The notes below the pieces were generated by a model. The model did no database searches. It was given only the letters and a program-made list of their open reading frames with translations, and was not told the origin of the DNA. 64,000 nucleotides of DNA from Candidatus Bathyarchaeota archaeon (GTDB lineage Archaea; Thermoproteota; Bathyarchaeia; Bathyarchaeales; Bathycorpusculaceae). The stretch lies in the NCBI GenBank assembly GCA_963769845.1, contig CAVYNL010000033.1:1-64000 (forward strand). The letters run 5' to 3'. The position numbers and the translations under genes were made by a program. Positions 1 through 64,000 of the stretch are shown here, one piece after another. Positions within the stretch are counted from its first letter, which is position 1. Every line of letters starts with the position of its first letter.

Positions 1-926
1 ATGTTCTATCCGAAAATAGGGTTACACTTTGTCTTTGAGGTATATTTCTGCTGGAGTTAAATAGTTTAGCCCTTCATGGGGCCTCGTGTAGTTGTAGTAG
101 CGTATGAAGCTCCAGTGCTGATTGAAAAGGTGCGACTCGACCTTGTACGCTTTGTGAAATGCTTCTATTTTGCCTATGGTTGTGGGCCTGCGTACGCTGG
201 CAGTGATGTGTTCAATTCCCAGTTCCTGGCAGTGCATGGCGAATTCCGATGTTCCTCCTCGGGCAGGCTTGAACTGTGTTCCCTGATCAGTAAGCACTTG
301 TTCGGGAACACCATACCGCTTAACGGCTTTCTCAAGCAGCTGCAAGGCGTTTTCTCCGGTTGGACTCCATATCTTAACCGAGCCAGTGATGAATCGTGAA
401 TGGTCATCTTGGAAACTGATCATCCAATTGTCGTCGCTGCAGAGCTTGAAATCAGCTTGCCAGAGGCTGTTGCAGTGTTCTCTTTGGAAACGCTTCGTTC
501 CCCAAGTCTTTCTGGGCTCGGTTATCGGATGGTTCAGGCCAGCTTTGCAGATTACGTCATAGACTTTGTGGTGGTCAACGGTGAACCCTCTATGTTCGAG
601 GTAACCTGCTATCTTGTTTGGTCCCCAATCGTATCTCTTCCTTAATTTGATGACTTTCTTTTTCAGAGACCCGTCAATCCCAGGTCCGCATGGACGACCC
701 CTCGGCTTTTCTTCAAGTCCCTTCCAACCTTCAGCCTGATACCGATTCCACCAATAATAGAACATTTTCCGGCTGATACGAGACTGAACACATATCGCAG
801 TGATAGGCTGCCCTTCCAACCTCTCCCTAATAATCCATCGTTTCAGCTTGTCCGAATCTCTATCCAAACCACGACACTCTCTTCTTCCGAGATAGAGAGT
901 GTAACCCATTTATTGGATAAAACTTC
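1..926 (-). mobile_element. IS481-family-like insertion sequence. The left end may extend slightly beyond the window start. One transposase ORF lies between imperfect terminal inverted repeats.
   Basis: Positions 1-25 (ATGTTCTATCCGAAAATAGGGTTAC) match the reverse complement of 901-926 (GAAGTTTTATCCAATAAATGGGTTAC). Both end in GGGTTAC and share a TATCC core. They bracket a DDE/rve transposase gene. Confidence 0.5.
22..909 (-). CDS. DDE transposase (integrase core domain with an N-terminal HTH), IS481-like
   Basis: 295 aa. The N-terminal HTH region reads ...QPITAICVQSRISRKMFYYWWNRY, followed by an rve-type catalytic core containing QADFK...DD...E. Domain order matches single-ORF IS481/ISNCY-type transposases. 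Confidence 0.8.
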   Translation of the reverse strand: MGYTLYLGRRECRGLDRDSDKLKRWIIRERLEGQPITAICVQSRISRKMFYYWWNRYQAEGWKGLEEKPRGRPCGPGIDGSLKKKVIKLRKRYDWGPNKIAGYLEHRGFTVDHHKVYDVICKAGLNHPITEPRKTWGTKRFQREHCNSLWQADFKLCSDDNWMISFQDDHSRFITGSVKIWSPTGENALQLLEKAVKRYGVPEQVLTDQGTQFKPARGGTSEFAMHCQELGIEHITASVRRPTTIGKIEAFHKAYKVESHLFNQHWSFIRYYNYTRPHEGLNYLTPAEIYLKDKV

Positions 927-1005
927 ACCCCCAAACCCAAACACGTAAAAGTACCCAAGGTCTGCCTAAGTACTTTATGGAAGAACCTTCATACAAGGCG
1001 CGCTA

Positions 1006-1275
1006 GTGTGCCAAATCTTGGTTAGAAAGAGAGGGGATGAAATGGAAAAAGAGACTAAGGAGGCTCAAGTGAAATTCTTCGAGGATTTGGAAAATGTAGC
1101 ACATGAAAAACTCATGAAACTGCCTGAAGATGTAGCATTCTTGTTTTTTCAAAAGCTTTTGGAATTAGTGATGAGCGGCGAACGTGAGAGGTCTTGGCAA
1201 CTGTTCTTTGACTGGCTTGCTAACAAAAAGACTGCAGAAGGCATCGTCTCGGAACTTGAAGCTCAAGACGAGTAA
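1006..1275 (+). CDS. hypothetical small acidic protein (likely start at the internal Met, MEKETKEAQ)
   Basis: ORF only. Acidic composition with no recognisable motif. It lies between the IS right end and an IS-end-like solo fragment at 1432-1444. Confidence 0.3.
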   Translation: MCQILVRKRGDEMEKETKEAQVKFFEDLENVAHEKLMKLPEDVAFLFFQKLLELVMSGERERSWQLFFDWLANKKTAEGIVSELEAQDE

Positions 1276-1546
1276 GTGTGTGCGGGTAAAGTCTTGTTCC
1301 AAAACCCAAAACGCGCGCTTGGTGGAATAAAGAGCATGAATATCACCTGTGCTTGAAGCGAAAGAAAGCCGAAAAAGAGTCTTTCGCCGAAACAGTCCTT
1401 CTCTTCAGAAAATTGTTGGTCGGTTGGGACAAAGTTTTATCCAAACCAAACCAACGTTATCAGTCTTAAATACCCCAGAATCAGTTATGGACAATTTGCG
1501 AGAAATGGAAGACGGGTGATGTCTCTTACCAAAGAAGAACCGAATC

Positions 1547-2278
1547 ATGAGGCAGTGGGACGAAGCAGCAGAGTCTTGGGCTGACTTCGTGAGGCAGGGT
1601 AAGGATTATTACAGAGATGAACTTAACAACCCTGCGGCTTTCAGACTTGTGGGAAATGTGAAAGGTCGACTCGCGCTGGACTTGGCCTGCGGTGAGGGAT
1701 ACAACGCTCGAATACTGGCTAGAAAAGGTGCCAAGGTGACTGGGGCAGATTTCTCGACGAAATTGATAGAACATGCGAGAACTGAGGAGGTCAAAGAGAA
1801 GTTAGGCATAGATTATCATGTTATGGATGCTGCTGACCTGTCGAGGTTTCCAAGTAATCACTTCGACCTTGTGACTTGTTTTATGGCCTTGCAAGACATC
1901 AAGAACTACAGGAGAACGGTGTCTGAAGTGGCAAGGGTTCTGAAAAGCAAAAGTCGGTTTGTGTTTTCAATTCCTCATCCCTGTTTCGAAATGGTAGTTG
2001 ACAAAGGAAACAGAATAAGCACAACTACGAGATATTTCGGAGCTGCTGAGGACCACATTCATTGGAAAATGGAGAGACTCCTGAAACCATTCGAGACTAC
2101 AAGCTTCCACAGGACATTAACCGACTATTTCAAAGTGCTCTATAAGAACAGACTTCTCGTAAGAAGGCTCGTGGAGCCACAACCGACGAAGCAAGGAATT
2201 CAGAAGCATCCACCTCTTATAGAAGTTCTTCTCAGACCACAATCAGTAGTAATAGAAGCAGTAAAAGAGCCAATCTGA
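1547..2278 (+). CDS. class I SAM-dependent methyltransferase
   Basis: Motif I reads LDLACGEGYNARILARKGAKVTGADFS (GxGxG-type SAM-binding fold). 243 aa, typical of Methyltransf_11/25 family proteins. Confidence 0.8.
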   Translation: MRQWDEAAESWADFVRQGKDYYRDELNNPAAFRLVGNVKGRLALDLACGEGYNARILARKGAKVTGADFSTKLIEHARTEEVKEKLGIDYHVMDAADLSRFPSNHFDLVTCFMALQDIKNYRRTVSEVARVLKSKSRFVFSIPHPCFEMVVDKGNRISTTTRYFGAAEDHIHWKMERLLKPFETTSFHRTLTDYFKVLYKNRLLVRRLVEPQPTKQGIQKHPPLIEVLLRPQSVVIEAVKEPI

Positions 2279-2280
2279 GC

Positions 2281-2290
2281 AGCGCGCGCT
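2281..2290. repeat. AGCGCGCGCT palindromic decamer, located 3 nt after the methyltransferase stop codon
   Basis: Exact match read from the sequence. Confidence 0.9.
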
Positions 2291-2454
2291 AACACCAAAG
2301 CCGCGAGCATTTTCGTAGACTACGTCCACTCTTGTAAGTTCAGGAGGAATCATTTCGGTTCGACGCATATTCCACCACTGAGCTAACCATCCATGAGGAC
2401 TTCACGTGAAAGTTTTTTATCTCAAGTGTACGTAATGCTCAAGCAGTGAGTCTA

Positions 2455-2619
2455 ATGGCTAAATGCCCCAAGTGTAAGAAGGAAATCAGCAAACCCGAGA
2501 AGACTTGGAAGATGGCTGGTAGAAAAGACAAGAACGGCAAAAGAACCGAACTCACAATAGGCCTCTACAAATGCTGCGGGAAGACTTTCAGGTCCGTATT
2601 GAACAAACGCAAGATCTAG
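2455..2619 (+). CDS. zinc-ribbon miniprotein (54 aa), missed by the ORF-track length cutoff
   Basis: My own translation: MAKCPKCKKEISKPEKTWKMAGRKDKNGKRTELTIGLYKCCGKTFRSVLNKRKI. Two Cys pairs (CPKC ... CCGK) with a basic composition. It lies on the strand opposite a low-complexity 60-aa track ORF. Confidence 0.5.
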   Translation: MAKCPKCKKEISKPEKTWKMAGRKDKNGKRTELTIGLYKCCGKTFRSVLNKRKI

Positions 2620-2959
2620 ACCAAGCAAAATCAACTTCCCAACTTTTTTCTATCCAAAAACCAGCGTACTGCATGTGACCCCCAACTTCTCTCGCTCTAA
2701 TGAAATGGAACGTTTGGTTATGAAGAAAACAAGCCTTGACAGGGCTTTGGAGCACATCACGTCCCGTGTTGAAAAAGAGGAGAGCGTTGCTCTAGGGATG
2801 CATCCGTGCCAGCGCGCGGTAAACTTCGATCTGCGCCGCAATCTTCAGCTTTTCGTTCTTTATCTTCATGTTTTTTCACCTCAAACAATCCATAACGGCT
2901 TTGACACTTTAAACATCGACGCACGTAATGCGAACACAAGAAAACCTCACAAATTGTTA

Positions 2960-3230
2960 CTATACCTGGCACCTGCGCACACGCGCGCGTTTGGACTGAG
3001 CACAGGCTCTGGTACTTCGGCCTGACACCCGCAGACGAACCCGCAGTACAGTAGATACCCGATCCCATTCATGGCGACGGAGTCTGCATCACGGCGCTGG
3101 GGATTCCGGCATTCCACAGGTCCAAAGGGAAGAACGCGCGCTTCGCCCCCTCCGCCAGTTCTTCCCCGCCGCCTCCTGCTCCTCCACAATACGCATAGCA
3201 GGCGAGTGATCGATTGGGCATCTATCTCAG
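2960..3230 (+). ncRNA. possible structured non-coding RNA. A weak SRP-RNA helix-8-like motif is present (CAGGTCC-AAAG-GGAAGAAC).
   Basis: A GC-rich segment of about 270 nt contains no convincing ORF; the track ORFs here are short, overlapping and low-complexity. The palindromes at 2981-2990 (ACGCGCGCGT) and 3134-3142 could pair. The segment CAGGTCCAAAGGGAAGAACG resembles the universal SRP RNA motif CAGGUCCGGAAGGAAGCAGC. Identity is uncertain. Confidence 0.15.
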
Positions 3231-3297
3231 GAAGCCATTATGATGGAGACCGATAAGAAAATTAGGACCTTCACGGACTAGTCGGCAGGGAAGAACC

Positions 3298-4110
3298 ATG
3301 CTAGATAAGCTTGAGAAGGTCTTTGCAGTTTTGATCTGCGCGTCTTTCGTCGTTCTAGCCGTTCCTGTTGGGGCAACCGAGTACAATCCAGGCGTCCAAG
3401 TCGGGTATTGGGTCGAATACAGGAATCTTATTTCAGGCGGGACCGGCAACCCTGAGGATTTCAACGCCACAGAATGGATGAAGATGGAAGTCATACTTGT
3501 CACTGGAAACAGAGTCACTGTTCATACGTCTCGGATGCTCATGAACGGCACTTTCCAAGACGGCTCAGACTATGTGTTTGATGTTGCAACGCGAGAAACA
3601 GACCGTTCAGGAGACTCGAGCAACCTGTGGAACAATTATCTTGTGGTTGCAGGTAATCTGGCAGAAGGCAGCGATACGCACCTGCTAGTGGCGCTTCCTG
3701 AAGGTTCGGCTGCAATGTTTATCAACAAGACCGAAACGAAAGGCCTGCTCGGCATGAACAGGACGGTCAACCTAATCGACTGCAACGAGTCGTTTAACGC
3801 CATTCCCGACTACGACTTTGAATTTCACCTTGTGTACGATCAGGCAACGGGCATGATGCTGGAACTGAATTATTCACTGACATCACATAGTATCCCCAGC
3901 ACCAATGAAGTGGTCTCGTATTCCGCTGCGGAAATCAACACGACGCCGAAGTCGTCTGACAACACGCTGACTTACGCGGAAGTGACAATCGCAGCTGTCA
4001 TCATCGTGGTCATTGCAGCTGCACTTGTAGTTAGACGAAGAAGAAAAGCACATGCCGCGGGGTCTGTGAAGAAAGTTGCGAAAGAGAAAGCCAAAAAAAT
4101 AGCGCGCTAG
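3298..4110 (+). CDS. secreted, C-terminally membrane-anchored glycoprotein (hypothetical surface protein)
   Basis: N-terminal signal peptide (MLDKLEKVFAVLICASFVVLAVPVGA). Many N-x-S/T sequons. C-terminal TM segment followed by a basic tail (IAAVIIVVIAAALVVRRRRK). Confidence 0.55.
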   Translation: MLDKLEKVFAVLICASFVVLAVPVGATEYNPGVQVGYWVEYRNLISGGTGNPEDFNATEWMKMEVILVTGNRVTVHTSRMLMNGTFQDGSDYVFDVATRETDRSGDSSNLWNNYLVVAGNLAEGSDTHLLVALPEGSAAMFINKTETKGLLGMNRTVNLIDCNESFNAIPDYDFEFHLVYDQATGMMLELNYSLTSHSIPSTNEVVSYSAAEINTTPKSSDNTLTYAEVTIAAVIIVVIAAALVVRRRRKAHAAGSVKKVAKEKAKKIAR

Positions 4111-4314
4111 GGCGTTGCTAAATCGAATTGTTTGTGTCAATTTCTGCTCACCTTCCAAGCACAGTTGCATTCTCCTAACACTTCTACGTACTAGTCATGG
4201 GCGTCTGGCCAAGCCAAAGCATGACCAAACAAGTTCATGTTAATTCATCGAATTTAGCAACACGCTGGCGCGCTCACTCTGCAGATTTCTGAAACGGGGA
4301 GGAAACCGATTCGT

Positions 4315-6678
4315 TTATGCTGCAAGCTTCTGCTTTATGTTGTTCCTTTTTTCTTCGGGGAGCAGTCCGAACTTCTTGATCCGGTCGGTGAACATCACGA
4401 AGAGTTCCGCGGCTTTCTTGTATACCGGCAGAGGCACGTAGCTGTAGCGTACGCGCATGTTTTCGATTCCGTATTTTGCCAGTTCGCGGCCCATGTCGAT
4501 CATGCGTTTTTTCGAGAATTTTTCGTCGATCTCCTGTGTTCCCTCGATGACTAGAACACCGTCGGCTCCGTATGCGAAGGCATTGAGCATGTGTTTGATG
4601 CCTATGATTGCCGTTGTTGGAACTGTGACTATGCGGATGTTTTCTGGATACTTGGTTCGGTCTAAGCCTAGAAAGTCCATGCCCGTGTAGCCTACGTTCT
4701 TATCTACGAAAGCGACGATTCTGACTTCGCCCGGGTCCTTGTCTGCCAGCACGCCTTTCAAGCTTGCAATGATCTGTTTTGTGGTTGCGTTCTTGAAGTC
4801 TATAGCTTCTTGCGGGCAGACGGGTATACATGCGCCGCAGCCTGTGCACTGGAACGGGTCGATCTTGGCTTTGCCTTCCTGCATCGTTATAGCGTTTCTC
4901 GGACAGATAGACACGCAGGCGCTGCAGCCGTTACACAAATCGCTAATCACGTAAGCTTTTTCTGGGCTGGTAGTGACGTAGTCGCTCTTCAGGAACAGTG
5001 CAGCCTTGGCGGATGCACCTAGGCCATCTGAGACCGTGTCCCGCACGTCTTTGGGGCTTAACCCGCAGCCGCACGCGAAGATGCCTGTGACGAGCGAGTC
5101 CACGGGGTCGAGTTTAGGATGCTTCTCCATGATGAAACCGTCTTCGCCGATGGACACCTTCATTTTTTCGGCGAGCTCGTTCAAGCCGGAGGGCGAAACC
5201 ATCGGCGTTGCCAAGGCGACCATGTCGAATTCGTCCTCGGTCACTTCGCCTGTAATCGTATCTTCGGCCACGGCGACGAGCTTGCCGTTGTTCTTCCTGT
5301 AGACCTCGGCGACTTTTCCACGGATGAACGACACGCCGGCTTCTTGGTCACGCCAGTAGAGATCCTCGTAGCCCTTGCCTGTGGCTCTGATGTCAGTGTA
5401 ATAGATTGTGACGTCGATGCCCAGCATCTTCTTCAAGACGAAGGCCTGTTTGAGCGAGTACATGCAGCAGATTCGGCTGCAGTAGGAGATGTAGTTCTTG
5501 TCTCTTGAGCCTGCGCAAAGGACGATTGCCATGCGCTTGACGTCACTGCCGTCTGCTCGTTTGATGTAGCCGCTCGTCGGGCCCGTTGCGGACACGAAGC
5601 GTTCGAGGTCCATCATCGTGATGACGTCTTTGTACGTGCCGTACCCGTACGTTTCTAGTTTCTTTGCGTCGTAAAGCTCGTATCCGGTGGCCATTATTAT
5701 GCCGCCGACGTGCAGGTCAACAGTGCTTCCCTGGTCTGAGAGGCTGACAGCTTTGGCTGGGCAGAGCTGTTCGCATTTTCCGCATTTGGTGCATGATTTG
5801 AAGTCTATCGTGTAAGCCGAGGGCACAGCCTGTGGAAACTCGATGTACGCGGCTCTTCTCTGCGACCAGCCCTCATTGAACTCGTCGGGAACGGAAACCG
5901 GGCAGACTTTCGCGCATACTCCGCAGCTTCTGCATTTTTGAACGTCAATGCCGCGGGGTTTCATGAACACCTTCACGTCGTAGTTGCCGGGCCTTCCGCT
6001 CACTTCCTGTACCTGTGCGTAAGTGTAGAGCATGACGTTTGGGTTGCGTCCGACCTCAGCCATTCTCGGCGTAAGAATACACTGCGCACAGTCAAGCGTC
6101 GGAAACACCTTCGTCAGTTTGGCCATGTTGCCGCCGATGCTCGGCTTGCGCTCGACAAGATGAACCTTGTAGCCCAAATAGCCAAGTTCAAGGGCTGCGG
6201 TTATACCTGCGATGCCTCCGCCGATGATGAGGATCTCTCTTGAGCCCTTTTCGCTGATGGTCTGTAATGGCTCAAGTTCTCTGCTTCTCTCGTACCCGCC
6301 TTTGATGAGGCTTATGGCCTTCTTCGTGGCCTCAGGCGATGGGTGTGGTCCGAGGATCCATGAGTCTTGTTCCCGGATGTTCACGAACTCAAGCATGAAC
6401 GGGTTCAACCCGGCTCTTTCGAGCACGCTCTGGAACGTGGCTAAATGCATGCGTGGTGTGCAGCTGGCCACGACGACTCTGTCCAAGTTCTCCTTCTTGA
6501 CGGAGTCGAGTATCATTTCCTGAGCCGGCTTGGAGCATAGATACTTGTGATATTTTGCCACGGCGACACCTTCCCAAGTCTTCACAGCGTCGACGACCGC
6601 CTTGACATCAACAACTTCGCCTATGTTGCCGCCGCATTCACACACGAAAATGCCGATTCTAGGCGATTTCTTCTCCAT
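4315..6678 (-). CDS. hdrA: heterodisulfide reductase subunit A (HdrA)-like flavoprotein fused to a C-terminal MvhD (methyl-viologen-reducing hydrogenase delta subunit/FlpD) domain
   Basis: N-terminal Cys cluster (CECGGNIG...). FAD-binding motif GGGIAGITAALELGYLGYKVHLVE. Ferredoxin-type CxxCxxCxxxCP motifs (CRSCGVCAKVCP, CTKCGKCEQLCP, CNGCSACVSICP, CTGCGACIPVCP). The C-terminal part, RIVAFVDKNVGYTGMDFLGLD...GADGVLVIEG, is typical of MvhD. The probable start is the internal Met (MEKKSPRIG). Confidence 0.85.
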   Translation of the reverse strand: MEKKSPRIGIFVCECGGNIGEVVDVKAVVDAVKTWEGVAVAKYHKYLCSKPAQEMILDSVKKENLDRVVVASCTPRMHLATFQSVLERAGLNPFMLEFVNIREQDSWILGPHPSPEATKKAISLIKGGYERSRELEPLQTISEKGSREILIIGGGIAGITAALELGYLGYKVHLVERKPSIGGNMAKLTKVFPTLDCAQCILTPRMAEVGRNPNVMLYTYAQVQEVSGRPGNYDVKVFMKPRGIDVQKCRSCGVCAKVCPVSVPDEFNEGWSQRRAAYIEFPQAVPSAYTIDFKSCTKCGKCEQLCPAKAVSLSDQGSTVDLHVGGIIMATGYELYDAKKLETYGYGTYKDVITMMDLERFVSATGPTSGYIKRADGSDVKRMAIVLCAGSRDKNYISYCSRICCMYSLKQAFVLKKMLGIDVTIYYTDIRATGKGYEDLYWRDQEAGVSFIRGKVAEVYRKNNGKLVAVAEDTITGEVTEDEFDMVALATPMVSPSGLNELAEKMKVSIGEDGFIMEKHPKLDPVDSLVTGIFACGCGLSPKDVRDTVSDGLGASAKAALFLKSDYVTTSPEKAYVISDLCNGCSACVSICPRNAITMQEGKAKIDPFQCTGCGACIPVCPQEAIDFKNATTKQIIASLKGVLADKDPGEVRIVAFVDKNVGYTGMDFLGLDRTKYPENIRIVTVPTTAIIGIKHMLNAFAYGADGVLVIEGTQEIDEKFSKKRMIDMGRELAKYGIENMRVRYSYVPLPVYKKAAELFVMFTDRIKKFGLLPEEKRNNIKQKLAA

Positions 6679-6766
6679 CAGTGAAATCTCCTGTTGAATG
6701 GTTTGATTCAGAAGATTCACGGGAAAACGCTTTAATAACCTTATGCTCCTTTTTCACGTAAAAGTG

Positions 6767-7885
6767 ATGTTTGAGATGAATGCTCAAGAACTCACCCAGA
6801 AGCACAAGCTGCTTGAATGCATCCAGTGCGGAACATGCACCGGGAGCTGTCCAGTTGCACGCAAAGCCAACCTCAACGTCAGGAAGTACATGCGCGAAGT
6901 CGCAACACTGGGCAAGCTGACGCAACATTCGCAGAACGAGCTGTGGAGCTGCACAACCTGCAGCACCTGCGGCGTACGATGTCCGAAGGAGTTGAACCCG
7001 TACGAGTTTCTGATTGACGTTCGCGGTATGGCGGTTGAAGAAGGCCAGATCGCACCGACGATTCGTGATGCTTTGGAGAGCATTTTCAAGAACGGCAATC
7101 CATGGGGAAGGATCCGTAACAAGCGTTCAGAATGGATGCAAGGATTGAACGTGAAGCACATGTCACAAGGCGCAGACATGCTCTACTTTGTTGGTTGCAC
7201 GTCGGCTTATGACCCGCGAATTCAAAACGTGGCAAAAAACGTTGCAGCCGTTTTCGCTAAGGCAGGTTTGAACTTTGGCGTCTTGGGCGATGAGGAGAAC
7301 TGCTGTGGAAGCGAAGTCTACGGAATGGGAGAAAAAGGGCTCTTCGACTTCCTCGTCGAGGAGAACATGAAGGCTTTCAACAAGTACAACGTCAAGCAAG
7401 CGGTGACGAACTGTCCACACGGCTATCACGCGTTTAAGAACAGGTATAACCAGACGAGCTTCGAGGTCCAGCATCACTCGCAGCTGCTGTGCAAGCTCAT
7501 TGACGAAAAGAAGCTAACGTTCTGCAAAGAACTGAACAAGAAGGTCATTTATCATGACCCATGTTTCTTGGGGAAGCAGAACGGCATCTACGACGAGCCA
7601 CGGAAAGTGATCGAAAGCGTGCCAGGCGTGAAACTGCTAGAGTTCGACCGCTCACGGACAAGAAGCGTGTGCTGCGAAGGCGGCGGCGGAAGAATGTGGG
7701 TCGACATCCCAGGACCAAGACTGTCCGAGACACGCGTGAAAGATGCAGTAGAAGCTGGCGCAGACATCCTAGCTACAGCATGTCCTTACTGCCTGTTAAC
7801 ATTTGAAGACGCTGTCAAGACCACGGGAAACGAAGGCAAAATCCAAATCATGGACATAGCCGAACTCCTTGTGCAAGCACTTTAG
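6767..7885 (+). CDS. hdrD: HdrD-like protein: an HdrC-type 2x[4Fe-4S] domain fused to an HdrB-type duplicated CCG (Cys-rich) domain
   Basis: CIQCGTCTGSCP and CTTCSTCGVRCP match HdrC ferredoxin motifs. Two CCG motifs follow (VGCTSAYDP...ENCCGSE and DPCFLGKQ...CCEGGGG), as in HdrB/GlpC/SdhC. The gene is divergent from hdrA-mvhD with an intergenic gap of about 85 nt. Confidence 0.8.
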   Translation: MFEMNAQELTQKHKLLECIQCGTCTGSCPVARKANLNVRKYMREVATLGKLTQHSQNELWSCTTCSTCGVRCPKELNPYEFLIDVRGMAVEEGQIAPTIRDALESIFKNGNPWGRIRNKRSEWMQGLNVKHMSQGADMLYFVGCTSAYDPRIQNVAKNVAAVFAKAGLNFGVLGDEENCCGSEVYGMGEKGLFDFLVEENMKAFNKYNVKQAVTNCPHGYHAFKNRYNQTSFEVQHHSQLLCKLIDEKKLTFCKELNKKVIYHDPCFLGKQNGIYDEPRKVIESVPGVKLLEFDRSRTRSVCCEGGGGRMWVDIPGPRLSETRVKDAVEAGADILATACPYCLLTFEDAVKTTGNEGKIQIMDIAELLVQAL

Positions 7886-8087
7886 TTGATCTTCGCAGCT
7901 TTCCAAGTCCCGTTTGCTTTTCTTGTTTGTGGATCATCGGCTAATTCGACGAGCTACCAGAATCGCAATGCACGCTGTGTCTTTGGGCATAACTGTATTC
8001 GAACGAAAAAGAGGAAGGGGCCTTCTTCCTTGCGACTGATTACAAAAAAAGAAGGGGAAAACGAAGTAAAGATGTTAGCTTTATGAA

Positions 8088-8210
8088 CTAGTATCTTCTC
8101 GGCGGTCTTCGTTTAGAAAAACACTCGTTGCAGTACACAGGTCTGCTGCCGTCTGGTTTGAAGGGAACTTCACATTCCTTGCCACATTCAGCGCAGACCG
8201 CTTTGTGCAT
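8088..8210 (-). CDS. zinc-ribbon miniprotein (40 aa), below the ORF-track cutoff
   Basis: My own reverse-strand translation: MHKAVCAECGKECEVPFKPDGSRPVYCNECFSKRRPPRRY. It has a CxxC-x17-CxxC motif and a basic tail, a pattern typical of widespread small Zn-ribbon proteins. Confidence 0.5.
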   Translation of the reverse strand: MHKAVCAECGKECEVPFKPDGSRPVYCNECFSKRRPPRRY

Positions 8211-8839
8211 CTCTCGATTATACATCTTGCTCTTTCAACTCCTTATGCTATTTAGCGCAAAAAAAGACTTTCTTGCACGGAAGTTGATCCGTCGCCTATG
8301 CTTTAAACCTATCTATTAGGGCGCGCCATAATGTCCAAGACTGGAGGTGTGGCGAGACTGCGTTTTCCTCGTTGCCGAAGACACAGCACTGCATCTTCTG
8401 CGCCGAATCGCCGGAATATTGTAAATACTCCATGCAGAGCGTAGTAGGCTCTTTCCGAGCTGCATATACATTTCGGACACCTCTTCAAAAAACCCAGATT
8501 TGAAGAATCATGATCAGCCAAGGCATGCTTCTCACGTGAGAGATCTCACTCAGGAGAATAGCGTTCTGTTCTCCGGTGCAATTCCTGCCAACTGCGAAGA
8601 TGCTCATGTGGATCTGACCCAAACCGGTCCATATGCTTCTTAAGATCCTCTTCTGAGCAGAAACGGCAAGAACAGAAGCGGCAATCAAGTTTTTGTTCTT
8701 CGCTTTCCACGCGGATCCCTTAAAGGGCAATCTGCTATAACACATTTAAACATTTGTTCATTTTCCAGCACGCGCTATTAAGAAGGTTTAAGAAGTGAGC
8801 CGAGATTCCTCTTGCTTCAGAAAAGGCTGGCAACGAAAC

Positions 8840-9256
8840 ATGAGCACAAATGTAACCACTATCCGACAGAAGACGTTAATCCCGGCTACTCCAAACGAGG
8901 TTTACGAAGCATTCATGGATTCAAAAAAGCATTCTGCCTTCACAGGAAGCAAAGCAAAATGTGATCCGAAGGCAGGAGGAGAATTCACGGCTTGGGACGG
9001 GTACATCTCGGGCAGAAACCTGGAGCTGGAGAAGGGAAAGAAGATAGTGCAAGAATGGTTGACATCTGAGTGGCCAGACGGTTATTCTCCTTCAAGACTG
9101 GAATTGACATTCAGGAAAGTGAAGGACGGCACCGAAATATCCATGGTTCATTCGAACGTGCCAGCAGAGCAGGCAGATGATATTGCAGAAGGATGGACAG
9201 AGTTCTACTGGAAACCGCTCAAAGAATACTTCACGAAACGAAAGCCCAAACAGTAG
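8840..9256 (+). CDS. SRPBCC superfamily protein (AHSA1 / activator of Hsp90 ATPase homolog-like)
   Basis: TIRQKTLIPATPNEVYEAFMDSKKHSAFTGSKAKCDPKAGGEFTAWDGYISG is typical of the AHSA1/SRPBCC fold. The start is taken at the internal Met (MSTNVTT). Confidence 0.7.
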   Translation: MSTNVTTIRQKTLIPATPNEVYEAFMDSKKHSAFTGSKAKCDPKAGGEFTAWDGYISGRNLELEKGKKIVQEWLTSEWPDGYSPSRLELTFRKVKDGTEISMVHSNVPAEQADDIAEGWTEFYWKPLKEYFTKRKPKQ

Positions 9257-9656
9257 ACAATACGCGAAACGAAAAAGAAAAACTGAGATTTTGCAGTTGA
9301 GCTCTCTTCTGGGTGTCCAATACACACGGGCATCATTGGTAAATTCTCGCCAGTCTAAATCACATTAGCAATTGTGGGAATGAGCACTTTATTCTTTCGT
9401 GCCTCACAAAGAACAGTTGCAGAGGAAGAGATTTCATGCTGGGGCAGCAAAAAATGTTGGATGTGAATTTGTATTCGGTGACTCTGTGCTTCTCGGAAGT
9501 GAAACTGGTACGACTGGCACTGTTGGAAAAAGGTTGGCAGCATCAGCTCAGCATGAAGTCTTGACAAGTCGAACCGTGCGGATGGGTCATCTTTCATTAA
9601 TCCTTAAATCTCGGGTTGCTTGTGTTGTTACACTGTGAAGAAGGGGGAAAATTGAG

Positions 9657-11057
9657 ATGGACTTCGACGTAGGAACGATAGCCGCGATTGTAGGCATAGC
9701 ATTCTTGGTTGTAGTTGTTGTTGTCTTCATCATTTCGAGAAGCTACACGGTTGTTAAGCCATCAGAGGCTCACATTGTTGTCAGACGCAAAGGCAGGAAA
9801 GTCTACAGTTCTAGGGAAGGACAGAGATCGGCATATTGGTATATCCCTTATATCATGCAAAGGTCTGTTCTGCCGCTGGAGAACATCAAGCTTGTGATTC
9901 CGAATATTCCCTTGAGAGACATTGACATGGCAAAGTTCGCTGGGGATGTCAGGTGCTGGCTGAACATTGAGAATCCTGACCTTGCAGCAGAGAAGTTGGG
10001 CAAGGTGGAAACTGAGGGAATGACAGGTTTCCCCGCGATACAGGCTGACGTCAAGGACCTGATTGAAGCTGTTGCAAGGAACTCTTCTATGAAGATGGAT
10101 GTCGTCAATATCATGAAGGACAGGGCCAAGTTTAGTCAGACAGTGAAGGATGAAGTGGCTCCAATCCTGAAGACTGAATGGGGAATAAAGATTGCAGGTC
10201 TAGAAGTCATCTACTTCAGAGACATTGAGAACTACACTGTCATCAAGGACATTGAGGCAAGACAGGCAAAACTGATCGAGACAGAGACGAGGAAGCAGTT
10301 GGCAGACTACGAGAAGAACGCAGCAATAGTTGAGGCCATTGCCAATCAGGAGAAAGAAACACAGAGAGCACAGGCAGAAGAGACATACAGGATCAGACAG
10401 ATTCAGAAGGACCAAGCTATAGGGCAAAGCGACCAGCAGAAACAGCAAAACATTGCAATGGCTACTCAAGAGGCTAATAAGCAGACTGTTGAGGCTAACA
10501 GACTCTTGACCGTAGGAAACGCTGAGATTGAGAAGCAGGCCGCCATAACCAGAGCAGATGGTGAAGCTCAATCCAACGTAAAGAGAGGGGATGGGACTGC
10601 TCAGGTGACGAAGCTGACGGGCTTTGCAGAAGCAGATGTCAGCAGGCAGAAACTGTTTGCCGAAGCAGAAGGCACTGAAAAGAAGGCATTGGCGCTCAAA
10701 CAGTACAATGAAGCAGGTCTGTCCTTGGAAGTCATCAGAGCGAATCAAGCCATCAAAGAAGCCCAGTTTGCCGCCCTCAGCGAAGGACTGAAAGTAGCTA
10801 AGATCAACCTTGTGACGAGTGGTGAAAGCAACATTCTGGGCATTCCTGTGAGCGCGGAGATGGGAGCAGACCTTGGAGCCATGCTGATTGCGTTGCAGAA
10901 TATGGGAATAGACATCACCGACCTTCTCAGAAAACTGCCGATAACCGAGACAGCCAAACTTGCCATAGCTGCAAAAGCAGGAATCAGCGTAGCCAAAGAA
11001 GGAACAAAAGAAGCAACCAAAGAAGCCCAACCTAAAGGCAAGAAGGGATCTGAATGA
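9657..11057 (+). CDS. flotillin / SPFH (band 7) domain protein
   Basis: N-terminal TM segment, then an SPFH domain, then a long coiled coil rich in E/A/Q (EAQ-type repeats), followed by a C-terminal region. 466 aa, typical of flotillin/YqiK. Confidence 0.85.
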   Translation: MDFDVGTIAAIVGIAFLVVVVVVFIISRSYTVVKPSEAHIVVRRKGRKVYSSREGQRSAYWYIPYIMQRSVLPLENIKLVIPNIPLRDIDMAKFAGDVRCWLNIENPDLAAEKLGKVETEGMTGFPAIQADVKDLIEAVARNSSMKMDVVNIMKDRAKFSQTVKDEVAPILKTEWGIKIAGLEVIYFRDIENYTVIKDIEARQAKLIETETRKQLADYEKNAAIVEAIANQEKETQRAQAEETYRIRQIQKDQAIGQSDQQKQQNIAMATQEANKQTVEANRLLTVGNAEIEKQAAITRADGEAQSNVKRGDGTAQVTKLTGFAEADVSRQKLFAEAEGTEKKALALKQYNEAGLSLEVIRANQAIKEAQFAALSEGLKVAKINLVTSGESNILGIPVSAEMGADLGAMLIALQNMGIDITDLLRKLPITETAKLAIAAKAGISVAKEGTKEATKEAQPKGKKGSE

Positions 11058-11320
11058 CTCAGATAGAACTCGACAAGCTCAGTCCAAGAGCTAAAGAACT
11101 ACTGGAAATCTTTGCAAAGACGAGCGGCGTGGCAGATCTCTCAATGGTCATTCAAGATGAAACCTTCAGCATCTTTGAACTCATGAAACTGATCGATACC
11201 ACAAGAGATCCAAAGATCTATCCACAGGACTCAGTACTTGTCTTCAACACGGTGAAAGCTGTGCTCGCGAAATTTAGCAGATTTGGGCAGCCGACAAAAT
11301 TGACAGAACAAGAGCCCTAA
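11054..11320 (+). CDS. hypothetical 88-aa protein translationally coupled to flotillin (ATGA overlap)
   Basis: Its start overlaps the flotillin stop codon. No recognisable motif. Confidence 0.45.
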   Translation: MTQIELDKLSPRAKELLEIFAKTSGVADLSMVIQDETFSIFELMKLIDTTRDPKIYPQDSVLVFNTVKAVLAKFSRFGQPTKLTEQEP

Positions 11321-11346
11321 CAATCTTCTCTTTTTTTGCGCGCGCT
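11321..11346 (+). terminator. T-tract (CTCTTTTTTTG) immediately after the stop codon, followed by a GCGCGCGCT palindrome
   Basis: Archaeal termination occurs at oligo-T tracts. A T7 run lies 10 nt past the TAA codon. Confidence 0.3.
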
Positions 11347-11535
11347 ATCAGCGTCCAATATGGGTTTGTTTGATGGCTAAATCTTGGTCGTGTTGAGAGA
11401 TGGTGAATCACGGGAGCTCCGCCTGATGGCCGGCGCGAAAAATGGTTGTGCACCTCAAAACCGCCCCAAAACCCCAAAAAAGAAATAAAAACCACTTTTG
11501 ACCATCTTAGGAACACGCATGCGCGCTATAATAGC

Positions 11536-11883
11536 ATGGTGACTTCAATGATCACGTATGAGGATTTCAGAAGAGTTGACATGCGAGTAGGCAGAATCTT
11601 AGAAGTGGAGCGTTTCCCAGAGGCAAGAAAGCCTTCCTACAAGCTGAAGATAGATTTCGGTCCACAGATAGGTGTAAAGAATTCCAGTGCCCAGATCGCA
11701 GGGTACAGGAAGGACGAACTAATAGGGAGATTAGTCATAGCCGTTGTCAATTTTCCTCCTAAACAAGTGGCCAACTTTCAGTCTGAAGTCTTGACTCTAG
11801 GAGTGGCAGATAAATCTAAGAAGAATAACTGGTTCTTGATAGAGCCTGACAGGGACGTAGATTTGGGTACCAGAGTAGAATGA
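11536..11883 (+). CDS. csaA: tRNA-binding protein CsaA/Trbp111 (EMAP/MetRS C-terminal-like OB fold)
   Basis: ITYEDFRRVDMRVGRILEVERFPEARKPSYKLKIDFGPQIGVKNSSAQI...RLVIAVVNFPPKQVANFQSEVLTLG is a classical tRNA_bind domain. Confidence 0.75.
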   Translation: MVTSMITYEDFRRVDMRVGRILEVERFPEARKPSYKLKIDFGPQIGVKNSSAQIAGYRKDELIGRLVIAVVNFPPKQVANFQSEVLTLGVADKSKKNNWFLIEPDRDVDLGTRVE

Positions 11884-12167
11884 CAGAAACCTTTCCGACG
11901 CACCCACGCCCAGAATCCCAAATGAGACCACGATCGAGCAAACGACCTTCGTTTCTTTCCTCAAAAATCAGGTTTGCGGGAGACGTCGCCACGCGAGTTC
12001 GCCCCAATCCCGAACCTGTGAATGCGTGCGTCCAAGGGTTCAAACGTGAGCTTTGACCTGTCGATCCCAGACAGTATCATGATCTGAGCAATCTCCGGTT
12101 TTTTAGGAGTATAGACGTCGCAGCACTAGCGACAAGAAATCCGAGAAATAAACAATATAAGACACAT

Positions 12168-12779
12168 ATGAGGCTTTCTTACGAATGCGCACATGGTTCA
12201 TTTGTCTCTTACAAAAGGGGATGGCGTCAACTGACGATAATTGTTGATGATGCTGGCATAGGTGATCTACTTTTTGGCGTCGTCATAGGCGCCTTTCGCT
12301 CCGAGACTCAGGAATTTAGATACGATATCGTAGATGTCGGATATTTCAGATATCCGCGATTCCGATCAAAAGAGTATCTGAAGCAGACTTCGAAAATTGT
12401 GTTTCAACTATTGAATAAACTTGAACTCAAGAAAGACGAACAAATTCAAATCTGCAAAGGCTACATCTTCGACGAAGCGGTAAACAGTTTGAAAGAGAGG
12501 TATGGCGACAATCAAATTGACAGAATCACAGTCACTGGAGAACCGCAGAGGCTTACAGAAATTGCATATCTCGACGAGATCAGAAACTTGGGGTATGAGC
12601 CAGTAAAAGACAGAGATGAGAAAAAGGCAAAGAGCTTCTTCCACATGATGAACTGGCTAAAGAAAAATCCAGAGAAACTGATCTATGCAAAGACTGGTTG
12701 GCCACGCCTGCAGAGATATGATCTATTCAGATCCTACTGTCAAAAACGATCAACAGAAGACAGAGAAATCAGTTCTTGA
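12168..12779 (+). CDS. hypothetical protein (203 aa). The N-terminal segment LTIIVDDAGIGDLLFGVVIGAF resembles an RNase H-like/YqgF-type glycine-rich beta-strand motif.
   Basis: ORF plus weak motif resemblance only. Confidence 0.35.
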   Translation: MRLSYECAHGSFVSYKRGWRQLTIIVDDAGIGDLLFGVVIGAFRSETQEFRYDIVDVGYFRYPRFRSKEYLKQTSKIVFQLLNKLELKKDEQIQICKGYIFDEAVNSLKERYGDNQIDRITVTGEPQRLTEIAYLDEIRNLGYEPVKDRDEKKAKSFFHMMNWLKKNPEKLIYAKTGWPRLQRYDLFRSYCQKRSTEDREISS

Positions 12780-12977
12780 ATCTGTATAGTGCACAATGGC
12801 ATTATACAATTAGCAAAAAGAGCTTGCCGAAGACATCTCTTTCGATGTGCTCGTGTAATGCATTACAGTCTGAGAGCGCGCGAGAGATTTCGCCGCCTGA
12901 TGGGGGCTCGGATCCCACTTTGCCCACCAAAAGCCTTGGATAGCATGTGCTGAGGTTGTGTCTGGCTTGATTGTCGT

Positions 12978-14225
12978 TCAAGTATTGTGAGACTTGATCT
13001 CGAGAAATCTGAATGTAGATTCGCAGGTAATGGCTTTCTTGGTTCTCCGATTTTCCTCCAGTCCCATTCTCATTCCCAGCACCCAGACTCCGATTCTTTT
13101 CTCTGACAAGGATTCTCGAGGAAAACTGATCAGACCCTCTTCGTTCTTGAATCGAGTCAACGTTTCCACAGATCGACTGTACCAGATGTGGTTTCTTGCC
13201 ACATTTGATCTGCCAAAGAGACCAAGCAGCAGAAGCAGCCTTCCAAACTCCATGCCTGAAAACTCGGACCCAAAGTATCCAGGCAAGTGGACGCTCCACC
13301 CCATCATGTAGTATCGTCCCGGCCCATGGCGGACTACTCCATATCCAACTCGAAGCTTCTGGTATTCTGAAGTCAGGATGAATTTGATGATGGTTTCAAC
13401 CTTGGCTCTGAGCGTTGCATCTTCCATTATGGATGGCGAGTGCAAGAAGGCATTCACGTCGTGTATCCAAGGCAGCTTCATCTCTTCATGAGGATAGATC
13501 TCAGGGTTCACCAGTGGAGCATTCCTGAAGGCCTTGGGAAAACCAGGGAACTTGTCTTGAGGAACATATACTCCTTTCAGATCGCCTTTCCTCGCAAACG
13601 GATAGATGGTTTCCAGCCGTCTGAGAACCCATGCCTTGACAGACTCATCATCCGCATATCCGGTCATGGTCAAAAAAGCGGAGACCAACGTGCGAAAGAA
13701 TACTGGGAGATACCCTTCCGCGGGGACGCTGATCTGTTGGTGCAACCATCGGAGAAACGGTTCAGTCTTGCGGTCCAAGATGGACATTCCTTTCCTCAGA
13801 CCAAACTCATACAGTTTTCCCATGACGTTCTCGTATGTTTCTGTTTTGGCACCATGCAACGCATTCCTTCCGCAATCTGGTCTCAGATTTCCCAGCCAAT
13901 ATCTCACAAGGTTACTTGACAAGAGATCCCTTTTTGCAGATTCAACCCCCTTCTTTTCATGAAGAAACTCCGTAGCAGTACGAAATCTAATAACCGAACC
14001 TGCATTGTCTACGAGCCAATCTGAATAATCTGTGAACTCCGCATCCCACACCAACCCAATCTGTGAACATTGTCCGAACTTAAGATTTTTGGCACGTATC
14101 AAAATCGGTTCCACAGTGACAAAACGGTCTTTGACGATAAAACAAGCAAACAAAAATGGGGGGTCGCGAGAGACATCGTCAATTGTCACGTTTCCAAGTG
14201 CCGGCGAGCCTGTCACGTGGCTCAA
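12978..14225 (-). CDS. hypothetical protein (415 aa), no recognisable family
   Basis: Long ORF with non-repetitive, non-low-complexity composition. It is convergent with 12168-12779. Confidence 0.5.
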   Translation of the reverse strand: MSHVTGSPALGNVTIDDVSRDPPFLFACFIVKDRFVTVEPILIRAKNLKFGQCSQIGLVWDAEFTDYSDWLVDNAGSVIRFRTATEFLHEKKGVESAKRDLLSSNLVRYWLGNLRPDCGRNALHGAKTETYENVMGKLYEFGLRKGMSILDRKTEPFLRWLHQQISVPAEGYLPVFFRTLVSAFLTMTGYADDESVKAWVLRRLETIYPFARKGDLKGVYVPQDKFPGFPKAFRNAPLVNPEIYPHEEMKLPWIHDVNAFLHSPSIMEDATLRAKVETIIKFILTSEYQKLRVGYGVVRHGPGRYYMMGWSVHLPGYFGSEFSGMEFGRLLLLLGLFGRSNVARNHIWYSRSVETLTRFKNEEGLISFPRESLSEKRIGVWVLGMRMGLEENRRTKKAITCESTFRFLEIKSHNT

Positions 14226-14340
14226 CTACTTATGACCTCTACTCTGGAGTCTTAGCGTGGTCTATTTGCAGAGGGAGCTGATGTGATTGGTCTCCGATAA
14301 CGGTTCAAATGGAGAAAACAGGGTTACGATTGCGTTAGGT

Positions 14341-14940
14341 TCATGTGCTTCTTGCGCTGATGTTTCTTCTATTCTTTGTTTTGAGGAGTTCAAGGGCTGC
14401 CGTCTTCGCTCCGAGTTCTGCCTTGATTTCTTCGTCTGCACTTCCGATTATTACGACGTCGCCGTCTTTCAGGTTCAGTTTTGACAGAGCGGCAAGGAGG
14501 GGGAAATCACCTTTTGACACGTTTTCCCCTATGCCCGGCATAGACAGCCCGTTCTTGGTAAAGATCAAAGTCGTGGCTCCTCTTGCTCCTGCCATTATTG
14601 CAGCGTCTCTCTGTTCCAGACCGTATTTCACTGAGTCCTTCATTCCTGCCACTCGGACTGCAACGTTGAAGGACCCGACCGTCAAGGACGTGGACGAAAT
14701 CTCTACTTGTTCGCTGAGGAGAGCTCTCAGACTACCAAGCAGTTTTCTTCCCGTTGCGGAGAGGGAAATCCCTGATTTTGAAACGTCGATCAGCCCTTCG
14801 TTCTTCAAATGCTTAACGAGAGTCCTGGCCTCGCCTTCACCCAACTGGAGGTCTTTTGAGAGTTTCATCCTGCCTACGGTCTGTTGGAGATTGATTTCTT
14901 CCAAAGCCTTGATCACGTGAGCCTCAGCGAACGAGGGCAA
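14341..14940 (-). CDS. winged-helix transcriptional regulator with a C-terminal uncharacterised domain (DUF4443-like)
   Basis: N-terminal wHTH (VIKALEEINLQQTVGRMKLSKDLQLGEGEARTLVKHLKNEGLIDV). The fully overlapping plus-strand ORF is S/P/A-rich low complexity and is rejected. Confidence 0.5.
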   Translation of the reverse strand: MPSFAEAHVIKALEEINLQQTVGRMKLSKDLQLGEGEARTLVKHLKNEGLIDVSKSGISLSATGRKLLGSLRALLSEQVEISSTSLTVGSFNVAVRVAGMKDSVKYGLEQRDAAIMAGARGATTLIFTKNGLSMPGIGENVSKGDFPLLAALSKLNLKDGDVVIIGSADEEIKAELGAKTAALELLKTKNRRNISARST

Positions 14941-15267
14941 CCGTCCAGGCGCGATTTTCGCCGAGACCTTGCTAACTGTTTCAAGCGGGTCCGTTCGTAT
15001 TCACCTCGCACACAGACCGTCATTGATTAGAAATGAAAACTCATGAACGTTTCCGAACTGGTGAACGAGACCCACGGAAGGCCTACAACGACGGGCAATC
15101 TTGCTCGCACAATCAACCGTTCTCAGGAATCCCACTGCCAACCATTCTCCAAACCACAGTGCTCGACTTGAACACAGATTCTTAGTAACAATTTACGCTT
15201 TTAAAACGTTTGAACGAGCAAGCTGTAAGAAAGAGATGAATGAGTTGCGGACAGAAGAGCAGCTGCA

Positions 15268-15792
15268 TCATGAAGGTGAAGTTGGCCAGGGGTTGTAGCT
15301 CTCGTATGAGAAGGCAACAGTATCTCCTCGATGAAGTATGTATTGCGAACATGAATAGCTCGGAGATACCCACGTCGAATTTTGCACGTCTCTGTACCAG
15401 TAGAACCATCCGTGCGCCATAGTATCGCCAGCTAGACCATTTATGGATGTGACCAGTATCCCCATAGTTCCTCCGTAGTCCTTGTACTCGACGTCCGATA
15501 CTGCAAGTATGGCCGTGAACGCTGTCGAACCGATAGGGAGCGCCGTGTTGTTAAACCATGCTCTCGTCCCGTTGCCGTAACTCAGGAGAATGTCGACCCG
15601 CAAGGCGAGGGGGTTGATCACACTCGAGAGGTTTCCCATCGTGTTTGAAAGCGTGTTCAAATCATTCAGCAGGTTTCTGTATTCATCTCGGTAGGTGGTG
15701 TATTGGGTGAAGTAGTAGCCAGCTATGGCGGTGCCGCTGACTGCCCAGACGAGAAAGGCCAAGATCACGTAGGTGAGAACTCTTTTTTCCAA
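15268..15792 (-). CDS. DUF4430-like secreted/membrane-anchored protein (a family found next to ECF/cobalamin-uptake S components)
   Basis: N-terminal TM anchor followed by a beta-rich domain. It overlaps the upstream membrane protein gene by 28 nt, suggesting an operon. Confidence 0.45.
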   Translation of the reverse strand: MEKRVLTYVILAFLVWAVSGTAIAGYYFTQYTTYRDEYRNLLNDLNTLSNTMGNLSSVINPLALRVDILLSYGNGTRAWFNNTALPIGSTAFTAILAVSDVEYKDYGGTMGILVTSINGLAGDTMAHGWFYWYRDVQNSTWVSPSYSCSQYILHRGDTVAFSYESYNPWPTSPS

Positions 15793-16340
15793 GTTTGTCC
15801 ACCTCCAAGAAGTCTTTGCAGAGCGTTTGTGATTGGGACGAAAGCTGCTCCGAAGACGACCGTGTTAGAGACAACATGTACCAAGCTGAACACAGCACCA
15901 GAAACGAGTGTGCTGACAAACGCTAGGAAAACGGGTTGGCCTGACAACCCAAAATGGACGGCCCACCCGAAATTGGTGACGACATCAAAAACGAGAGTAA
16001 GAAAAGCGCCCAAGACCGCCGTCTCAGCACACGACGCTGAGTCATAAGAGCCATGTCTCGAACGTCCGTACAAGCCGCCTCCTAGTCCAACCATGGCCAT
16101 CCCGATCATCTGAAATGGTGCGATCAGTCCAGCAAACCCCCAAGACGAAACAAATCCGTTGACAAACATCACCAAGACTCCCAGCCCACCACCGAAAGGC
16201 ATGCCGAAAATAGCACCAGCCAAGAAGACGATCAACGACGTAAACTCGACGTTCGGGGGCCGAGGCGCGAGTTGGACGCCTATGCACAGAGCAGCCAGGA
16301 CAACGAACGTTGAGAGGCGGGGAATCGTAAGGTTTCGCAC
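15765..16340 (-). CDS. ECF-transporter S-component-like small integral membrane protein
   Basis: 191 aa, about 6 predicted TM helices, Gly-rich (GMPFGGGLGVLV, MVGLGGGLYG). Paired with a DUF4430 gene, as in CbrT-type cobalamin S components. Confidence 0.45.
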   Translation of the reverse strand: MRNLTIPRLSTFVVLAALCIGVQLAPRPPNVEFTSLIVFLAGAIFGMPFGGGLGVLVMFVNGFVSSWGFAGLIAPFQMIGMAMVGLGGGLYGRSRHGSYDSASCAETAVLGAFLTLVFDVVTNFGWAVHFGLSGQPVFLAFVSTLVSGAVFSLVHVVSNTVVFGAAFVPITNALQRLLGGGQTWKKEFSPT

Positions 16341-16545
16341 AAAGTGTGGTTGGATAGTCCATCCATATAAGCCTTTCTCACCACGGATACTGTAAACTCA
16401 TCTGTCATGACTTTTCCAGCTTACAGAATGTTAGTGGTGCATTTGTCAGTTTTGTTTTCTAATTGTGCCTTGGTTTTTCCCTTTGCTTCAGAATACGCAG
16501 AAAACCTGATTCAGATGTTGTCTTTATGGGTTCTTTGATTATTCC

Positions 16546-16555
16546 TTTGTTCTTA
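16546..16555. repeat. AGCGCGCGCT palindromic decamer, intergenic within the AT-rich islet
   Basis: Exact match. Confidence 0.9.
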
Positions 16556-16570
16556 GCGCGCGCTCGGATT

Positions 16571-17149
16571 CTATGTTTCCATGGTAATGGAAAACAGGAT
16601 TCGTCTTCTTGTGTTGAGAACGAAATTGACGACGATTTTGGCGTGAATACCTATTATGGTTGCGAGACTAGCAATTAGAGAGATTATTAGCTTGGATATT
16701 TCAGAAGATAGCATTTTCAGTTTAAGTGTGGCTGTTCGTCCGAATTTTTGTTTTTCTGAGATTGTCTTTTCTCTCGGTCTCCTTATTTTGTTAAGAAGCC
16801 ATGATAGAAATTTCGTTATTGCTTTTTTAATATCATTTTCGTCAGACATGTAGCCGTAATAGTCTATGACCCTAACTACAAAAACCGTAAATGTTGTAAT
16901 TCCAAAAGTCCAAGTTTCTGCGGTATGCCAGCCTATTTGGTCAGAAGTTTGTGGTTTTTCTACAACAATTGGTGGAGAGCAATCAACCTTGAGAACGTAA
17001 AAACTGCTGAAAACGCTGACCAAAGTTATGGCTAAGACTATGAAAACAACGACAGACTTGACTATTCTCGATGCTTTGAACGCATCATTTTCCATTTTTC
17101 CATCAAACGTAGATGAGCGAGCTCCTATTAATGTGTTTACGACTGTCAC
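16571..17149 (-). CDS. hypothetical membrane protein within an AT-rich islet
   Basis: ORF with 2-3 hydrophobic segments. The surrounding 16400-17250 region is markedly more AT-rich than its neighbours. Confidence 0.35.
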   Translation of the reverse strand: MTVVNTLIGARSSTFDGKMENDAFKASRIVKSVVVFIVLAITLVSVFSSFYVLKVDCSPPIVVEKPQTSDQIGWHTAETWTFGITTFTVFVVRVIDYYGYMSDENDIKKAITKFLSWLLNKIRRPREKTISEKQKFGRTATLKLKMLSSEISKLIISLIASLATIIGIHAKIVVNFVLNTRRRILFSITMET

Positions 17150-17271
17150 TTTTGGTTATAAAGAGGGGTTTTTTGCTAGCGTGTGCGTTATGACAGATAA
17201 GTTTACAGTATCGCTGTTACGAATAGTTCATAAATGACTTCCTGAAAACTAGTGTTCCTGAGCTGTGTCAC

Positions 17272-18204
17272 ATGGAAAGTTATGAATTGATAATCATCGG
17301 CGCTGGTCCTGCTGGTTTGGCGGCTGGGATTTATGCCGTTAGAAGCGGGTTGAAAACGCTTGTTCTTGAGGAGAAGATGGCCGGCGGGACCGTGGCCGAT
17401 GCTCCAATGGTTGGGAACTATCCGGGTATTCAGGACGCAAAGGGCAGCGAGATTGCACAGAAGATCCACGCGCATGCAAAGAGCGCGGGCGTGAAGGTTA
17501 ACGAGTTTGAAAGTGTCGAGGGCCTGAAGCTTTCGGCGGATAGAAAAGTAGTGAAGACTCAGAAGACAGAGTACGAGGCCAAGACAATAATTATCGCGTC
17601 GGGTAGCCATTATCGTGAGCTGGGAATTCCAGGTGAGAAAGAGTTTCGCGGAAGGGGCGTGAGCTACTGCGGCATCTGTGACGGCCCGTTCTTCAAGGGC
17701 AAGCGTGTGCTCGTTGTGGGCGGCGGCAACTCGGCCTTGATGACAGCGCTCTATCTTGCACATCTTGCTGGAGAAACAAAGGTTGTGCACAGGAGAGAAA
17801 CGTTTCGGGCTGAGGAGGTGCTTGTCCAAGAACTGAAGAAGTTGAGAAACACGGAGGTTCTCTGGAGCACCGAAGTTAAAGAGATCGTAGGTGACAAGGT
17901 CGTCAAGAAAGTCGTCGTACTTGACAAGAAGGACAATAGAACGAGAGAGGTGCCGGTTGACGGCGTTTTCGTGCAGGTAGGCGAGTCGCCCAACAGTCAA
18001 TTAGCCAAAGAGGCGGGCGTGGCCGTTGACGAGGATGGCTATATTAAGATAGATTGGCTTCAGCACACGAACATCGCTGGCGTGTACGCCGCTGGAGACG
18101 TCACAAATCATCCGGTCAAGCAGGTGGGCACGGCTGTCGGGCAGGGCATAACTGCGGCCCTGGAGGCATACGGCTACATTCGAAGACCATATTACAAACA
18201 GTAG
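17272..18204 (+). CDS. trxB: thioredoxin-reductase-like FAD/NAD(P)-dependent pyridine nucleotide-disulfide oxidoreductase
   Basis: IIIGAGPAGLAAGIY (FAD GxGxxG), redox-active SYCGICDG, NAD(P) GxGxxA (VLVVGGGNSA), C-terminal YAAGD. Confidence 0.8.
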   Translation: MESYELIIIGAGPAGLAAGIYAVRSGLKTLVLEEKMAGGTVADAPMVGNYPGIQDAKGSEIAQKIHAHAKSAGVKVNEFESVEGLKLSADRKVVKTQKTEYEAKTIIIASGSHYRELGIPGEKEFRGRGVSYCGICDGPFFKGKRVLVVGGGNSALMTALYLAHLAGETKVVHRRETFRAEEVLVQELKKLRNTEVLWSTEVKEIVGDKVVKKVVVLDKKDNRTREVPVDGVFVQVGESPNSQLAKEAGVAVDEDGYIKIDWLQHTNIAGVYAAGDVTNHPVKQVGTAVGQGITAALEAYGYIRRPYYKQ

Positions 18205-18301
18205 AAAACATGCCAAAACCATTATATTTTCCCGAACCCACGAAGCAACGTCTAGAGTATCGTGTTCGCGCTTATCTACCAGCATTGGAGAAGTCTGGCG
18301 A

Positions 18302-19513
18302 ATGACTGAAAGTTGTGCAGCCGCAGTAACGATCAACCAGGACCTTTGCAGTAAGTGCTCCATTTGCCATTCAATCTGTCCCTACGAAGCCATCAAGCGG
18401 GACCAGGAAACTGGTAAAGTTGAGATTGACTTGCAGAAGTGCCAGGTCTGCGGCATATGCTACAGCGCCTGCCCGTCCATGGCGATCGAGATCAAGTATT
18501 ACGATTATGACAGCCTCGTGAAGCTCGTCAAGGAAATGCATGAGAAGTGCGACAGCGACACGCTCGTTCTGATGTGCAGGGGCAACTCGCCCTCAACCTG
18601 CGAGGTCCAAGAGATGCTGGAAAAGGAAGGCTTGAACGTCAAAGATTACATTCCGTTACGATTACCGTGCGCGGGACGGGTGCCCTCCGAGTTCGTGTTC
18701 AAGGTCCTGAAAGCGGGCATCAAAAGGGTCATCTCGATCCAGTGTGAGGACAAATACTGCAGGTATAAGGAAGGCACGAGGATTGGCAACAGGCGGATGA
18801 CGCTGGGCAGAGCCGTGCTGGAGCAGTTCGGCCTCAGCAAAGACGCGTTCAAGGTTGTGAGATACTCTCGGAAGGTCGTTTATGACACTTCCAAGTGCGT
18901 GGGCTGCGACAAGTGCGTTTTCATATGCCCGTACAAGGCGATCGAGGCTGAACCGTTTGCCACGCCCAACGTGCTTTTCGACGATTGCATGGGCTGCGGC
19001 GCATGCGCACTGGTCTGTCCGCACCAGGCGATCGAGGTCAAGGGCTTCGAGTTCGAAACCGTGCTCAAGCGCTACGGGGAAGCGGCGACGAAACTGAAGG
19101 CGCAGGGCAAAAGCCCAATCATCCTGGTTTTTGTATGTCAGTGGTCAGAGTTCTCGGCGTTGGACCAGCCTGAGAGGGAATTGCTGAAGAAGAACGCAGT
19201 GACCCTGGAGGTTCCATGTTTCAAGGCCCTCGACCCTGTACACGTGGTTAACGCGTTGCAGAGCGGTTTTGACGGGGTCATGGCCGTGGTGTGTGCGCCT
19301 GAGGATTGTAAGCTTCAGGAAGGCAAGGAGACGGCTGAAAGAAACGTTGCCGTTCTGAAGAACGTGTTGAAAAAGCTGGGGCTGCTGAACCGTTTCGAGC
19401 TCTTCTATGCTTCGCCGAGGTGCATGGGCGACTTCAACCAGAAGCTGGAGGAGTTTTACAGGAGAATTGCCGTGTTGCCATCGTTGAAGATGGAGGTGAA
19501 GGTGCGTGTATGA
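18302..19513 (+). CDS. duplicated module protein: [2x4Fe-4S ferredoxin + MvhD-like domain] x 2
   Basis: Two ferredoxin pairs (CSKCSICHSICP/CQVCGICYSACP and CVGCDKCVFICP/CMGCGACALVCP). Each is followed by an MvhD-like Cys pattern (LVLMCRGNSPSTC...LPCAGRV...IQCEDKYC and ILVFVCQWSEF...VPCFKAL...VVCAPEDC). Confidence 0.8.
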   Translation: MTESCAAAVTINQDLCSKCSICHSICPYEAIKRDQETGKVEIDLQKCQVCGICYSACPSMAIEIKYYDYDSLVKLVKEMHEKCDSDTLVLMCRGNSPSTCEVQEMLEKEGLNVKDYIPLRLPCAGRVPSEFVFKVLKAGIKRVISIQCEDKYCRYKEGTRIGNRRMTLGRAVLEQFGLSKDAFKVVRYSRKVVYDTSKCVGCDKCVFICPYKAIEAEPFATPNVLFDDCMGCGACALVCPHQAIEVKGFEFETVLKRYGEAATKLKAQGKSPIILVFVCQWSEFSALDQPERELLKKNAVTLEVPCFKALDPVHVVNALQSGFDGVMAVVCAPEDCKLQEGKETAERNVAVLKNVLKKLGLLNRFELFYASPRCMGDFNQKLEEFYRRIAVLPSLKMEVKVRV

Positions 19514-20345
19514 GATACTGAAGAAAAGAGAGCTTGCGCCCAAGATCAAGTGGTTTGAGGTCAGAGCGCCCGAGATGGCTGAAAAAGCAAAGCCCGGCCA
19601 GTTCATAATAGTGGTAATCGACGAGAAGGGCGAACGCGTGCCCTTGACGATAGCTGGCATCGACCCGAAGAAGGGCACCGTGAGCTTCGCGTTCAACGAG
19701 GTCGGCAAGACAACGAAGCAGCTCGGATGCATGAAAGAGGGTGACAGCATCTGGAACGTCACTGGACCGCTTGGTGTGCCGTCGGAAATCAAGAAATACG
19801 GCAAGGTCCTGTGCGTCGGCGGTGGCGTGATGATCGCGCCCATGCTGTTGCAGGTCAAGGCCCTTCGAGAGGCAGGCAACTCGGTTGTGAGTGTTGTGGG
19901 CGCGAGGATCAAGGAACTGCTGTTCTTCGAGGACGAGGTCAAGGCTTTGAGCGACGGCTTCTACGTGGCGACGGATGACGAGTCGAGAGGCTATAAGGGC
20001 TTAGACTTCCTGAAGGGCGTGCTTGAGAAGGAACGGTTTGACAGGTGCATCGTGTATGGGCCGGTTGTAATGATGAAGGATGTCTCGGAGATCACGCGAC
20101 CTTTCAGCATTCCGACGGTTGTGAACCTGACGCCGATCATGATTGATGGCATGGGAATGTGCGGCGTGTGCAGAGTTTCTGTGGGCGGCAAGATGAAGTT
20201 CGGTTGTGTGGACGGGCCAGAGTTCGACGGGCACAAGGTGAATTTTGACGAGCTGGTGAACAGGCAGAGGATGTTCCTGCCAGAGGAACGGTTGAGCTCG
20301 ATGCTGTGGGAGAGGCAAGGAGGATGCGGCTGTGGCGGAAAGTAA
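19506..20345 (+). CDS. nfnA: NfnA/SudB-like subunit (PyrK-type FAD + [2Fe-2S] electron-transfer subunit)
   Basis: FeS motif CGVCRVSVGGKMKFGCVDGPEFDG and NAD/FAD-binding region VLCVGGGVMIAPM. Its start overlaps the upstream gene by 8 nt. Confidence 0.8.
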   Translation: MYEILKKRELAPKIKWFEVRAPEMAEKAKPGQFIIVVIDEKGERVPLTIAGIDPKKGTVSFAFNEVGKTTKQLGCMKEGDSIWNVTGPLGVPSEIKKYGKVLCVGGGVMIAPMLLQVKALREAGNSVVSVVGARIKELLFFEDEVKALSDGFYVATDDESRGYKGLDFLKGVLEKERFDRCIVYGPVVMMKDVSEITRPFSIPTVVNLTPIMIDGMGMCGVCRVSVGGKMKFGCVDGPEFDGHKVNFDELVNRQRMFLPEERLSSMLWERQGGCGCGGK

Positions 20346-21747
20346 GCCGAAGCCTAAGCTGAAGAAAGAAGCCGTGCCGATGCCTAAGCAGGCACCGAAA
20401 GTGAGAAGAGAGAATTTTGAAGAGGTGGCCACGGGCTACACGGAACAGCAGGCACTCGAAGAAGCAAGCCGCTGCCTGCAGTGTCCGAAACCACAGTGCG
20501 TGACGGGATGCCCCGTGGGGATCTGCATTCCAGATTTCATCAAACTACTGCGAGAGGGAAAGTACGAGGAGGCCATTCAGAAGATCAAGGAAAAGAACGC
20601 GCTGCCAGCCGTCTGCGGAAGAGTGTGTCCGCAGGAAGAACAGTGCCAAAAAAAGTGCATTATGGGAAAAGTCGCTGAGCCAGTGAGCATAGGCAGGCTT
20701 GAACGATGGCTCGCAGACTGGGAAAGAGAAAAGGGGGTCAAAGCACCTGCCAAAACTACATCTACTGGAAAGAAAGTTGCCGTCATCGGCGCCGGTCCGG
20801 CTGGACTGACGGTCGCGGCTGAGCTCGCCAGGCTGGGGCACAAGGTAGTCATGTACGAGGCGCTACATCTGCCAGGCGGCGTGCTGATCTACGGCATCCC
20901 CGAGTTCCGTCTGCCCAAGAGCATCGTTCGGTCCGAGGTGGACTACGTTCAGAAACTGGGAGTCGACCTGAACTTGGGGTATCTGATAGGGAGGATACAC
21001 ACGATTCCCGAACTGCTCAAACAGCGCGGGTTCGACGCGGTTTTTATCGGGACAGGAGCGGGGTTACCGGCGTTCATGGGCTTGCCGGGAGAAGGCCTGG
21101 GAGGTGTCTATTCTGCCAGCGAGTTCTTGATCAGGGTCAACTTGATGAAGTCTTACGCGTTTCCAATCTATGATACGCCCATCAGGGTCGGAAGGCACGT
21201 TGTGGTCATAGGCGGCGGGAACGTGGCGATGGACTCTGCCCGGTCTGCACTGCGTCTGGGCGCTGAAGAAGTCTGTATTGTCTACAGGCGCTCCAGAGAG
21301 GAAATGCCCGCGAGGAAGGAGGAGATCGAGAACGCGGAGGAGGAGGGAATACTCTGCAAGTTCTTGGCCAACCCGACAAGGTTTGTTGGTGATGAGAAGG
21401 GCTGGGTGAAAGCAATGGAGTGCGTCTGCATGGAACTCGGACCACCAGACGAATCAGGCCGAAGGAGACCTGCACCCGTCAAAGGATCAGAGTTCGTGAT
21501 GGACACAGACACGGTGATAGTCGCTGTTGGAAGAAGCCCCAACCCAATAATACAAAGCACCACAGAAGGACTAGCGGTGACAAAGTGGGGAACCATAATG
21601 GCAGATGACAACGGCAAGACGAACATCGAAGGAGTCTACGCTGGCGGAGACATAGTAACGGGTGAAGCCACCGTCATAAGCGCCATGGGCGCAGGCAAAA
21701 AAGCAGCAAAAGCAATACATGAATACTTGATGACCTGCAAATCCTAG
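20332..21747 (+). CDS. nfnB: NfnB/SudA/GltD-like subunit (NAD(P)H:ferredoxin oxidoreductase large subunit, 2x[4Fe-4S] + FAD + NAD(P))
   Basis: CLQCPKPQCVTGCPVGICIP and CGRVCPQEEQCQKKC, then VAVIGAGPAGL...VVVIGGGNVAMD...GVYAGGD. 471 aa. Overlaps nfnA by 14 nt. Confidence 0.85.
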   Translation: MAESKPKPKLKKEAVPMPKQAPKVRRENFEEVATGYTEQQALEEASRCLQCPKPQCVTGCPVGICIPDFIKLLREGKYEEAIQKIKEKNALPAVCGRVCPQEEQCQKKCIMGKVAEPVSIGRLERWLADWEREKGVKAPAKTTSTGKKVAVIGAGPAGLTVAAELARLGHKVVMYEALHLPGGVLIYGIPEFRLPKSIVRSEVDYVQKLGVDLNLGYLIGRIHTIPELLKQRGFDAVFIGTGAGLPAFMGLPGEGLGGVYSASEFLIRVNLMKSYAFPIYDTPIRVGRHVVVIGGGNVAMDSARSALRLGAEEVCIVYRRSREEMPARKEEIENAEEEGILCKFLANPTRFVGDEKGWVKAMECVCMELGPPDESGRRRPAPVKGSEFVMDTDTVIVAVGRSPNPIIQSTTEGLAVTKWGTIMADDNGKTNIEGVYAGGDIVTGEATVISAMGAGKKAAKAIHEYLMTCKS

Positions 21748-21798
21748 TCTGAACGCGAACTCGCTCACGCGTCTTTGGCTTTGTTCACAGATTGCGCA

Positions 21799-22680
21799 TT
21801 AGTCCGAGTCCTGTACGACCGTGTATTCGTTCTCGCTTCTTACTCCCAGTCCGAGTGCGGTTGCGCGGCGGATTTGGGTGTAGCTCCACGGGTCATCTTT
21901 CAGTTTGGAATTTTCGTAACTCGCGATGACTTTGATGGATTCGACATCCATGGCCACTCGGTCTCCTGAAGCAAGAATGACGTTTGCGTCTCGCACCTGG
22001 CCACTGAAGGGTCCTCCCGATATGAAGCATTTTCTTCCGTCCATGATTATCAGGTTTGGATGCACGACTAGGTTCAGGTCGATGAGCTTTTCTTTCAAGT
22101 GCCTGACGTGAAACGCCATTCTCTCGCTCTTCTTCGTGAACCCGAAGGCCAGCTTCAGGCTGAGGGAGAAGTCAGCGCGGAAGTGTGTCTTCATGCAGCA
22201 GGAATAGACTATCTTGTCAGCCTGCATGGCTCGTTCTGCCAAGCTCACATGCTTGAGATATTCCCCGCCCACATTGACCTTGACGAATTCTTCCTCATCG
22301 AAAAACGCGACCTCTGCGCCAGTGCCTTTCAGTGCATCGAGTGTTCCAGCTCGCTCCAGCGCCTTCCGAGTAGCGAGCCCCTGCCAAGAAGACTCCCCCA
22401 CGATCACTTTTCCAGCGCCATGCTCAAACAACAACTCAACTATAGCCTTAAGGAATTCAGGGTCGCTCGATGCAGGCGAGGGATCGGCGCTATTGTAATT
22501 AGGCTTGAGCAGAACGCGGTCACCCTTGTTGAGGACCTTGTCGAAACCGCCAATCAGGTTGACAGCTTTGAGGATGTCCTTTTTCAGGTCTCCCGAAACA
22601 GCAATCTTGCTCAAAAGGACCTTGCCGTCCTTCGTAAACGGGTTGCCTGTGATTCTTCCGATTCCTTCATTCGACGACAT
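21799..22680 (-). CDS. DUF362 domain protein
   Basis: LLKPNYNSADPSPASSDPEFLKAIVELLFEHGAGKVIVGES matches the DUF362 signature (KPN...T.PEVV.AVVE). It is convergent with nfnB. Confidence 0.6.
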   Translation of the reverse strand: MSSNEGIGRITGNPFTKDGKVLLSKIAVSGDLKKDILKAVNLIGGFDKVLNKGDRVLLKPNYNSADPSPASSDPEFLKAIVELLFEHGAGKVIVGESSWQGLATRKALERAGTLDALKGTGAEVAFFDEEEFVKVNVGGEYLKHVSLAERAMQADKIVYSCCMKTHFRADFSLSLKLAFGFTKKSERMAFHVRHLKEKLIDLNLVVHPNLIIMDGRKCFISGGPFSGQVRDANVILASGDRVAMDVESIKVIASYENSKLKDDPWSYTQIRRATALGLGVRSENEYTVVQDSD

Positions 22681-22796
22681 GGAAAAACACCGAGAATGGC
22701 ACTGAGAATATGAGACCGTTCAGCACAGGTTTAGCCTTCGCGGCCAACTTCCGATCACCACGTTCGACCAAGAGCGCGCCAACCACGGGCAGCAAT

Positions 22797-23132
22797 TCAT
22801 TTTCTGTGTCTTCGAATTCTCTCTTGTTTCTGCGTTTTTCTGCGCCATTCCCGCTTCTTCTGCGTCCTTATCATCGCCCGACCAAAACCGCGTTGATAGC
22901 CTTCTTCGCCCCTGAACTGGCTAATGTTTCTGTAGAAGGCCTGACAGTCTATCTTGTTCTGCTGCAAAGCCACAATATTCTCGTTAAGCTGCTTCTTGCC
23001 CTCTTCGCCAGAAGTCTTGTCGAAAGCGTCAGAATATGCCATGTAGGCGACGTGAAACTGAAAATTCGACAAATCATCAATCAAAAGCTTCTCAGCAGGA
23101 GCCACTTTGGTCTCTTCAGAACCTTCAGCCAT
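22797..23132 (-). CDS. hypothetical protein with a strongly basic C-terminal tail (RTQKKREWRRKTQKQERIRRHRK)
   Basis: ORF only; possibly nucleic-acid binding. Confidence 0.3.
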   Translation of the reverse strand: MAEGSEETKVAPAEKLLIDDLSNFQFHVAYMAYSDAFDKTSGEEGKKQLNENIVALQQNKIDCQAFYRNISQFRGEEGYQRGFGRAMIRTQKKREWRRKTQKQERIRRHRK

Positions 23133-23282
23133 AGTTCCCCAAGCTTAACAACATACCACAAATACCAACCTTCCCTTTATAATTAACGCATAACCTCACC
23201 GCAAAAGAACAGCCCATGGCCTTCACAGTAATATTAAATAGACAAGTCAAGGCTAACCATAAAGGCTAAAAAGTGAACGAAC

Positions 23283-24572
23283 ATGCTCGACATCAAACTC
23301 ATTCGCGAGAACCCGGACCTCATAAGGGAGAATCTAAAGAAAAGGGGAGACCCTGAAAACCTCAAGATGCTCGACACGCTCATCGAGTATGACGAGCAGT
23401 GGCGTCAAGGCCTGACCCGCCTCAACGAGCTACGCCACGAAAGAAAACAGACAACCGCAGAAATTGCCACCGCAAAAAAAGCCGGCAAAGACGCTAAGAG
23501 TGAGATTGCCAAAGCCAAAACAATAGACAACGAAATCACCACTCTGGAAAAGCAGGTCACAGGATGCGAAGAAAAGCAACACGACCTCCTCCTTCGCCTC
23601 CCAAACCTCCTGCACGAGTCCGTGCCTCAGGGCAGGGATGAAAAAGACAACCAGGAAATCCGCCGATGGGGCAGACCTCCCAAATTCACGTTTACACCTA
23701 AAGGCCACATGGAAATCGGCTTGGCACTAGACATATTTGATATTGAAAGAGCCGGCAAAATCGCTGGAGCCCGCTTCTTCTACCTCAAGAACGAAGCCGT
23801 GCTACTCGACAACGCCATAATCCAGTTCGCACTGGAAGAATTGAGAAAGAAAGGTTACACACCAGTAGAGCCGCCTTACCTGATGCATCGTAAACCGTAT
23901 GAGGGCGTCGTAGCCCTGGCAGACTTCGAAGACGTGCTGTACAAGATCGAGAACGAAGACCTCTACCTCATCGCCACGTCAGAGCATCCGATGGCCGCCA
24001 TGTATATGGACGAAGTCCTCAAGGCCGAAGACCTCCCACTCAAGCTCGCAGGCTTCAGCACAAACTTCCGCAAAGAAGCAGGCGCACACGGCAAAGACAC
24101 ACGCGGAATATTCCGCACCCACCAATTCAACAAAGTCGAACAATTCATCTTCACAAAACCCGAAAGCTCATGGCAACTCCACGAAGAACTCATCCAAAAC
24201 GCAGAAATGCTCACACAGAAACTCGGCCTACCCTACCGCATCGTAAACGTGTGCACAGGCGACATCGGCACAGTAGCAGCCAAAAAATACGATTTAGAAG
24301 CTTGGATGCCCGCCCAAAACGCCTACCGCGAGCTACACTCATGCAGCAACTGCACCGATTATCAAGCACGAAGGCTCAACATACGCTACCGCGAAAAAGA
24401 GGGCGAAGCGCCAAAAGGCTTCGTTCACACGCTCAACTCGACAGCCTTTGCCACAGGACGCACAATCGTAGCTATATTGGAAAACTTCCAGAAAGAAGAC
24501 GGCACAGTAGCAATTCCTGAAGCGCTGAGAAAGTACATGGGAGCAATCAAGGAAATCACCTCTAATCGGTAA
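23283..24572 (+). CDS. serS: seryl-tRNA synthetase
   Basis: N-terminal coiled-coil arm (MLDIKLIRENPDLIRENLKKRGD...). Class II catalytic core with FRKEAGAHGKDTRGIFRTHQFNKVE. 429 aa. Confidence 0.9.
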   Translation: MLDIKLIRENPDLIRENLKKRGDPENLKMLDTLIEYDEQWRQGLTRLNELRHERKQTTAEIATAKKAGKDAKSEIAKAKTIDNEITTLEKQVTGCEEKQHDLLLRLPNLLHESVPQGRDEKDNQEIRRWGRPPKFTFTPKGHMEIGLALDIFDIERAGKIAGARFFYLKNEAVLLDNAIIQFALEELRKKGYTPVEPPYLMHRKPYEGVVALADFEDVLYKIENEDLYLIATSEHPMAAMYMDEVLKAEDLPLKLAGFSTNFRKEAGAHGKDTRGIFRTHQFNKVEQFIFTKPESSWQLHEELIQNAEMLTQKLGLPYRIVNVCTGDIGTVAAKKYDLEAWMPAQNAYRELHSCSNCTDYQARRLNIRYREKEGEAPKGFVHTLNSTAFATGRTIVAILENFQKEDGTVAIPEALRKYMGAIKEITSNR

Positions 24573-24623
24573 AACTTTTAATAGTATGATGCGAACCTTT
24601 CAACTCGCATTCGGAGGCATAAA

Positions 24624-25232
24624 GTGTCCAGTAAGACAAAACGCATCCGCGACAAATGGCGCAGCAAGACATGGTACATGGTCATGGCTCCACCCTACTT
24701 CGGAAACGTTGAACTCGGAGCCATCCCCGCAGACGAGCCTGAAAAGCTAATAGGCAGAGTAGTAGACTCCACGCTCTACGATATAACCAACGATTTCAGC
24801 CACCAATACCTGAAGATGCGCTTCCAGATCACGGAGATCGAAGGCAAAAACGCCAAAACAAGTTTCAAGGGCCACGAATACAGCCGTGACTACCTGCGCA
24901 GTCTCGTACGCAGGAGGACAACAAAGGTAGACGGCCTCTTCAAGATCACCACAAAAGACGGATACTCCCTCCGCGTCGCCGTAAGCGCCTTCACGCTTTC
25001 ACGCATCAAAACATCACAAGAGCACGTGCTCCGGAGAATAATGGACAAGATAATAAAAGAAAAAGCAGCTGCGCTTACGATGGACCAGTTTGCGCAGGAA
25101 ATCGTCCTGGGCAAGATAGCCTCGGACATCTATAACGAAGCAAAGAAGATCGCGCCTTTGCGACACGTGGGCATCAGAGGGTCAAAAGTCATAACCCAAC
25201 TGGCCCAGCTTCCCAAACAAGCAGCCGAATAG
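24624..25232 (+). CDS. rps3ae: 30S ribosomal protein S3Ae (eS1)
   Basis: KRIRDKWRSKTWYMVMAPPYFGNVELG...YLKMRFQITEIEGKNAKTSFKGHE is a typical S3Ae sequence. Confidence 0.85.
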   Translation: MSSKTKRIRDKWRSKTWYMVMAPPYFGNVELGAIPADEPEKLIGRVVDSTLYDITNDFSHQYLKMRFQITEIEGKNAKTSFKGHEYSRDYLRSLVRRRTTKVDGLFKITTKDGYSLRVAVSAFTLSRIKTSQEHVLRRIMDKIIKEKAAALTMDQFAQEIVLGKIASDIYNEAKKIAPLRHVGIRGSKVITQLAQLPKQAAE

Positions 25233-25244
25233 CCACCAGCGCGC

Positions 25245-25264
25245 TCCCAACAGACTTGTTGGGA
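25245..25264. terminator. perfect 9-bp-stem hairpin (TCCCAACAG-AC-TTGTTGGGA) between the convergent genes rps3ae and korG, adjacent to an AGCGCGCT motif
   Basis: Inverted repeat read directly from the sequence. Confidence 0.25.
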
Positions 25265-25446
25265 TTCGCAGATTTTCTTTCTCTCACGAGTGACCTACCT
25301 AGTTTCGTATATGGTCCAAATATGCGTACAGAGTGTAAAGCTGAGCAAGCGGATACGTCCTCAGAACCCCCGCACACGACTGCAAATTCGTTATGTGTAG
25401 GAACGCTATCTGGTCTTCTGCGACTCCCAGATTATCTATAGTGTCT

Positions 25447-25983
25447 CTACAGTTTCTTCCCGAACTCGTATCCTTTCTCAAAAGCAGCCAGGTTCAATTC
25501 CTCAGTGCCCTTGGGAATGTTCTCCTTGATTGCTTCCTTCATCGCATCAGTATCCAGCAAACGCGTGATCGCGACGAAACCGCCCAGCATTACAATGTTC
25601 GCAACGATACGCCTGCCAAGCTGCTCCGCGATCTTCGTGGCCGGAACCTTGTACACCTTCACACCCTTCAACCCCTTCTCCGACGGAATCATATCAGGGT
25701 CCATGATCACTGTCCCGCCCGCCTTCACGTCGCCCGTGTAGTCATTGTACGCGTGTTGACTCATCACCACGAGCACGTCGGGCTCAACAACCTTCGGAAA
25801 ATCGATGTCCTCCTCAGAAATCACGACCTCAGACTTGCACGCTCCGCCCCTGGACTCAGGCCCGTAAGATTGCGTCTGCACAGCGTTCTTCCCGCCGTGG
25901 ATGCAAGCCGCTGAGGCCACGATGATGCCAGATTTGATGATGCCCTGACCGCCGAAACCCGCAAACCTAATCTCAACACGCAT
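25447..25983 (-). CDS. korG: 2-oxoacid:ferredoxin oxidoreductase gamma subunit
   Basis: MRVEIRFAGFGGQGIIKSGIIVASAA...PESRGGA is a Por/Kor gamma signature. Confidence 0.85.
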   Translation of the reverse strand: MRVEIRFAGFGGQGIIKSGIIVASAACIHGGKNAVQTQSYGPESRGGACKSEVVISEEDIDFPKVVEPDVLVVMSQHAYNDYTGDVKAGGTVIMDPDMIPSEKGLKGVKVYKVPATKIAEQLGRRIVANIVMLGGFVAITRLLDTDAMKEAIKENIPKGTEELNLAAFEKGYEFGKKL

Positions 25984-25985
25984 GT

Positions 25986-26834
25986 CTATTGCACCTTCTC
26001 CATAGCTTTCTCGTTAATCTTCGAGATCTTCTCATGCAATAACTTCTCGTAACTTAGCTTTTCAATGTCCACAAACTCGCCCACCGCAATCCTGTCCTGC
26101 GAAATGTCCGCCTTAGCCGGGTCAGAAAAATTCTCAACAACTGAAGCCCGCTTGAACCAGTCCATCATCTCCAGCCCAGAGCGCATCTTGTTCTGCCTGC
26201 CGAAAATCTCCGGACACGGCGACAGCACCTCCACGAAGCAGAACCCCTCCTTCTGCAACAGTTTCTTGATAGACTGCGTCAGCCTACGCACATGCAGAGT
26301 CGTCCACCTCGCCACATAAGTCGAGCCTGAAGCAGCAGCCAGATGCACGAGGTTAAACGGATGCTCCACATTCCCATAAGGGCTCGTCGCAGTAATCGAA
26401 TCCAAAGGCGTCGTCGGTCCCTGCTGCCCACCGGTCATGCCATAATTCAAATTGTTAACGCAGATCACCTTCACGCCGATGTTCCTCCGCGCCGCATGGA
26501 TGAAGTGGTTGCCACCGATGGCGAACAGGTCACCGTCACCACTGACAACGACGACCTCCAACTCGGGGTTCGCGAGCTTCACGCCTGTGGCGAACGCTAA
26601 TGCCCGTCCGTGCGTCGTGTGGAAAGAATCAGCGTACGTGTACCCAGCCGTGCGTCCGATGCAGCCGATTCCCGAGACTATCACAAGCTTGTCCAGGTCA
26701 GTCTTCAACTCGTCCAAAGCATGGACGAAACAGTTCAAGACAATGCCGTTACCGCAGCCTGCACACCAGATGTGCGGCATCATCTCCGCTCGAAGATACT
26801 TCGCAAACGGATGAACCAATTCTTGCACCATCAA
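25986..26834 (-). CDS. korB: 2-oxoacid:ferredoxin oxidoreductase beta subunit (TPP-binding)
   Basis: WCAGCGNG...GIGC...SGDGD is a TPP-binding beta subunit motif. Confidence 0.9.
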   Translation of the reverse strand: MMVQELVHPFAKYLRAEMMPHIWCAGCGNGIVLNCFVHALDELKTDLDKLVIVSGIGCIGRTAGYTYADSFHTTHGRALAFATGVKLANPELEVVVVSGDGDLFAIGGNHFIHAARRNIGVKVICVNNLNYGMTGGQQGPTTPLDSITATSPYGNVEHPFNLVHLAAASGSTYVARWTTLHVRRLTQSIKKLLQKEGFCFVEVLSPCPEIFGRQNKMRSGLEMMDWFKRASVVENFSDPAKADISQDRIAVGEFVDIEKLSYEKLLHEKISKINEKAMEKVQ

Positions 26835-27991
26835 CTACTCCTCCTGATAGACTCCAATATTTCCAGAGGCGTGTGCGGCTCCTCCCCAAGCTTCCCCAGA
26901 AAAGAGACAGGAGTCTCCTTAGCTGCCCGCTCAACCTCACGAACAAGCTGCCCACAATTCATCTCTGGAACAACAATCTTCTCCGCCTGTTGCGCAACCT
27001 TGGCCACTTGCTTCTCGGGGAAAGGCCACAAAGTGATAAGCCGCAACAGTCCAGCCTTGATGCCCTTCTCCCGCGCTTTTCGAACTGCGCTTAACGCGGC
27101 GCGTGCAACGATGCCGTAGGCGACAACAACCACGTCCGCATCGTCCAGCATCACTTCTTCTACCCTGATTATCTTGTCAGCGTTCTTGCCTATCTTTTCG
27201 CACAGCCTTCGAACCAGCCTCTGCTGTACTTCGGTGCTCGAAGTCTTCGGAAAACCATGCTCATCATGCGTCAGACCCGTCGCGTGAAAACGATACCCCT
27301 CACCGAAACAGGCCATCGGCGGAACCAAGTCAGCATCAGGCAGGAACGGCTCATACTCCTCACGCGGCACGTTCGGCTTCTTTCGATTCAAGGTCCTGAT
27401 CTTGTCCCCGGCTGGAATCGTCACCTTCTCCCACATGTGCCCCACAATCTCATCCGCCATCAACAACGTCGGCACACGATAAGTCTCAGCCAAGTTGAAT
27501 GCCTCAACAGTCAGATTGAACATTTCCTGCACAGAACTGGGCGTCAAAGCGATGATCCCATAATCCCCATGCGAACCCCACTTCGCCTGCATGACATCCT
27601 GCTGCCCCGGCATAGTCGGCTGACCCGTACTCGGACCGCCACGCATAACATCCACAACCACACACGGCGCTTCAGTCATTACTGCCAAACCGATGTTCTC
27701 CTGCATAAGACTGAAACCCGGACCCGACGTGGCCGTCATGGCTTTCAAACCACTGTAGGAAGCACCTATGACGGCGGCCATCGACGCAATTTCGTCCTCC
27801 ATCTGAATGTATATCCCGCCGATCTCCGGCATCCTCAGCGACAAATGTTCAGCAATCTCTGTAGCTGGCGTAATCGGGTAACCAGCGAAGAACCTGCAAC
27901 CAGCCGCCAAGGCGCCTTCCGCGCAGGCAACGTCACCGTTCATGAAATGCGGGCCGCTCAAAGCGTTCCTAGTCTTAGTCATGTTTACCAC
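26831..27991 (-). CDS. korA: 2-oxoacid:ferredoxin oxidoreductase alpha subunit
   Basis: GDVACAEGALAAGCRFFAGYPITPATEI...SGPGFSLMQE is a Por/Kor alpha signature. Overlaps korB by 4 nt (ATGA). Confidence 0.9.
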   Translation of the reverse strand: MVNMTKTRNALSGPHFMNGDVACAEGALAAGCRFFAGYPITPATEIAEHLSLRMPEIGGIYIQMEDEIASMAAVIGASYSGLKAMTATSGPGFSLMQENIGLAVMTEAPCVVVDVMRGGPSTGQPTMPGQQDVMQAKWGSHGDYGIIALTPSSVQEMFNLTVEAFNLAETYRVPTLLMADEIVGHMWEKVTIPAGDKIRTLNRKKPNVPREEYEPFLPDADLVPPMACFGEGYRFHATGLTHDEHGFPKTSSTEVQQRLVRRLCEKIGKNADKIIRVEEVMLDDADVVVVAYGIVARAALSAVRKAREKGIKAGLLRLITLWPFPEKQVAKVAQQAEKIVVPEMNCGQLVREVERAAKETPVSFLGKLGEEPHTPLEILESIRRSS

Positions 27992-28280
27992 CCTTCACTT
28001 CCACTTTCTCAACACCCTGAGGTTTCTCAACCACATAAATCGCGAAATCAGGACAGACCGCCGTGCAGAAGCCGCACATGATGCAATCCTCCTCATGCGC
28101 GACTCTTGGAGGATGAACACCCCTAGCGTTGATCTCGTCCGACTCCTCCAGCACCTTCTTCGGACAAAACTCGATACAGTACCCGCAGCCCTTGCACTCG
28201 TCCTTAATTAGATGAACCTCGCCCCTAGAGGCTTTGACCTTGTCCTTATCCAAGGGCGCATGCTTAATCCGTTCAGGCAT
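27975..28280 (-). CDS. korD: 2-oxoacid:ferredoxin oxidoreductase delta subunit (2x[4Fe-4S] ferredoxin)
   Basis: CKGCGYCIEFCP and CIMCGFCTAVCP. 101 aa. Overlaps the korA start. Confidence 0.85.
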   Translation of the reverse strand: MPERIKHAPLDKDKVKASRGEVHLIKDECKGCGYCIEFCPKKVLEESDEINARGVHPPRVAHEEDCIMCGFCTAVCPDFAIYVVEKPQGVEKVEVKGGKHD

Positions 28281-28283
28281 ATC

Positions 28284-30796
28284 CTAGACCACTCCTAAAG
28301 ACTTCTCAAAAACCTTCTTAGACTTCTCAATCTCTTCATGTGAAACCTTGTCAATGATAGGCTTCATCTCATGAACCTTCGACGCCACACGTTCGCCTTC
28401 GGCGGCTGAAGCCCACAACAACTGCAACCGTTCTTTGCTCAAGCCGCTCGTCTCCATCTTCTTCCACAACCGTTCCACACGCTTCTGCGTCTGGTAATTC
28501 GCGTTAATATAGTGACAATCGCCAAGATGACAGCCTGCCACCAGAACGGCTCCAGCGCCCCTTGCGAAAGCGCGCTCAACCATTCTCGGCGACACGCGCC
28601 CGCTGCACATCGTCCTGATAATGCGCACGTTCGGCGGATACTGCATCCTGCTGACACCCGCAAAATCCGCGCCTGCGTAGCTGCACCAGTTACAGCAGAA
28701 AGCCACGATCTTCTTCTCCGGCTTCTCCTCCGTCACCGCATCAATCTGCGCATTAATCTGGTCATCAGTAAAATGCTTCTGCGTCAACGCACCGAAAGCA
28801 CACTCAGCCGCACAAGTCCCACAGCCGCCACAAGCAGCCTCAATAATCTCCACGCGCTTCTTGTCCTTATCCAGCGTGATCGCGTTGTAAGGACAAACTT
28901 TCACGCAGAGGCCGCAGGCCTTACACTTGTCCGGGAAAGTGATCGGCGTAATAGCTTCAACGGTGACTTTGCCCTGCGCCATCAATATGCCCGCGCGAGC
29001 CGCAGCAGCGCTCGCCTGCGTAACACTGTCCTTGATGTCCTTGGGACCTTCCGCGCAGCCAGCGAAGAACACTCCGCCCGTCGCGGCGTCCACGGGCCTC
29101 AGCTTCGGATGAGCTTCAAGGAAGAACCCGTCCTGATTCCTTGAGAGCGTCAGCAACCGCTGGATCACTTCACTGTCCTTCCGCGCCTCCAGGCCTATGC
29201 TTAGTATAGCCATCTCCACGTTGACTTTGTACCGTTCTTTCTGCAGCGTGTTCTCGCCGACAAGCCACAGGTTGTGTGTCTTCCGGTCCTCAAAAATCTC
29301 CGCTGGCAAGCCCCTGATGAACTTGACACCCGCCTTTCGAGCACGCTTGTACAGGTCCTCAAAGCCCTTGCCAAAAGCCCGGATGTCCACGTAGAAAACG
29401 TAGATCTCCGTCTCAGGCCAGTGCTCCTTGATGAGCAGACTGTCCTTGATCGTGTTCATACAACAAACGTTGCTACAGTACAGCTTTCCGTTCCTGTCCG
29501 ACCGCGAGCCAACGCACTGGACAAACGCTACGTTCTTCGGGATCTGCTTGTCACTCGGCCTCAGCAAGTGGCCGCCTGAAGGCCCACCCGCGTTGATCAG
29601 CCTCTCAAACTCAAGCGACGTGATCACGTTCGGATACTTGCCATAACCGTAATATGGCAAGCCAGAAGGGTCAAAAACGTCCGCACCCGTCGCCACAATG
29701 ACGGTGCCGACCTCAAGCTCAACGGTCTCGGGCTTCATCTCGAAGCTTATCGCCTGACGCTCGCAAGCTTTTATGCACTTGTCACACACGATGATGCCGT
29801 TCTTGTTGAGGCACATACTCATGTCGATGATGTAAGTGGAAGGAACGGCCTGCGCAAACGGTGTATAAATCCCATGCCTCGTCGCGAGACCGACGTCAAA
29901 CTCGTTCGGGGCCAAGAATCGGACAGACCTTCGCACATTCGCCACACGCCGAACAGTCCTTGGCAACGTACCGCGGCTTCTTCAGCACCTTCACGTGGAA
30001 GTTTCCAATGTAACCCTTAACCTCACTTACCTCGCTGTTCGTCAACAGTTCAATGTTCGGATGGTGCCCCGCATCGGACATTTTCGGCGCCAAGAATGCA
30101 GATGGAACAGTCCATTGTCGGAAACGTCTTATCAATCCTTGCCATCATCCCGCCGATGCTCGGCTCCTTCTCCACCAGGTACACTTTGTAGCCAGTGTCC
30201 GCAAGGTCCAGGGCTGCCTGAATCCCAGCGACGCCACCGCCGATGACCAGCGCTCGTCGCGTGATCGGCATCTCAGCTTCCACAGCAGGCTCAAGCAATG
30301 CCGACTTGGCAACGGCCATCTTAACAAGGTCCTTCGCCTTCTCTGTGGCCGCTTCTCGGTCATACAAGTGAACCCAACTGCAATGCTCGCGGATGTTGGC
30401 CATCTCGAACAAGTACTTGTTCAACCCAGCCTCCTCGCACGCCTTGCGGAACGTGGGTTCATGAAGACGAGGAGAACACGAAGCCACGACCACACGGTTG
30501 AGCTTGTGCTCTTTGATGTCATTCTTAATTCCAGCCTGACCCTGGTCAGAACACGTGTAACGATTATCCTGGGCCAAAACCACGCCGGGCAGCTTCGCCG
30601 CAAACTTGGCAACTTCCGCACAATCAACAGAACCCGCGATGTTCAGGCCGCAATGACACACATAAACGCCGATACGCACATCGTCTTTCGGCTTAGCCTC
30701 AGCCGCCTTCTTCTCCGCCAACTCACCGCGCCCCCTCGGACTCCAAATAACATTCAATGGACTCAGCCGCTCGCTTCCCGTCGCGAATCGCTTCAA
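28284..30796 (-). pseudogene. hdrA: second HdrA-MvhD fusion gene, split into three ORF fragments by two frameshifts within about 150 nt (30135-29896)
   Basis: The fragments 30050..30796, 29896..30135 and 28284..29966 align in order to the intact copy at 4315-6678 (DCSICILG / [13 protein letters not shown]...CSACGECAKVCP / ...MvhD C-terminus VAFCCNWCSYAGAD...). The first shift lies inside GCCGAAAATGTCC, an A4 run. Sequencing error is possible. Confidence 0.7.
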
Positions 30797-32147
30797 TCAC
30801 CGAAGCCGGCCCCAACACCGCGTCGCCACCCGCGAAAACCCCTGGCAGGCTCGTCTCCAACGTGACAGGGTTAACCCAAACTGTCCCGTCCTCATTCAAC
30901 TCAACATCCTTCGGCAAAAATCCAAGGTCAGGAGCCTCACCGATTGCCAGAATCACCATATCCGCATCACGACTAAACTCCGAACCCTCAACCGGAAACG
31001 CCTTCTTCCGCCCCGACTCATCAGGCTCGCCCAACTGCATACGCAAACACTCAACGCCCGTGACCTTTCCTTTCTCGCCGAGGATCCGCTTAGGCGAAAC
31101 CAAAAACTCGAGTTTCACGCCCTCGTTCTCCGCCTCCTTCACTTCCCACAAGTTCGCAGGCATCTCCTCATCCGAACGCCTGTAAATTATCGTCACATCC
31201 TCCGCGCCCATGTATTTCGCGGTCCTCGCCGCATCAACAGCCACGTTTCCGCCGCCCACGACGACGACATGCTTCCCAACACTCATCTTCTTGCCAAAGT
31301 TGGAATCCCACAAAAAGTCCAAGGCATGAACCACACCGTCCAAGTCGGCACCCTCGACCCGCAAATGCTGACTCCTATGCGCGCCCACGCTGACGAATAT
31401 GCTCTTGTAGCCCTCCTTCCACAAGTCCTCAAAACCTACGTCCTTGCCCACTGTCGTACCCGTCTTGGCTTCCACGCCCAAGTCCATTATGTACTTCGTT
31501 TCCTTGGCCAACAAGCGCTTGGGCAGCCTATTCTCAGGGATGCCCTTGCGCAACATGCCACCAAGCTCGGGCAACGCTTCAAAAACCGTGACCGAATACC
31601 CTTTCCTGCCCAGCTCATACGCGGCGCTCAAACCGGCAGGACCTGAACCGATGATCGCTATTTTTCCAGAAGATTTCTCGCCCTTCCGCGGTTTGTGCAT
31701 CTCTTCCCTGATCTCTTCAATTCGTTTCAGGACTTTCTCGTTCTCTAAGCCCGCCCTTTCAGGGTGGAAACAGACGAGCGTGGTCACGAGCGGGAGTGGA
31801 ATATTCTTCACGATCTTCTGCAACGCTTTGTCGAAGGATTTGCTTCCGCGTTCTTTAGCAACTTTTCGCATTTCGAGAAAGATCTCGGGAATTTTCAAAG
31901 CCTGCGGACAACGCTTCTGGCAACCGTAGCACCAAGCGCACAGCCAAACTTCATCAGAATCCAAGACAGCTTCGGGCTCGCAGGCAATTCGCTCCAGCAG
32001 GTTCCGCGGGTTGTAGTCTGCGCCTAGCATCTCCGCCATGGAGCAGCTGGCCGTGCATATGCCGCATTCGAAGCAGTACTTGAGTTTTTCAGTGTCCAGA
32101 ATCCTGTTGAGAACTTCCTTGGAAACCGCGGTCGCCGAGCTTGCCAA
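30723..32147 (-). CDS. fusion protein: N-terminal HdrC-like 2x[4Fe-4S] domain plus a GltD/NfnB-like FAD/NAD(P)H oxidoreductase domain
   Basis: [11 protein letters not shown]...[12 protein letters not shown], then [11 protein letters not shown]...[12 protein letters not shown]...FAGGDAV. 474 aa. Its 3' end overlaps the hdrA-mvhD start region. Confidence 0.8.
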
Positions 32148-32297
32148 TTTTTTGGGCCCTCCCTTTTATTGGCGAAGCCCAACATATAAAAGTTTACAAA
32201 CGTAAAGGTTTTTCATGGACATCCGACCTCACAGGAGAACCAAACACCCTTTTAAACCCGAAAAGACAGAAGAGACCAACACAAGAGGCAGACGCGA

Positions 32298-33336
32298 ATG
32301 AAGAACATACGAGTAGCACTCTACGGCGTCGGCGCAGTCGGCGCACTTATCGCTAAACATCTACTGGAAAAGCAGGGCATAGACATCGTCGCCGCCATAG
32401 ACATAGACCCACAAAAACTGAACAAAGACCTAGGCGAAGTCCTTCAGCTAGGGAAAGAAACAGGCATAACCATCACAGACAACGTGGAAGAAACACTGGA
32501 GGAAACGCGGCCGGACATCGTTGTTCATGCCACCTCATCCTACCTCCGACAGACTTTCTCGCAGATAGGTGCTCTTGTCAAGCTGAACGTTAATGTCGTG
32601 TCGACATGTGAAGAGCTCTCGTACCCGTACATTTCCGAACCTAAACTTGCAAAGGAACTCGATGCACTTGCCAAGAAGCATAACGTAACGGTTTTGGGCA
32701 CGGGAATAAACCCTGGCTTCCTCATGGACACTCTCGTCATTACGCTTACAGCGCCCTGTACGAGAATAGACAGGATCGAAGCTACCAGAATCATGAACGC
32801 TGCCACCAGACGCGTGCCTTTCCAGAAGAAAATAGGCGCAGGACTCACAATCGAAGAATTCAACACGAAAATCAAGAACAAACAGATCACAGGCCACGTT
32901 GGTCTAGAACAGTCCATCGCCATGATAGCCGAAGCTCTAGCTTGGAAACTTGACAGAATAACCGTCGAACCCGCAGAGCCTATCATAGCTAAGAAATCCG
33001 TCGCAAGCAACGAACGTCCAAGTCCCAGCAGGAAGAGTGGCGGGTTTGAAGCAAACTGCAAGAGCCACTGTCAACAACAAAGAAGCCATCACACTCCACT
33101 TCGAAGCGTATATAGGTGCTGAGCAAGAGTACGATGCCATAAACGTCCACGGCATACCGAACATCAGCCAGAAGATCCAGCCATGCGTGCACGGCGACGC
33201 AGGAACCGTGGCAATGATCGCGAATGCCATCCCCAGAGTAATCAACGCGCCAGCCGGACTGCAAACGATGAAAGACCTGCCAGTCCCACATGGTACACCA
33301 GAAGACGCCCGTAAGTACCTGATTCCGACTGATTAG
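32298..33336 (+). pseudogene. DapB-like / NAD(P)H-dependent amine-dehydrogenase-family oxidoreductase carrying a frameshift near 33010-33040
   Basis: N-terminal NAD-binding MKNIRVALYGVGAVG. The C-terminal half continues in the +1 frame (ORF 33037..33336: ...VAGLKQTARATVNN...). The two track ORFs together give the expected length of about 340 aa. Confidence 0.5.
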
Positions 33337-33402
33337 TTCTTCTGGAAAACGCCAACCCTTATACAACCAAACAAGCCCTACCTACCTGCAGGTGCGAAAA
33401 GC

Positions 33403-33861
33403 TTGAAAAGCAGCGCAAGCGTTCATGAAAAAGGCACGTTCACACTCACCGACCTTATGAAAGACGTGAAGAAGAAACCCAACTTCCACAGAGCAGGAGC
33501 AGTTGCCATATTCGTCGGCGTCGTCCGAGGAGAAACAGAAAAACACGAAAAGGTCCAGAAATTGCATCTTGAAGCCTACGAAGAAAAAGCAAATCAGGTC
33601 TTAAAAGATATTTGTGAGGATCTGGAGAAAAAGCCAGGCATCACCGATGTGCAGATACACCACATGCTCGGAGAATTCAAAATCGGCGAAGACCTCGTCT
33701 ACGTCTCAGTAGCAGGCTCTCACCGCGATCAGCTGTTCCCAGTCCTCGAAGAAGCAGTTGAAAGATACAAAAAAGAGACCCCAATTTTCAAAAAAGAAGA
33801 AGTCAAACTGGCCAAAGGCAAAACACGCACATACTGGAAAACAGAACAGCAAACCAGCTGA
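33403..33861 (+). CDS. moaE: molybdopterin synthase catalytic subunit MoaE-like
   Basis: HRAGAVAIFVGVVRGE...YVSVAGSHRDQLFPVLEEAVERYKKETPIFKKE matches MoaE motifs. The true start may be the internal Met at 33457. Confidence 0.6.
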   Translation: MKSSASVHEKGTFTLTDLMKDVKKKPNFHRAGAVAIFVGVVRGETEKHEKVQKLHLEAYEEKANQVLKDICEDLEKKPGITDVQIHHMLGEFKIGEDLVYVSVAGSHRDQLFPVLEEAVERYKKETPIFKKEEVKLAKGKTRTYWKTEQQTS

Positions 33862-34490
33862 CAAAATTACGTTGACACGAAAGAACACTCGACTATATAG
33901 AATCAGTAGCCATGCGTACACTATTTGGAGAACCAACATAAGCTAAGGGTGCAACATTTTCTGTCGGTGACTCAAATGGAAAAAGCCAGACCAAAAAGAA
34001 CCAAAAAGAGAAGCATCCCCACCGAACCATGGTACTTCACCCACATATGAGAGAACCAACTTGGCAGACAGCCAGAACGTGATCAGCTTGAAGAAGAGAA
34101 GAAAGCAATCGAAAAAAACTGAACAAAGGACGAATGCGGACACAATCGACTGACGTCTAGCCATCGACTTCATCCCAATCTAGCGAATTTCTAATAAGAA
34201 AACCAGGATTTTTCTGTTCAAGGGTATGGTCAATCTTCGCAACGACAGACATTCGCCCAATTGTGTCAGCACGAACCTACCTAGAAGAAAAAAAGAAAGG
34301 ATTTCGGCGCATGTTGTGTACGTAATCACCAGGGGAATTATGTGAGCGCGGACTCGCGAGGATTTTCGAGGAAAACATATGGCAGATCGTGGGTCTTCAG
34401 CCCACGGTGAGATCGAGTCTTCTTTGACGAAACGTTTAAACCCACAGGCTAAACCTCGAAGGAGCTACCGACAATATATGAGGGACAGAA

Positions 34491-35423
34491 TTGAGCAGCA
34501 ATGTTGCTATTGACGTGGAGAGGCTCACGAAACGTTACGGAGATTTGACCGCTGTCAACGGTATTTCTTTCACGGTTAATAAGGGCGAGATCTTTGCTTT
34601 TTTAGGACCCAACGGTGCGGGCAAGACCACGACCGTAGAGATGCTGGAGTGTTTGCGCAAGCCCACGAGCGGAAAGGCCTACGTGCTTGGCTGTGACATT
34701 TCGAAAGACAAAGACGACATAAAGAAAAGAACAGGTGTCCTGCCGCAGGACTTTGCTACCTACGAGAGACTTACGGTTAGGGAAACAATCCAGTATTTCG
34801 CTGGGATGTTCAATAGCCACCCGGATGTCGATGGCCTGATCAAAATGGTTGACTTGGAAGACAAGAAAAACGCACTGTTCAAGCATCTGTCAGGCGGACT
34901 GAAGCAGCGACTCGGAATAGCCGTTGCCCTAGTTAACGATCCCGAACTTATTTTCTTGGACGAGCCCACAGCTGGACTGGACCCGAAAGCACGTCACGTT
35001 GTCTGGCACCTTATCGAAGAATTTCATAAACAAGGAAAAACCGTGTTCTTGACAACCCATTACATGGAAGAAGCAGAAGTGCTCGCCGACCGAGTGGGCA
35101 TAATCTACAACGGCAACATTGTCGCACTGGACACCACGGACAGACTTATTTCTGAACACGGCAAGAAGAACCTATTAATTCTGAAGAAAACAAGTCCCAA
35201 GGCAGTTCCAACGATCGAAGAACTCGGGATAAAAGCAAACTTTGACGGCGGAAGCGGTGACGTCACGGTTCACCTGAACCATGCCGTCGCAGTCTCCGAA
35301 ATCCTGCACAAGCTGGGCAGTGCGAACATACCATTTCAAGAACTGCAGCTGAAACGTTCAAGCCTCGAAGACGTCTTTCTGAACCTTACTGGAGCGCAGC
35401 TAGAGGAGGGCGACAAAATATGA
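34491..35423 (+). CDS. ABC transporter ATP-binding protein
   Basis: Walker A GPNGAGKTT, ABC signature LSGGLKQR, Walker B IFLDEPTAGLD. Confidence 0.85.
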   Translation: MSSNVAIDVERLTKRYGDLTAVNGISFTVNKGEIFAFLGPNGAGKTTTVEMLECLRKPTSGKAYVLGCDISKDKDDIKKRTGVLPQDFATYERLTVRETIQYFAGMFNSHPDVDGLIKMVDLEDKKNALFKHLSGGLKQRLGIAVALVNDPELIFLDEPTAGLDPKARHVVWHLIEEFHKQGKTVFLTTHYMEEAEVLADRVGIIYNGNIVALDTTDRLISEHGKKNLLILKKTSPKAVPTIEELGIKANFDGGSGDVTVHLNHAVAVSEILHKLGSANIPFQELQLKRSSLEDVFLNLTGAQLEEGDKI

Positions 35424-36535
35424 GCCACGTGGTTCTCGACCTTAAAGCCAGCATCAAAACCTTCTTCCGCAACAAAAGCGCCATCTTCTGGACCATCGCA
35501 TTTCCCTGCGTTCTAATACTACTATTCGGAGCCATTTTCAGTCAATCATCAATGAAATACGACCTCTACCTGCAAAATCAGGACCAAACCAACAGCAAAG
35601 CAACATACTGGTCCAGCACAATCATAAACGTCCTGAACTCCACAAACGCATTCAACCTACAAGTAATAGACTCATCAATCAACGCGACGGACTATGCAAT
35701 AGCAAACAGACTGAGCAGCCTGATCGTCATCCCGTCAGGGTTCAACGATACCGCGAACACAGCGCTTTTAAGCCACGGCAGCACTACCGCGAACGTGACT
35801 TTTGTCTATGACCAATCCACGTCCTCCGCGCCCATCGTTCGAAGCATCGTAATGAGCATCATCGACAGGTTCAACTTTCAACTTTCGAATGGCGTGCAGT
35901 ATATGAGCATTGAAGATTTGACCATAGCACCGAAGCGCTTCGGCTACATCGACTTCTTCCTGCCAGGCATGATCGGAATGACGGCAATGACCACAAGCGT
36001 TTTCACGGCCGTTTCACTGAGCGCCCGGTTCAAAGAAAACGGCGTCTTCCACAAATTGGCAACCACGCCGCTGAAGCGCTACGAGTGGATACTGTCCAGA
36101 ACAATCTACAACGTCCTCATATCCTTCCTTGGCATGGCAGTCATGATGGTACTAGGCTTGACAATATTCAACATGAAAATGACAGTTGACGCCGTGTCGC
36201 TTCTCATGGTGGCAATGGCCTCGCTAATGTTCACGGGCATTGGAATGATCATCGCAAGATTCGTCAAAGACCCAGACGGAGCAGACGCAGCAGCAAACGT
36301 CATAACCTTCCCGATGATGTTCCTCTCAGGCACATTCTTCCCACTAAGCCAAATGCCCCAATTCCTCCAAACAATCGCCCAAGTGCTCCCGCTGACCTAC
36401 GTAAACGAAGGACTCAGAGCCACCTTGATCTTCGGCCAACCACAACAGGCAATCTTGAACACGGCAATAATAACGGTTCTAGGATTACTATCCATCGCCG
36501 TAGGCTCATGGATAACCAAATGGGAAGAGGACTAA
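35420..36535 (+). CDS. ABC-2 family transporter permease
   Basis: An N-terminal TM segment, a large extracytoplasmic loop, then a 5-TM bundle. Overlaps the upstream ATPase gene by 4 nt. Confidence 0.75.
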   Translation: MSHVVLDLKASIKTFFRNKSAIFWTIAFPCVLILLFGAIFSQSSMKYDLYLQNQDQTNSKATYWSSTIINVLNSTNAFNLQVIDSSINATDYAIANRLSSLIVIPSGFNDTANTALLSHGSTTANVTFVYDQSTSSAPIVRSIVMSIIDRFNFQLSNGVQYMSIEDLTIAPKRFGYIDFFLPGMIGMTAMTTSVFTAVSLSARFKENGVFHKLATTPLKRYEWILSRTIYNVLISFLGMAVMMVLGLTIFNMKMTVDAVSLLMVAMASLMFTGIGMIIARFVKDPDGADAAANVITFPMMFLSGTFFPLSQMPQFLQTIAQVLPLTYVNEGLRATLIFGQPQQAILNTAIITVLGLLSIAVGSWITKWEED

Positions 36536-36540
36536 CCTCC

Positions 36541-36550
36541 AGCGCGCGCA
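36541..36550. repeat. AGCGCGCGCA, a one-mismatch variant, 6 nt after the ABC-2 permease stop
   Basis: Read from the sequence. Confidence 0.8.
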
Positions 36551-36644
36551 TGGGGGGAGAAAGTCAGTCTCAGGTGAAAAGGAACATGCGGACAGCAAAT
36601 CTTAAGAAGTTTTATAATGAAGGGATAACAAAAAGTAGTTAGTA

Positions 36645-37328
36645 ATGGAGACAATGGAAATGGAAAAGAGAAGTTACGAATGGTTCGAAAAACGTCGGAA
36701 ATCACGAGCTCTGGACTTGGCTCAGGAACAGATAACCAAGGCCCTGGACACTGTGACGCTTCTAAACCAGGCCGTCCAGAGCATCTCGCATGGAAACAAG
36801 AACGACGCGATACAGCGGGTCGAGAACCTGTTCAAGGAAGAGGAAGAGGTGGACATGCTCAGAACCGAGGTGTTCAAGGAACTGTCTAAAGGAGCTGCTT
36901 TGCTCGCCGACTACCGCGAAGACTTGCTGCACCTAGTGAAAAGACTGGACACACTGGCAGACCACGTGAAAGACGCTGCAAGATGCTTGGAAATGCTTGC
37001 CGATGTGAAATTCCCGAAGGAATTCTGCGAGAACACCGCTCACATGACCTCACGCCTCGTAGACTGCGCACAAGCTCTACGCGTGTGCATAGAAAAACTG
37101 AACTCCGCACCCGCCAATGCGATAACAGGAGCACAAAAAGTCGAGGACATCGAACATGACATCGACCAAGACTACCTAAAAACCAAAGCACTATTCGTGA
37201 AATACGGAGACCAAGTGAACGCCGGAGCCATGGTAATATTCGACGACCTAATCGAATTCATCGAACAAGCCGCGGACATGTGCGCCGACACAGCAGACTA
37301 CATAGTCATACTCGCAAGCCGAGAATAA
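36645..37328 (+). CDS. DUF47 / PhoU-like protein (TIGR00153 family)
   Basis: Helical bundle with repeated PhoU-like segments. The context (next to an ABC transporter) is typical. Confidence 0.55.
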   Translation: METMEMEKRSYEWFEKRRKSRALDLAQEQITKALDTVTLLNQAVQSISHGNKNDAIQRVENLFKEEEEVDMLRTEVFKELSKGAALLADYREDLLHLVKRLDTLADHVKDAARCLEMLADVKFPKEFCENTAHMTSRLVDCAQALRVCIEKLNSAPANAITGAQKVEDIEHDIDQDYLKTKALFVKYGDQVNAGAMVIFDDLIEFIEQAADMCADTADYIVILASRE

Positions 37329-37394
37329 ACCACTTTTTGATGCGATACTTACCGTCCAAACCTCAGACGTACACCAGCGTACAAGGCAACAACC

Positions 37395-38141
37395 ATGGTC
37401 AAACTCATCGCAGGAAACAAGAGCATAGACTGCGAGCTGGTGATTTTCGACAAGGACGGCACGCTCGTTGACTTGACTCAAGTGCTTTTCGGTTTGGCAA
37501 GAGCACGCAGGCTAGCGGTTGAAGAGCACGGAGGAAAGGAAGTTGCTGACCTGTGGCAAAAAGTGATGGGCGTTGACCTTGCCCATGATAAGATGGATTA
37601 CGGTGGACCCTTGGCCACGGCGCCGCGACAACAAGAGCTGCTCATCGCGGCTGCATGCTTCTACCTGAAAGGCTACTCGTGGGAAGAAGCACGAAACCAA
37701 GCTCAGAAGGCTTATGACGAGGCTGATGAACGTATGAAACCGCCGTTCAGCACGGTCCTTCTCCCAGGAGTAGAAGCCACGTTGAAGCAGATGAAAGCTC
37801 ACGGATTGAAGCTGGCCATAGCCTCAACAGACACGCACAGACGCATCGCCAGCTCGTTTGAAGCGCTTGGAATAGCCATGCTGTTTGATGCTTTCGTCGG
37901 AGACGACGACGTTGTGAACGGGAAACCCGCTCCGGACATGATAGTTGAGGCGATGAAACGCACGAACTGTTCGCCAGAACAGACCGTCATGATCGGAGAC
38001 TCCGTATCGGACATGCGCATGGGAAGAAACGCGAAAGTCCTAGCCAGCATAGGCGTACTGACGGGCTCCACAAAGAAGAAAAAGCTTGAACAGTTCGCCG
38101 ACGCTATCGTCTCTTCCGTAGCAGAGCTACGAGTCCTCTAG
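37395..38141 (+). CDS. HAD-superfamily hydrolase (phosphatase)
   Basis: Motif I VIFDKDGTL, motif IV GDSVSDMRMG. Confidence 0.75.
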   Translation: MVKLIAGNKSIDCELVIFDKDGTLVDLTQVLFGLARARRLAVEEHGGKEVADLWQKVMGVDLAHDKMDYGGPLATAPRQQELLIAAACFYLKGYSWEEARNQAQKAYDEADERMKPPFSTVLLPGVEATLKQMKAHGLKLAIASTDTHRRIASSFEALGIAMLFDAFVGDDDVVNGKPAPDMIVEAMKRTNCSPEQTVMIGDSVSDMRMGRNAKVLASIGVLTGSTKKKKLEQFADAIVSSVAELRVL

Positions 38142-38222
38142 GCCTGCTTCGCCAGAGACACATTGGATTCAAACGCTCAGTGCACACAGTTAAAACCTTT
38201 TTATGTTTTCATGGCATGATGT

Positions 38223-38954
38223 ATGCGCTTGGAGACCCGTCCGTCTATGAGAAAATCGCGAAAAGTCAAGGCCGTCATCTTTGACCTAGGCGGAACCATA
38301 GTCAAGTCGTTCGAGCCGGCACAGGTTTTCCACAGAATCCTCGAAGCCCATGGATACCGCGTGCAGATTGAGAAGATACGCGCAGCTCACAAGAGGAACG
38401 AGACAGAATTTGACGTTGACGATATGGCAGACCAGGGCATGGAATACTGGAACAGATGGAACGGGCGACTTCTGGAGAGCATAGGCATAGAAGACAACGA
38501 AAGGCTGTTGGCTCGGAGCATCAATGAACAATGGTTCAACTACGCAGACCTTCAGGTCTATTCAGACGCTGCTGAAACCCTAGAAAAGCTGAAACTGAAG
38601 AAAGTGAAGCTGGGAATCGTGACGAACGCGCTCGAGGAGGAAATCCGAAAAATGTTCGACAAACTCGGCCTCAACAACCTCTTTGACGTTGCAGTAGGAT
38701 GCGACACTTGCAGGAAAGCCAAACCAAGAAGGGAAATCTTCTGCTACGCGCTCGAAAGATTGAACGTACAGGCTGGGGAGGCCATCTTCGTAGGTGACTC
38801 CCTGAAGTATGACTACGAGGGCGCCGAAAAAGCTGGCATGAGAGCCGTGCTAGTCAGCCGGAACGGGGATGCGCCTGCAGGGATAGAAACGGTAAAGACT
38901 CTAACAGAGATCTTGGAATACGTCGACCGAGAGCAATTGCTTCGGAAAAAATAA
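38223..38954 (+). CDS. HAD-superfamily hydrolase (phosphatase)
   Basis: Motif I VIFDLGGTI, motif IV VGDSLKYDYEGA. Confidence 0.75.
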   Translation: MRLETRPSMRKSRKVKAVIFDLGGTIVKSFEPAQVFHRILEAHGYRVQIEKIRAAHKRNETEFDVDDMADQGMEYWNRWNGRLLESIGIEDNERLLARSINEQWFNYADLQVYSDAAETLEKLKLKKVKLGIVTNALEEEIRKMFDKLGLNNLFDVAVGCDTCRKAKPRREIFCYALERLNVQAGEAIFVGDSLKYDYEGAEKAGMRAVLVSRNGDAPAGIETVKTLTEILEYVDREQLLRKK

Positions 38955-39004
38955 AAAGAAAGGCGAGGTTGTCGCCGTTGTGGTACTTTGTTTTGGTTGT
39001 CTCT

Positions 39005-39292
39005 CTAGTCTTTTGCTAGGGTTATCTCCATTGTAGAGACCGCTCTTGCACTGTTTTCGCCTTCTCTGGCTGGCATCTGTTCAGTTCCTATGGCGATCTT
39101 GCTTACCTTCAAGTCTTTGAGGAAGCGGCTTCTCGTTATCTCTGCAACGTCTACGGCTGTCGTGATTGCTTGACCACGTGCTTTCAACGTAATTTCCTTG
39201 GCGTTAGAAGCCGATAGGCTTGTGATGATCGCCAGAACGTAGCTCATTGCTGGTTTCCTGCCAATGAAGACGATTTTGTTGTTTTCTGCCAT
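39005..39292 (-). CDS. albA: DNA/RNA-binding protein Alba
   Basis: NKIVFIGRKPAMSYVLAIITSL...AKEITLKARGQAITTAVDVAEI is a typical Alba sequence. 95 aa. Confidence 0.85.
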   Translation of the reverse strand: MAENNKIVFIGRKPAMSYVLAIITSLSASNAKEITLKARGQAITTAVDVAEITRSRFLKDLKVSKIAIGTEQMPAREGENSARAVSTMEITLAKD

Positions 39293-39401
39293 TTTCTTTC
39301 ACTCCTTCTTTTTTTTCTTTGGTTGTTGTGTGTAGCGTTGTTTCCATGTTTGCGATTGTTGTGAAGAACGCTACCGCGCCAGAATAATGGCGCGTCGTCC
39401 C

Positions 39402-40571
39402 TTATAAATGCGGTGCAACGATGAGGTTCTGCTCCAGTTCCTCTATGTTGGTCTTCGTCAACGCCTTTATCTGGTCCAGTCCGGCTATTTCCCCATAGCC
39501 CACGAGGCTTATGGCTGTTCCTTCACGTCCCATGCGGCCCGTGCGGCCGATCCTGTGAAAGTATACGAGTGCATCTTCTGGCATGTCATAGTTTATGATG
39601 TGCGTTATGCCATCAATATCTAGGCCGCGTGCCGCGACGTCTGTTGCCACAAGAAATCTGAGTCTGCCGTTCCTGAAAGCGTTGATCACTTGGTCACGTT
39701 GCGGCTGTGTGAATCCGGCGTGTAAAGCCTTTGCGTCGTATCTTTGTCTTCTGAGCTTGTCTGCAACGGCGCTTGTTTCTGTGCGTCTTCTGCAGAATAT
39801 GATTGCGCGGGCTATGTGGTTCTGGTCGAGTATGCTGCAGAGGCTTTCAAACTTACTGTAGGGGTTTACAACCATGTAATATTGGCTGATTTGTGTAACA
39901 GCGATCTCGTCTTTGCTTACGAGTTTTTTCTCGGGATTTTTCATGTACCTGTGACACACGTTCATGACCGACTGGTCGATCGTCGCAGAGAACAGGCTTG
40001 TCTGCCTCTGTCTGGGAACTCTTGACAGTATGTACTCGATGTCTTCGATGAATCCCATGTCAAGCATCCTGTCAGCCTCGTCGAGGACGAGAACGCTCAC
40101 GTGTGAAAAGTTCAGCGCACCCCTTTCGAGCAAATCGATTACTCTGCCCGGCGTGCCGACGACGACTTGAACTCCCCTTGCCAGCGCATGAATCTGTCTC
40201 TGAACAGGCTCTCCGCCGTAAACTGCCAACACTTTTATTCCGCGGTATTTGCCAAATAGGCCAAGCTGCTCTGCTACCTGCACAGCAAGCTCGCGTGTGG
40301 GCAGCAGGACTAGGCCTTGAACTGCCCTCTCTTCTGGGTTTAAGCGTTCAACCATTGGAACGCCGAAAGCCGCAGTCTTGCCCGTTCCTGTTTGGGCTTG
40401 TCCAATAATGTCCTTGCCTTCAAGCAATGGAAGCATAGCTTCGGCCTGGATTGGAAAAAGTTCTGTGAACCCAAGCTCTTCGATGCTCTTCATAACCTGT
40501 GGACTCAAAGGCAAGTCCTTGAAAGTTCTTATACTCATTTGTTCGTTTTCTCCTGCCACAAAAGTTTCCAT
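39402..40571 (-). CDS. DEAD-box ATP-dependent RNA helicase
   Basis: Q-motif (FKDL...ELGF...PIQ), AQTGTGKT, DEAD (VLDEADRM), SAT, HRIGRTGR. Confidence 0.9.
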   Translation of the reverse strand: METFVAGENEQMSIRTFKDLPLSPQVMKSIEELGFTELFPIQAEAMLPLLEGKDIIGQAQTGTGKTAAFGVPMVERLNPEERAVQGLVLLPTRELAVQVAEQLGLFGKYRGIKVLAVYGGEPVQRQIHALARGVQVVVGTPGRVIDLLERGALNFSHVSVLVLDEADRMLDMGFIEDIEYILSRVPRQRQTSLFSATIDQSVMNVCHRYMKNPEKKLVSKDEIAVTQISQYYMVVNPYSKFESLCSILDQNHIARAIIFCRRRTETSAVADKLRRQRYDAKALHAGFTQPQRDQVINAFRNGRLRFLVATDVAARGLDIDGITHIINYDMPEDALVYFHRIGRTGRMGREGTAISLVGYGEIAGLDQIKALTKTNIEELEQNLIVAPHL

Positions 40572-40794
40572 GCGAATTTTCAGGAGCCTTTAAAAAGCTT
40601 CTTTGATTAATGCATTGGTTATTGTGACAGCCTCACAGAACGGCAGTCTCATATAAAAAGGTTTGCTGCCCTTTTCTTGTTTATTCTGTTGAAAAATCTC
40701 GAGTGCACGTTTCTTTTGACGATTAGCGGCAGAGAATGAGAAGACTTTTATTCACTTGCTGGGACGTAACTGTGTTTAGGAGACGGACCTGAAG

Positions 40795-41100
40795 ATGGGT
40801 TTTGTGAGGGTAGCCCTCGTGAAAGACTTGGAACCGGGCAAGATGATCGGCGTTGAAGCAGGCGGGCAAGAAATCGTCGTGGCCAACGTTGACGGAAACT
40901 ATTATGCTATAGGCGAACGTTGCACGCACATGTCCTGCATGCTTTCAGAAGGCTCGCTCAAAGGCCAGAACGTAACTTGCTCATGTCACGGCTCGGTTTT
41001 CGACCTGAAAACGGGCAACGTCGTGAAGGGACCAGCAAAGAAGCCAGAGCCGGTTTTCCAGGTCAAATCTGAGGGCGAACAGATCCTGGTCAACGTCTAG
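40795..41100 (+). CDS. Rieske [2Fe-2S] domain protein
   Basis: CTHMSC...CSCHGSVF, i.e. CxH...CxxH ligands. 101 aa. Confidence 0.8.
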   Translation: MGFVRVALVKDLEPGKMIGVEAGGQEIVVANVDGNYYAIGERCTHMSCMLSEGSLKGQNVTCSCHGSVFDLKTGNVVKGPAKKPEPVFQVKSEGEQILVNV

Positions 41101-41119
41101 GCAAGCCTGTTCCTCTGGC

Positions 41120-42589
41120 CTAGAGGCTGTCAAGGAAGCCTCTGGTCACTTCTCTTGCAGACTGAAGCAGTGGGTGTTTTACATTGGTTGCTTCCCCGGG
41201 TTTTCTGAGGCGGTGGATTCTGAAGTATATGGGTGGATGCGGGTCTAAGCTCACCCATTCCTGTATACGGTAAGAGGGGACACGCTCGTAAAGGAGTCTC
41301 TTGAAACCGATTTTCTCAAGGGCCTCCGCGAGGACTTGCGGCTGCCCCACAACCATGGCAGAGGTCAGGTCAGCCCGGGCCTCGAAGAACTTGGCTATGA
41401 AGTAGATGAGCGTCATAACAGCCCAGAAGTACACGATGAAAAGCAGGGAAGTGAACAGGTACGGAAAGAGAGGCAGCAGAACGTAGAATCGAAACAGAAA
41501 TTCGGCCCCTGTCAAGCCGAACAACGCAAGCGGGTCGTGCCCTTTCATGTGGCCGAACTCGTGTCCCAAGACGCTGACGATCTCGTTCTCCTCAAGCTGA
41601 GCCAGCAGGCCAGTTGTTATAAGAACAATTCCGCGACTCGGGCTAGGACCTGCGGCTGCCGCGTTCGGGATCAACGTGTTGGAAACGACTATTTTCGGCA
41701 CCGGAAAACCAAAAATCCGAGCTGTCCTCGCGACCAGTTCGTAAACGTTCACCTGCCTTGCAGCCAAATTCTCAGGATTACATTGGATTCCATACTTGCT
41801 GAATATCTGGCTCGTGGTTTGACAGTCTATTTCGCCTTTCTGCTGAATCGTCTGCTCGTAGATTTCCTTCTTCATGCTCAGCAGCTTTTCCTTAGGGAAC
41901 TCTTTTTCGAAGCTTTTTTGTTCTTGAAGCGGCAGCCTGTACTCTAACAGATGAATAGTCGGGTTGTCTTTGGTTATGCGCCAGTCGGTGCCTATCTGGA
42001 TCAGCCTGTTTGAGAAAAAGAGGATAACGAATTGTAGGACTAGCAGGATGATAGGCACCGTCCACCATAAAGGCCCAAGAAACATGAACAGGAACAGACC
42101 GATGGTGATGAAAATAACCGCGAGGAAGACCTGAGTCTCAAGAAGAACTCTGTTGAGCGACCTCTTTTCTTTTCCTGACATTTTCTCAGGAACGATGTCC
42201 TCGCCTTCTCTCCATGCGAAATACAGCGTGTTCGCCCTGACTTTTTCTTCAAAAAGCTCCACGGCGATTTCGACGTCCTCCTTGACTTCTTCTATCGTGT
42301 CTTCTTTGACTGTCTCAACCATCGGCGTGATGTCGACTTTCAGGGGCATGCTCCCTAAAATGCGAACGCTGAGCAAGGGTGTGCCAGATTGCCCCTGCAC
42401 GCTATAGGCAAGTGAGGAGGTTCCTCCTGTTTGGGTCTTGGAGACACGGGTGAATTTCTCCTTCTGGGGCAACAGATATTTCTGGTAAATGAAATCCAGC
42501 AGGTTCTCCACATATTTGGGTGGAATGTCCGGCTTTATCTCGTAAGATACCACTCTTTCAGACATCATTCTGCCCTTACCAGCGTTCAT
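41120..42589 (-). CDS. M48-family zinc metalloprotease (HtpX-like) with an N-terminal extension and TM helices
   Basis: HEXXH motif VLGHEFGHMKGHD with flanking TM segments. Confidence 0.7.
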   Translation of the reverse strand: MNAGKGRMMSERVVSYEIKPDIPPKYVENLLDFIYQKYLLPQKEKFTRVSKTQTGGTSSLAYSVQGQSGTPLLSVRILGSMPLKVDITPMVETVKEDTIEEVKEDVEIAVELFEEKVRANTLYFAWREGEDIVPEKMSGKEKRSLNRVLLETQVFLAVIFITIGLFLFMFLGPLWWTVPIILLVLQFVILFFSNRLIQIGTDWRITKDNPTIHLLEYRLPLQEQKSFEKEFPKEKLLSMKKEIYEQTIQQKGEIDCQTTSQIFSKYGIQCNPENLAARQVNVYELVARTARIFGFPVPKIVVSNTLIPNAAAAGPSPSRGIVLITTGLLAQLEENEIVSVLGHEFGHMKGHDPLALFGLTGAEFLFRFYVLLPLFPYLFTSLLFIVYFWAVMTLIYFIAKFFEARADLTSAMVVGQPQVLAEALEKIGFKRLLYERVPSYRIQEWVSLDPHPPIYFRIHRLRKPGEATNVKHPLLQSAREVTRGFLDSL

Positions 42590-42697
42590 TCTTCTTTTTC
42601 CATGTTGCTTTCGTAGGTTCTGCGCTATTTCTAGTTGTGGAGATGTGCATATTAAGCTAGCTGGACTTCTGAAGATCTGTCAAATTCATAAGGTTCT

Positions 42698-42707
42698 AGC
42701 GCGCGCT
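42698..42707. repeat. AGCGCGCGCT palindromic decamer, intergenic
   Basis: Exact match. Confidence 0.9.
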
Positions 42708-42862
42708 ATCGAAAGCGCCAGCCCGAAGACAAGGTCAGACAGAGTTTCTATGCGCGGCCGAGGACGAGAGCCTTGGTTGTTTTCAGTCAGCAGCTAGGCC
42801 TCCATGCTTCATTGTGCTATAACCGTCATGAGGTTTCAGCCTTTTCCTGTTCTGATGCGGAT

Positions 42863-43474
42863 TCAAGGAGTCCGCATGAACTCGAGGAACTCCCTAAGTG
42901 GTCTTTCAACGAGCGTATAGTTTGTTTCTTTCTCTCTGCCGATCGTCGATTTCGGGCTTGGTCCGTAATCGTGGCCAGGGTACACTTCCACATCGTCATC
43001 CAGCTTCGTCAGCTTATCGAATAGGCTGTGGTACATGTCCGCGGGGTTGCCGCCAGGCAGGTCTGTTCTTCCGCACTCGCCGACGAACAGTGTGTCGCCC
43101 GTGAGCAGTTTTCCGTCGACGAGCAGGCAGACGCTGTCAGGCGTGTGACCTGGAGTGTGAATCACGCGGATCGACACCTTGCCCAAGCGGAGGGTGTCTC
43201 CATCTTCCACACTGACGTCTTTCTTGACGTTGGACTCTTTGTAAGCGACGATCTTGGCGTGGAATCTCTGCTTGAGGTCCTCGTTGCCTGCAGTGTGGTC
43301 AGCGTGCTGATGCGTGTTGATAATATATTCTGCGTTCAGGCCTTCTGCCTTGAGAACCTGAGCGATCGCCTCCGTGTTGAAGCTCGGGTCGACGATGGCA
43401 GCTTCCCTCGTGGAGTCGTCTGCGATGATGTAGGAGAAGTTGTCGCCCCGATGTTTGATTTGCTTGAAGAACAT
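42863..43474 (-). CDS. metallo-beta-lactamase-fold hydrolase (glyoxalase II-like)
   Basis: THQHADHTAGN (HxHxDH) plus a downstream His/Asp. Confidence 0.8.
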   Translation of the reverse strand: MFFKQIKHRGDNFSYIIADDSTREAAIVDPSFNTEAIAQVLKAEGLNAEYIINTHQHADHTAGNEDLKQRFHAKIVAYKESNVKKDVSVEDGDTLRLGKVSIRVIHTPGHTPDSVCLLVDGKLLTGDTLFVGECGRTDLPGGNPADMYHSLFDKLTKLDDDVEVYPGHDYGPSPKSTIGREKETNYTLVERPLREFLEFMRTP

Positions 43475-43519
43475 AACGGTCGATCAGTCATTTTTGCTGA
43501 AGCCTTAAAAGGGTTACTG

Positions 43520-44890
43520 TCATTTGCGGATGTACTGCTCAGTCGACAGGTGTTCCATTTTCATTCCCAAGTCTGCCAAGAATTTGAGGTCTTCAACGCA
43601 GCCTATGCTTGCGTCGATGTTGCGGTGCACAGGATGGAACCACATGAACTTGGGTACGAGGTTAAATTGCAACGGCATTCTTGTTGTGACACCGTATTTT
43701 GCGTTTAATCCGCCGATAAGAAGGTCTTTGGCGCAGGCCAAACGTGTAGTAGTGTAGCTTTTCAGCAGCTCTGAAGCTCCGAACGCTCCAATGCCGTGCC
43801 ACAGCACCGCGTTTTCGGGCGACGCGAGCGAGTAAAGGAAGAACTGCGGTGACGAAGGCGTTTGTTTGTAGTCGTAGTTTGTCAGTTTTTCTGCTTCGAC
43901 CGTGAAGCTGTCGTCTGCTTTGGCGACGCTTACGTCCGCAGGGTCGATCGCGTTGGGATACAACAGGACTGTGCGATAGTCAACTTTGACGTTTTTCACT
44001 TTAGTCCCATCAAAATAGATTCTTCCTCTGGCTGCGCGCTTGGAGCTGTAGCCCTTCGAAGAATGGGGAACGGTGAGCAGAGTTGTGAGGCTTTTCATGC
44101 TTCGGCCCATACATCTGTAAATGCACTCGAAGGTCTCGTAGTCTGCGTGAGCTTTCTGTATGACGTGATGGAGCAGCCCATCAGGAGTTTCCTTCTCCAA
44201 AACCGATAGAGGCATCCGCGTCGAGTAAACCTGCAGGTTCAAACCGAAAGGTGCTGAAAGGCTCTCCAGCTGCTCATACTTGACTGCGTCGACCATGTCA
44301 ACGTAGCTGTTGTTGCACGAACGCAAGTGCTTGGCTATGAGCTCGATTTCGCTCTTGCATATGAGCGAACCGTTGTATTTTTGTGCAAAGTTCTGGTCAA
44401 TGCCAAGGCTTTCCGTTTTCACACGTGCACAGGAAAAGGCGCTTTGGCCGCTGTTTACTATGGATTCTTTGAACGGGTTCATGGAGTATCTGTCTGCCTC
44501 GATTTCGTCTGTGTTGAGTAGGAAGGGCACGATTTTTCCTTCAGGAGGCTTCTTAAGAAGCTCACAGATCGTGTCGACATCTCTCGCATCTGGAATGTGC
44601 AACCCTGTGCCGTGGAAATGGTTGCCGCAGACCTCCAGCAGACGGGCTGCGATGATGCCTTGGACTTCTTCCACAGTCAGTTGAGGGTTTGAGTATTCGA
44701 CAGACGCTCGGAGGAAGAAGTGACTACCGTCGAAACTTAGATCTTCCCTCCGGCTGTTCTTGAAATAGTAGAGGCAAGCTTTTGGTCGCTTGCCCTCAAA
44801 GGCGCTGAGTTCTTTTACTATGGCTTCGACGCATGTCCAAGAGTTCTTGAGGAAATCTTCAACGATGATGCGACAATTGTCCTGTGACAT
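43520..44890 (-). CDS. conserved hypothetical protein (456 aa), family not recognised
   Basis: Long ORF of ordinary composition. Abuts the GNAT gene with a 7-nt gap. Confidence 0.5.
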   Translation of the reverse strand: MSQDNCRIIVEDFLKNSWTCVEAIVKELSAFEGKRPKACLYYFKNSRREDLSFDGSHFFLRASVEYSNPQLTVEEVQGIIAARLLEVCGNHFHGTGLHIPDARDVDTICELLKKPPEGKIVPFLLNTDEIEADRYSMNPFKESIVNSGQSAFSCARVKTESLGIDQNFAQKYNGSLICKSEIELIAKHLRSCNNSYVDMVDAVKYEQLESLSAPFGLNLQVYSTRMPLSVLEKETPDGLLHHVIQKAHADYETFECIYRCMGRSMKSLTTLLTVPHSSKGYSSKRAARGRIYFDGTKVKNVKVDYRTVLLYPNAIDPADVSVAKADDSFTVEAEKLTNYDYKQTPSSPQFFLYSLASPENAVLWHGIGAFGASELLKSYTTTRLACAKDLLIGGLNAKYGVTTRMPLQFNLVPKFMWFHPVHRNIDASIGCVEDLKFLADLGMKMEHLSTEQYIRK

Positions 44891-44896
44891 GATCTT

Positions 44897-45736
44897 TCAA
44901 CCTCTCTCCAGCGATTCTGCCGTTTGAATACAGTTCTGGACCACGGGCGGCCCGTGGAACATTCTGGCCACATGGAATTCCTCGATGAATTCTTTGCCTT
45001 TAAGCATGTTGATAGTCGTAGTTTCTTTTGCCGGCAAGAAAAGAGAGACTTCTATGCCGTTCAACTTGTCAAGAACTGTCTTAAGAAGGTCAAGTGCAAG
45101 GCTGTTGCGCTCTGCAGGACAAACAAGCGGGCCGAGTTCAGCCATGCCACGGTACACTTTGGCCACAACATACGCTGAAACATGACCGTTCTCGGTTACT
45201 ATGTGGCAGAGGTTATCCTGGTCCAACAGTATGGGTTCAAGCAGCTTTCTCCTGGAGCTGCCGAAACATGATTCGTCGTACTCAACGACCTTGGGGATGT
45301 CGCTTTCTTGTGCCCTTTCTACGCTAGAATTCGGCGGTGAAGGAAAGCCTTTTCCCTTCATTACCATGAAGTCGGAATCGTACTTGAAACCCAGTCTGTT
45401 GTAGAAGTGGATTCTGTTCTCATACGCGTACAACCCGATAGTCTTGACGTTCTTGTGCAGGAGATACTCCACTGAATGCTTGACGAGCTGAGAGCCTGCG
45501 CCCTTGTTTCTGTAGGCTTCGTTGACGACGAGGTTCCCGAACCAGCCAATGTTGCCGTAGTTGATTGTAGTGGCAAGGCCGATTCTTTCACCGTTGTCAA
45601 TAGCTACGAAGCAGCCTTCAGGTTCCAGTTCCATCATGAACTTGAAGTCGTCTTCCACAAGGTTCCATCCCACCTGACCTGTGATTTTAACGGCAAACGG
45701 GAAGTCCTCATTCGACATTGCCCTTATCTGAAACAT
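44897..45736 (-). CDS. GNAT-family N-acetyltransferase (two-domain)
   Basis: GLATTINYGNIGWFGNLVVNEAYRNKGAGSQLVKH, i.e. a Q/RxxGxG/A acetyl-CoA binding motif. Confidence 0.7.
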   Translation of the reverse strand: MFQIRAMSNEDFPFAVKITGQVGWNLVEDDFKFMMELEPEGCFVAIDNGERIGLATTINYGNIGWFGNLVVNEAYRNKGAGSQLVKHSVEYLLHKNVKTIGLYAYENRIHFYNRLGFKYDSDFMVMKGKGFPSPPNSSVERAQESDIPKVVEYDESCFGSSRRKLLEPILLDQDNLCHIVTENGHVSAYVVAKVYRGMAELGPLVCPAERNSLALDLLKTVLDKLNGIEVSLFLPAKETTTINMLKGKEFIEEFHVARMFHGPPVVQNCIQTAESLERG

Positions 45737-45834
45737 ATGTATTGGAACCTCGGAACGCGGGGTGCGCCAATGTCAAAGCTTATACGAAAGGATAAACTTT
45801 ACTAAAAGAAGAGGATTGTAAGGTAAATTAATGG

Positions 45835-45844
45835 AGCGCGCGCT
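45835..45844. repeat. AGCGCGCGCT palindromic decamer, intergenic, adjacent to the C3A3 repeat tract
   Basis: Exact match. Confidence 0.9.
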
Positions 45845-45986
45845 AAAACTTTATCCCCCAAACCCAAACCCAAACTACTACTTACAACTATATACTTACT
45901 TACTCTCTCTTAACACACCGTACAAGACATACAAGACATATAACAAACACACATAAGACACACAACAGAACTGACGGTTTTTAAAA

Positions 45987-46019
45987 CAGTTTTTTGGTTT
46001 TGCGGAAAAGTTATAAGCT
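45987..46019 (+). promoter_or_regulatory. promoter-like element CAGTTTTTTGGTTTTGCGGAAAAGTTATAAGCT (BRE/TATA-like), duplicated at 46921-46953
   Basis: A 33-nt element about 85% identical at two sites, each upstream of an alpha/beta hydrolase gene (46041 and 47015). Confidence 0.3.
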
Positions 46020-46040
46020 AAAATATAACAGAATGGGCAA

Positions 46041-46871
46041 TTGCTAACTCGTTTGAGTGTCTGGCGTTTGGTAGACAAGGGTTTTGCAGAAGTGAATGAC
46101 ACTAGACTTTACTACGAGATAGTTGGCAGAGGGCACCCGTTAGTGCTTGTTCACGGGCGGTCCCTTAATTCTAAAATGTGGGATGACCAGCTTGAAGTCT
46201 TTGCAAAACGTTTCAAAGTGGTGCGTTACGATGTGCGTGGCTTCGGCAAATCAGCATCTCCAACAGTCGGGAAAGAATACAGCCACACGAAGGATTTGAA
46301 AGCCCTTCTGAATCAGTTAGGGATTGACTACGCATGCGTTGTCGGTCTTTCTATGGGCGGCGGAATTGCTCTTGATTTCACTCTTGAATATCCAGAAGTG
46401 ACTAGGGCTCTCATACTTGTTGATTCCATTCTTGGAGGGTTTCAAGATTGGTCAAAGACCTATAGAGAATTGATGGAATCTCTCTGGAAAGAAGCTAAAG
46501 AAAAGGGCGTAGAGGCAGCAAAAGACATGTGGAAGAATTGCCTCATATTTAAACCAGCTTGCGAGAAGCCAAACGTGGCTTTTCGACTCAAACAGATGAT
46601 TTCTGACTACTCTGGCTGGCACTTTGTCAACCCCGACCCACTACGCTCTTTAGACCCGCCCGCAATAGAACGACTTCAGGAGATTAAAGTTCCGACCCTC
46701 ATTATCGTAGGTGAGCGTGACTTGCCAGATTTTCACAGAATTGCTGACATCCTGAGCGAGAAGATACAAAATTCTAAGAGAATGACCCTGAAAGGAGCGG
46801 GACACGTGTCAAACATGGAAACTCCAAGAGAATTCAATGAGGCTATATTGAGTTTTCTTACCAACGCTTGA
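46041..46871 (+). CDS. alpha/beta-fold hydrolase
   Basis: Nucleophile elbow GLSMGG and HGRSLN oxyanion region. 276 aa. Confidence 0.8.
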   Translation: MLTRLSVWRLVDKGFAEVNDTRLYYEIVGRGHPLVLVHGRSLNSKMWDDQLEVFAKRFKVVRYDVRGFGKSASPTVGKEYSHTKDLKALLNQLGIDYACVVGLSMGGGIALDFTLEYPEVTRALILVDSILGGFQDWSKTYRELMESLWKEAKEKGVEAAKDMWKNCLIFKPACEKPNVAFRLKQMISDYSGWHFVNPDPLRSLDPPAIERLQEIKVPTLIIVGERDLPDFHRIADILSEKIQNSKRMTLKGAGHVSNMETPREFNEAILSFLTNA

Positions 46872-46920
46872 GATGGCACACGCATGTTTTCGTGACTATT
46901 CTCTATCAGCCCTCTTAAGC

Positions 46921-46953
46921 CAGTTGTTTTTGTTTTGCGGAAAAGTTATGGCT
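46921..46953 (+). promoter_or_regulatory. second copy of the GTTTTGCGGAAAAGTTAT promoter-like element
   Basis: See 45987-46019. Confidence 0.3.
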
Positions 46954-47014
46954 GGTAGGATTTGGTGTGTAACTCTTCTACGAGTCTTTAAGAACAGTTT
47001 GGAGATAGATAGTT

Positions 47015-47845
47015 GTGTGGTGGCAGATGAAGAAGCCAGTTCCAGTTACATTTGAGAGCAAAGGTGCAAATATCCACGCAATCTTCTATCAAGCCTCTGG
47101 AGTTGAACCATTGCCAACAGTAATCCTTTGTCATGGGTTTCCTGGAAACAACACAGACGTGCTTGGACTTGGCGAGAGATTGATGAAAGAAGGGTTCAAT
47201 GCCATTGCCTTCAATTACCGTGGCACTTGGGGAAGCGAAGGACTATACACGGATGCGAACGCCCTAGAGGATGTAATCTCGACCATACGCTATGTGAAAT
47301 CCCGTTCTGTTGTCCAAGAGTTCAACGTTGACCCGTCAAGTATCACCATCATAGGATACAGTTATGGTGGCGGCATGGCTTTATTGGGCTCATTGAATGA
47401 CGCCGCCGTGAAAAGAGTGGTCGACCTTGCTGGAGCCAACCTTGGCGGTGTGGGAAGGATGATGCAACAGAGTGATGAATTCAGGCGATGGCTTGAAAAG
47501 AAAGTGGACCAAGACATATCAGATTCAGGTTTCAGAGCCCCTAAGGCTAGAGAACTTTTTGCTGCGATGCTTGCAGATGTGGATAAATACGATTTGGTGA
47601 AGCATGCTCAGGCACTGTCTTGCAAAGATATTCTGATAATCGGTGGATGGCGTGACCAGGAAGCTGACCTAGAACATCACATATTGCCTCTGTTCCGAGC
47701 ATTGCAGAGGCACGGAGCCAAACAAGTGCAAATAGAAATCTTTGACGCAGACCACTCCTTTACAAATGAAAAAAGTCAGTTGGCAGACAGAATAGTATCT
47801 TGGTTGAAGAGGAGTAAAGTTTTATCCAAAACCCAAAGATGCTAG
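47015..47845 (+). CDS. alpha/beta-fold hydrolase (dienelactone-hydrolase/peptidase S9-like)
   Basis: GYSYGG nucleophile elbow, Asp/His downstream. 276 aa. Confidence 0.75.
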   Translation: MWWQMKKPVPVTFESKGANIHAIFYQASGVEPLPTVILCHGFPGNNTDVLGLGERLMKEGFNAIAFNYRGTWGSEGLYTDANALEDVISTIRYVKSRSVVQEFNVDPSSITIIGYSYGGGMALLGSLNDAAVKRVVDLAGANLGGVGRMMQQSDEFRRWLEKKVDQDISDSGFRAPKARELFAAMLADVDKYDLVKHAQALSCKDILIIGGWRDQEADLEHHILPLFRALQRHGAKQVQIEIFDADHSFTNEKSQLADRIVSWLKRSKVLSKTQRC

Positions 47846-47897
47846 TTAAATATAACTTGAGTAATTTCCACAGGAATGCAGGAGGTAACATGAACAT

Positions 47898-48215
47898 ATG
47901 AGCCATGGAAGTTTTGCTACCGCTATTAACTGCATGGATGGTCGAACACAAATCCCAGTTATCGACTATATCCGTAAAAAGTACAAGGTAGACTACGTTG
48001 ATATGATTACGGAGCCTGGCCCAATTAGGGTTTTAGCTGAAAACAAGGATAAGCCGACGCTTGAATCTATGAAACGAAGAGTTGGAATCTCTACAGGGAA
48101 GCATGGTTCGGGCCATATTGTAATTGTTGGCCATCATGACTGCGCTGGAAATCCCGTAGAAAAAGAAACGCAGCTCAAACAAATTCTAGAGTCGATAAGG
48201 ACAGTTCGATCATAG
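47898..48215 (+). CDS. small (105 aa) protein carrying the beta-carbonic-anhydrase zinc-ligand signature (CxDxR ... HxxC)
   Basis: C12-M-D14-G-R16 and H79-H-D-C82-A-G. The spacing of about 67 residues is comparable to beta-CA, but the protein lacks the flanking beta-CA segments. Confidence 0.45.
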   Translation: MSHGSFATAINCMDGRTQIPVIDYIRKKYKVDYVDMITEPGPIRVLAENKDKPTLESMKRRVGISTGKHGSGHIVIVGHHDCAGNPVEKETQLKQILESIRTVRS

Positions 48216-48223
48216 CGCGCGCT
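48214..48223. repeat. AGCGCGCGCT palindromic decamer overlapping a stop codon, between convergent genes
   Basis: Exact match. Confidence 0.9.
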
Positions 48224-48227
48224 AGTC

Positions 48228-49265
48228 TCAGTTTGCCCTTTTCTTCCTGTGGATTTCTCTTTTGAGTCTTTGGTCCTCTTTGTATTTGGTTCGGCAAGGG
48301 TTTCCTTCAGCTCTGAATACGTCAAGATTCTTCAGGCCTGCGGTTATCGACCACAGCGTTCCCAACTTTATTTTGTCCTGATGAGAACATACGTAGCCAG
48401 TGTGATCTGACATGATTCGTTGTGCTGCTTCCAAGCTCATTTTGCGTCCCTCCTTTCGTATGCTTTCAGAGATGGCTAAGTATCGTGGGATCGTATCCCA
48501 ATTCTCTATCTTTCGACGTTCCAGGTCCTCATACTGCTGCATCTCAGGAAGAACAAAATGATTTGTACATACGATGAAGTTCTCGCCGTTCTCTGGTCTA
48601 CGAATCATGACCTTGTCGGGCGAGACTTCGGCGACGGCCATATCACCTGTATCGTCAGCCAATAAGAAGTTGGCGTTGGCTGAAGCATGCATGCCCAAAA
48701 TGCTTTTTGAGGCTTCTTTGACGCTGGCGCATTTGTCAAGCACTGATCTCACTGCCAGTGCGAAACTGATTCCGGGTTTGACGGCTTTGTCGCATAGACC
48801 TGTCATCGCGATAGCCAAGCCATCTTCGTTGATGCCATCTTCTCTTCCTATGAAAACATCAGAATGCCCGAGGCTGATGAAAGCATCTTGGGGTGCGGTC
48901 AGATAGCTTTCCGTGTACTTCTTGAAGCTGTAGAAGAAGTCATAGTTTCTCCCGAATATCACATCAGAGCCATTAGACGCAGCGAAGCTGCTACACATTG
49001 GTTGAGGTTTGAAAGCTCCAATCGTCAGCATGAAAGCTGCCATGTCGTTGTATGAAGCGTGACAGGCTTCTGAGAAGCCTCTAATCTCGTCCAATATTTC
49101 TGGAAAGACTCTTCTTACTTCGGACTCAGATTTCGCGGCAAAATCAAGCTTTTCTTCTGGTTGGGCTGCGACTCTGAAGCCATGCCTGTACAATATAGCT
49201 CCATAGCTGCGTCCCATGTCATAATATGAACCTTTTATCCTCGGATGATACATATCCTGCTTCAC
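48228..49265 (-). CDS. peptidase C45 / acyl-CoA:6-APA acyltransferase-like Ntn-hydrolase
   Basis: The internal nucleophile motif MCSSFAASNGSDVIFGRNYDF is typical of C45/choloylglycine-hydrolase-fold autoproteolytic enzymes. Confidence 0.65.
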   Translation of the reverse strand: MKQDMYHPRIKGSYYDMGRSYGAILYRHGFRVAAQPEEKLDFAAKSESEVRRVFPEILDEIRGFSEACHASYNDMAAFMLTIGAFKPQPMCSSFAASNGSDVIFGRNYDFFYSFKKYTESYLTAPQDAFISLGHSDVFIGREDGINEDGLAIAMTGLCDKAVKPGISFALAVRSVLDKCASVKEASKSILGMHASANANFLLADDTGDMAVAEVSPDKVMIRRPENGENFIVCTNHFVLPEMQQYEDLERRKIENWDTIPRYLAISESIRKEGRKMSLEAAQRIMSDHTGYVCSHQDKIKLGTLWSITAGLKNLDVFRAEGNPCRTKYKEDQRLKREIHRKKRAN

Positions 49266-49409
49266 TCTACTACACTATTATCTGCCTTGACAAAAAGTGT
49301 TTCCGACGCTTCTGGAATGTTTTTTGTCTTCTTACGGATTAATTTTGCCGAAAGGCACATTTATTTGCCGAAAGGTAGAAGGATACTCGCATCAGGAGTG
49401 GCAAGCTGG

Positions 49410-49700
49410 ATGAACTCTCAGGAAAAAACGGAAAGACTTCTTAAGGCGTTGGGCGATAAATCTAGACTTCAAATCTTAGAATGCATACAAGGAGACATAA
49501 GCAACCCGGGCAAGATAGCACTTAATCTTAATCGTCACAGATCAACAATCGAAAAACATCTCCGTGTCCTGCTGAGAGCTGGAATCGTGGAGAAGACTCC
49601 ATCACTTACAAGCCAAGGCAACTTGTCAATCAAGTACAAGATCACCGAGAACGCGGCAAAACTGCTCGCAGCCCTCAAAGAAGCCTGCAAAGAATTCTAA
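49410..49700 (+). CDS. ArsR/SmtB-family winged-helix transcriptional regulator
   Basis: LKALGDKSRLQILECI...IALNLNRHRSTIEKHLRVLLRAGIV. Start set at the internal Met. Confidence 0.65.
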   Translation: MNSQEKTERLLKALGDKSRLQILECIQGDISNPGKIALNLNRHRSTIEKHLRVLLRAGIVEKTPSLTSQGNLSIKYKITENAAKLLAALKEACKEF

Positions 49701-49704
49701 TCAG

Positions 49705-49716
49705 AGCGCGCGCGCT
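49705..49716. repeat. AGCGCGCGCGCT, an extended 12-mer version, between the convergent arsR and ATP-cone genes
   Basis: Read from the sequence. Confidence 0.9.
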
Positions 49717-49725
49717 CAATTAGAT

Positions 49726-49974
49726 TTACTCTTTCTTTGCTGGCTTTTTGTATGTCTCGTAGGCTTTTGCAGCTTTAGGGTCTAGCGGTCTAAGTTCGGT
49801 TATGACCCATCGCCTTATCACGACAGTCGTCGTTCCTTGCTTTACTTTGCCTGCAATCTTCTCGGCAATTTTTGTTGCGTGTTCATCTTTGGCTCCAGCT
49901 TTCTTAACAGAAGCTTTCAATTTTGCCTTATTGAAATCCTCAGAACGTTTCTTCACTCTAACCAAAGAAACCAC
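49726..49974 (-). CDS. ATP-cone domain protein
   Basis: VRVKKRSEDFNKAKLKASVKKAG...IAEKIAGKV has an ATP-cone-like periodicity. 82 aa. Confidence 0.45.
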   Translation of the reverse strand: MVSLVRVKKRSEDFNKAKLKASVKKAGAKDEHATKIAEKIAGKVKQGTTTVVIRRWVITELRPLDPKAAKAYETYKKPAKKE

Positions 49975-50130
49975 CGTAGATGCATATCATAGATGCCAAT
50001 TTAAAACTTTCCACATGCAATAGTTTAAGCTTTGGAGGAAATGGATGGATAAAAAATATACAGGGGAACCGAAGGATATTTTACTAATTGATATCATTTC
50101 GATGCAAAGGCAACAGGAGAAACAAGCGCT

Positions 50131-50652
50131 ATGGAACCCAAGCTCAACGTCGAGATACTCCGCAACGCAAAAACATGGACCGAGCCATTTACCGAACATT
50201 TCAAGGGCTTCGAGAAGGTTGAGGCAATCAGGCGAATCTTCGGGGAGAAGACAGAAAAGGTACTTTCGGAGCTGAGAGTCGAGTTTTCCGGAAGACGTGG
50301 CTACATGGGCGTCAGCGACACTGATGGACATCTGATCGTCAGCGCGGACTACCTGAACTGCGGAGACTTCGTCGACATCTACCTCGACGTGGTCCATGAG
50401 CTGGTCCACGTTAGACAGTTCATGGAGGGAAAGGAACTGTTCGATGACAGATACAGCTACGTGGACAGGCCCACCGAGATTGAGGCCTATGAGCATACGG
50501 TTGAAGAAGCAAAAAGGCTAGGTCTGAGCGACGAGCGGATTTGCGAGTACCTAAAGACCGAGTGGATGAGCAACAATGAAATGAAACGCCTAGCTAAGAC
50601 GCTGAATGTCAAGACGCCTGCTCGTCAGGGATTCAGGAGACACGTTCAGTAG
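50131..50652 (+). CDS. hypothetical protein with a HEXXH zinc-metallopeptidase-like motif (VVHELVHVRQF)
   Basis: A single HExxH plus a downstream Glu (EIEAYEH). 173 aa. Confidence 0.4.
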   Translation: MEPKLNVEILRNAKTWTEPFTEHFKGFEKVEAIRRIFGEKTEKVLSELRVEFSGRRGYMGVSDTDGHLIVSADYLNCGDFVDIYLDVVHELVHVRQFMEGKELFDDRYSYVDRPTEIEAYEHTVEEAKRLGLSDERICEYLKTEWMSNNEMKRLAKTLNVKTPARQGFRRHVQ

Positions 50653-51218
50653 TTCTCAGTCCAGACCTCGAAGAAGCTCCTCGGATGCTCGCACACGGGG
50701 CACTTGTCGGGCGCTTCGCTGCCTTCGTAGACGAACCCGCAGTTTCTGCATTTCCACTTTATCGGCACGTCTTTCTTGAAGACTTTGCCTTGCTCTACGT
50801 TTGCCAACAACTTCAAGTACCGCCTTTCATGGTAAGCTTCGACCTTGGCAATGCTCCTGAAGGTCTTCGCAGCGTCCTTGAAACCTTCTTTCTCGGCAAC
50901 CTCGCCAAAACCTGGGTACAGTGTTCCCCACTCGAACTTTTCGCCCTCAGCAGCCGCCTTCAGATTTTCTCTTGTTGTTCCAATGATCCCAGCAGGATAG
51001 GCGGCCTTGATCTCGACAGTTCCGCCTTTCAGGTGTTTGAAGAATAGTTGCGCGTGCTCTTTCTCGTTGTCTGATGTTTCTTGGAAAATCGCGGAAATCT
51101 GTTCGTATCCCTCCTTCTTTGCCTCACTGGCGAAGAAAGTATAACGTGTTCTGGCTTGAGACTCGCCGGCAAAAGCTGCCAGCAGGTTCTTCTCGGTTTG
51201 ACTTCCTTTAAACTCCAT
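50646..51218 (-). CDS. rbr: rubrerythrin (ferritin-like diiron domain plus a C-terminal rubredoxin-like CxxC...CxxC)
   Basis: ESQARTRYTFFASEAKKEGY...EKEHAQLF, and C-terminal CRNCGFVYEG...CPVCEHP. Confidence 0.9.
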   Translation of the reverse strand: MEFKGSQTEKNLLAAFAGESQARTRYTFFASEAKKEGYEQISAIFQETSDNEKEHAQLFFKHLKGGTVEIKAAYPAGIIGTTRENLKAAAEGEKFEWGTLYPGFGEVAEKEGFKDAAKTFRSIAKVEAYHERRYLKLLANVEQGKVFKKDVPIKWKCRNCGFVYEGSEAPDKCPVCEHPRSFFEVWTENY

Positions 51219-51513
51219 GCGATGAACTTCCTTTCAGTTTCATCTTTGCAGAAGCGGTATAAAAACCATTTTGAAAAGGTAGTCTCTCGCCAGTATTAAG
51301 TCTCAGCTGCTGTTATACTGTCTTGTTCGGAGCCGAAGAATTGCTCAGTTCTGTCCAGAATGCGCGTGCGGCATGTTGAACATTATCCGTTTGACCGAGT
51401 TGCGGACCGTCCTCCTGAAATCTCTTAAGTCTACAAGAAAGTCCCAGTTTTGTGCCTTCAAGAAAGACTATTATGCTCGGGCAATCTGATTCAATTCAAG
51501 GGGTCTGGAAACC

Positions 51514-51786
51514 ATGCAAATTGGCATTCTTGACGTTGCCGTCAGGGCTGGGTTAGTAATGGCAACGACAATATTGTTCCTGCTTGTCATTTCAGCGTAC
51601 TGGCGGATGAAGAATTCGAAGATGATGCTTATCTCCGTGGGTTTTGGTGTTTTCTGGGTTCACGCCTTGATCTCGTTACCTGAGCTGGTCAACGAAGCGT
51701 ATCATATCGCATTGGACGAGAACATGCACCTTCTGATTCCTTTGATTGGACTGATATTCATCCTGCTTGGAATACTAAAGGACTAG
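51514..51786 (+). CDS. small membrane protein (2-3 TM), hypothetical
   Basis: ORF plus hydrophobicity only. Confidence 0.3.
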   Translation: MQIGILDVAVRAGLVMATTILFLLVISAYWRMKNSKMMLISVGFGVFWVHALISLPELVNEAYHIALDENMHLLIPLIGLIFILLGILKD

Positions 51787-51793
51787 TTTCGTA

Positions 51794-52351
51794 ATGTTCA
51801 AAGATGAAATCCTGGAGAACGAAAAACGCAAGAAGATATACGAAGTCATAGAGGCAAATCAGGGTATTCATCTTAGGGAACTGCAGAGAATCCTCGAAAT
51901 GCCAGTAGCGACAGTAGAATACCATGTCAGCTACATGACCAGAAGGAGAATCATATACAGTGAAGCAGACGAGCACGTCAAAAGGTACTATACACGGCCT
52001 CTGGACCCGGAAGACAAGAAAGTTCTCTCAGCACTCAGACAGAAGAAGCTTAGAGAAATCGTCTTGGTGATATTGTCGGACCAGAAGGCAAAGTACCAGT
52101 TCCTCGCAAACTGTTTTGAGTTGCCACATTCGACACTTTCGCTCTATCTCAAGTACTTGGTTGACAAGGGCGTTCTCGACAGGGAGAAGGTGGGCTACGA
52201 GAACATCTACACCGTTCACGATGAAGACAGAGTGGCGAAAGTGCTGGTAGCCTACAAGTCAAGCTTCATGGACACACTCGTCGACAAGACGCTGGCGACT
52301 TGGATGGAAACACGAGTTCGACGAGAAGCCAGCATGCCGCTACAGTCTTGA
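51794..52351 (+). CDS. transcriptional regulator with tandem winged-helix domains
   Basis: KKIYEVIEANQGIHLRELQRILEMPVATVEYHVSYM, and a second wHTH-like segment KLREIVLVILSDQ...LSLYLKYLVDKGVL. Confidence 0.5.
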   Translation: MFKDEILENEKRKKIYEVIEANQGIHLRELQRILEMPVATVEYHVSYMTRRRIIYSEADEHVKRYYTRPLDPEDKKVLSALRQKKLREIVLVILSDQKAKYQFLANCFELPHSTLSLYLKYLVDKGVLDREKVGYENIYTVHDEDRVAKVLVAYKSSFMDTLVDKTLATWMETRVRREASMPLQS

Positions 52352-52904
52352 TCCAAGCTTTGTTCGAATCCCGTTCAAAGTTTGTCCGACGGCTCTTATA
52401 TGGGCGAAATGGAAAGTGTTTACATGTCGGAGGTTGAGAGCAAGTGGACGCATCTTGTTCCTCACGAAAAATCGTCAAGGTCTGGAACGACCTAGATTTT
52501 CATTCTCCTCTCCTTTCTCCCCTTTGGGCCTCTCCAGACCTTAACGAGAACCTCCAAAGGAACAGGAACACAACCTGACGCTAATGGAGAAGGTGGCGCG
52601 ACCCTTGAACGAACAAGCATTGGTCGTAGAGCGTGATGCCCTGAAGAAGACGCTACTTGAGGACATGAAGGAAAAGGATTCAGTGGAGCACAAGATAACT
52701 GTAGAATTTCAAGAATTGAAAAAAGTCGAAGTTTCGCTAGAAAAACTGCGATCAAATCACAGACCGCGTGTTTAAGGCACGGCTAGACTCTTAGATCAAT
52801 CGGCACCCATGCCCACAGGATTAGAGTCGCGCACATTCCCTTCGATTTCCAGTCCTGAGATGGAGCGAAAGCAAAATATACTTGTCGTCATTTGGCATAG
52901 GTGC

Positions 52905-54269
52905 ATGGTAAGAAGAATCGCAGTTATCGGTATGGGGTACGTCGGAATACCTATCGCAGCCCTTTTTGCGGATGTTCCAGGTTTTGAAGTCGTCGGCGTG
53001 CAACGTAGGTCTAAGCGTTCTGGATGGAAGATTGACTGGCTGAACAAGGGAAAGAACCCGATCGGCGGAGATGAACCAGGCTTATCTGAGCTTATTGCAC
53101 GCGTTGTGAAGAAGAAAACCTTCAAGGTTGTTGAGGACATCGCCGTCTGCAAAGATGCCGAAGCCGTGTTGATTGACGTGCAGACGCCAACAGACGCTAA
53201 CAGAGTTCCTGACTATTCATCGTTGAAGGACGTTGCCGCGCAAGTTGGCCAGTACATGCGGCCAAAGACGCTTGTGGTTGTCGAGTCAACTGTAGCCCCC
53301 GGGACAACGAACAACATTGTGAAGCCCATCCTGGAGAAGAGTTCGGGCCTGAAGGCAGGCAAGGATTTTTCGCTGGCCTTCTGCTACGAGAGGGTAATGG
53401 TAGGGCGGCTGATCAGGAATATTGTGGAGCTTCCCAGAATAGTCGGAGGAATTGACGAAGAAAGTACCAAGCGTGCGTTAGAGCTGTACAAGCATGTTGT
53501 GAAGGCGGGGCTCTACCCTACGGATGCACTTACGGCGGAAGTGACCAAAGTCGTCGAAAACACGTACAGGGACGTTAACATCGCCTTTGCCAACGAAGTG
53601 GCACTGATTTGCGAGAGTCTTGGCGTCGACGCCTACAAAGTGCGAGAACTAGTCAACACGCTCCCAAACGACCCCAAGAACCCGGCTTCAAACCCTGTGA
53701 GGAACATGCACTTCCCAAGCGGGGGAGTCGGGGGACACTGCTTACCAAAAGACCCGTGGCTGCTCAAGTACGGCTTGGATACCTACGGCAAGTTCAAATT
53801 CTGTCCAAAGGTCATAATCGGAAGCAGGGAACTGAATGATAAAATGCCGGCACACGTTGTAGACCTGCTAGAAGAAGCCTTGATGGAACACGGCAAGAAA
53901 CTGAAAGGGACAAGAATAGCCATATTGGGTGTGGCTTTCCTTGCAAACTCCGACGACACAAGAAACACTCCGTCGGCTACACTGTATGAAGAGCTGAAGA
54001 AACGCGGCGCAAAACCAGTCCTTCATGACCCACTTGTCCGCGACTTCGAACTACCTTTCACCAAAGACTTGGACGAAGCCATAAGAGGCGCAGACGCAAT
54101 CATTCTTTCCACGAAACACAAGCAGTACCTCACACTAGATTTGAAGAAACTGAAGAACAAACTAGCAACTCCAGTCCTGATCGACGGCGGGAACGCTTAC
54201 AGCGAAGAAACAGCAACCAAAGCAGGATTCACATACCGAGGGATCGGCAAAGGCAAAGCGAAGAAATAA
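52905..54269 (+). CDS. nucleotide-sugar dehydrogenase (UDP-glucose / UDP-N-acetyl-D-mannosamine 6-dehydrogenase family)
   Basis: IAVIGMGYVGIPIAALFA Rossmann motif and the catalytic Cys region GGHCLPKD. Confidence 0.85.
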   Translation: MVRRIAVIGMGYVGIPIAALFADVPGFEVVGVQRRSKRSGWKIDWLNKGKNPIGGDEPGLSELIARVVKKKTFKVVEDIAVCKDAEAVLIDVQTPTDANRVPDYSSLKDVAAQVGQYMRPKTLVVVESTVAPGTTNNIVKPILEKSSGLKAGKDFSLAFCYERVMVGRLIRNIVELPRIVGGIDEESTKRALELYKHVVKAGLYPTDALTAEVTKVVENTYRDVNIAFANEVALICESLGVDAYKVRELVNTLPNDPKNPASNPVRNMHFPSGGVGGHCLPKDPWLLKYGLDTYGKFKFCPKVIIGSRELNDKMPAHVVDLLEEALMEHGKKLKGTRIAILGVAFLANSDDTRNTPSATLYEELKKRGAKPVLHDPLVRDFELPFTKDLDEAIRGADAIILSTKHKQYLTLDLKKLKNKLATPVLIDGGNAYSEETATKAGFTYRGIGKGKAKK

Positions 54270-54270
54270 G

Positions 54271-54280
54271 AGCGCGCGCT
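54271..54280. repeat. AGCGCGCGCT palindromic decamer, 2 nt after the sugar-dehydrogenase stop codon
   Basis: Exact match. Confidence 0.9.
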
Positions 54281-54526
54281 GGTGCACTGCGAGACGTTGA
54301 GCAGCAACTAGATAACAACACGCCTCCCGTGTCTCTTCACAACGGGCCATTTTGACTGGAAAATCTCTCCACGTGATCATTCTTGCCTGTGCTTAGCTTC
54401 ATATATCTTAATATGTGACCAAGTGCACTGTAGTTAGAGGTAGAATTTTCGTAGAGAAGAATACTGACAAAAGGGACCAATCGAATTTTGTCATTTTTCT
54501 TAACACCATTCTACTAAAAAAATGAG

Positions 54527-54739
54527 GTGAAAACTATGGAATTAACAAACGAGCAGGTGAGCACGCCAGCTCGGTCATCGACCAGCAGTGCAGAAAGAAG
54601 ACACCCGTCCAAAGTGGACTGTAATTCTGAACTGAGAAGCTGGGTGCTCCACGTCATACGAGAAGCAGAAAAAGAAAGAGACTTCAAAAAGAGAACTCGA
54701 TTCTTAAGCCTTCTCAAAGACCTTCAGAATCGTCCATGA
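54527..54739 (+). CDS. hypothetical small protein translationally coupled (ATGA) to the RPA-like gene
   Basis: ORF only. Confidence 0.3.
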   Translation: MKTMELTNEQVSTPARSSTSSAERRHPSKVDCNSELRSWVLHVIREAEKERDFKKRTRFLSLLKDLQNRP

Positions 54740-55416
54740 GCAGTCATTACGATGGGAGTAGCAGAAGGAGAAAAGACCCCGTGAGGCCCTTGAAAAACAA
54801 AGTATCAGCCGGCGAGTACCTCGCCTTTCTATCAACAAAACATGAAGTTGACCCTGACGAACTCTTTTATGCGTTGATCTCGGCGGGGGAAAGACAGAAA
54901 GCCAAATGTGGAAAACTTTCGATCGAATGCCGCAGCACAACACAAGACAAGGCCATATTTCTTATCATGAAAGACTCCAGAGTTGTTGCACAATTTCCAG
55001 TGCCCAAGGCATTCCTCTTGGAACGAATCAACCCGATCAAAGACTTCATGAAGACCGACATGATCCGCAGACATCTGAACAAGAAAAACAAGGGATCACA
55101 CTCTTTCCCCATTAGAGACCTGCGAACCGGAATGAACCACATTAGTCTGAAGGCAAAGGTTTTAGAAATCCCAGCGCCAAAACGTGTCGTCACACGGTTT
55201 GGAAACTACGCAAACATAACCAACGCCTTGATAGCAGACGAGACTGGAACAATCAAGCTATGCTTGTGGAATGAACAGATAGACTCCATCTCCACGGGAG
55301 ACACCATCCAAATCGAGAATGCACGAACATCCAGATTCAGAGGAGAAAAACAACTGAGTATCGGAAAAAAAGGAACACTCAGTAGCACCCAAAACCTTGG
55401 CGCCCAACTACGATAG
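54736..55416 (+). CDS. RPA-like OB-fold single-stranded nucleic-acid-binding protein
   Basis: The C-terminal OB fold (AKVLEIPAPKRVVTRFGNYANITNALIADETGTIKLCLWNEQIDSISTGDTIQIENARTSRFRGEKQLSIG) matches RPA/SSB OB domains. Confidence 0.55.
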   Translation: MSSHYDGSSRRRKDPVRPLKNKVSAGEYLAFLSTKHEVDPDELFYALISAGERQKAKCGKLSIECRSTTQDKAIFLIMKDSRVVAQFPVPKAFLLERINPIKDFMKTDMIRRHLNKKNKGSHSFPIRDLRTGMNHISLKAKVLEIPAPKRVVTRFGNYANITNALIADETGTIKLCLWNEQIDSISTGDTIQIENARTSRFRGEKQLSIGKKGTLSSTQNLGAQLR

Positions 55417-55634
55417 AAGCAAGGCTCCTAGGGAGCCCTGGCAAGAATCACTTCTTGACCATTCTTCCGTTTTACGGCGTTCTTAGGACGATAGCATAGA
55501 CGATGAGCATTGCAACGATGATCTACTCGCCAACAAACAAGCAGATGAAAAAGAAACTGGCTCCAAGTGTGAGGTTAATCAGGGCTATCGAAGGCGCTCA
55601 AAACGCAGCGCGTTATGTATCAGACACACTCGTC

Positions 55635-56738
55635 TCAGGATGCTTGGATAACAGCTTTTGCTTTCTCTAGGAGCTTCTCCTTTCTTTTCTTGTGTTCTTT
55701 CACAAATTTCAATACACAATCGATGACTTGTTCTTTGTGCTCTCCACACAAGAGCCTCCCAGTCTTGCATGCATCATATGTTTTCCTGATTGCATCATCG
55801 TCTTCAACAAAATGAAAGAGACAGATTTCATAGACCGGACAGATGTCCGGGACTCCACCGAGTTCGCGTTGCTCCTTGACGCTGGGTCTTCCGCCAGTGA
55901 AAGCGTTGGAGACTTTCTCGGCGATCTTTTCTGGCTTTTCATTCAGGGTAAAATAGTTGCTCAGCCTCTTGGCCATTTTCGGAGAACCGTCCAACCCTTT
56001 GATGAGTTTGTGGTAGGTTGAGGATGGCGGAACAAATCCGTACTTCCTACTGAATACGCGACTCAGGTCTCGGGTGAAACGAAGGTGCGGGTCCTGGTCA
56101 ACTCCTACGGGGACCACCGTGGGCTTAGGCCCCCCGAAGTCTTCAAGCTGAGGCAACAGAATGTCTCCGGCTTGAATCAGTGCTGACAAATACAGACCGA
56201 TTCGCCGTTCACCATAAACGGCTTTCATAGTGGCCAACGTCACCGGCCTTCCAAGGAGTATGGCCAAATCCTTGACTCTGGGTTCCTTAGATTGGCGGTA
56301 TACATAGGTCTTCTTTGGGTCCAACCCCAGAGCGAGCATGTCAGCAAGATTATCGACCGCATTTTTTGCGCTTTTGTCGAAAGGGATTCTGTTGTCTTCG
56401 TAGGCCTCTATGTCAGCGATGCAGTAGAATGTTTGAGCACCATGCTTCTGAAAATAGATGATTTCCATGCCGGTCATCAGCGTGCCTAGATGAAATTCCC
56501 CTGTAGGTTTTATGCCGCTCAAGACTGCAAATCCCCCATGGCTTTGCATGACATCCAGTATTCTGCCAAAGTCTCTGTGTCCGAATACTATTCCGCGCCG
56601 CATGTACAACGATGGTTCCGAGAGTCGCGACAGAAGCGGGCTGAAAGGTTCGATGCCAAATTCCTCATAAAGTCGTTGATAGTCATTCACCGAGCTTGTG
56701 CCGAACGGGTCGATCTCTTTTCTAGAAACAGGTGACAA
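55635..56738 (-). CDS. trpS: tryptophanyl-tRNA synthetase (archaeal/eukaryotic type)
   Basis: RRGIVFGHRDFGRILDVMQSHGGFAVLSGIKPTGEFHLG parallels the eukaryotic/archaeal TrpRS N-terminal region and the HIGH-like motif. KMAKR corresponds to KMSxS. Confidence 0.8.
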   Translation of the reverse strand: MSPVSRKEIDPFGTSSVNDYQRLYEEFGIEPFSPLLSRLSEPSLYMRRGIVFGHRDFGRILDVMQSHGGFAVLSGIKPTGEFHLGTLMTGMEIIYFQKHGAQTFYCIADIEAYEDNRIPFDKSAKNAVDNLADMLALGLDPKKTYVYRQSKEPRVKDLAILLGRPVTLATMKAVYGERRIGLYLSALIQAGDILLPQLEDFGGPKPTVVPVGVDQDPHLRFTRDLSRVFSRKYGFVPPSSTYHKLIKGLDGSPKMAKRLSNYFTLNEKPEKIAEKVSNAFTGGRPSVKEQRELGGVPDICPVYEICLFHFVEDDDAIRKTYDACKTGRLLCGEHKEQVIDCVLKFVKEHKKRKEKLLEKAKAVIQAS

Positions 56739-56930
56739 GATGAACTCCTCCTGTGATGGAGAGACCGCCGAAGATCGGAAAGCTCGCTAAGAAAGATGAG
56801 AAATCGTTGATTGGGACTAAGGCCAGTCCAAGGCATTCCCCATGCATATCAAGCGAGAATCAGACTTTAAACTTTTCTGAAACGCACGATGTCTGAGCGC
56901 ATGTCCATGTTGCCTCAGCTTTGTGAGGGT

Positions 56931-57605
56931 TCAACTGTTCGCTTTCAGCTTGCCATCCTGCATGGTGTAAACAACGGTTGCTGCTTCGACTATTTTTTCG
57001 TCGTGGGTTGCCACGACAACCGTGGTTTTTTCGCGTTTGTTTATGTCCTGAAGAAGACTGATGATTTCCTTGGCCGTTTTCGAGTCGAGCTCTCCTGTGG
57101 GTTCGTCGGCTATGATTATTTCCGGTTCGTTTGCGAGAGCCCTCGCGATGGCTACGCGTTGCATCTCCCCCATGCTTAACTGCTTTGGCCTGTGATTACG
57201 TCTGTGCGTCAGTCCGACGATTTCGAGAAGCTTCAACGCCTTTTCCCGCTGCGCTTTCTGGGATTTGTTGGCCAGTGACATGGGTAGTTCAACGTTCTCC
57301 AAAGCATTGAGCGTGGGGAAAAGATTGAACGTCTGAAAAACGAACCCCATGCGCATATTGCGGGTTCTTCTGCGCTCACGACCAGATAGCTGCGACGCGT
57401 CAGCATCGTCCATGAAGATTTTCCCCGAAGTCGGATAGTCGTTCAATCCGATAAGATTGAGCAGTGTAGACTTGCCTGAGCCCGACGGCCCGACAATGGC
57501 TACGAGCTCTGGCTCATTCATCTCCAGATTCACCGCTTTGACAGCCGCTATTTCGGATGATCCCACTCGAAACGACCTAGTCAGGTTCACTGTTCGGATT
57601 CTCAT
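56931..57605 (-). CDS. ABC transporter ATP-binding protein (MacB/LolD-like)
   Basis: Walker A GPSGSGKST, signature LSMGEMQRVAIARAL, Walker B IIADEPTGELD. The start is the internal Met (MRIRTVNL); the upstream part of the track ORF reads out of frame through the permease gene. Confidence 0.85.
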   Translation of the reverse strand: MRIRTVNLTRSFRVGSSEIAAVKAVNLEMNEPELVAIVGPSGSGKSTLLNLIGLNDYPTSGKIFMDDADASQLSGRERRRTRNMRMGFVFQTFNLFPTLNALENVELPMSLANKSQKAQREKALKLLEIVGLTHRRNHRPKQLSMGEMQRVAIARALANEPEIIIADEPTGELDSKTAKEIISLLQDINKREKTTVVVATHDEKIVEAATVVYTMQDGKLKANS

Positions 57606-58840
57606 CAGTATTCCGCTCTCAGAACTTCGGCGATACGCATTCTCATCGCGTTTATCGCTGGAATTACCCCTCCGAGGCAGCAGACTCCCACGATAGCTGC
57701 AAACGTTTCCAACATGTAGAGAGGCGGAACAATCTCTAGGACGCTGGGAAAGAACAGCGCCACGGGAATGTTCGTGTAGAGGCTTGCCAAGATGATGGCC
57801 GTCAGAGAACCGAAGGCTACGCCGATGATGCCGCCCAAGACACCTATCAGAAAAGTTTCGATTATCACCACCCGAAACATGTAGCTTGCCTGAGCTCCTA
57901 TGGCGTCCAAGGTTGCGAAGTCGCGCCGCCTCTCCGAGACGCTCATGACCGTGACAGTCATGACCAGTATCAGGCTGATGATGAAGACCACTGCTTCTAT
58001 GCCGACGGTCCATGTCTGCATCTGGTCCAGAATAGGCTGAATGATGTCGTTCCTCTGGGTCTCCGTCAAGGCGTTGACGTATCCTATTTTTTGTTTTATG
58101 GCCGTGGTCAAGTTCTGTTGCGGCATGTTTGAGAGGGGCTTGACCGCGATTATGTTCACGCTCTGGGGATAGTTGTATACGCTTTGTGCTAGTCTGAGAG
58201 GCATGACCAAACAGCGATTCAGCAACGCCATCTTCGTATCAAGAACGCCTGAAACACGCGAGGTGTAACCGTTCACCTGTATTTCTGTGCCCACAGTCCA
58301 GCTGTACTGGTCGGCGATGGAGCCGCCAGCCACGATTTCGTTGCTTGAATCGTTTGCTGGAAGATGCCCGTTTCCCCTCAGCTGCACTGGACCAAGAACA
58401 AGCGCCCAGTCTTCGACTGGAATTCCCATGGTGAAGTTTACGGGAACTGGCTGAGCCAGTGCCTCTGGTCCTGCTGATGTAATGAAAAGGACTGGTGTGA
58501 CGGCGCTCACTCCGGGAATCGCTGCTATTTTTTCCACCGTTGGATTCTGGGGCAACATGCCGCCGCTGATTGGAATGGCTTGGATCACGATCGCGTTTTG
58601 ATCCACGACCGTGACTTGACCGTTGAATAGCACGTTCATTTCCCGTATCACCGTCATGTACCGCATGGTAGTCGCGCCGACGGCGACCACGAAAGTTGCA
58701 GCTATTGCCACTCCCAGAATGCACAGGGCTGTTCTGATTTTTCTTCGAAGAAGGTTTCTCAAGCAGAACGTAAGTAGCCGCGCAGTGATCCCCTTGACGG
58801 TTAGTCTTGCGTGAAAGCTATATAAACATTGACAACGCAT
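57605..58840 (-). CDS. FtsX/MacB-type ABC permease
   Basis: N-terminal TM segment, large periplasmic domain, C-terminal 3-TM FtsX bundle. Its stop overlaps the ATPase start (TGATG). The start position is approximate. Confidence 0.7.
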   Translation of the reverse strand: MRCQCLYSFHARLTVKGITARLLTFCLRNLLRRKIRTALCILGVAIAATFVVAVGATTMRYMTVIREMNVLFNGQVTVVDQNAIVIQAIPISGGMLPQNPTVEKIAAIPGVSAVTPVLFITSAGPEALAQPVPVNFTMGIPVEDWALVLGPVQLRGNGHLPANDSSNEIVAGGSIADQYSWTVGTEIQVNGYTSRVSGVLDTKMALLNRCLVMPLRLAQSVYNYPQSVNIIAVKPLSNMPQQNLTTAIKQKIGYVNALTETQRNDIIQPILDQMQTWTVGIEAVVFIISLILVMTVTVMSVSERRRDFATLDAIGAQASYMFRVVIIETFLIGVLGGIIGVAFGSLTAIILASLYTNIPVALFFPSVLEIVPPLYMLETFAAIVGVCCLGGVIPAINAMRMRIAEVLRAEY

Positions 58841-58880
58841 GAATATAATGGCGAGTGCAAACAGAGATGGAGTAAAGAAC

Positions 58881-61800
58881 ATGAGAATCAAGATATTTTT
58901 GACCTTGTCGATGCTGTTACTCTTGCTAGCTTCAACGTTAACGGTATTGAGTGGATCCATCGTGGCTGCACAGCAGCCTGAAGCGAACTTGACTGGAACC
59001 ATTTTTGACCATGGTGTTGACACTAATGGCAACGGATTGTACGATTACCTGGAGGTCGATGTGGAAATCAACGTAACTGTTGCGGGAAACTTTCGGGTAA
59101 TAGTCGGTGGCCTTATGGACCAGTCTGGCAACAACATCCCGGTCAATTTCCTTGAGGGAAGCTTCCTCAATGTTGGCGTTCAGTACATAAACTTGTCCGT
59201 CTACGGTCCCATGATTTTCGACTCTCGCTTGAACCCTCAAAGAGTCAGTTGGATCGACCTTAGCACTGGAGACTACCTGCCCCTGGACAGCACGTACAAC
59301 GCCCCGTTGTCGAGAGTCTACAACTACACTGAATTCGATAGTCCTCATGCCTTTCTGACCGGACACATCTCGGACCGAGGCATTGACGCTGATGGTGATG
59401 GCCTCTTTGATTATCTTGAAGTCGGAATAGAAATCAATGTTACTGAAGCTGGATATTATCAAGTCAGTGCACAAGGTTTGATGGAAAACGGGACCATGAC
59501 AAACTACTTTTACGATTACCAATATGTGACGGAAAACTTCACTGTTGGTGTTCACGTGGTCTACATGAATTTCTCAGGTTCAGGGATCGCTTCTGAGCAT
59601 CTCAATCCAACGGATGTAGATTACATATACATATATGACGGTGCAAACGCCGTTGAAACAAGCCGCCTTGATTTTGCAGCTCTTTCAAAGCAGTATGACT
59701 ACACGCTTTTTGACGCGTCCTCGAAAGATATTCAAGTGAACTTTAAGGTCTATCCGGACGCAACCGTTGCGGTGGACGGAACACTCAATTTCACACACAT
59801 GTACCCAGAAAACAAGTACTGGCCCAGCATAAACGCGACACTGGGTTACTCAACGACCGGGAACCTGACGACGAGCACATCGAGCGGCACCATGGTTTTT
59901 CCAGGAAATTTGGACTACAAAGCAATCGAAGCGCATCTGCGCTCAGCATACGAGAACGGACTCTTGAACGACGCACTCAACATCTCAGATGTCTTGCCTC
60001 CGGAAGCGACCTGGTACTACCCATTCAACTCGACAGACGTCAATCTTAACGCCACGTACTCTGGGGGGATGTTTGACGTAACCATCACCGGGCAGACGAT
60101 CATACCGGCTGACTTGTTGAACACTCAGAGCACCGTTTTTCCACTTAACATGTCAGACGCGACGGTTCGCGCGGATTTTGATGGAACACAATTGAGGGGG
60201 AACATCACTTTTCACGCGGTTCCAGGATTCCCGTTCGCCGATGTCACGGTGGACTTCAGCGGTAACAGGAGCAGTCTCTACTTCAGCGGCGACCTTAACA
60301 TCACCTACGCGAGCTTCAACGATTTCCAAATAAACGAAACGACACTGAACCAGAAGCTCGCTGACCTGACTAGCAACTTCACTGGACGAGGGCCAGATTC
60401 CCTCTACGACCAGAGTTCGGGTTACCTAGAATGCACGCAGCTGAACATCACAAAGACCCCGTGGTCGAACCCAACGCTCGGCGCATACGTCACGTACAGC
60501 GCTACCATCAACGGAAACTTCACAGGGGCCCTTGCCCAAATGATGTTTCCGCCAGGGTCTCCAGCTGATCAATTGCAGCAGCTTGCATACGCGTCCTTGG
60601 AGTCACCCGCCTCTTCGGTCAGAAACGCGTCTCTAGTGCTCAGTTATTATCATAGTTCACGAATTGCGCAAGTGGATCTTCATCTGACGAGCGATGTGCA
60701 AGCTCTGTGCAACAGCCTCCTTGTCCTAGTGCCACCCGCGATACCCCAATCAATGTCTCCATGGTCTTCAGAGAGAACGCAGATAGAAGCGTGGCTAAAG
60801 ATTGCCAACGCGACAGCCCATGTCCTGACAGACGCAAGTGTCAACGCCTCCTATTCAAGCACAGACCGAAGAATGTCTATGAACACGCGGCTTTCAGCCA
60901 ACGTGAGCAAGCTGAAAAACGACATCCTTCCATTTCTGCCAGACACGGCGCCGCCTAACTTGCATGACGTCTTCGAATCGTTCTTCAATAATATCTACTG
61001 CAATACGACGTCTTCAACGGAAACGTTTGATATGTCAAATGGAACAGCGACCTTTGCCTCAACCGCGATTGCTCAAGGCGATTTCGAAGCTGAGCTCAAC
61101 CAAGCCAAGCGCTTCATGATAGCAACCATGTACCCGCCGCCCCCAGCAGGATTGCCTTGGGAGGTCCGCCTGCTCAATGAGACTGAAATAAACATCAATA
61201 ATCTCCAAGTAGAATTTGAAATGGGACAGGACTGGATGCACGCGAGCTTTAGCGGGCTGATCCTCAAACCCCAAGCTGACAACATAGACACCATAACGTT
61301 CAAACTCAAGAAGTGGATGGACCTGGCAACTGACCCGAATGCGCCGCCGCTAGACTTCGAAAAACTCACCGTCACGTTCACAGGAGCATCAAACGCAAAC
61401 CAGACGGTCCTGCTGAACAGTCCATCCGACGTGCCTACTCCAGACCATTTCTCCGGAGACTACAGAAGCATGGTCTGGGACAACGCTTCCCTCAGCAGTC
61501 TGAAAGACCTGACGTTTCTCATAGCCTGCGAAAACCAAGTGAATTACAACCAAGAAACCTACGACATTCCAATACTCACGAACTCCACTGTAACCAGTTT
61601 CCGCCTTGACCCCGACGCCAAGCAGATAACCTTCAATGTCACTGGACCACCGGGCACAGGATTCTGCAACGTGACCATTCCAAGAACCCTGCTCAACGCG
61701 AGTGCTCTCAACGACTGGACCGTCACGTTTGACGGAAGAGCCCTGACCCCAGGAGGTTTCAACATAACAGGAAACGCTGAATACGTGTTCGTGTACCTGA

Positions 61801-61967
61801 ATTACACTCACTCGGAACATGTGATATCCATCAAAGCCACCTGGATCGTCGCAGAGTTTCAACCAGACATTTTGCCGTTTGCCCTGATAATCCCACTAAT
61901 TATCGTGGGCGCAATAATCGTCATGCAAAGAAGAAAAATTCGGCCGCTGAAAACCAAGTACCGCTAG
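58881..61967 (+). CDS. very large secreted surface glycoprotein with a C-terminal TM anchor (S-layer-like/adhesin-like), about 1030 aa
   Basis: Signal peptide (MRIKIFLTLSMLLLLLASTLTVLSGSIVAA). More than 40 N-x-S/T sequons. The internally repeated motifs GxDxNGNGLYDYLEVDVEINVT and GIDADGDGLFDYLEVGIEINVT are Ca-binding-like. C-terminal TM segment plus a basic tail. Confidence 0.7.
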   Translation: MRIKIFLTLSMLLLLLASTLTVLSGSIVAAQQPEANLTGTIFDHGVDTNGNGLYDYLEVDVEINVTVAGNFRVIVGGLMDQSGNNIPVNFLEGSFLNVGVQYINLSVYGPMIFDSRLNPQRVSWIDLSTGDYLPLDSTYNAPLSRVYNYTEFDSPHAFLTGHISDRGIDADGDGLFDYLEVGIEINVTEAGYYQVSAQGLMENGTMTNYFYDYQYVTENFTVGVHVVYMNFSGSGIASEHLNPTDVDYIYIYDGANAVETSRLDFAALSKQYDYTLFDASSKDIQVNFKVYPDATVAVDGTLNFTHMYPENKYWPSINATLGYSTTGNLTTSTSSGTMVFPGNLDYKAIEAHLRSAYENGLLNDALNISDVLPPEATWYYPFNSTDVNLNATYSGGMFDVTITGQTIIPADLLNTQSTVFPLNMSDATVRADFDGTQLRGNITFHAVPGFPFADVTVDFSGNRSSLYFSGDLNITYASFNDFQINETTLNQKLADLTSNFTGRGPDSLYDQSSGYLECTQLNITKTPWSNPTLGAYVTYSATINGNFTGALAQMMFPPGSPADQLQQLAYASLESPASSVRNASLVLSYYHSSRIAQVDLHLTSDVQALCNSLLVLVPPAIPQSMSPWSSERTQIEAWLKIANATAHVLTDASVNASYSSTDRRMSMNTRLSANVSKLKNDILPFLPDTAPPNLHDVFESFFNNIYCNTTSSTETFDMSNGTATFASTAIAQGDFEAELNQAKRFMIATMYPPPPAGLPWEVRLLNETEININNLQVEFEMGQDWMHASFSGLILKPQADNIDTITFKLKKWMDLATDPNAPPLDFEKLTVTFTGASNANQTVLLNSPSDVPTPDHFSGDYRSMVWDNASLSSLKDLTFLIACENQVNYNQETYDIPILTNSTVTSFRLDPDAKQITFNVTGPPGTGFCNVTIPRTLLNASALNDWTVTFDGRALTPGGFNITGNAEYVFVYLNYTHSEHVISIKATWIVAEFQPDILPFALIIPLIIVGAIIVMQRRKIRPLKTKYR

Positions 61968-62188
61968 ACACGAACCCGCGCGTTTCGATTTGTCACAATT
62001 GCAGGTCTTCCCAACATTACTGGCACGCGCTGGAGAAGCAAAATACTCCAGACTTTTGATGACTATTCTGCGCGCCTTTCAATGATGTCGGACGCGCACA
62101 CTCAGATTTCCAAGATTTAAATACCGTCGTGTCCCCATGTCTGACTTGACGTGTGTTGACTGGTCGATCCTGACTGGAGGTTCCTGAT

Positions 62189-63161
62189 ATGGAAATGACG
62201 AAGATTCTGATTTCTTTCGATTTGCCCGAGATTTATGTTGAGAAGATCAGGGATGTTTCGCCTGAAGTTGAAGTCGTGCAGAGTGAGGACAAAGAAGAAG
62301 CTCTGGACCTCGCCAAGGATGTGGATTGTCTGTTTGCTGGTTTCTTCTCGAAAGAACTGTTCCAAGCTGCCAAGAAACTGAAGTGGATCCAATCTTTTGG
62401 CGCGGGTGTTGAGAGGATTCTCATTCCAGAAGTAGTAAACAGCAGGGTGATTGTGACGAACGCTGGAGGCGTCCATCCAACGCCCATCTCGGAACACGTC
62501 ATCGGCATGATGCTCTGCTTCACTCGAGGATTGCACGTCTTCATCAGAAATCAGACGGAGAAGAAGTGGGAACGGCCCGAAACATGGACCTCGCCAATGA
62601 TCGATGAATTGTCAGGCAAAACCTTAGGAATAGTAGGACTGGGCAAGATCGGAACGGAGATAGCCAGAGAAAGCAAAGTGCCTGGGAATGAGAGTGATCG
62701 CCACAAAAAGAGACCCGACCAGTCCAGCATCGACCAATGTTGACAGGCTCATCGCCCCCGCTGATTTGAACCAGTTGCTCGCCGAGTCTGACTTCGCCGT
62801 TCTCTCTTTGCCCCTAACTAAGGAAACAGAAGGAATGATCGGAGAAAGGCAGTTGAAAAGCATGAAACCCACGGGTATACTCATCAACGTGAGCAGAGGA
62901 AAAATCATTCAAGAAAACAAACTCGTTCAAGCCCTCAAACAAGGATGGATCGCCGGCGCAGGCTTGGACACTTTTGAAAACGAACCCCTACCAGAAAACA
63001 GCGAACTCTGGAACTTCAAGAACGTCATAATCACCCCCCACATCGCTGGGGACACACCACACTACCCCGAACGATTAACAAACATATTCACGGAAAACCT
63101 GAACCGATTCATCCACAAACAACCCCTAATCAACGTCGTAGACAAGAACCTCGGGTACTAA
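62189..63161 (+). pseudogene. D-isomer-specific 2-hydroxyacid dehydrogenase carrying a frameshift near 62680-62695 (at AGAGAAAGCAAAG)
   Basis: N-terminal substrate domain followed by GKTLGIVGLGKIGTEIA (NAD GxGxxG). The C-terminal half continues in another frame (...ALGMRVIATKRD...ITPHIAGDT). The two track ORFs overlap at a homopolymer-rich site. Confidence 0.6.
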
Positions 63162-63254
63162 ACCAGACGCGCGCGGCGACTGCTCATTCATATCCTGACA
63201 GAGAACAAGCTTTGAGCTAATGAAGCAAGAGTAAGAACGTGGACCCTGACTGAG

Positions 63255-64000
63255 CTAGCGCTTCGTGTGCCTGTTTTTTGGAGTTTTTCTGTTTTGATTT
63301 TCTGATCTGAGGGAAAGTTTCGGAGTGGCTATGGTTACTGTCGTGTTAGGCGGGATGGAAGAAGTTATCCAGACGTTGCCGCCGATGACGGCACCCTTGC
63401 CGATGACTGTTCTTCCTCCGAGGATTGTGGCTCCAGAGTATATGATGACATCATCCTCGATTGTTGGGTGACGTTTTTTGCCCCTCAGCTTGGAGACTTC
63501 TTCGCGGGGCACGCTTTGTCCGCCGAGAGTCACTCCTTGATAGATTCTCACATTGTTTCCGATCTCGGTGGTCTCGCCGATCACGACTCCAGTTCCGTGG
63601 TCTATGAAGAAGTTTTCGCCGATCTTTGCACCTGGATGAATATCTATGCCGGTAAGCGAATGAGCATGCTCGCTCATCATTCGAGGTATCAGAGGAACTT
63701 GTCTGCCGTAGAGTTCATGGGCAATGCGGTACGTTGCAATAGCATAGATGCACGGATAGCTCAAGATGATTTCTTCAAGACTCTTTGCTGCCGGGTCGCC
63801 GTCGTATGCGGCTTGAATATCACATGACAGTCGTCTCTTTATCTCGGGGAGGCACTCAACAAGGTCCTCTGCGACTTTTTGCGCTTTTTCTTTGCAGATA
63901 TCAGTTGGGCATTCTTCCTCCTTGAGGCAGACGTGCTTCAGGCTCTTCGCTATCTCTTCTTCGAGGCGGGTGCGGAGAGAATGTAGTGTGCCGCCTAGAA
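63255..64000 (-). CDS. cysE: serine O-acetyltransferase (CysE). The N-terminus lies beyond the window end.
   Basis: Left-handed beta-helix hexapeptide repeats ([44 protein letters not shown]). The upstream in-frame sequence [30 protein letters not shown] matches the conserved CysE helical domain. The reading frame is open through to position 64000. Confidence 0.75.

Follow-up and report, generated by a model that had tools for sequence, protein, structure and literature searches.

Among the described systems closest to the locus analyzed here are the HdrABC-MvhAGD complex of methanogens (5ODC), HdrA2B2C2 of Methanosarcina acetivorans, and Nfn (NfnI-L, 5jca_L), as well as the phenylglyoxylate:NAD+ oxidoreductase PadEFGHI and the 2-oxoglutarate:NADP+ oxidoreductase KorABC of Azoarcus, which are NAD(P)+-linked 2-oxoacid:ferredoxin oxidoreductases (OFORs). 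Genomic predictions add HdrL, an HdrA/glutamate-synthase fusion with MvhD in Desulfobacterium autotrophicum (PMC2702500), and a "type III" HdrA with an inserted GltD/NfnB domain in ANME-1 and Bathyarchaeota (PMC9012536, PMC12054007). WorABCSL requires both NAD+ and ferredoxin to oxidize its -520 mV donor (PMC12318220), and Por-Bfu is a bifurcating enzyme by prediction only (PMC9304861). Given Por-Bfu, Azoarcus KorABC, and the NADH-dependent PadEFGHI, which is represented in NCBIfam, the statement of the initial annotation that Kor/Por donates electrons to ferredoxin alone is incomplete. Its view that the present architecture is biochemically uncharacterized agrees with our literature search, which found no description of this gene cluster.

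The window (64,000 nt of contig CAVYNL010000033.1 from a Candidatus Bathyarchaeota archaeon) contains, between positions 25447 and 32147, six tightly packed genes that all lie on the minus strand in its ORF listing, as initially annotated (Table 1). A 1-nt gap separates gene 1 from hdrA, which starts with TTG at 30721; hdrA and korD are 3 nt apart, the korA stop overlaps the korB ATG at 26831 as ATGA, and korB and korG are 2 nt apart. These four junctions agree with the spacing of 4 nt or less claimed earlier, whereas korD and korA overlap by 8 nt if korA starts at ATG 27982 (383 aa), or by 17 nt if it starts at GTG 27991 (386 aa). Overlaps of the ATGA type are evidence of co-transcription and translational coupling, but not of one assembled complex, so that the earlier step from overlap to physical complex stands for the coupling only. 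Upstream of gene 1, a TATA-like box within a block (TTTGTAAACTTTTATATGTTGG) kept in two related loci (L001 and L002) is the sole minus-strand match to TTTAWATR between 25100 and 32300, and, as read from sequence, is likely the single archaeal promoter for the operon. The same scan found no internal TATA-like box that would split korDABG from hdrA and the gltD-like gene.

Table 1. Features of the six-gene operon and of the two hdrA frameshift sites.
Feature	Position	Strand	Basis
Gene 1, 474-aa HdrC-type::NfnB/NfnL/GltD-like flavoprotein (FUS)	30723..32147	-	Pfam, NCBIfam, PDB, AF2
Gene 2, hdrA::mvhD fusion, 811 aa after deletion of two surplus bases	28284..30721	-	NCBIfam, PDB, relatives
Gene 3, korD, delta subunit, 101 aa	27975..28280	-	Pfam, NCBIfam
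Gene 4, korA, alpha subunit	26831..27991	-	Pfam, NCBIfam, PDB
Gene 5, korB, TPP-binding beta subunit	25986..26834	-	Pfam
Gene 6, korG, gamma subunit, 178 aa	25447..25983	-	Pfam, NCBIfam
TATA-like box (TTTATATG), 5' of gene 1	32183..32190	-	Read from sequence
Frameshift site 1, 15-mer ATTCTTGGCGCCGAA, conserved DCSICILAPKM motif	30083..30097	-	Comparison with relatives
Frameshift site 2, 15-mer ATTCTTGGCCCCGAA, in CP-I-L/V-APNEFD	29905..29919	-	Comparison with relatives

The domain assignments made initially are upheld by Pfam, NCBIfam, and PDB searches. The gene 1 product (100% identical to a protein in a public collection, P0121) begins with an HdrC-type 2x[4Fe-4S] domain containing two CX2CX2CX3C motifs (residues ∼25-80), and carries the FAD motif GSGPAG and, in its second Rossmann fold, the motif GGGNVA with YRR after it; an alignment of 12 sequences shows invariant Cys residues. 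Pfam matches are Fer4_8/Fer4_17 and Pyr_redox_2, and residues 23-103 match HdrC TIGR03290, with no NCBIfam family exceeding its own cutoff. In PDB searches, residues 20-104 aligned with HdrC (5odc_C; 62 bits) and residues 153-471 with NfnI-L (5jca_L; 263 bits), which was also the top Foldseek match of the AF2 model (pLDDT 81.7; TM 0.71 over 436 columns). The GXGXXA and YRR motifs suggest NADP(H) as the nucleotide. Distant homologs of gene 1 adjoin AOR/polyferredoxin or GcvH, with no HdrA in view nearby, which points to the flavoprotein as a general NAD(P)H plug.

The second gene, after deletion of one base at each frameshift site, encodes a protein that is 97-98% identical to five intact relatives (P0001-P0005) and scores 1267 bits against HdrA2 (NCBIfam NF040770; cutoff 1100). 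Its residues 14-662 align with Methanothermobacter wolfeii HdrA (5odc_A; 823 bits) and residues 668-784 with MvhD (5odc_D), in line with an HdrA plus FlpD (MvhD) domain assignment. By sequence comparison, HdrA retains its FAD site and all [4Fe-4S] motifs, and MvhD its [2Fe-2S] Cys residues. HdrA is also the most conserved of the six operon proteins across loci (75-93% identity).

KorDABG is a four-subunit OFOR of a KGOR-like clade. KorA (Pfam POR_N and PFOR_II; NCBIfam NF006412, 591 bits, cutoff 411) has as its nearest solved chain 1yd7_A, the alpha subunit of a 2-keto acid:ferredoxin oxidoreductase (460 bits), followed by 2-oxoglutarate synthases. KorG (Pfam POR; NF006323, 250 bits, cutoff 235) is identical to a protein on eight other public contigs. 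The top NCBIfam matches of the other two subunits fall below their cutoffs: KorB (Pfam TPP_enzyme_C; 281 aa from its ATG) matches the 2-oxoglutarate:ferredoxin oxidoreductase beta subunit with 268 bits (cutoff 364), and KorD (Pfam Fer4_7/Fer4), with its 2x[4Fe-4S] motifs CKGCGYCIEFCP and CIMCGFCTAVCP, matches OGOR_delta with 67 bits (cutoff 125). Pad subunits of the NADH-dependent phenylglyoxylate dehydrogenase appear among the NCBIfam relatives of KorA, KorB, and KorG.

A gene-neighborhood survey bore out the predicted co-occurrence of korDABG, hdrA-mvhD, and the gltD-like gene. Across 71 species-level (GTDB) loci, the genes follow one and the same order, FUS-HdrA/MvhD-KorD-A-B-G; these loci are 68 from Bathyarchaeia, which are abundant archaea of sediments, two complete Atabeyarchaeia genomes, and one Acidiferrales-labelled contig that is probably mis-binned; median junctions in 52-70 related loci are +4, +2, -9, -4, and +1 nt. 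A Bacteroidales-like contig contains all six genes rearranged as korDABG-FUS-HdrA/MvhD, with HdrA 70-77% identical, and this persistence of the linkage across domains despite rearrangement argues for a joint function of the OFOR and the HdrA/NfnB-like module. In one partial exception (L079), a KorD-like gene stays by HdrA/MvhD, whereas korABG is on the opposite strand together with a korD of its own. In L093, the FUS and HdrA/MvhD pair has no OFOR beside it, and in L092 the nearby OFOR is a different, unrelated one 3 kb away, so that the pair can work without an OFOR of its own. The conserved core is the pair of an HdrC-type di-cluster::NfnB-like FAD/NAD(P)H protein and HdrA::MvhD, with no HdrB. 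Since no CCG/HdrB gene lies inside the operon in any of the 71 loci, heterodisulfide chemistry is not expected. Elsewhere in the window, a second HdrA-MvhD-like paralog (4318..6753, minus strand) adjoins an HdrC+2xCCG (HdrCB/TfrB-like) gene (6707..7882, plus strand), which goes with that paralog and not with the six-gene operon; the earlier remark that the window has no HdrBC partner is therefore wrong as worded.

From the gene content, the domain and cofactor motifs, the conserved operon, and the recurrent OFOR linkage, all of which were observed directly, we infer a physical complex in which KorDABG and the two-protein HdrA flavin module would couple 2-oxoacid oxidation to the joint reduction of NAD(P)+ and ferredoxin by bifurcation, a tentative reading to which we assign a probability of about 0.4. 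TPP-dependent oxidative decarboxylation (about -500 mV) would deliver electrons through KorD to the MvhD/HdrA clusters and on to the HdrA flavin, where they would be split. One branch would run through the HdrC-type clusters and the NfnB-like FAD to NAD(P)+, and the other through the ferredoxin-like domains of HdrA to free ferredoxin. The position of HdrB, which is absent, is taken in this module by the HdrC-type di-cluster domain fused to the NfnB-like FAD/NAD(P)H domain. The net reaction would be 2 RCOCOO- + 2 CoA + NAD(P)+ + 2 Fd(ox) -> 2 RCO-CoA + 2 CO2 + NAD(P)H + 2 Fd(red). If this is true, exergonic NAD(P)+ reduction would sustain 2-oxoacid oxidation against a strongly reduced ferredoxin pool, and both reductants for Wood-Ljungdahl or fermentative metabolism would be supplied. 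Several points count against it: a -500 mV donor can thermodynamically reduce NAD(P)+ and ferredoxin without bifurcation; the FUS and HdrA/MvhD pair can stand apart from the OFOR, as in L093 and L092; the gene 1 flavoprotein, from the settings of its distant homologs, is a general NAD(P)H plug; and the hdrA reading frame is broken in this assembly.

The occurrence of the pair away from a dedicated OFOR in these two loci makes a two-enzyme model via free ferredoxin a serious, if somewhat unlikely, rival. Here, KorDABG would be an ordinary OFOR reducing free ferredoxin, and HdrA::MvhD with the HdrC::NfnB-like protein would form an independent, soluble enzyme that re-oxidizes it, either a ferredoxin:NAD(P)+ oxidoreductase or a transhydrogenase (HdrL-like, possibly Nfn-like). 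The operon linkage would then stem from metabolic coupling and not from a physical complex. Consistent with this, KorD is a normal delta subunit, KorA and KorG match generic OFOR families above their NCBIfam cutoffs (KorD and KorB below theirs), the entire gene 1 protein has an NfnL architecture in its predicted fold, and HdrL with MvhD is predicted to form NADH-linked units without an OFOR in D. autotrophicum (PMC2702500). However, about 70 species share a fixed gene order with overlapping junctions, the OFOR linkage recurs, rearranged, in a bacterium, and the KorD-like gene of L079 remains with HdrA/MvhD; moreover, the full HdrA cofactor set and the MvhD adaptor would be superfluous for a plain ferredoxin:NAD(P)+ reductase.

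The initial annotation also considered reductive carboxylation driven by bifurcation, for which the operon has neither a high-potential acceptor nor a mid-potential donor. An improbable alternative is a three-partner HdrA complex of which this operon supplies two arms, with the gene for the third, docked on MvhD, lying elsewhere (a group 3c Mvh-type hydrogenase, a formate dehydrogenase, or an FrhB-like protein); bifurcation would then send electrons from H2 or formate (about -420 mV) to NAD(P)+ (-320 mV) and, via KorD, to acyl-CoA reductive carboxylation (-500 mV), or, in reverse, 2-oxoacid and NAD(P)H would be confurcated to H2 or formate. MvhD, homologous here to 5odc_D and 7bkb_F, is indeed the mid-potential donor adaptor in the solved Mvh-Hdr and Fdh-Hdr complexes, and the potentials balance, with -414 mV lying midway between -320 and -500 mV (values listed in PMC9304861). 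Further, group 3c hydrogenases of unknown role are frequent in Bathyarchaeota (PMC9534799), where a GltD-inserted HdrA beside mvhADG has been reported (PMC12054007). Yet the operon itself contains a hydrogenase, Fdh, or FrhB gene in 0 of the 71 loci, and none occurs among the window ORFs scanned, which agrees with the initial statement on hydrogenases. The fusion of MvhD to HdrA, with korD directly next, suggests instead that KorD is the partner of MvhD.

As for the broken frame, the hdrA-mvhD fusion annotated initially holds for the relatives and after repair, but here it is not a single ORF: two +1 frameshifts (30094-30091 and 29916-29913; 178 nt apart) divide it into three minus-strand ORFs (30050..30796, 29896..30135, and 28284..29966). 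Each insertion is a surplus base in a Leu codon, which reads CTTG, inside a common 15-mer (ATTCTTGGCSCCGAA). At site 1, relatives have ATT-CTG-GCG, ATC-TTG-GCG, or ATT-TTG-GCG; at site 2, the closest relative (L013) has ATT-CTG-GCT and others ATT-GTG-GCC. Both frameshifts, judged from sequence, are most probably assembly errors, since at least two further 1-nt insertions hit other conserved, unrelated genes of the window (∼33011, DapB/DAP-DH-like; ∼62.7 kb, 2-Hacid_dh), and the site-1 string is the union of the relatives' synonymous haplotypes ATTCTGG and ATCTTGG, as expected from a mixed-strain consensus error. That hdrA is instead a genuine, very recent pseudogene, so that the HdrA module would be lost from the products of the operon, or, less likely, is recoded by +1 frameshifting or quadruplet decoding at CUU-G, is very improbable: although the 15-mer is absent from the rest of the window, two or more matches to it arose in only 4 of 100 window shuffles, and both insertions fall outside homopolymer runs, the gene is one intact 811-aa frame in relatives (one at 95% nucleotide identity), so that these are not conserved recoding sites, L065 and the MFD-labelled MAGs L040 and L062 have copies that are split at other positions, and its codon differences from L013 (93 synonymous to 20 nonsynonymous overall; 59:12 downstream of the frameshifts) show no downstream relaxation. 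The arrangement is conserved, with hdrA intact in relatives, contrary to the refuting case named in the initial annotation, a decayed copy whose arrangement related genomes do not share.

Compared with HdrABC-MvhAGD, HdrA aligns end to end with its M. wolfeii counterpart, with the FAD and Fe-S Cys motifs kept, and, as in HdrA2, MvhD is fused to HdrA, with the HdrA2 NCBIfam model exceeded. An HdrC-type di-cluster domain is likewise shared with both complexes, but here it shares a polypeptide with an NfnB-like NAD(P)H flavoprotein, and the operon has an OFOR rather than a nearby hydrogenase. Gene 1 resembles NfnL in its FAD and NAD(P)H domains, and its predicted fold superposes on 5jca_L even in the N-terminal di-cluster domain; unlike in Nfn, however, that domain is HdrC-type in sequence (Fer4_8/17) and not Fer4_20, and HdrA::MvhD replaces NfnS/NfnA as the partner. 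HdrL and type III HdrA share the combination of an HdrA module, a GltD/NfnB-like NAD(P)H domain, and MvhD, and are also biochemically uncharacterized, whereas here the GltD-like domain resides on a separate polypeptide with the HdrC-type domain, MvhD is fused to HdrA, and the module is co-operonic with korDABG in 71 loci, a linkage that we did not find reported for the predicted modules.

In PadEFGHI and Azoarcus KorABC, as in a Chloroflexota locus (L091) with korABG, canonical GltD-like, and ferredoxin genes, OFOR subunits are likewise encoded with a GltD- or FNR-like NAD(P)-binding flavoprotein, and OFOR electron transfer to pyridine nucleotide is therefore already known. These systems lack HdrA and MvhD, the GltD-like subunit of L091 has a canonical Fer4_20 N-terminal domain unlike the HdrC-type domain of gene 1, and to our knowledge bifurcation is not supposed for any of them. 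The core of WorABCSL and Por-Bfu, BfuBC (NuoF/NuoE-like, FMN), is unrelated to HdrA and NfnB, and the present locus has no Bfu gene; nevertheless, both wire a very low-potential donor module (an aldehyde oxidoreductase or a four-subunit POR) to the joint reduction of NAD+ and ferredoxin, shown for the former and predicted for the latter, which is the logic proposed here for KorDABG and the HdrA module.

On the minus strand of the window, an HdrC-type::NfnB-like fusion flavoprotein (gene 1), an HdrA::MvhD protein (gene 2), and the four subunits KorD, KorA, KorB, and KorG of a 2-oxoacid:ferredoxin oxidoreductase (OFOR) are encoded in that order. The six-gene operon proposed in the initial annotation is real, and Pfam, NCBIfam, and PDB searches agree with its domain assignments for all six genes; however, it needed correction in three respects, namely that hdrA lies in three ORFs, that korD and korA overlap by 8-17 nt, and that an HdrCB-like gene is present in the window. 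The junctions are, in order, a 1-nt gap, a 3-nt gap, an 8-nt overlap (17 nt where GTG 27991 is taken as the korA start), an ATGA overlap, and a 2-nt gap. Signals were sought by a simple TATA and oligo-T search, in which the TATA-like box TTTATATG was the sole such match on the minus strand across the operon region. An internal promoter or terminator splitting the operon, which the initial annotation named as contrary evidence, did not appear: this search found neither an internal TATA consensus nor a T run of six or more, and no clear oligo-T terminator after korG. Scanning the window for Rfam families and tRNAs gave no matches.

Coordinates of the operon and of other features in the window
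Feature	Position	Strand	Description
TATA-like box TTTATATG	32190-32183	minus	sits in a block conserved in relatives
Gene 1 (fusion)	30723..32147	minus	474 aa, TTG start
Gene 2 (hdrA::mvhD)	30050..30796, 29896..30135, 28284..29966	minus	three ORFs in three frames, between genes 1 and 3
korD (delta)	27975..28280	minus	two CX2CX2CX3CP motifs, 2x[4Fe-4S]
korA (alpha)	26831..27991	minus	POR_N 246 bits, PFOR_II 91.5 bits (Pfam)
korB (beta)	25986..26834	minus	TPP_enzyme_C 115 bits (Pfam)
korG (gamma)	25447..25983	minus	POR 135.8 bits (Pfam)
rve protein	22-909	minus	integrase-core (rve) with HTH domains; window edge
Second HdrA::MvhD-like paralog	4318..6753	minus	812 aa, 39% identical to the operon's HdrA
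HdrCB-like gene	6707..7882	plus	392 aa, Fer4_8/HdrC + 2xCCG, TfrB/HdrD-like; divergent from 4318..6753
Redox cluster	17227..21747	plus	thioredoxin-reductase homolog, FlpD-2xFer4-FlpD, NfnS-like, canonical NfnL/GltD-like
DapB_N/DAP_DH_C-like gene	32298-33336	plus	DapB/DAP-dehydrogenase-like; divergent from operon; split by insertion at ~33011
ABC-transporter ATPase	34491..35423		in ~2.7 kb extra sequence
ABC-2 permease	35420..36535		in ~2.7 kb extra sequence
D-2-hydroxyacid dehydrogenase	62174..62743 + 62664..63161	plus	two overlapping ORFs, broken at ~62.7 kb

The N-terminal domain of gene 1 contains two CX2CX2CX3C motifs and matches (i) Fer4_8/Fer4_17 in Pfam and (ii) HdrC, both in NCBIfam (TIGR03290, 70 bits) and in the PDB (5odc_C, 62 bits). 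The remainder, toward the C-terminus, is a flavoprotein of the Pyr_redox_2 type whose best matches are the Nfn large subunit, which binds NADPH (5jca_L, 263 bits), Nfn-ABC/Stn, and GltD. A protein 100% identical to gene 1 (P0121) is encoded on a public contig of 144 kb. The structure predicted for gene 1 by AlphaFold2 (pLDDT 81.7, pTM 0.83) superposed, in a Foldseek comparison, on NfnI-L (5jca_L) with a TM score of 0.71 over 436 of 474 columns. The modelled protein as a whole therefore has the NfnL architecture, being HdrC-type rather than Fer4_20-type only in the sequence of its di-cluster domain, and this fold-search result led us to drop the plainer description of an HdrC domain joined to GltD. 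The second Rossmann motif, GGGNVA (GXGXXA), is followed by YRR, a combination that would favor NADP(H) by the usual rule quoted in PMC12054007.

All four OFOR subunits, alpha, beta, gamma, and delta, are encoded by korDABG. KorA (NF006412, 591 bits versus a cutoff of 411) and KorG (NF006323, 250 versus 235) pass the NCBIfam cutoffs of generic 2-oxoacid:acceptor oxidoreductases. An identical KorG is encoded on other public contigs, none of them long enough to include hdrA. KorB, for which the top NCBIfam beta models all scored under their cutoffs, carries WCAGCGNG and SGIGC, the Cys motifs for the intramolecular [4Fe-4S] cluster. The nearest solved alpha subunits to KorA are the Pyrococcus 2-keto acid:ferredoxin oxidoreductase (1yd7_A, 460 bits) and 2-oxoglutarate synthases, and the set appears 2-oxoglutarate oxidoreductase-like at the clade level of similarity only. 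In the closest two of the long relatives, L001 (15833-17023) and L014 (13159-14349), an Aminotran_1_2 aminotransferase gene lies 3' of korG on the same strand; it is found neither in the window nor in a third relative, L002. This neighbor hints that the OFOR may act on amino-acid-derived 2-oxoacids.

Conservation was assessed by aligning gene 1 against one genome per GTDB species, which yielded 71 loci: 68 from Bathyarchaeia, two from complete Atabeyarchaeia (Asgard) genomes, and one on an Acidiferrales-labelled contig that is probably mis-binned. The co-occurrence of korDABG with hdrA-mvhD and a gltD-like gene, which the initial annotation had put forward for a neighborhood survey, was borne out, with the order fusion - HdrA::MvhD - KorD - KorA - KorB - KorG in every sufficiently long locus but one. 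In this partial exception, L079, a KorD-like gene still follows HdrA, but korABG and a second korD belonging to it are encoded on the opposite strand. The operon is also carried by the complete genomes CP070683, CP070640, CP070649, CP070835, and OY970176. Median junctions were +4, +2, -9, -4, and +1 nt (52-70 loci). HdrA is the most conserved of the operon proteins (75-93% identity; fusion protein, 50-82%), and a CCG/HdrB gene (CCG being the domain that carries the non-cubane clusters for heterodisulfide reduction) occurs within the operon neither in the window nor in any of the 71 related loci. Both Atabeyarchaeia genomes (L050, CP147779; L085, CP147780) carry the whole six-gene operon at 10001-16700, with identities to the window of 83-84% for HdrA and 79-82% for KorA, inside the Bathyarchaeia range; these identities suggest lateral transfer of the operon. 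In the same two loci, a second, divergent korABG set lies directly downstream on the other strand. Transcription of kor has been reported for Atabeyarchaeia in a wetland data set (PMC11291895).

A wider search among 50%-identity cluster representatives recovered the two-domain architecture of the fusion at 40-58% identity. On a Bacteroidales-like contig flanked by TonB-receptor genes (L089, 5171-11816, and L090, two records probably from the same sample), the same six genes occur in the changed order korD-korA-korB-korG-fusion-HdrA::MvhD, with HdrA 70-77% identical; in both records, a frame change near residue 170, in the FAD-binding GXGXXG region, interrupts hdrA. The fusion and HdrA::MvhD also form a pair in L092, where an unrelated OFOR lies ~3 kb downstream, and in L093, where the 8 kb downstream lack any OFOR. 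Distant fusion homologs (42-44% identity), with no HdrA in view, adjoin genes for aldehyde:ferredoxin oxidoreductase, Fer4_11, and polyferredoxins in L094 (3661-9133)/L095, and a GcvH gene in L096 (2714-5458)/L097, which suggests that different low-potential redox enzymes can use the flavoprotein as an interchangeable NAD(P)H module; alone, it appears to behave as a modular NAD(P)H "plug" for low-potential oxidoreductases. A Chloroflexota contig (L091, JBHOUY010000027.1) combines korABG with a canonical (Fer4_20) GltD-like protein and a small ferredoxin, without HdrA. This 13.6-kb contig mirrors itself almost perfectly (B12-binding - MTTB - korABG - GltD-like - ferredoxin, then inverted), which would be explained by a large inverted duplication or by an assembly artefact of the hairpin type. 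Taken together, these contexts identify the pair of HdrC-type::NfnB-like protein and HdrA::MvhD as the conserved core. An OFOR is linked to this core repeatedly, in three phyla and two gene orders, though not everywhere.

The comparative support for a functional linkage between the OFOR and the HdrA/NfnB-like module is strong, and the formation of a complex and bifurcation by its products are plausible predictions. By homology, HdrA has the flavin and the full set of clusters of a bifurcating HdrA; the HdrC-type clusters are expected to occupy the docking position of HdrC, leading to the NfnB-like FAD instead of HdrB; this FAD should exchange hydride with NAD(P)(H); and MvhD is the adaptor that joins the electron donor in methanogens. 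In the mechanism that we propose, with a probability of roughly 0.4, the OFOR would feed electrons of ~-500 mV via KorD and MvhD to the HdrA flavin, which would split them, one to NAD(P)+ and one to ferredoxin (Fd). The net reaction would be 2 2-oxoacid + 2 CoA + NAD(P)+ + 2 Fd(ox) -> 2 acyl-CoA + 2 CO2 + NAD(P)H + 2 Fd(red). On thermodynamic grounds, a -500 mV donor can reduce either acceptor without bifurcation; for WorABCSL, its authors argue that coupling keeps oxidation running against a reduced ferredoxin pool (PMC12318220). A further-reaching reading, which we put forward more tentatively, is that the operon encodes the first HdrA-family bifurcating/confurcating 2-oxoacid oxidoreductase, a single complex in which an NfnB-like module would replace HdrB and an OFOR the hydrogenase. 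Nearly all Bathyarchaeia would have this complex, Asgard archaea and Bacteroidota would share it through lateral transfer, and it would serve as a central ferredoxin/NAD(P)H-balancing hub.

Two other arrangements of the same proteins were weighed. An ordinary Kor and an HdrL-like Fd:NAD(P)+ oxidoreductase/transhydrogenase could be separate enzymes joined through free ferredoxin, which the pairs without a dedicated OFOR in L092 and L093 support; the gene order kept across the 71 loci speaks against it, and we consider it somewhat less likely than the proposed mechanism. Alternatively, a three-partner complex could recruit a mid-potential partner (Mvh hydrogenase, Fdh, or FrhB) encoded elsewhere, so that H2 or formate would drive, by bifurcation, NAD(P)+ reduction and reductive carboxylation, or the reverse. 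The redox potentials of such a complex balance, but an Mvh, Fdh, or FrhB gene is absent from the operon and from the window ORFs scanned, and we regard this arrangement as quite improbable.

The window has no uninterrupted hdrA reading frame, owing to two +1 frameshifts, both of which fall within a shared 15-mer, ATTCTTGGCSCCGAA (30097-30083 and 29919-29905, minus strand), that has no further copy in the window with two mismatches allowed. In the alignment, each break turns a Leu (or Val) codon, which is CTG, TTG, or GTG in relatives, into CTTG. With a single base deleted at each site, the gene encodes an HdrA::MvhD fusion of 811 aa that begins at TTG 30721 and is 97-98% identical to intact 811-aa proteins of other metagenomes. 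Its residues 14-662 align with M. wolfeii HdrA (5odc_A, 823 bits), with FAD-binding and all Cys motifs conserved, and residues 668-784 with MvhD (5odc_D); thus repaired, it has the full-length HdrA and C-terminal MvhD of HdrA2 and scores 1267 bits against NF040770 (NCBIfam; cutoff 1100).

Several observations concern the origin of these breaks. Among the related, fully covered loci retrieved, hdrA is a single ORF in all except L040 and L062 (MFD-labelled MAGs) and L065, where it is also split, at positions that differ from those of the window. In the close relative L013, hdrA is intact at 95.3% nucleotide identity; the codon differences between the two number 93 synonymous to 20 nonsynonymous overall, and 59:12 downstream of the breaks, and purifying selection is therefore not relaxed. 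The string at the first site, ATTCTTGG, is the exact union of the synonymous haplotypes ATTCTGG and ATCTTGG found in relatives, as would be expected from a mixed-strain consensus error. The window has at least two more 1-nt insertions, which break other conserved genes. The DapB_N/DAP_DH_C-like gene, which encodes 344 aa and is intact in relatives, forms two ORFs through a 1-nt insertion (GCAAGCAACGAACG versus GCAAGCAA-GGACA in L001, L014, and L002). In the D-2-hydroxyacid dehydrogenase, the break cuts the 2-Hacid_dh_C profile at positions 54-56 and apparently stems from one additional base in the purine run AGAGAAAG, a fourth frame-breaking insertion of the window. Because relatives are intact, selection is unrelaxed, other insertions occur in the window, splits are found elsewhere, and the first site combines haplotypes, the two hdrA frameshifts are probably assembly errors, a verdict reached by sequence comparison. 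The occurrence of both errors in the same 15-mer is notable and likely fits a context-dependent consensus or basecalling error.

Two recoding explanations were ruled out: selenocysteine, since the pieces lie in three frames and the breaks are 1-nt insertions rather than in-frame TGA codons; and conserved programmed +1 frameshifting or quadruplet decoding at CUU-G, since the extra base is absent from relatives, including the one at 95% nucleotide identity. A genuine, very recent pseudogene or a recoded gene, recoding at CUU-G being counted only as a small part of this explanation, is very improbable on the same evidence; the pseudogene without conservation that the initial annotation considered fatal to its proposal did not materialize, as the arrangement is conserved and hdrA is whole in most relatives.

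Outside the operon, the initial annotation had stated that no HdrBC partner exists in the window. This proved incorrect, since the HdrCB-like protein, the sole CCG protein of the window, is encoded beside another HdrA paralog, which falls below the HdrA2 cutoff and has lost Cys residues in its MvhD-like part; from sequence, the two genes at 4318-7882 may form an HdrA2-HdrCB unit distinct from the operon. In the redox cluster, which is conserved in L002 and L003, the thioredoxin-reductase equivalog passes the TIGR01292 cutoff, the NfnS-like protein matches DHODB_Fe-S_bind, and the NfnL/GltD-like protein matches Fer4_20 and Pyr_redox_2. The canonical NfnS/NfnL-like pair at 19500..21747 thus stands apart from the operon, and the cluster could be an Nfn-type module tied to thioredoxin reduction. 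Counted with the operon, these loci bring the HdrA/MvhD/Nfn-type redox modules encoded in 32 kb of the genome to three or more. Elsewhere, the window contains ~2.7 kb of extra sequence (33943-36535) between the MoaE-like and PhoU-like genes relative to L001, L002, and L014, which also holds two small minus-strand ORFs, and the rve/HTH protein at the window edge probably represents a transposase or IS element.

Few archaea of anoxic sediments and soils are as abundant as Bathyarchaeia, which are almost uncultured. Genome studies have left unclear how they re-oxidize ferredoxin after peptide/2-oxoacid fermentation and balance their redox carriers (PMC9534799), and a conserved operon, found in all species sampled, that ties an OFOR to an HdrA module with an NAD(P)H site suggests itself as the missing link. 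Should its products bifurcate, HdrA-type bifurcation would reach a reaction with neither heterodisulfide nor hydrogenase, and Bfu would be joined by a second, independent family that makes a -500 mV donor reduce NAD(P)+ and ferredoxin together. This is directly testable in enrichment cultures or by heterologous expression.

Compared with known systems, the operon, judged by sequence, is assembled from parts of known families: OFOR, HdrA2, and NfnL-like flavoproteins. Lacking the HdrB/CCG subunit that defines heterodisulfide reductases, it should not be classed among them; the NCBI naming rule calls the gene 2 protein "CoB-CoM heterodisulfide reductase HdrA2," a label that is probably misleading where the operon lacks HdrB. 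Gene 1 shares the FAD and NAD(P)H domains of NfnL/NfnB-type subunits of NfnSL/NfnAB, whereas its N-terminus matches Fer4_8/17 and HdrC without Fer4_20, and the operon has no NfnS/NfnA (no DHODB_Fe-S_bind gene). For the invariant combination of korDABG with HdrA::MvhD and the HdrC::NfnB-like protein, a full-text literature search found no description or biochemical characterization, although a mention in a review of HdrA modules is possible. A precedent for pyridine-nucleotide-reducing OFORs, phenylglyoxylate dehydrogenase, is present in NCBIfam, and Azoarcus KorABC is an OFOR that reduces pyridine nucleotide. With the Bfu family (Por-Bfu, WorABCSL), the likeness is in functional logic alone, as Pfam places the domains of the BfuBC core (NuoF/NuoE-like, FMN) in none of the six proteins; the Por-Bfu enzyme, which follows the same logic as proposed here, is itself predicted only (PMC9304861). 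The pairing of HdrA with a GltD/NfnB-like domain has genomic precedents in HdrL of Desulfobacterium autotrophicum (PMC2702500), in the HdrA-NfnB fusions noted in ANME-1 (PMC9012536), and in the type III HdrA of ANME-1 and Bathyarchaeota (PMC12054007).
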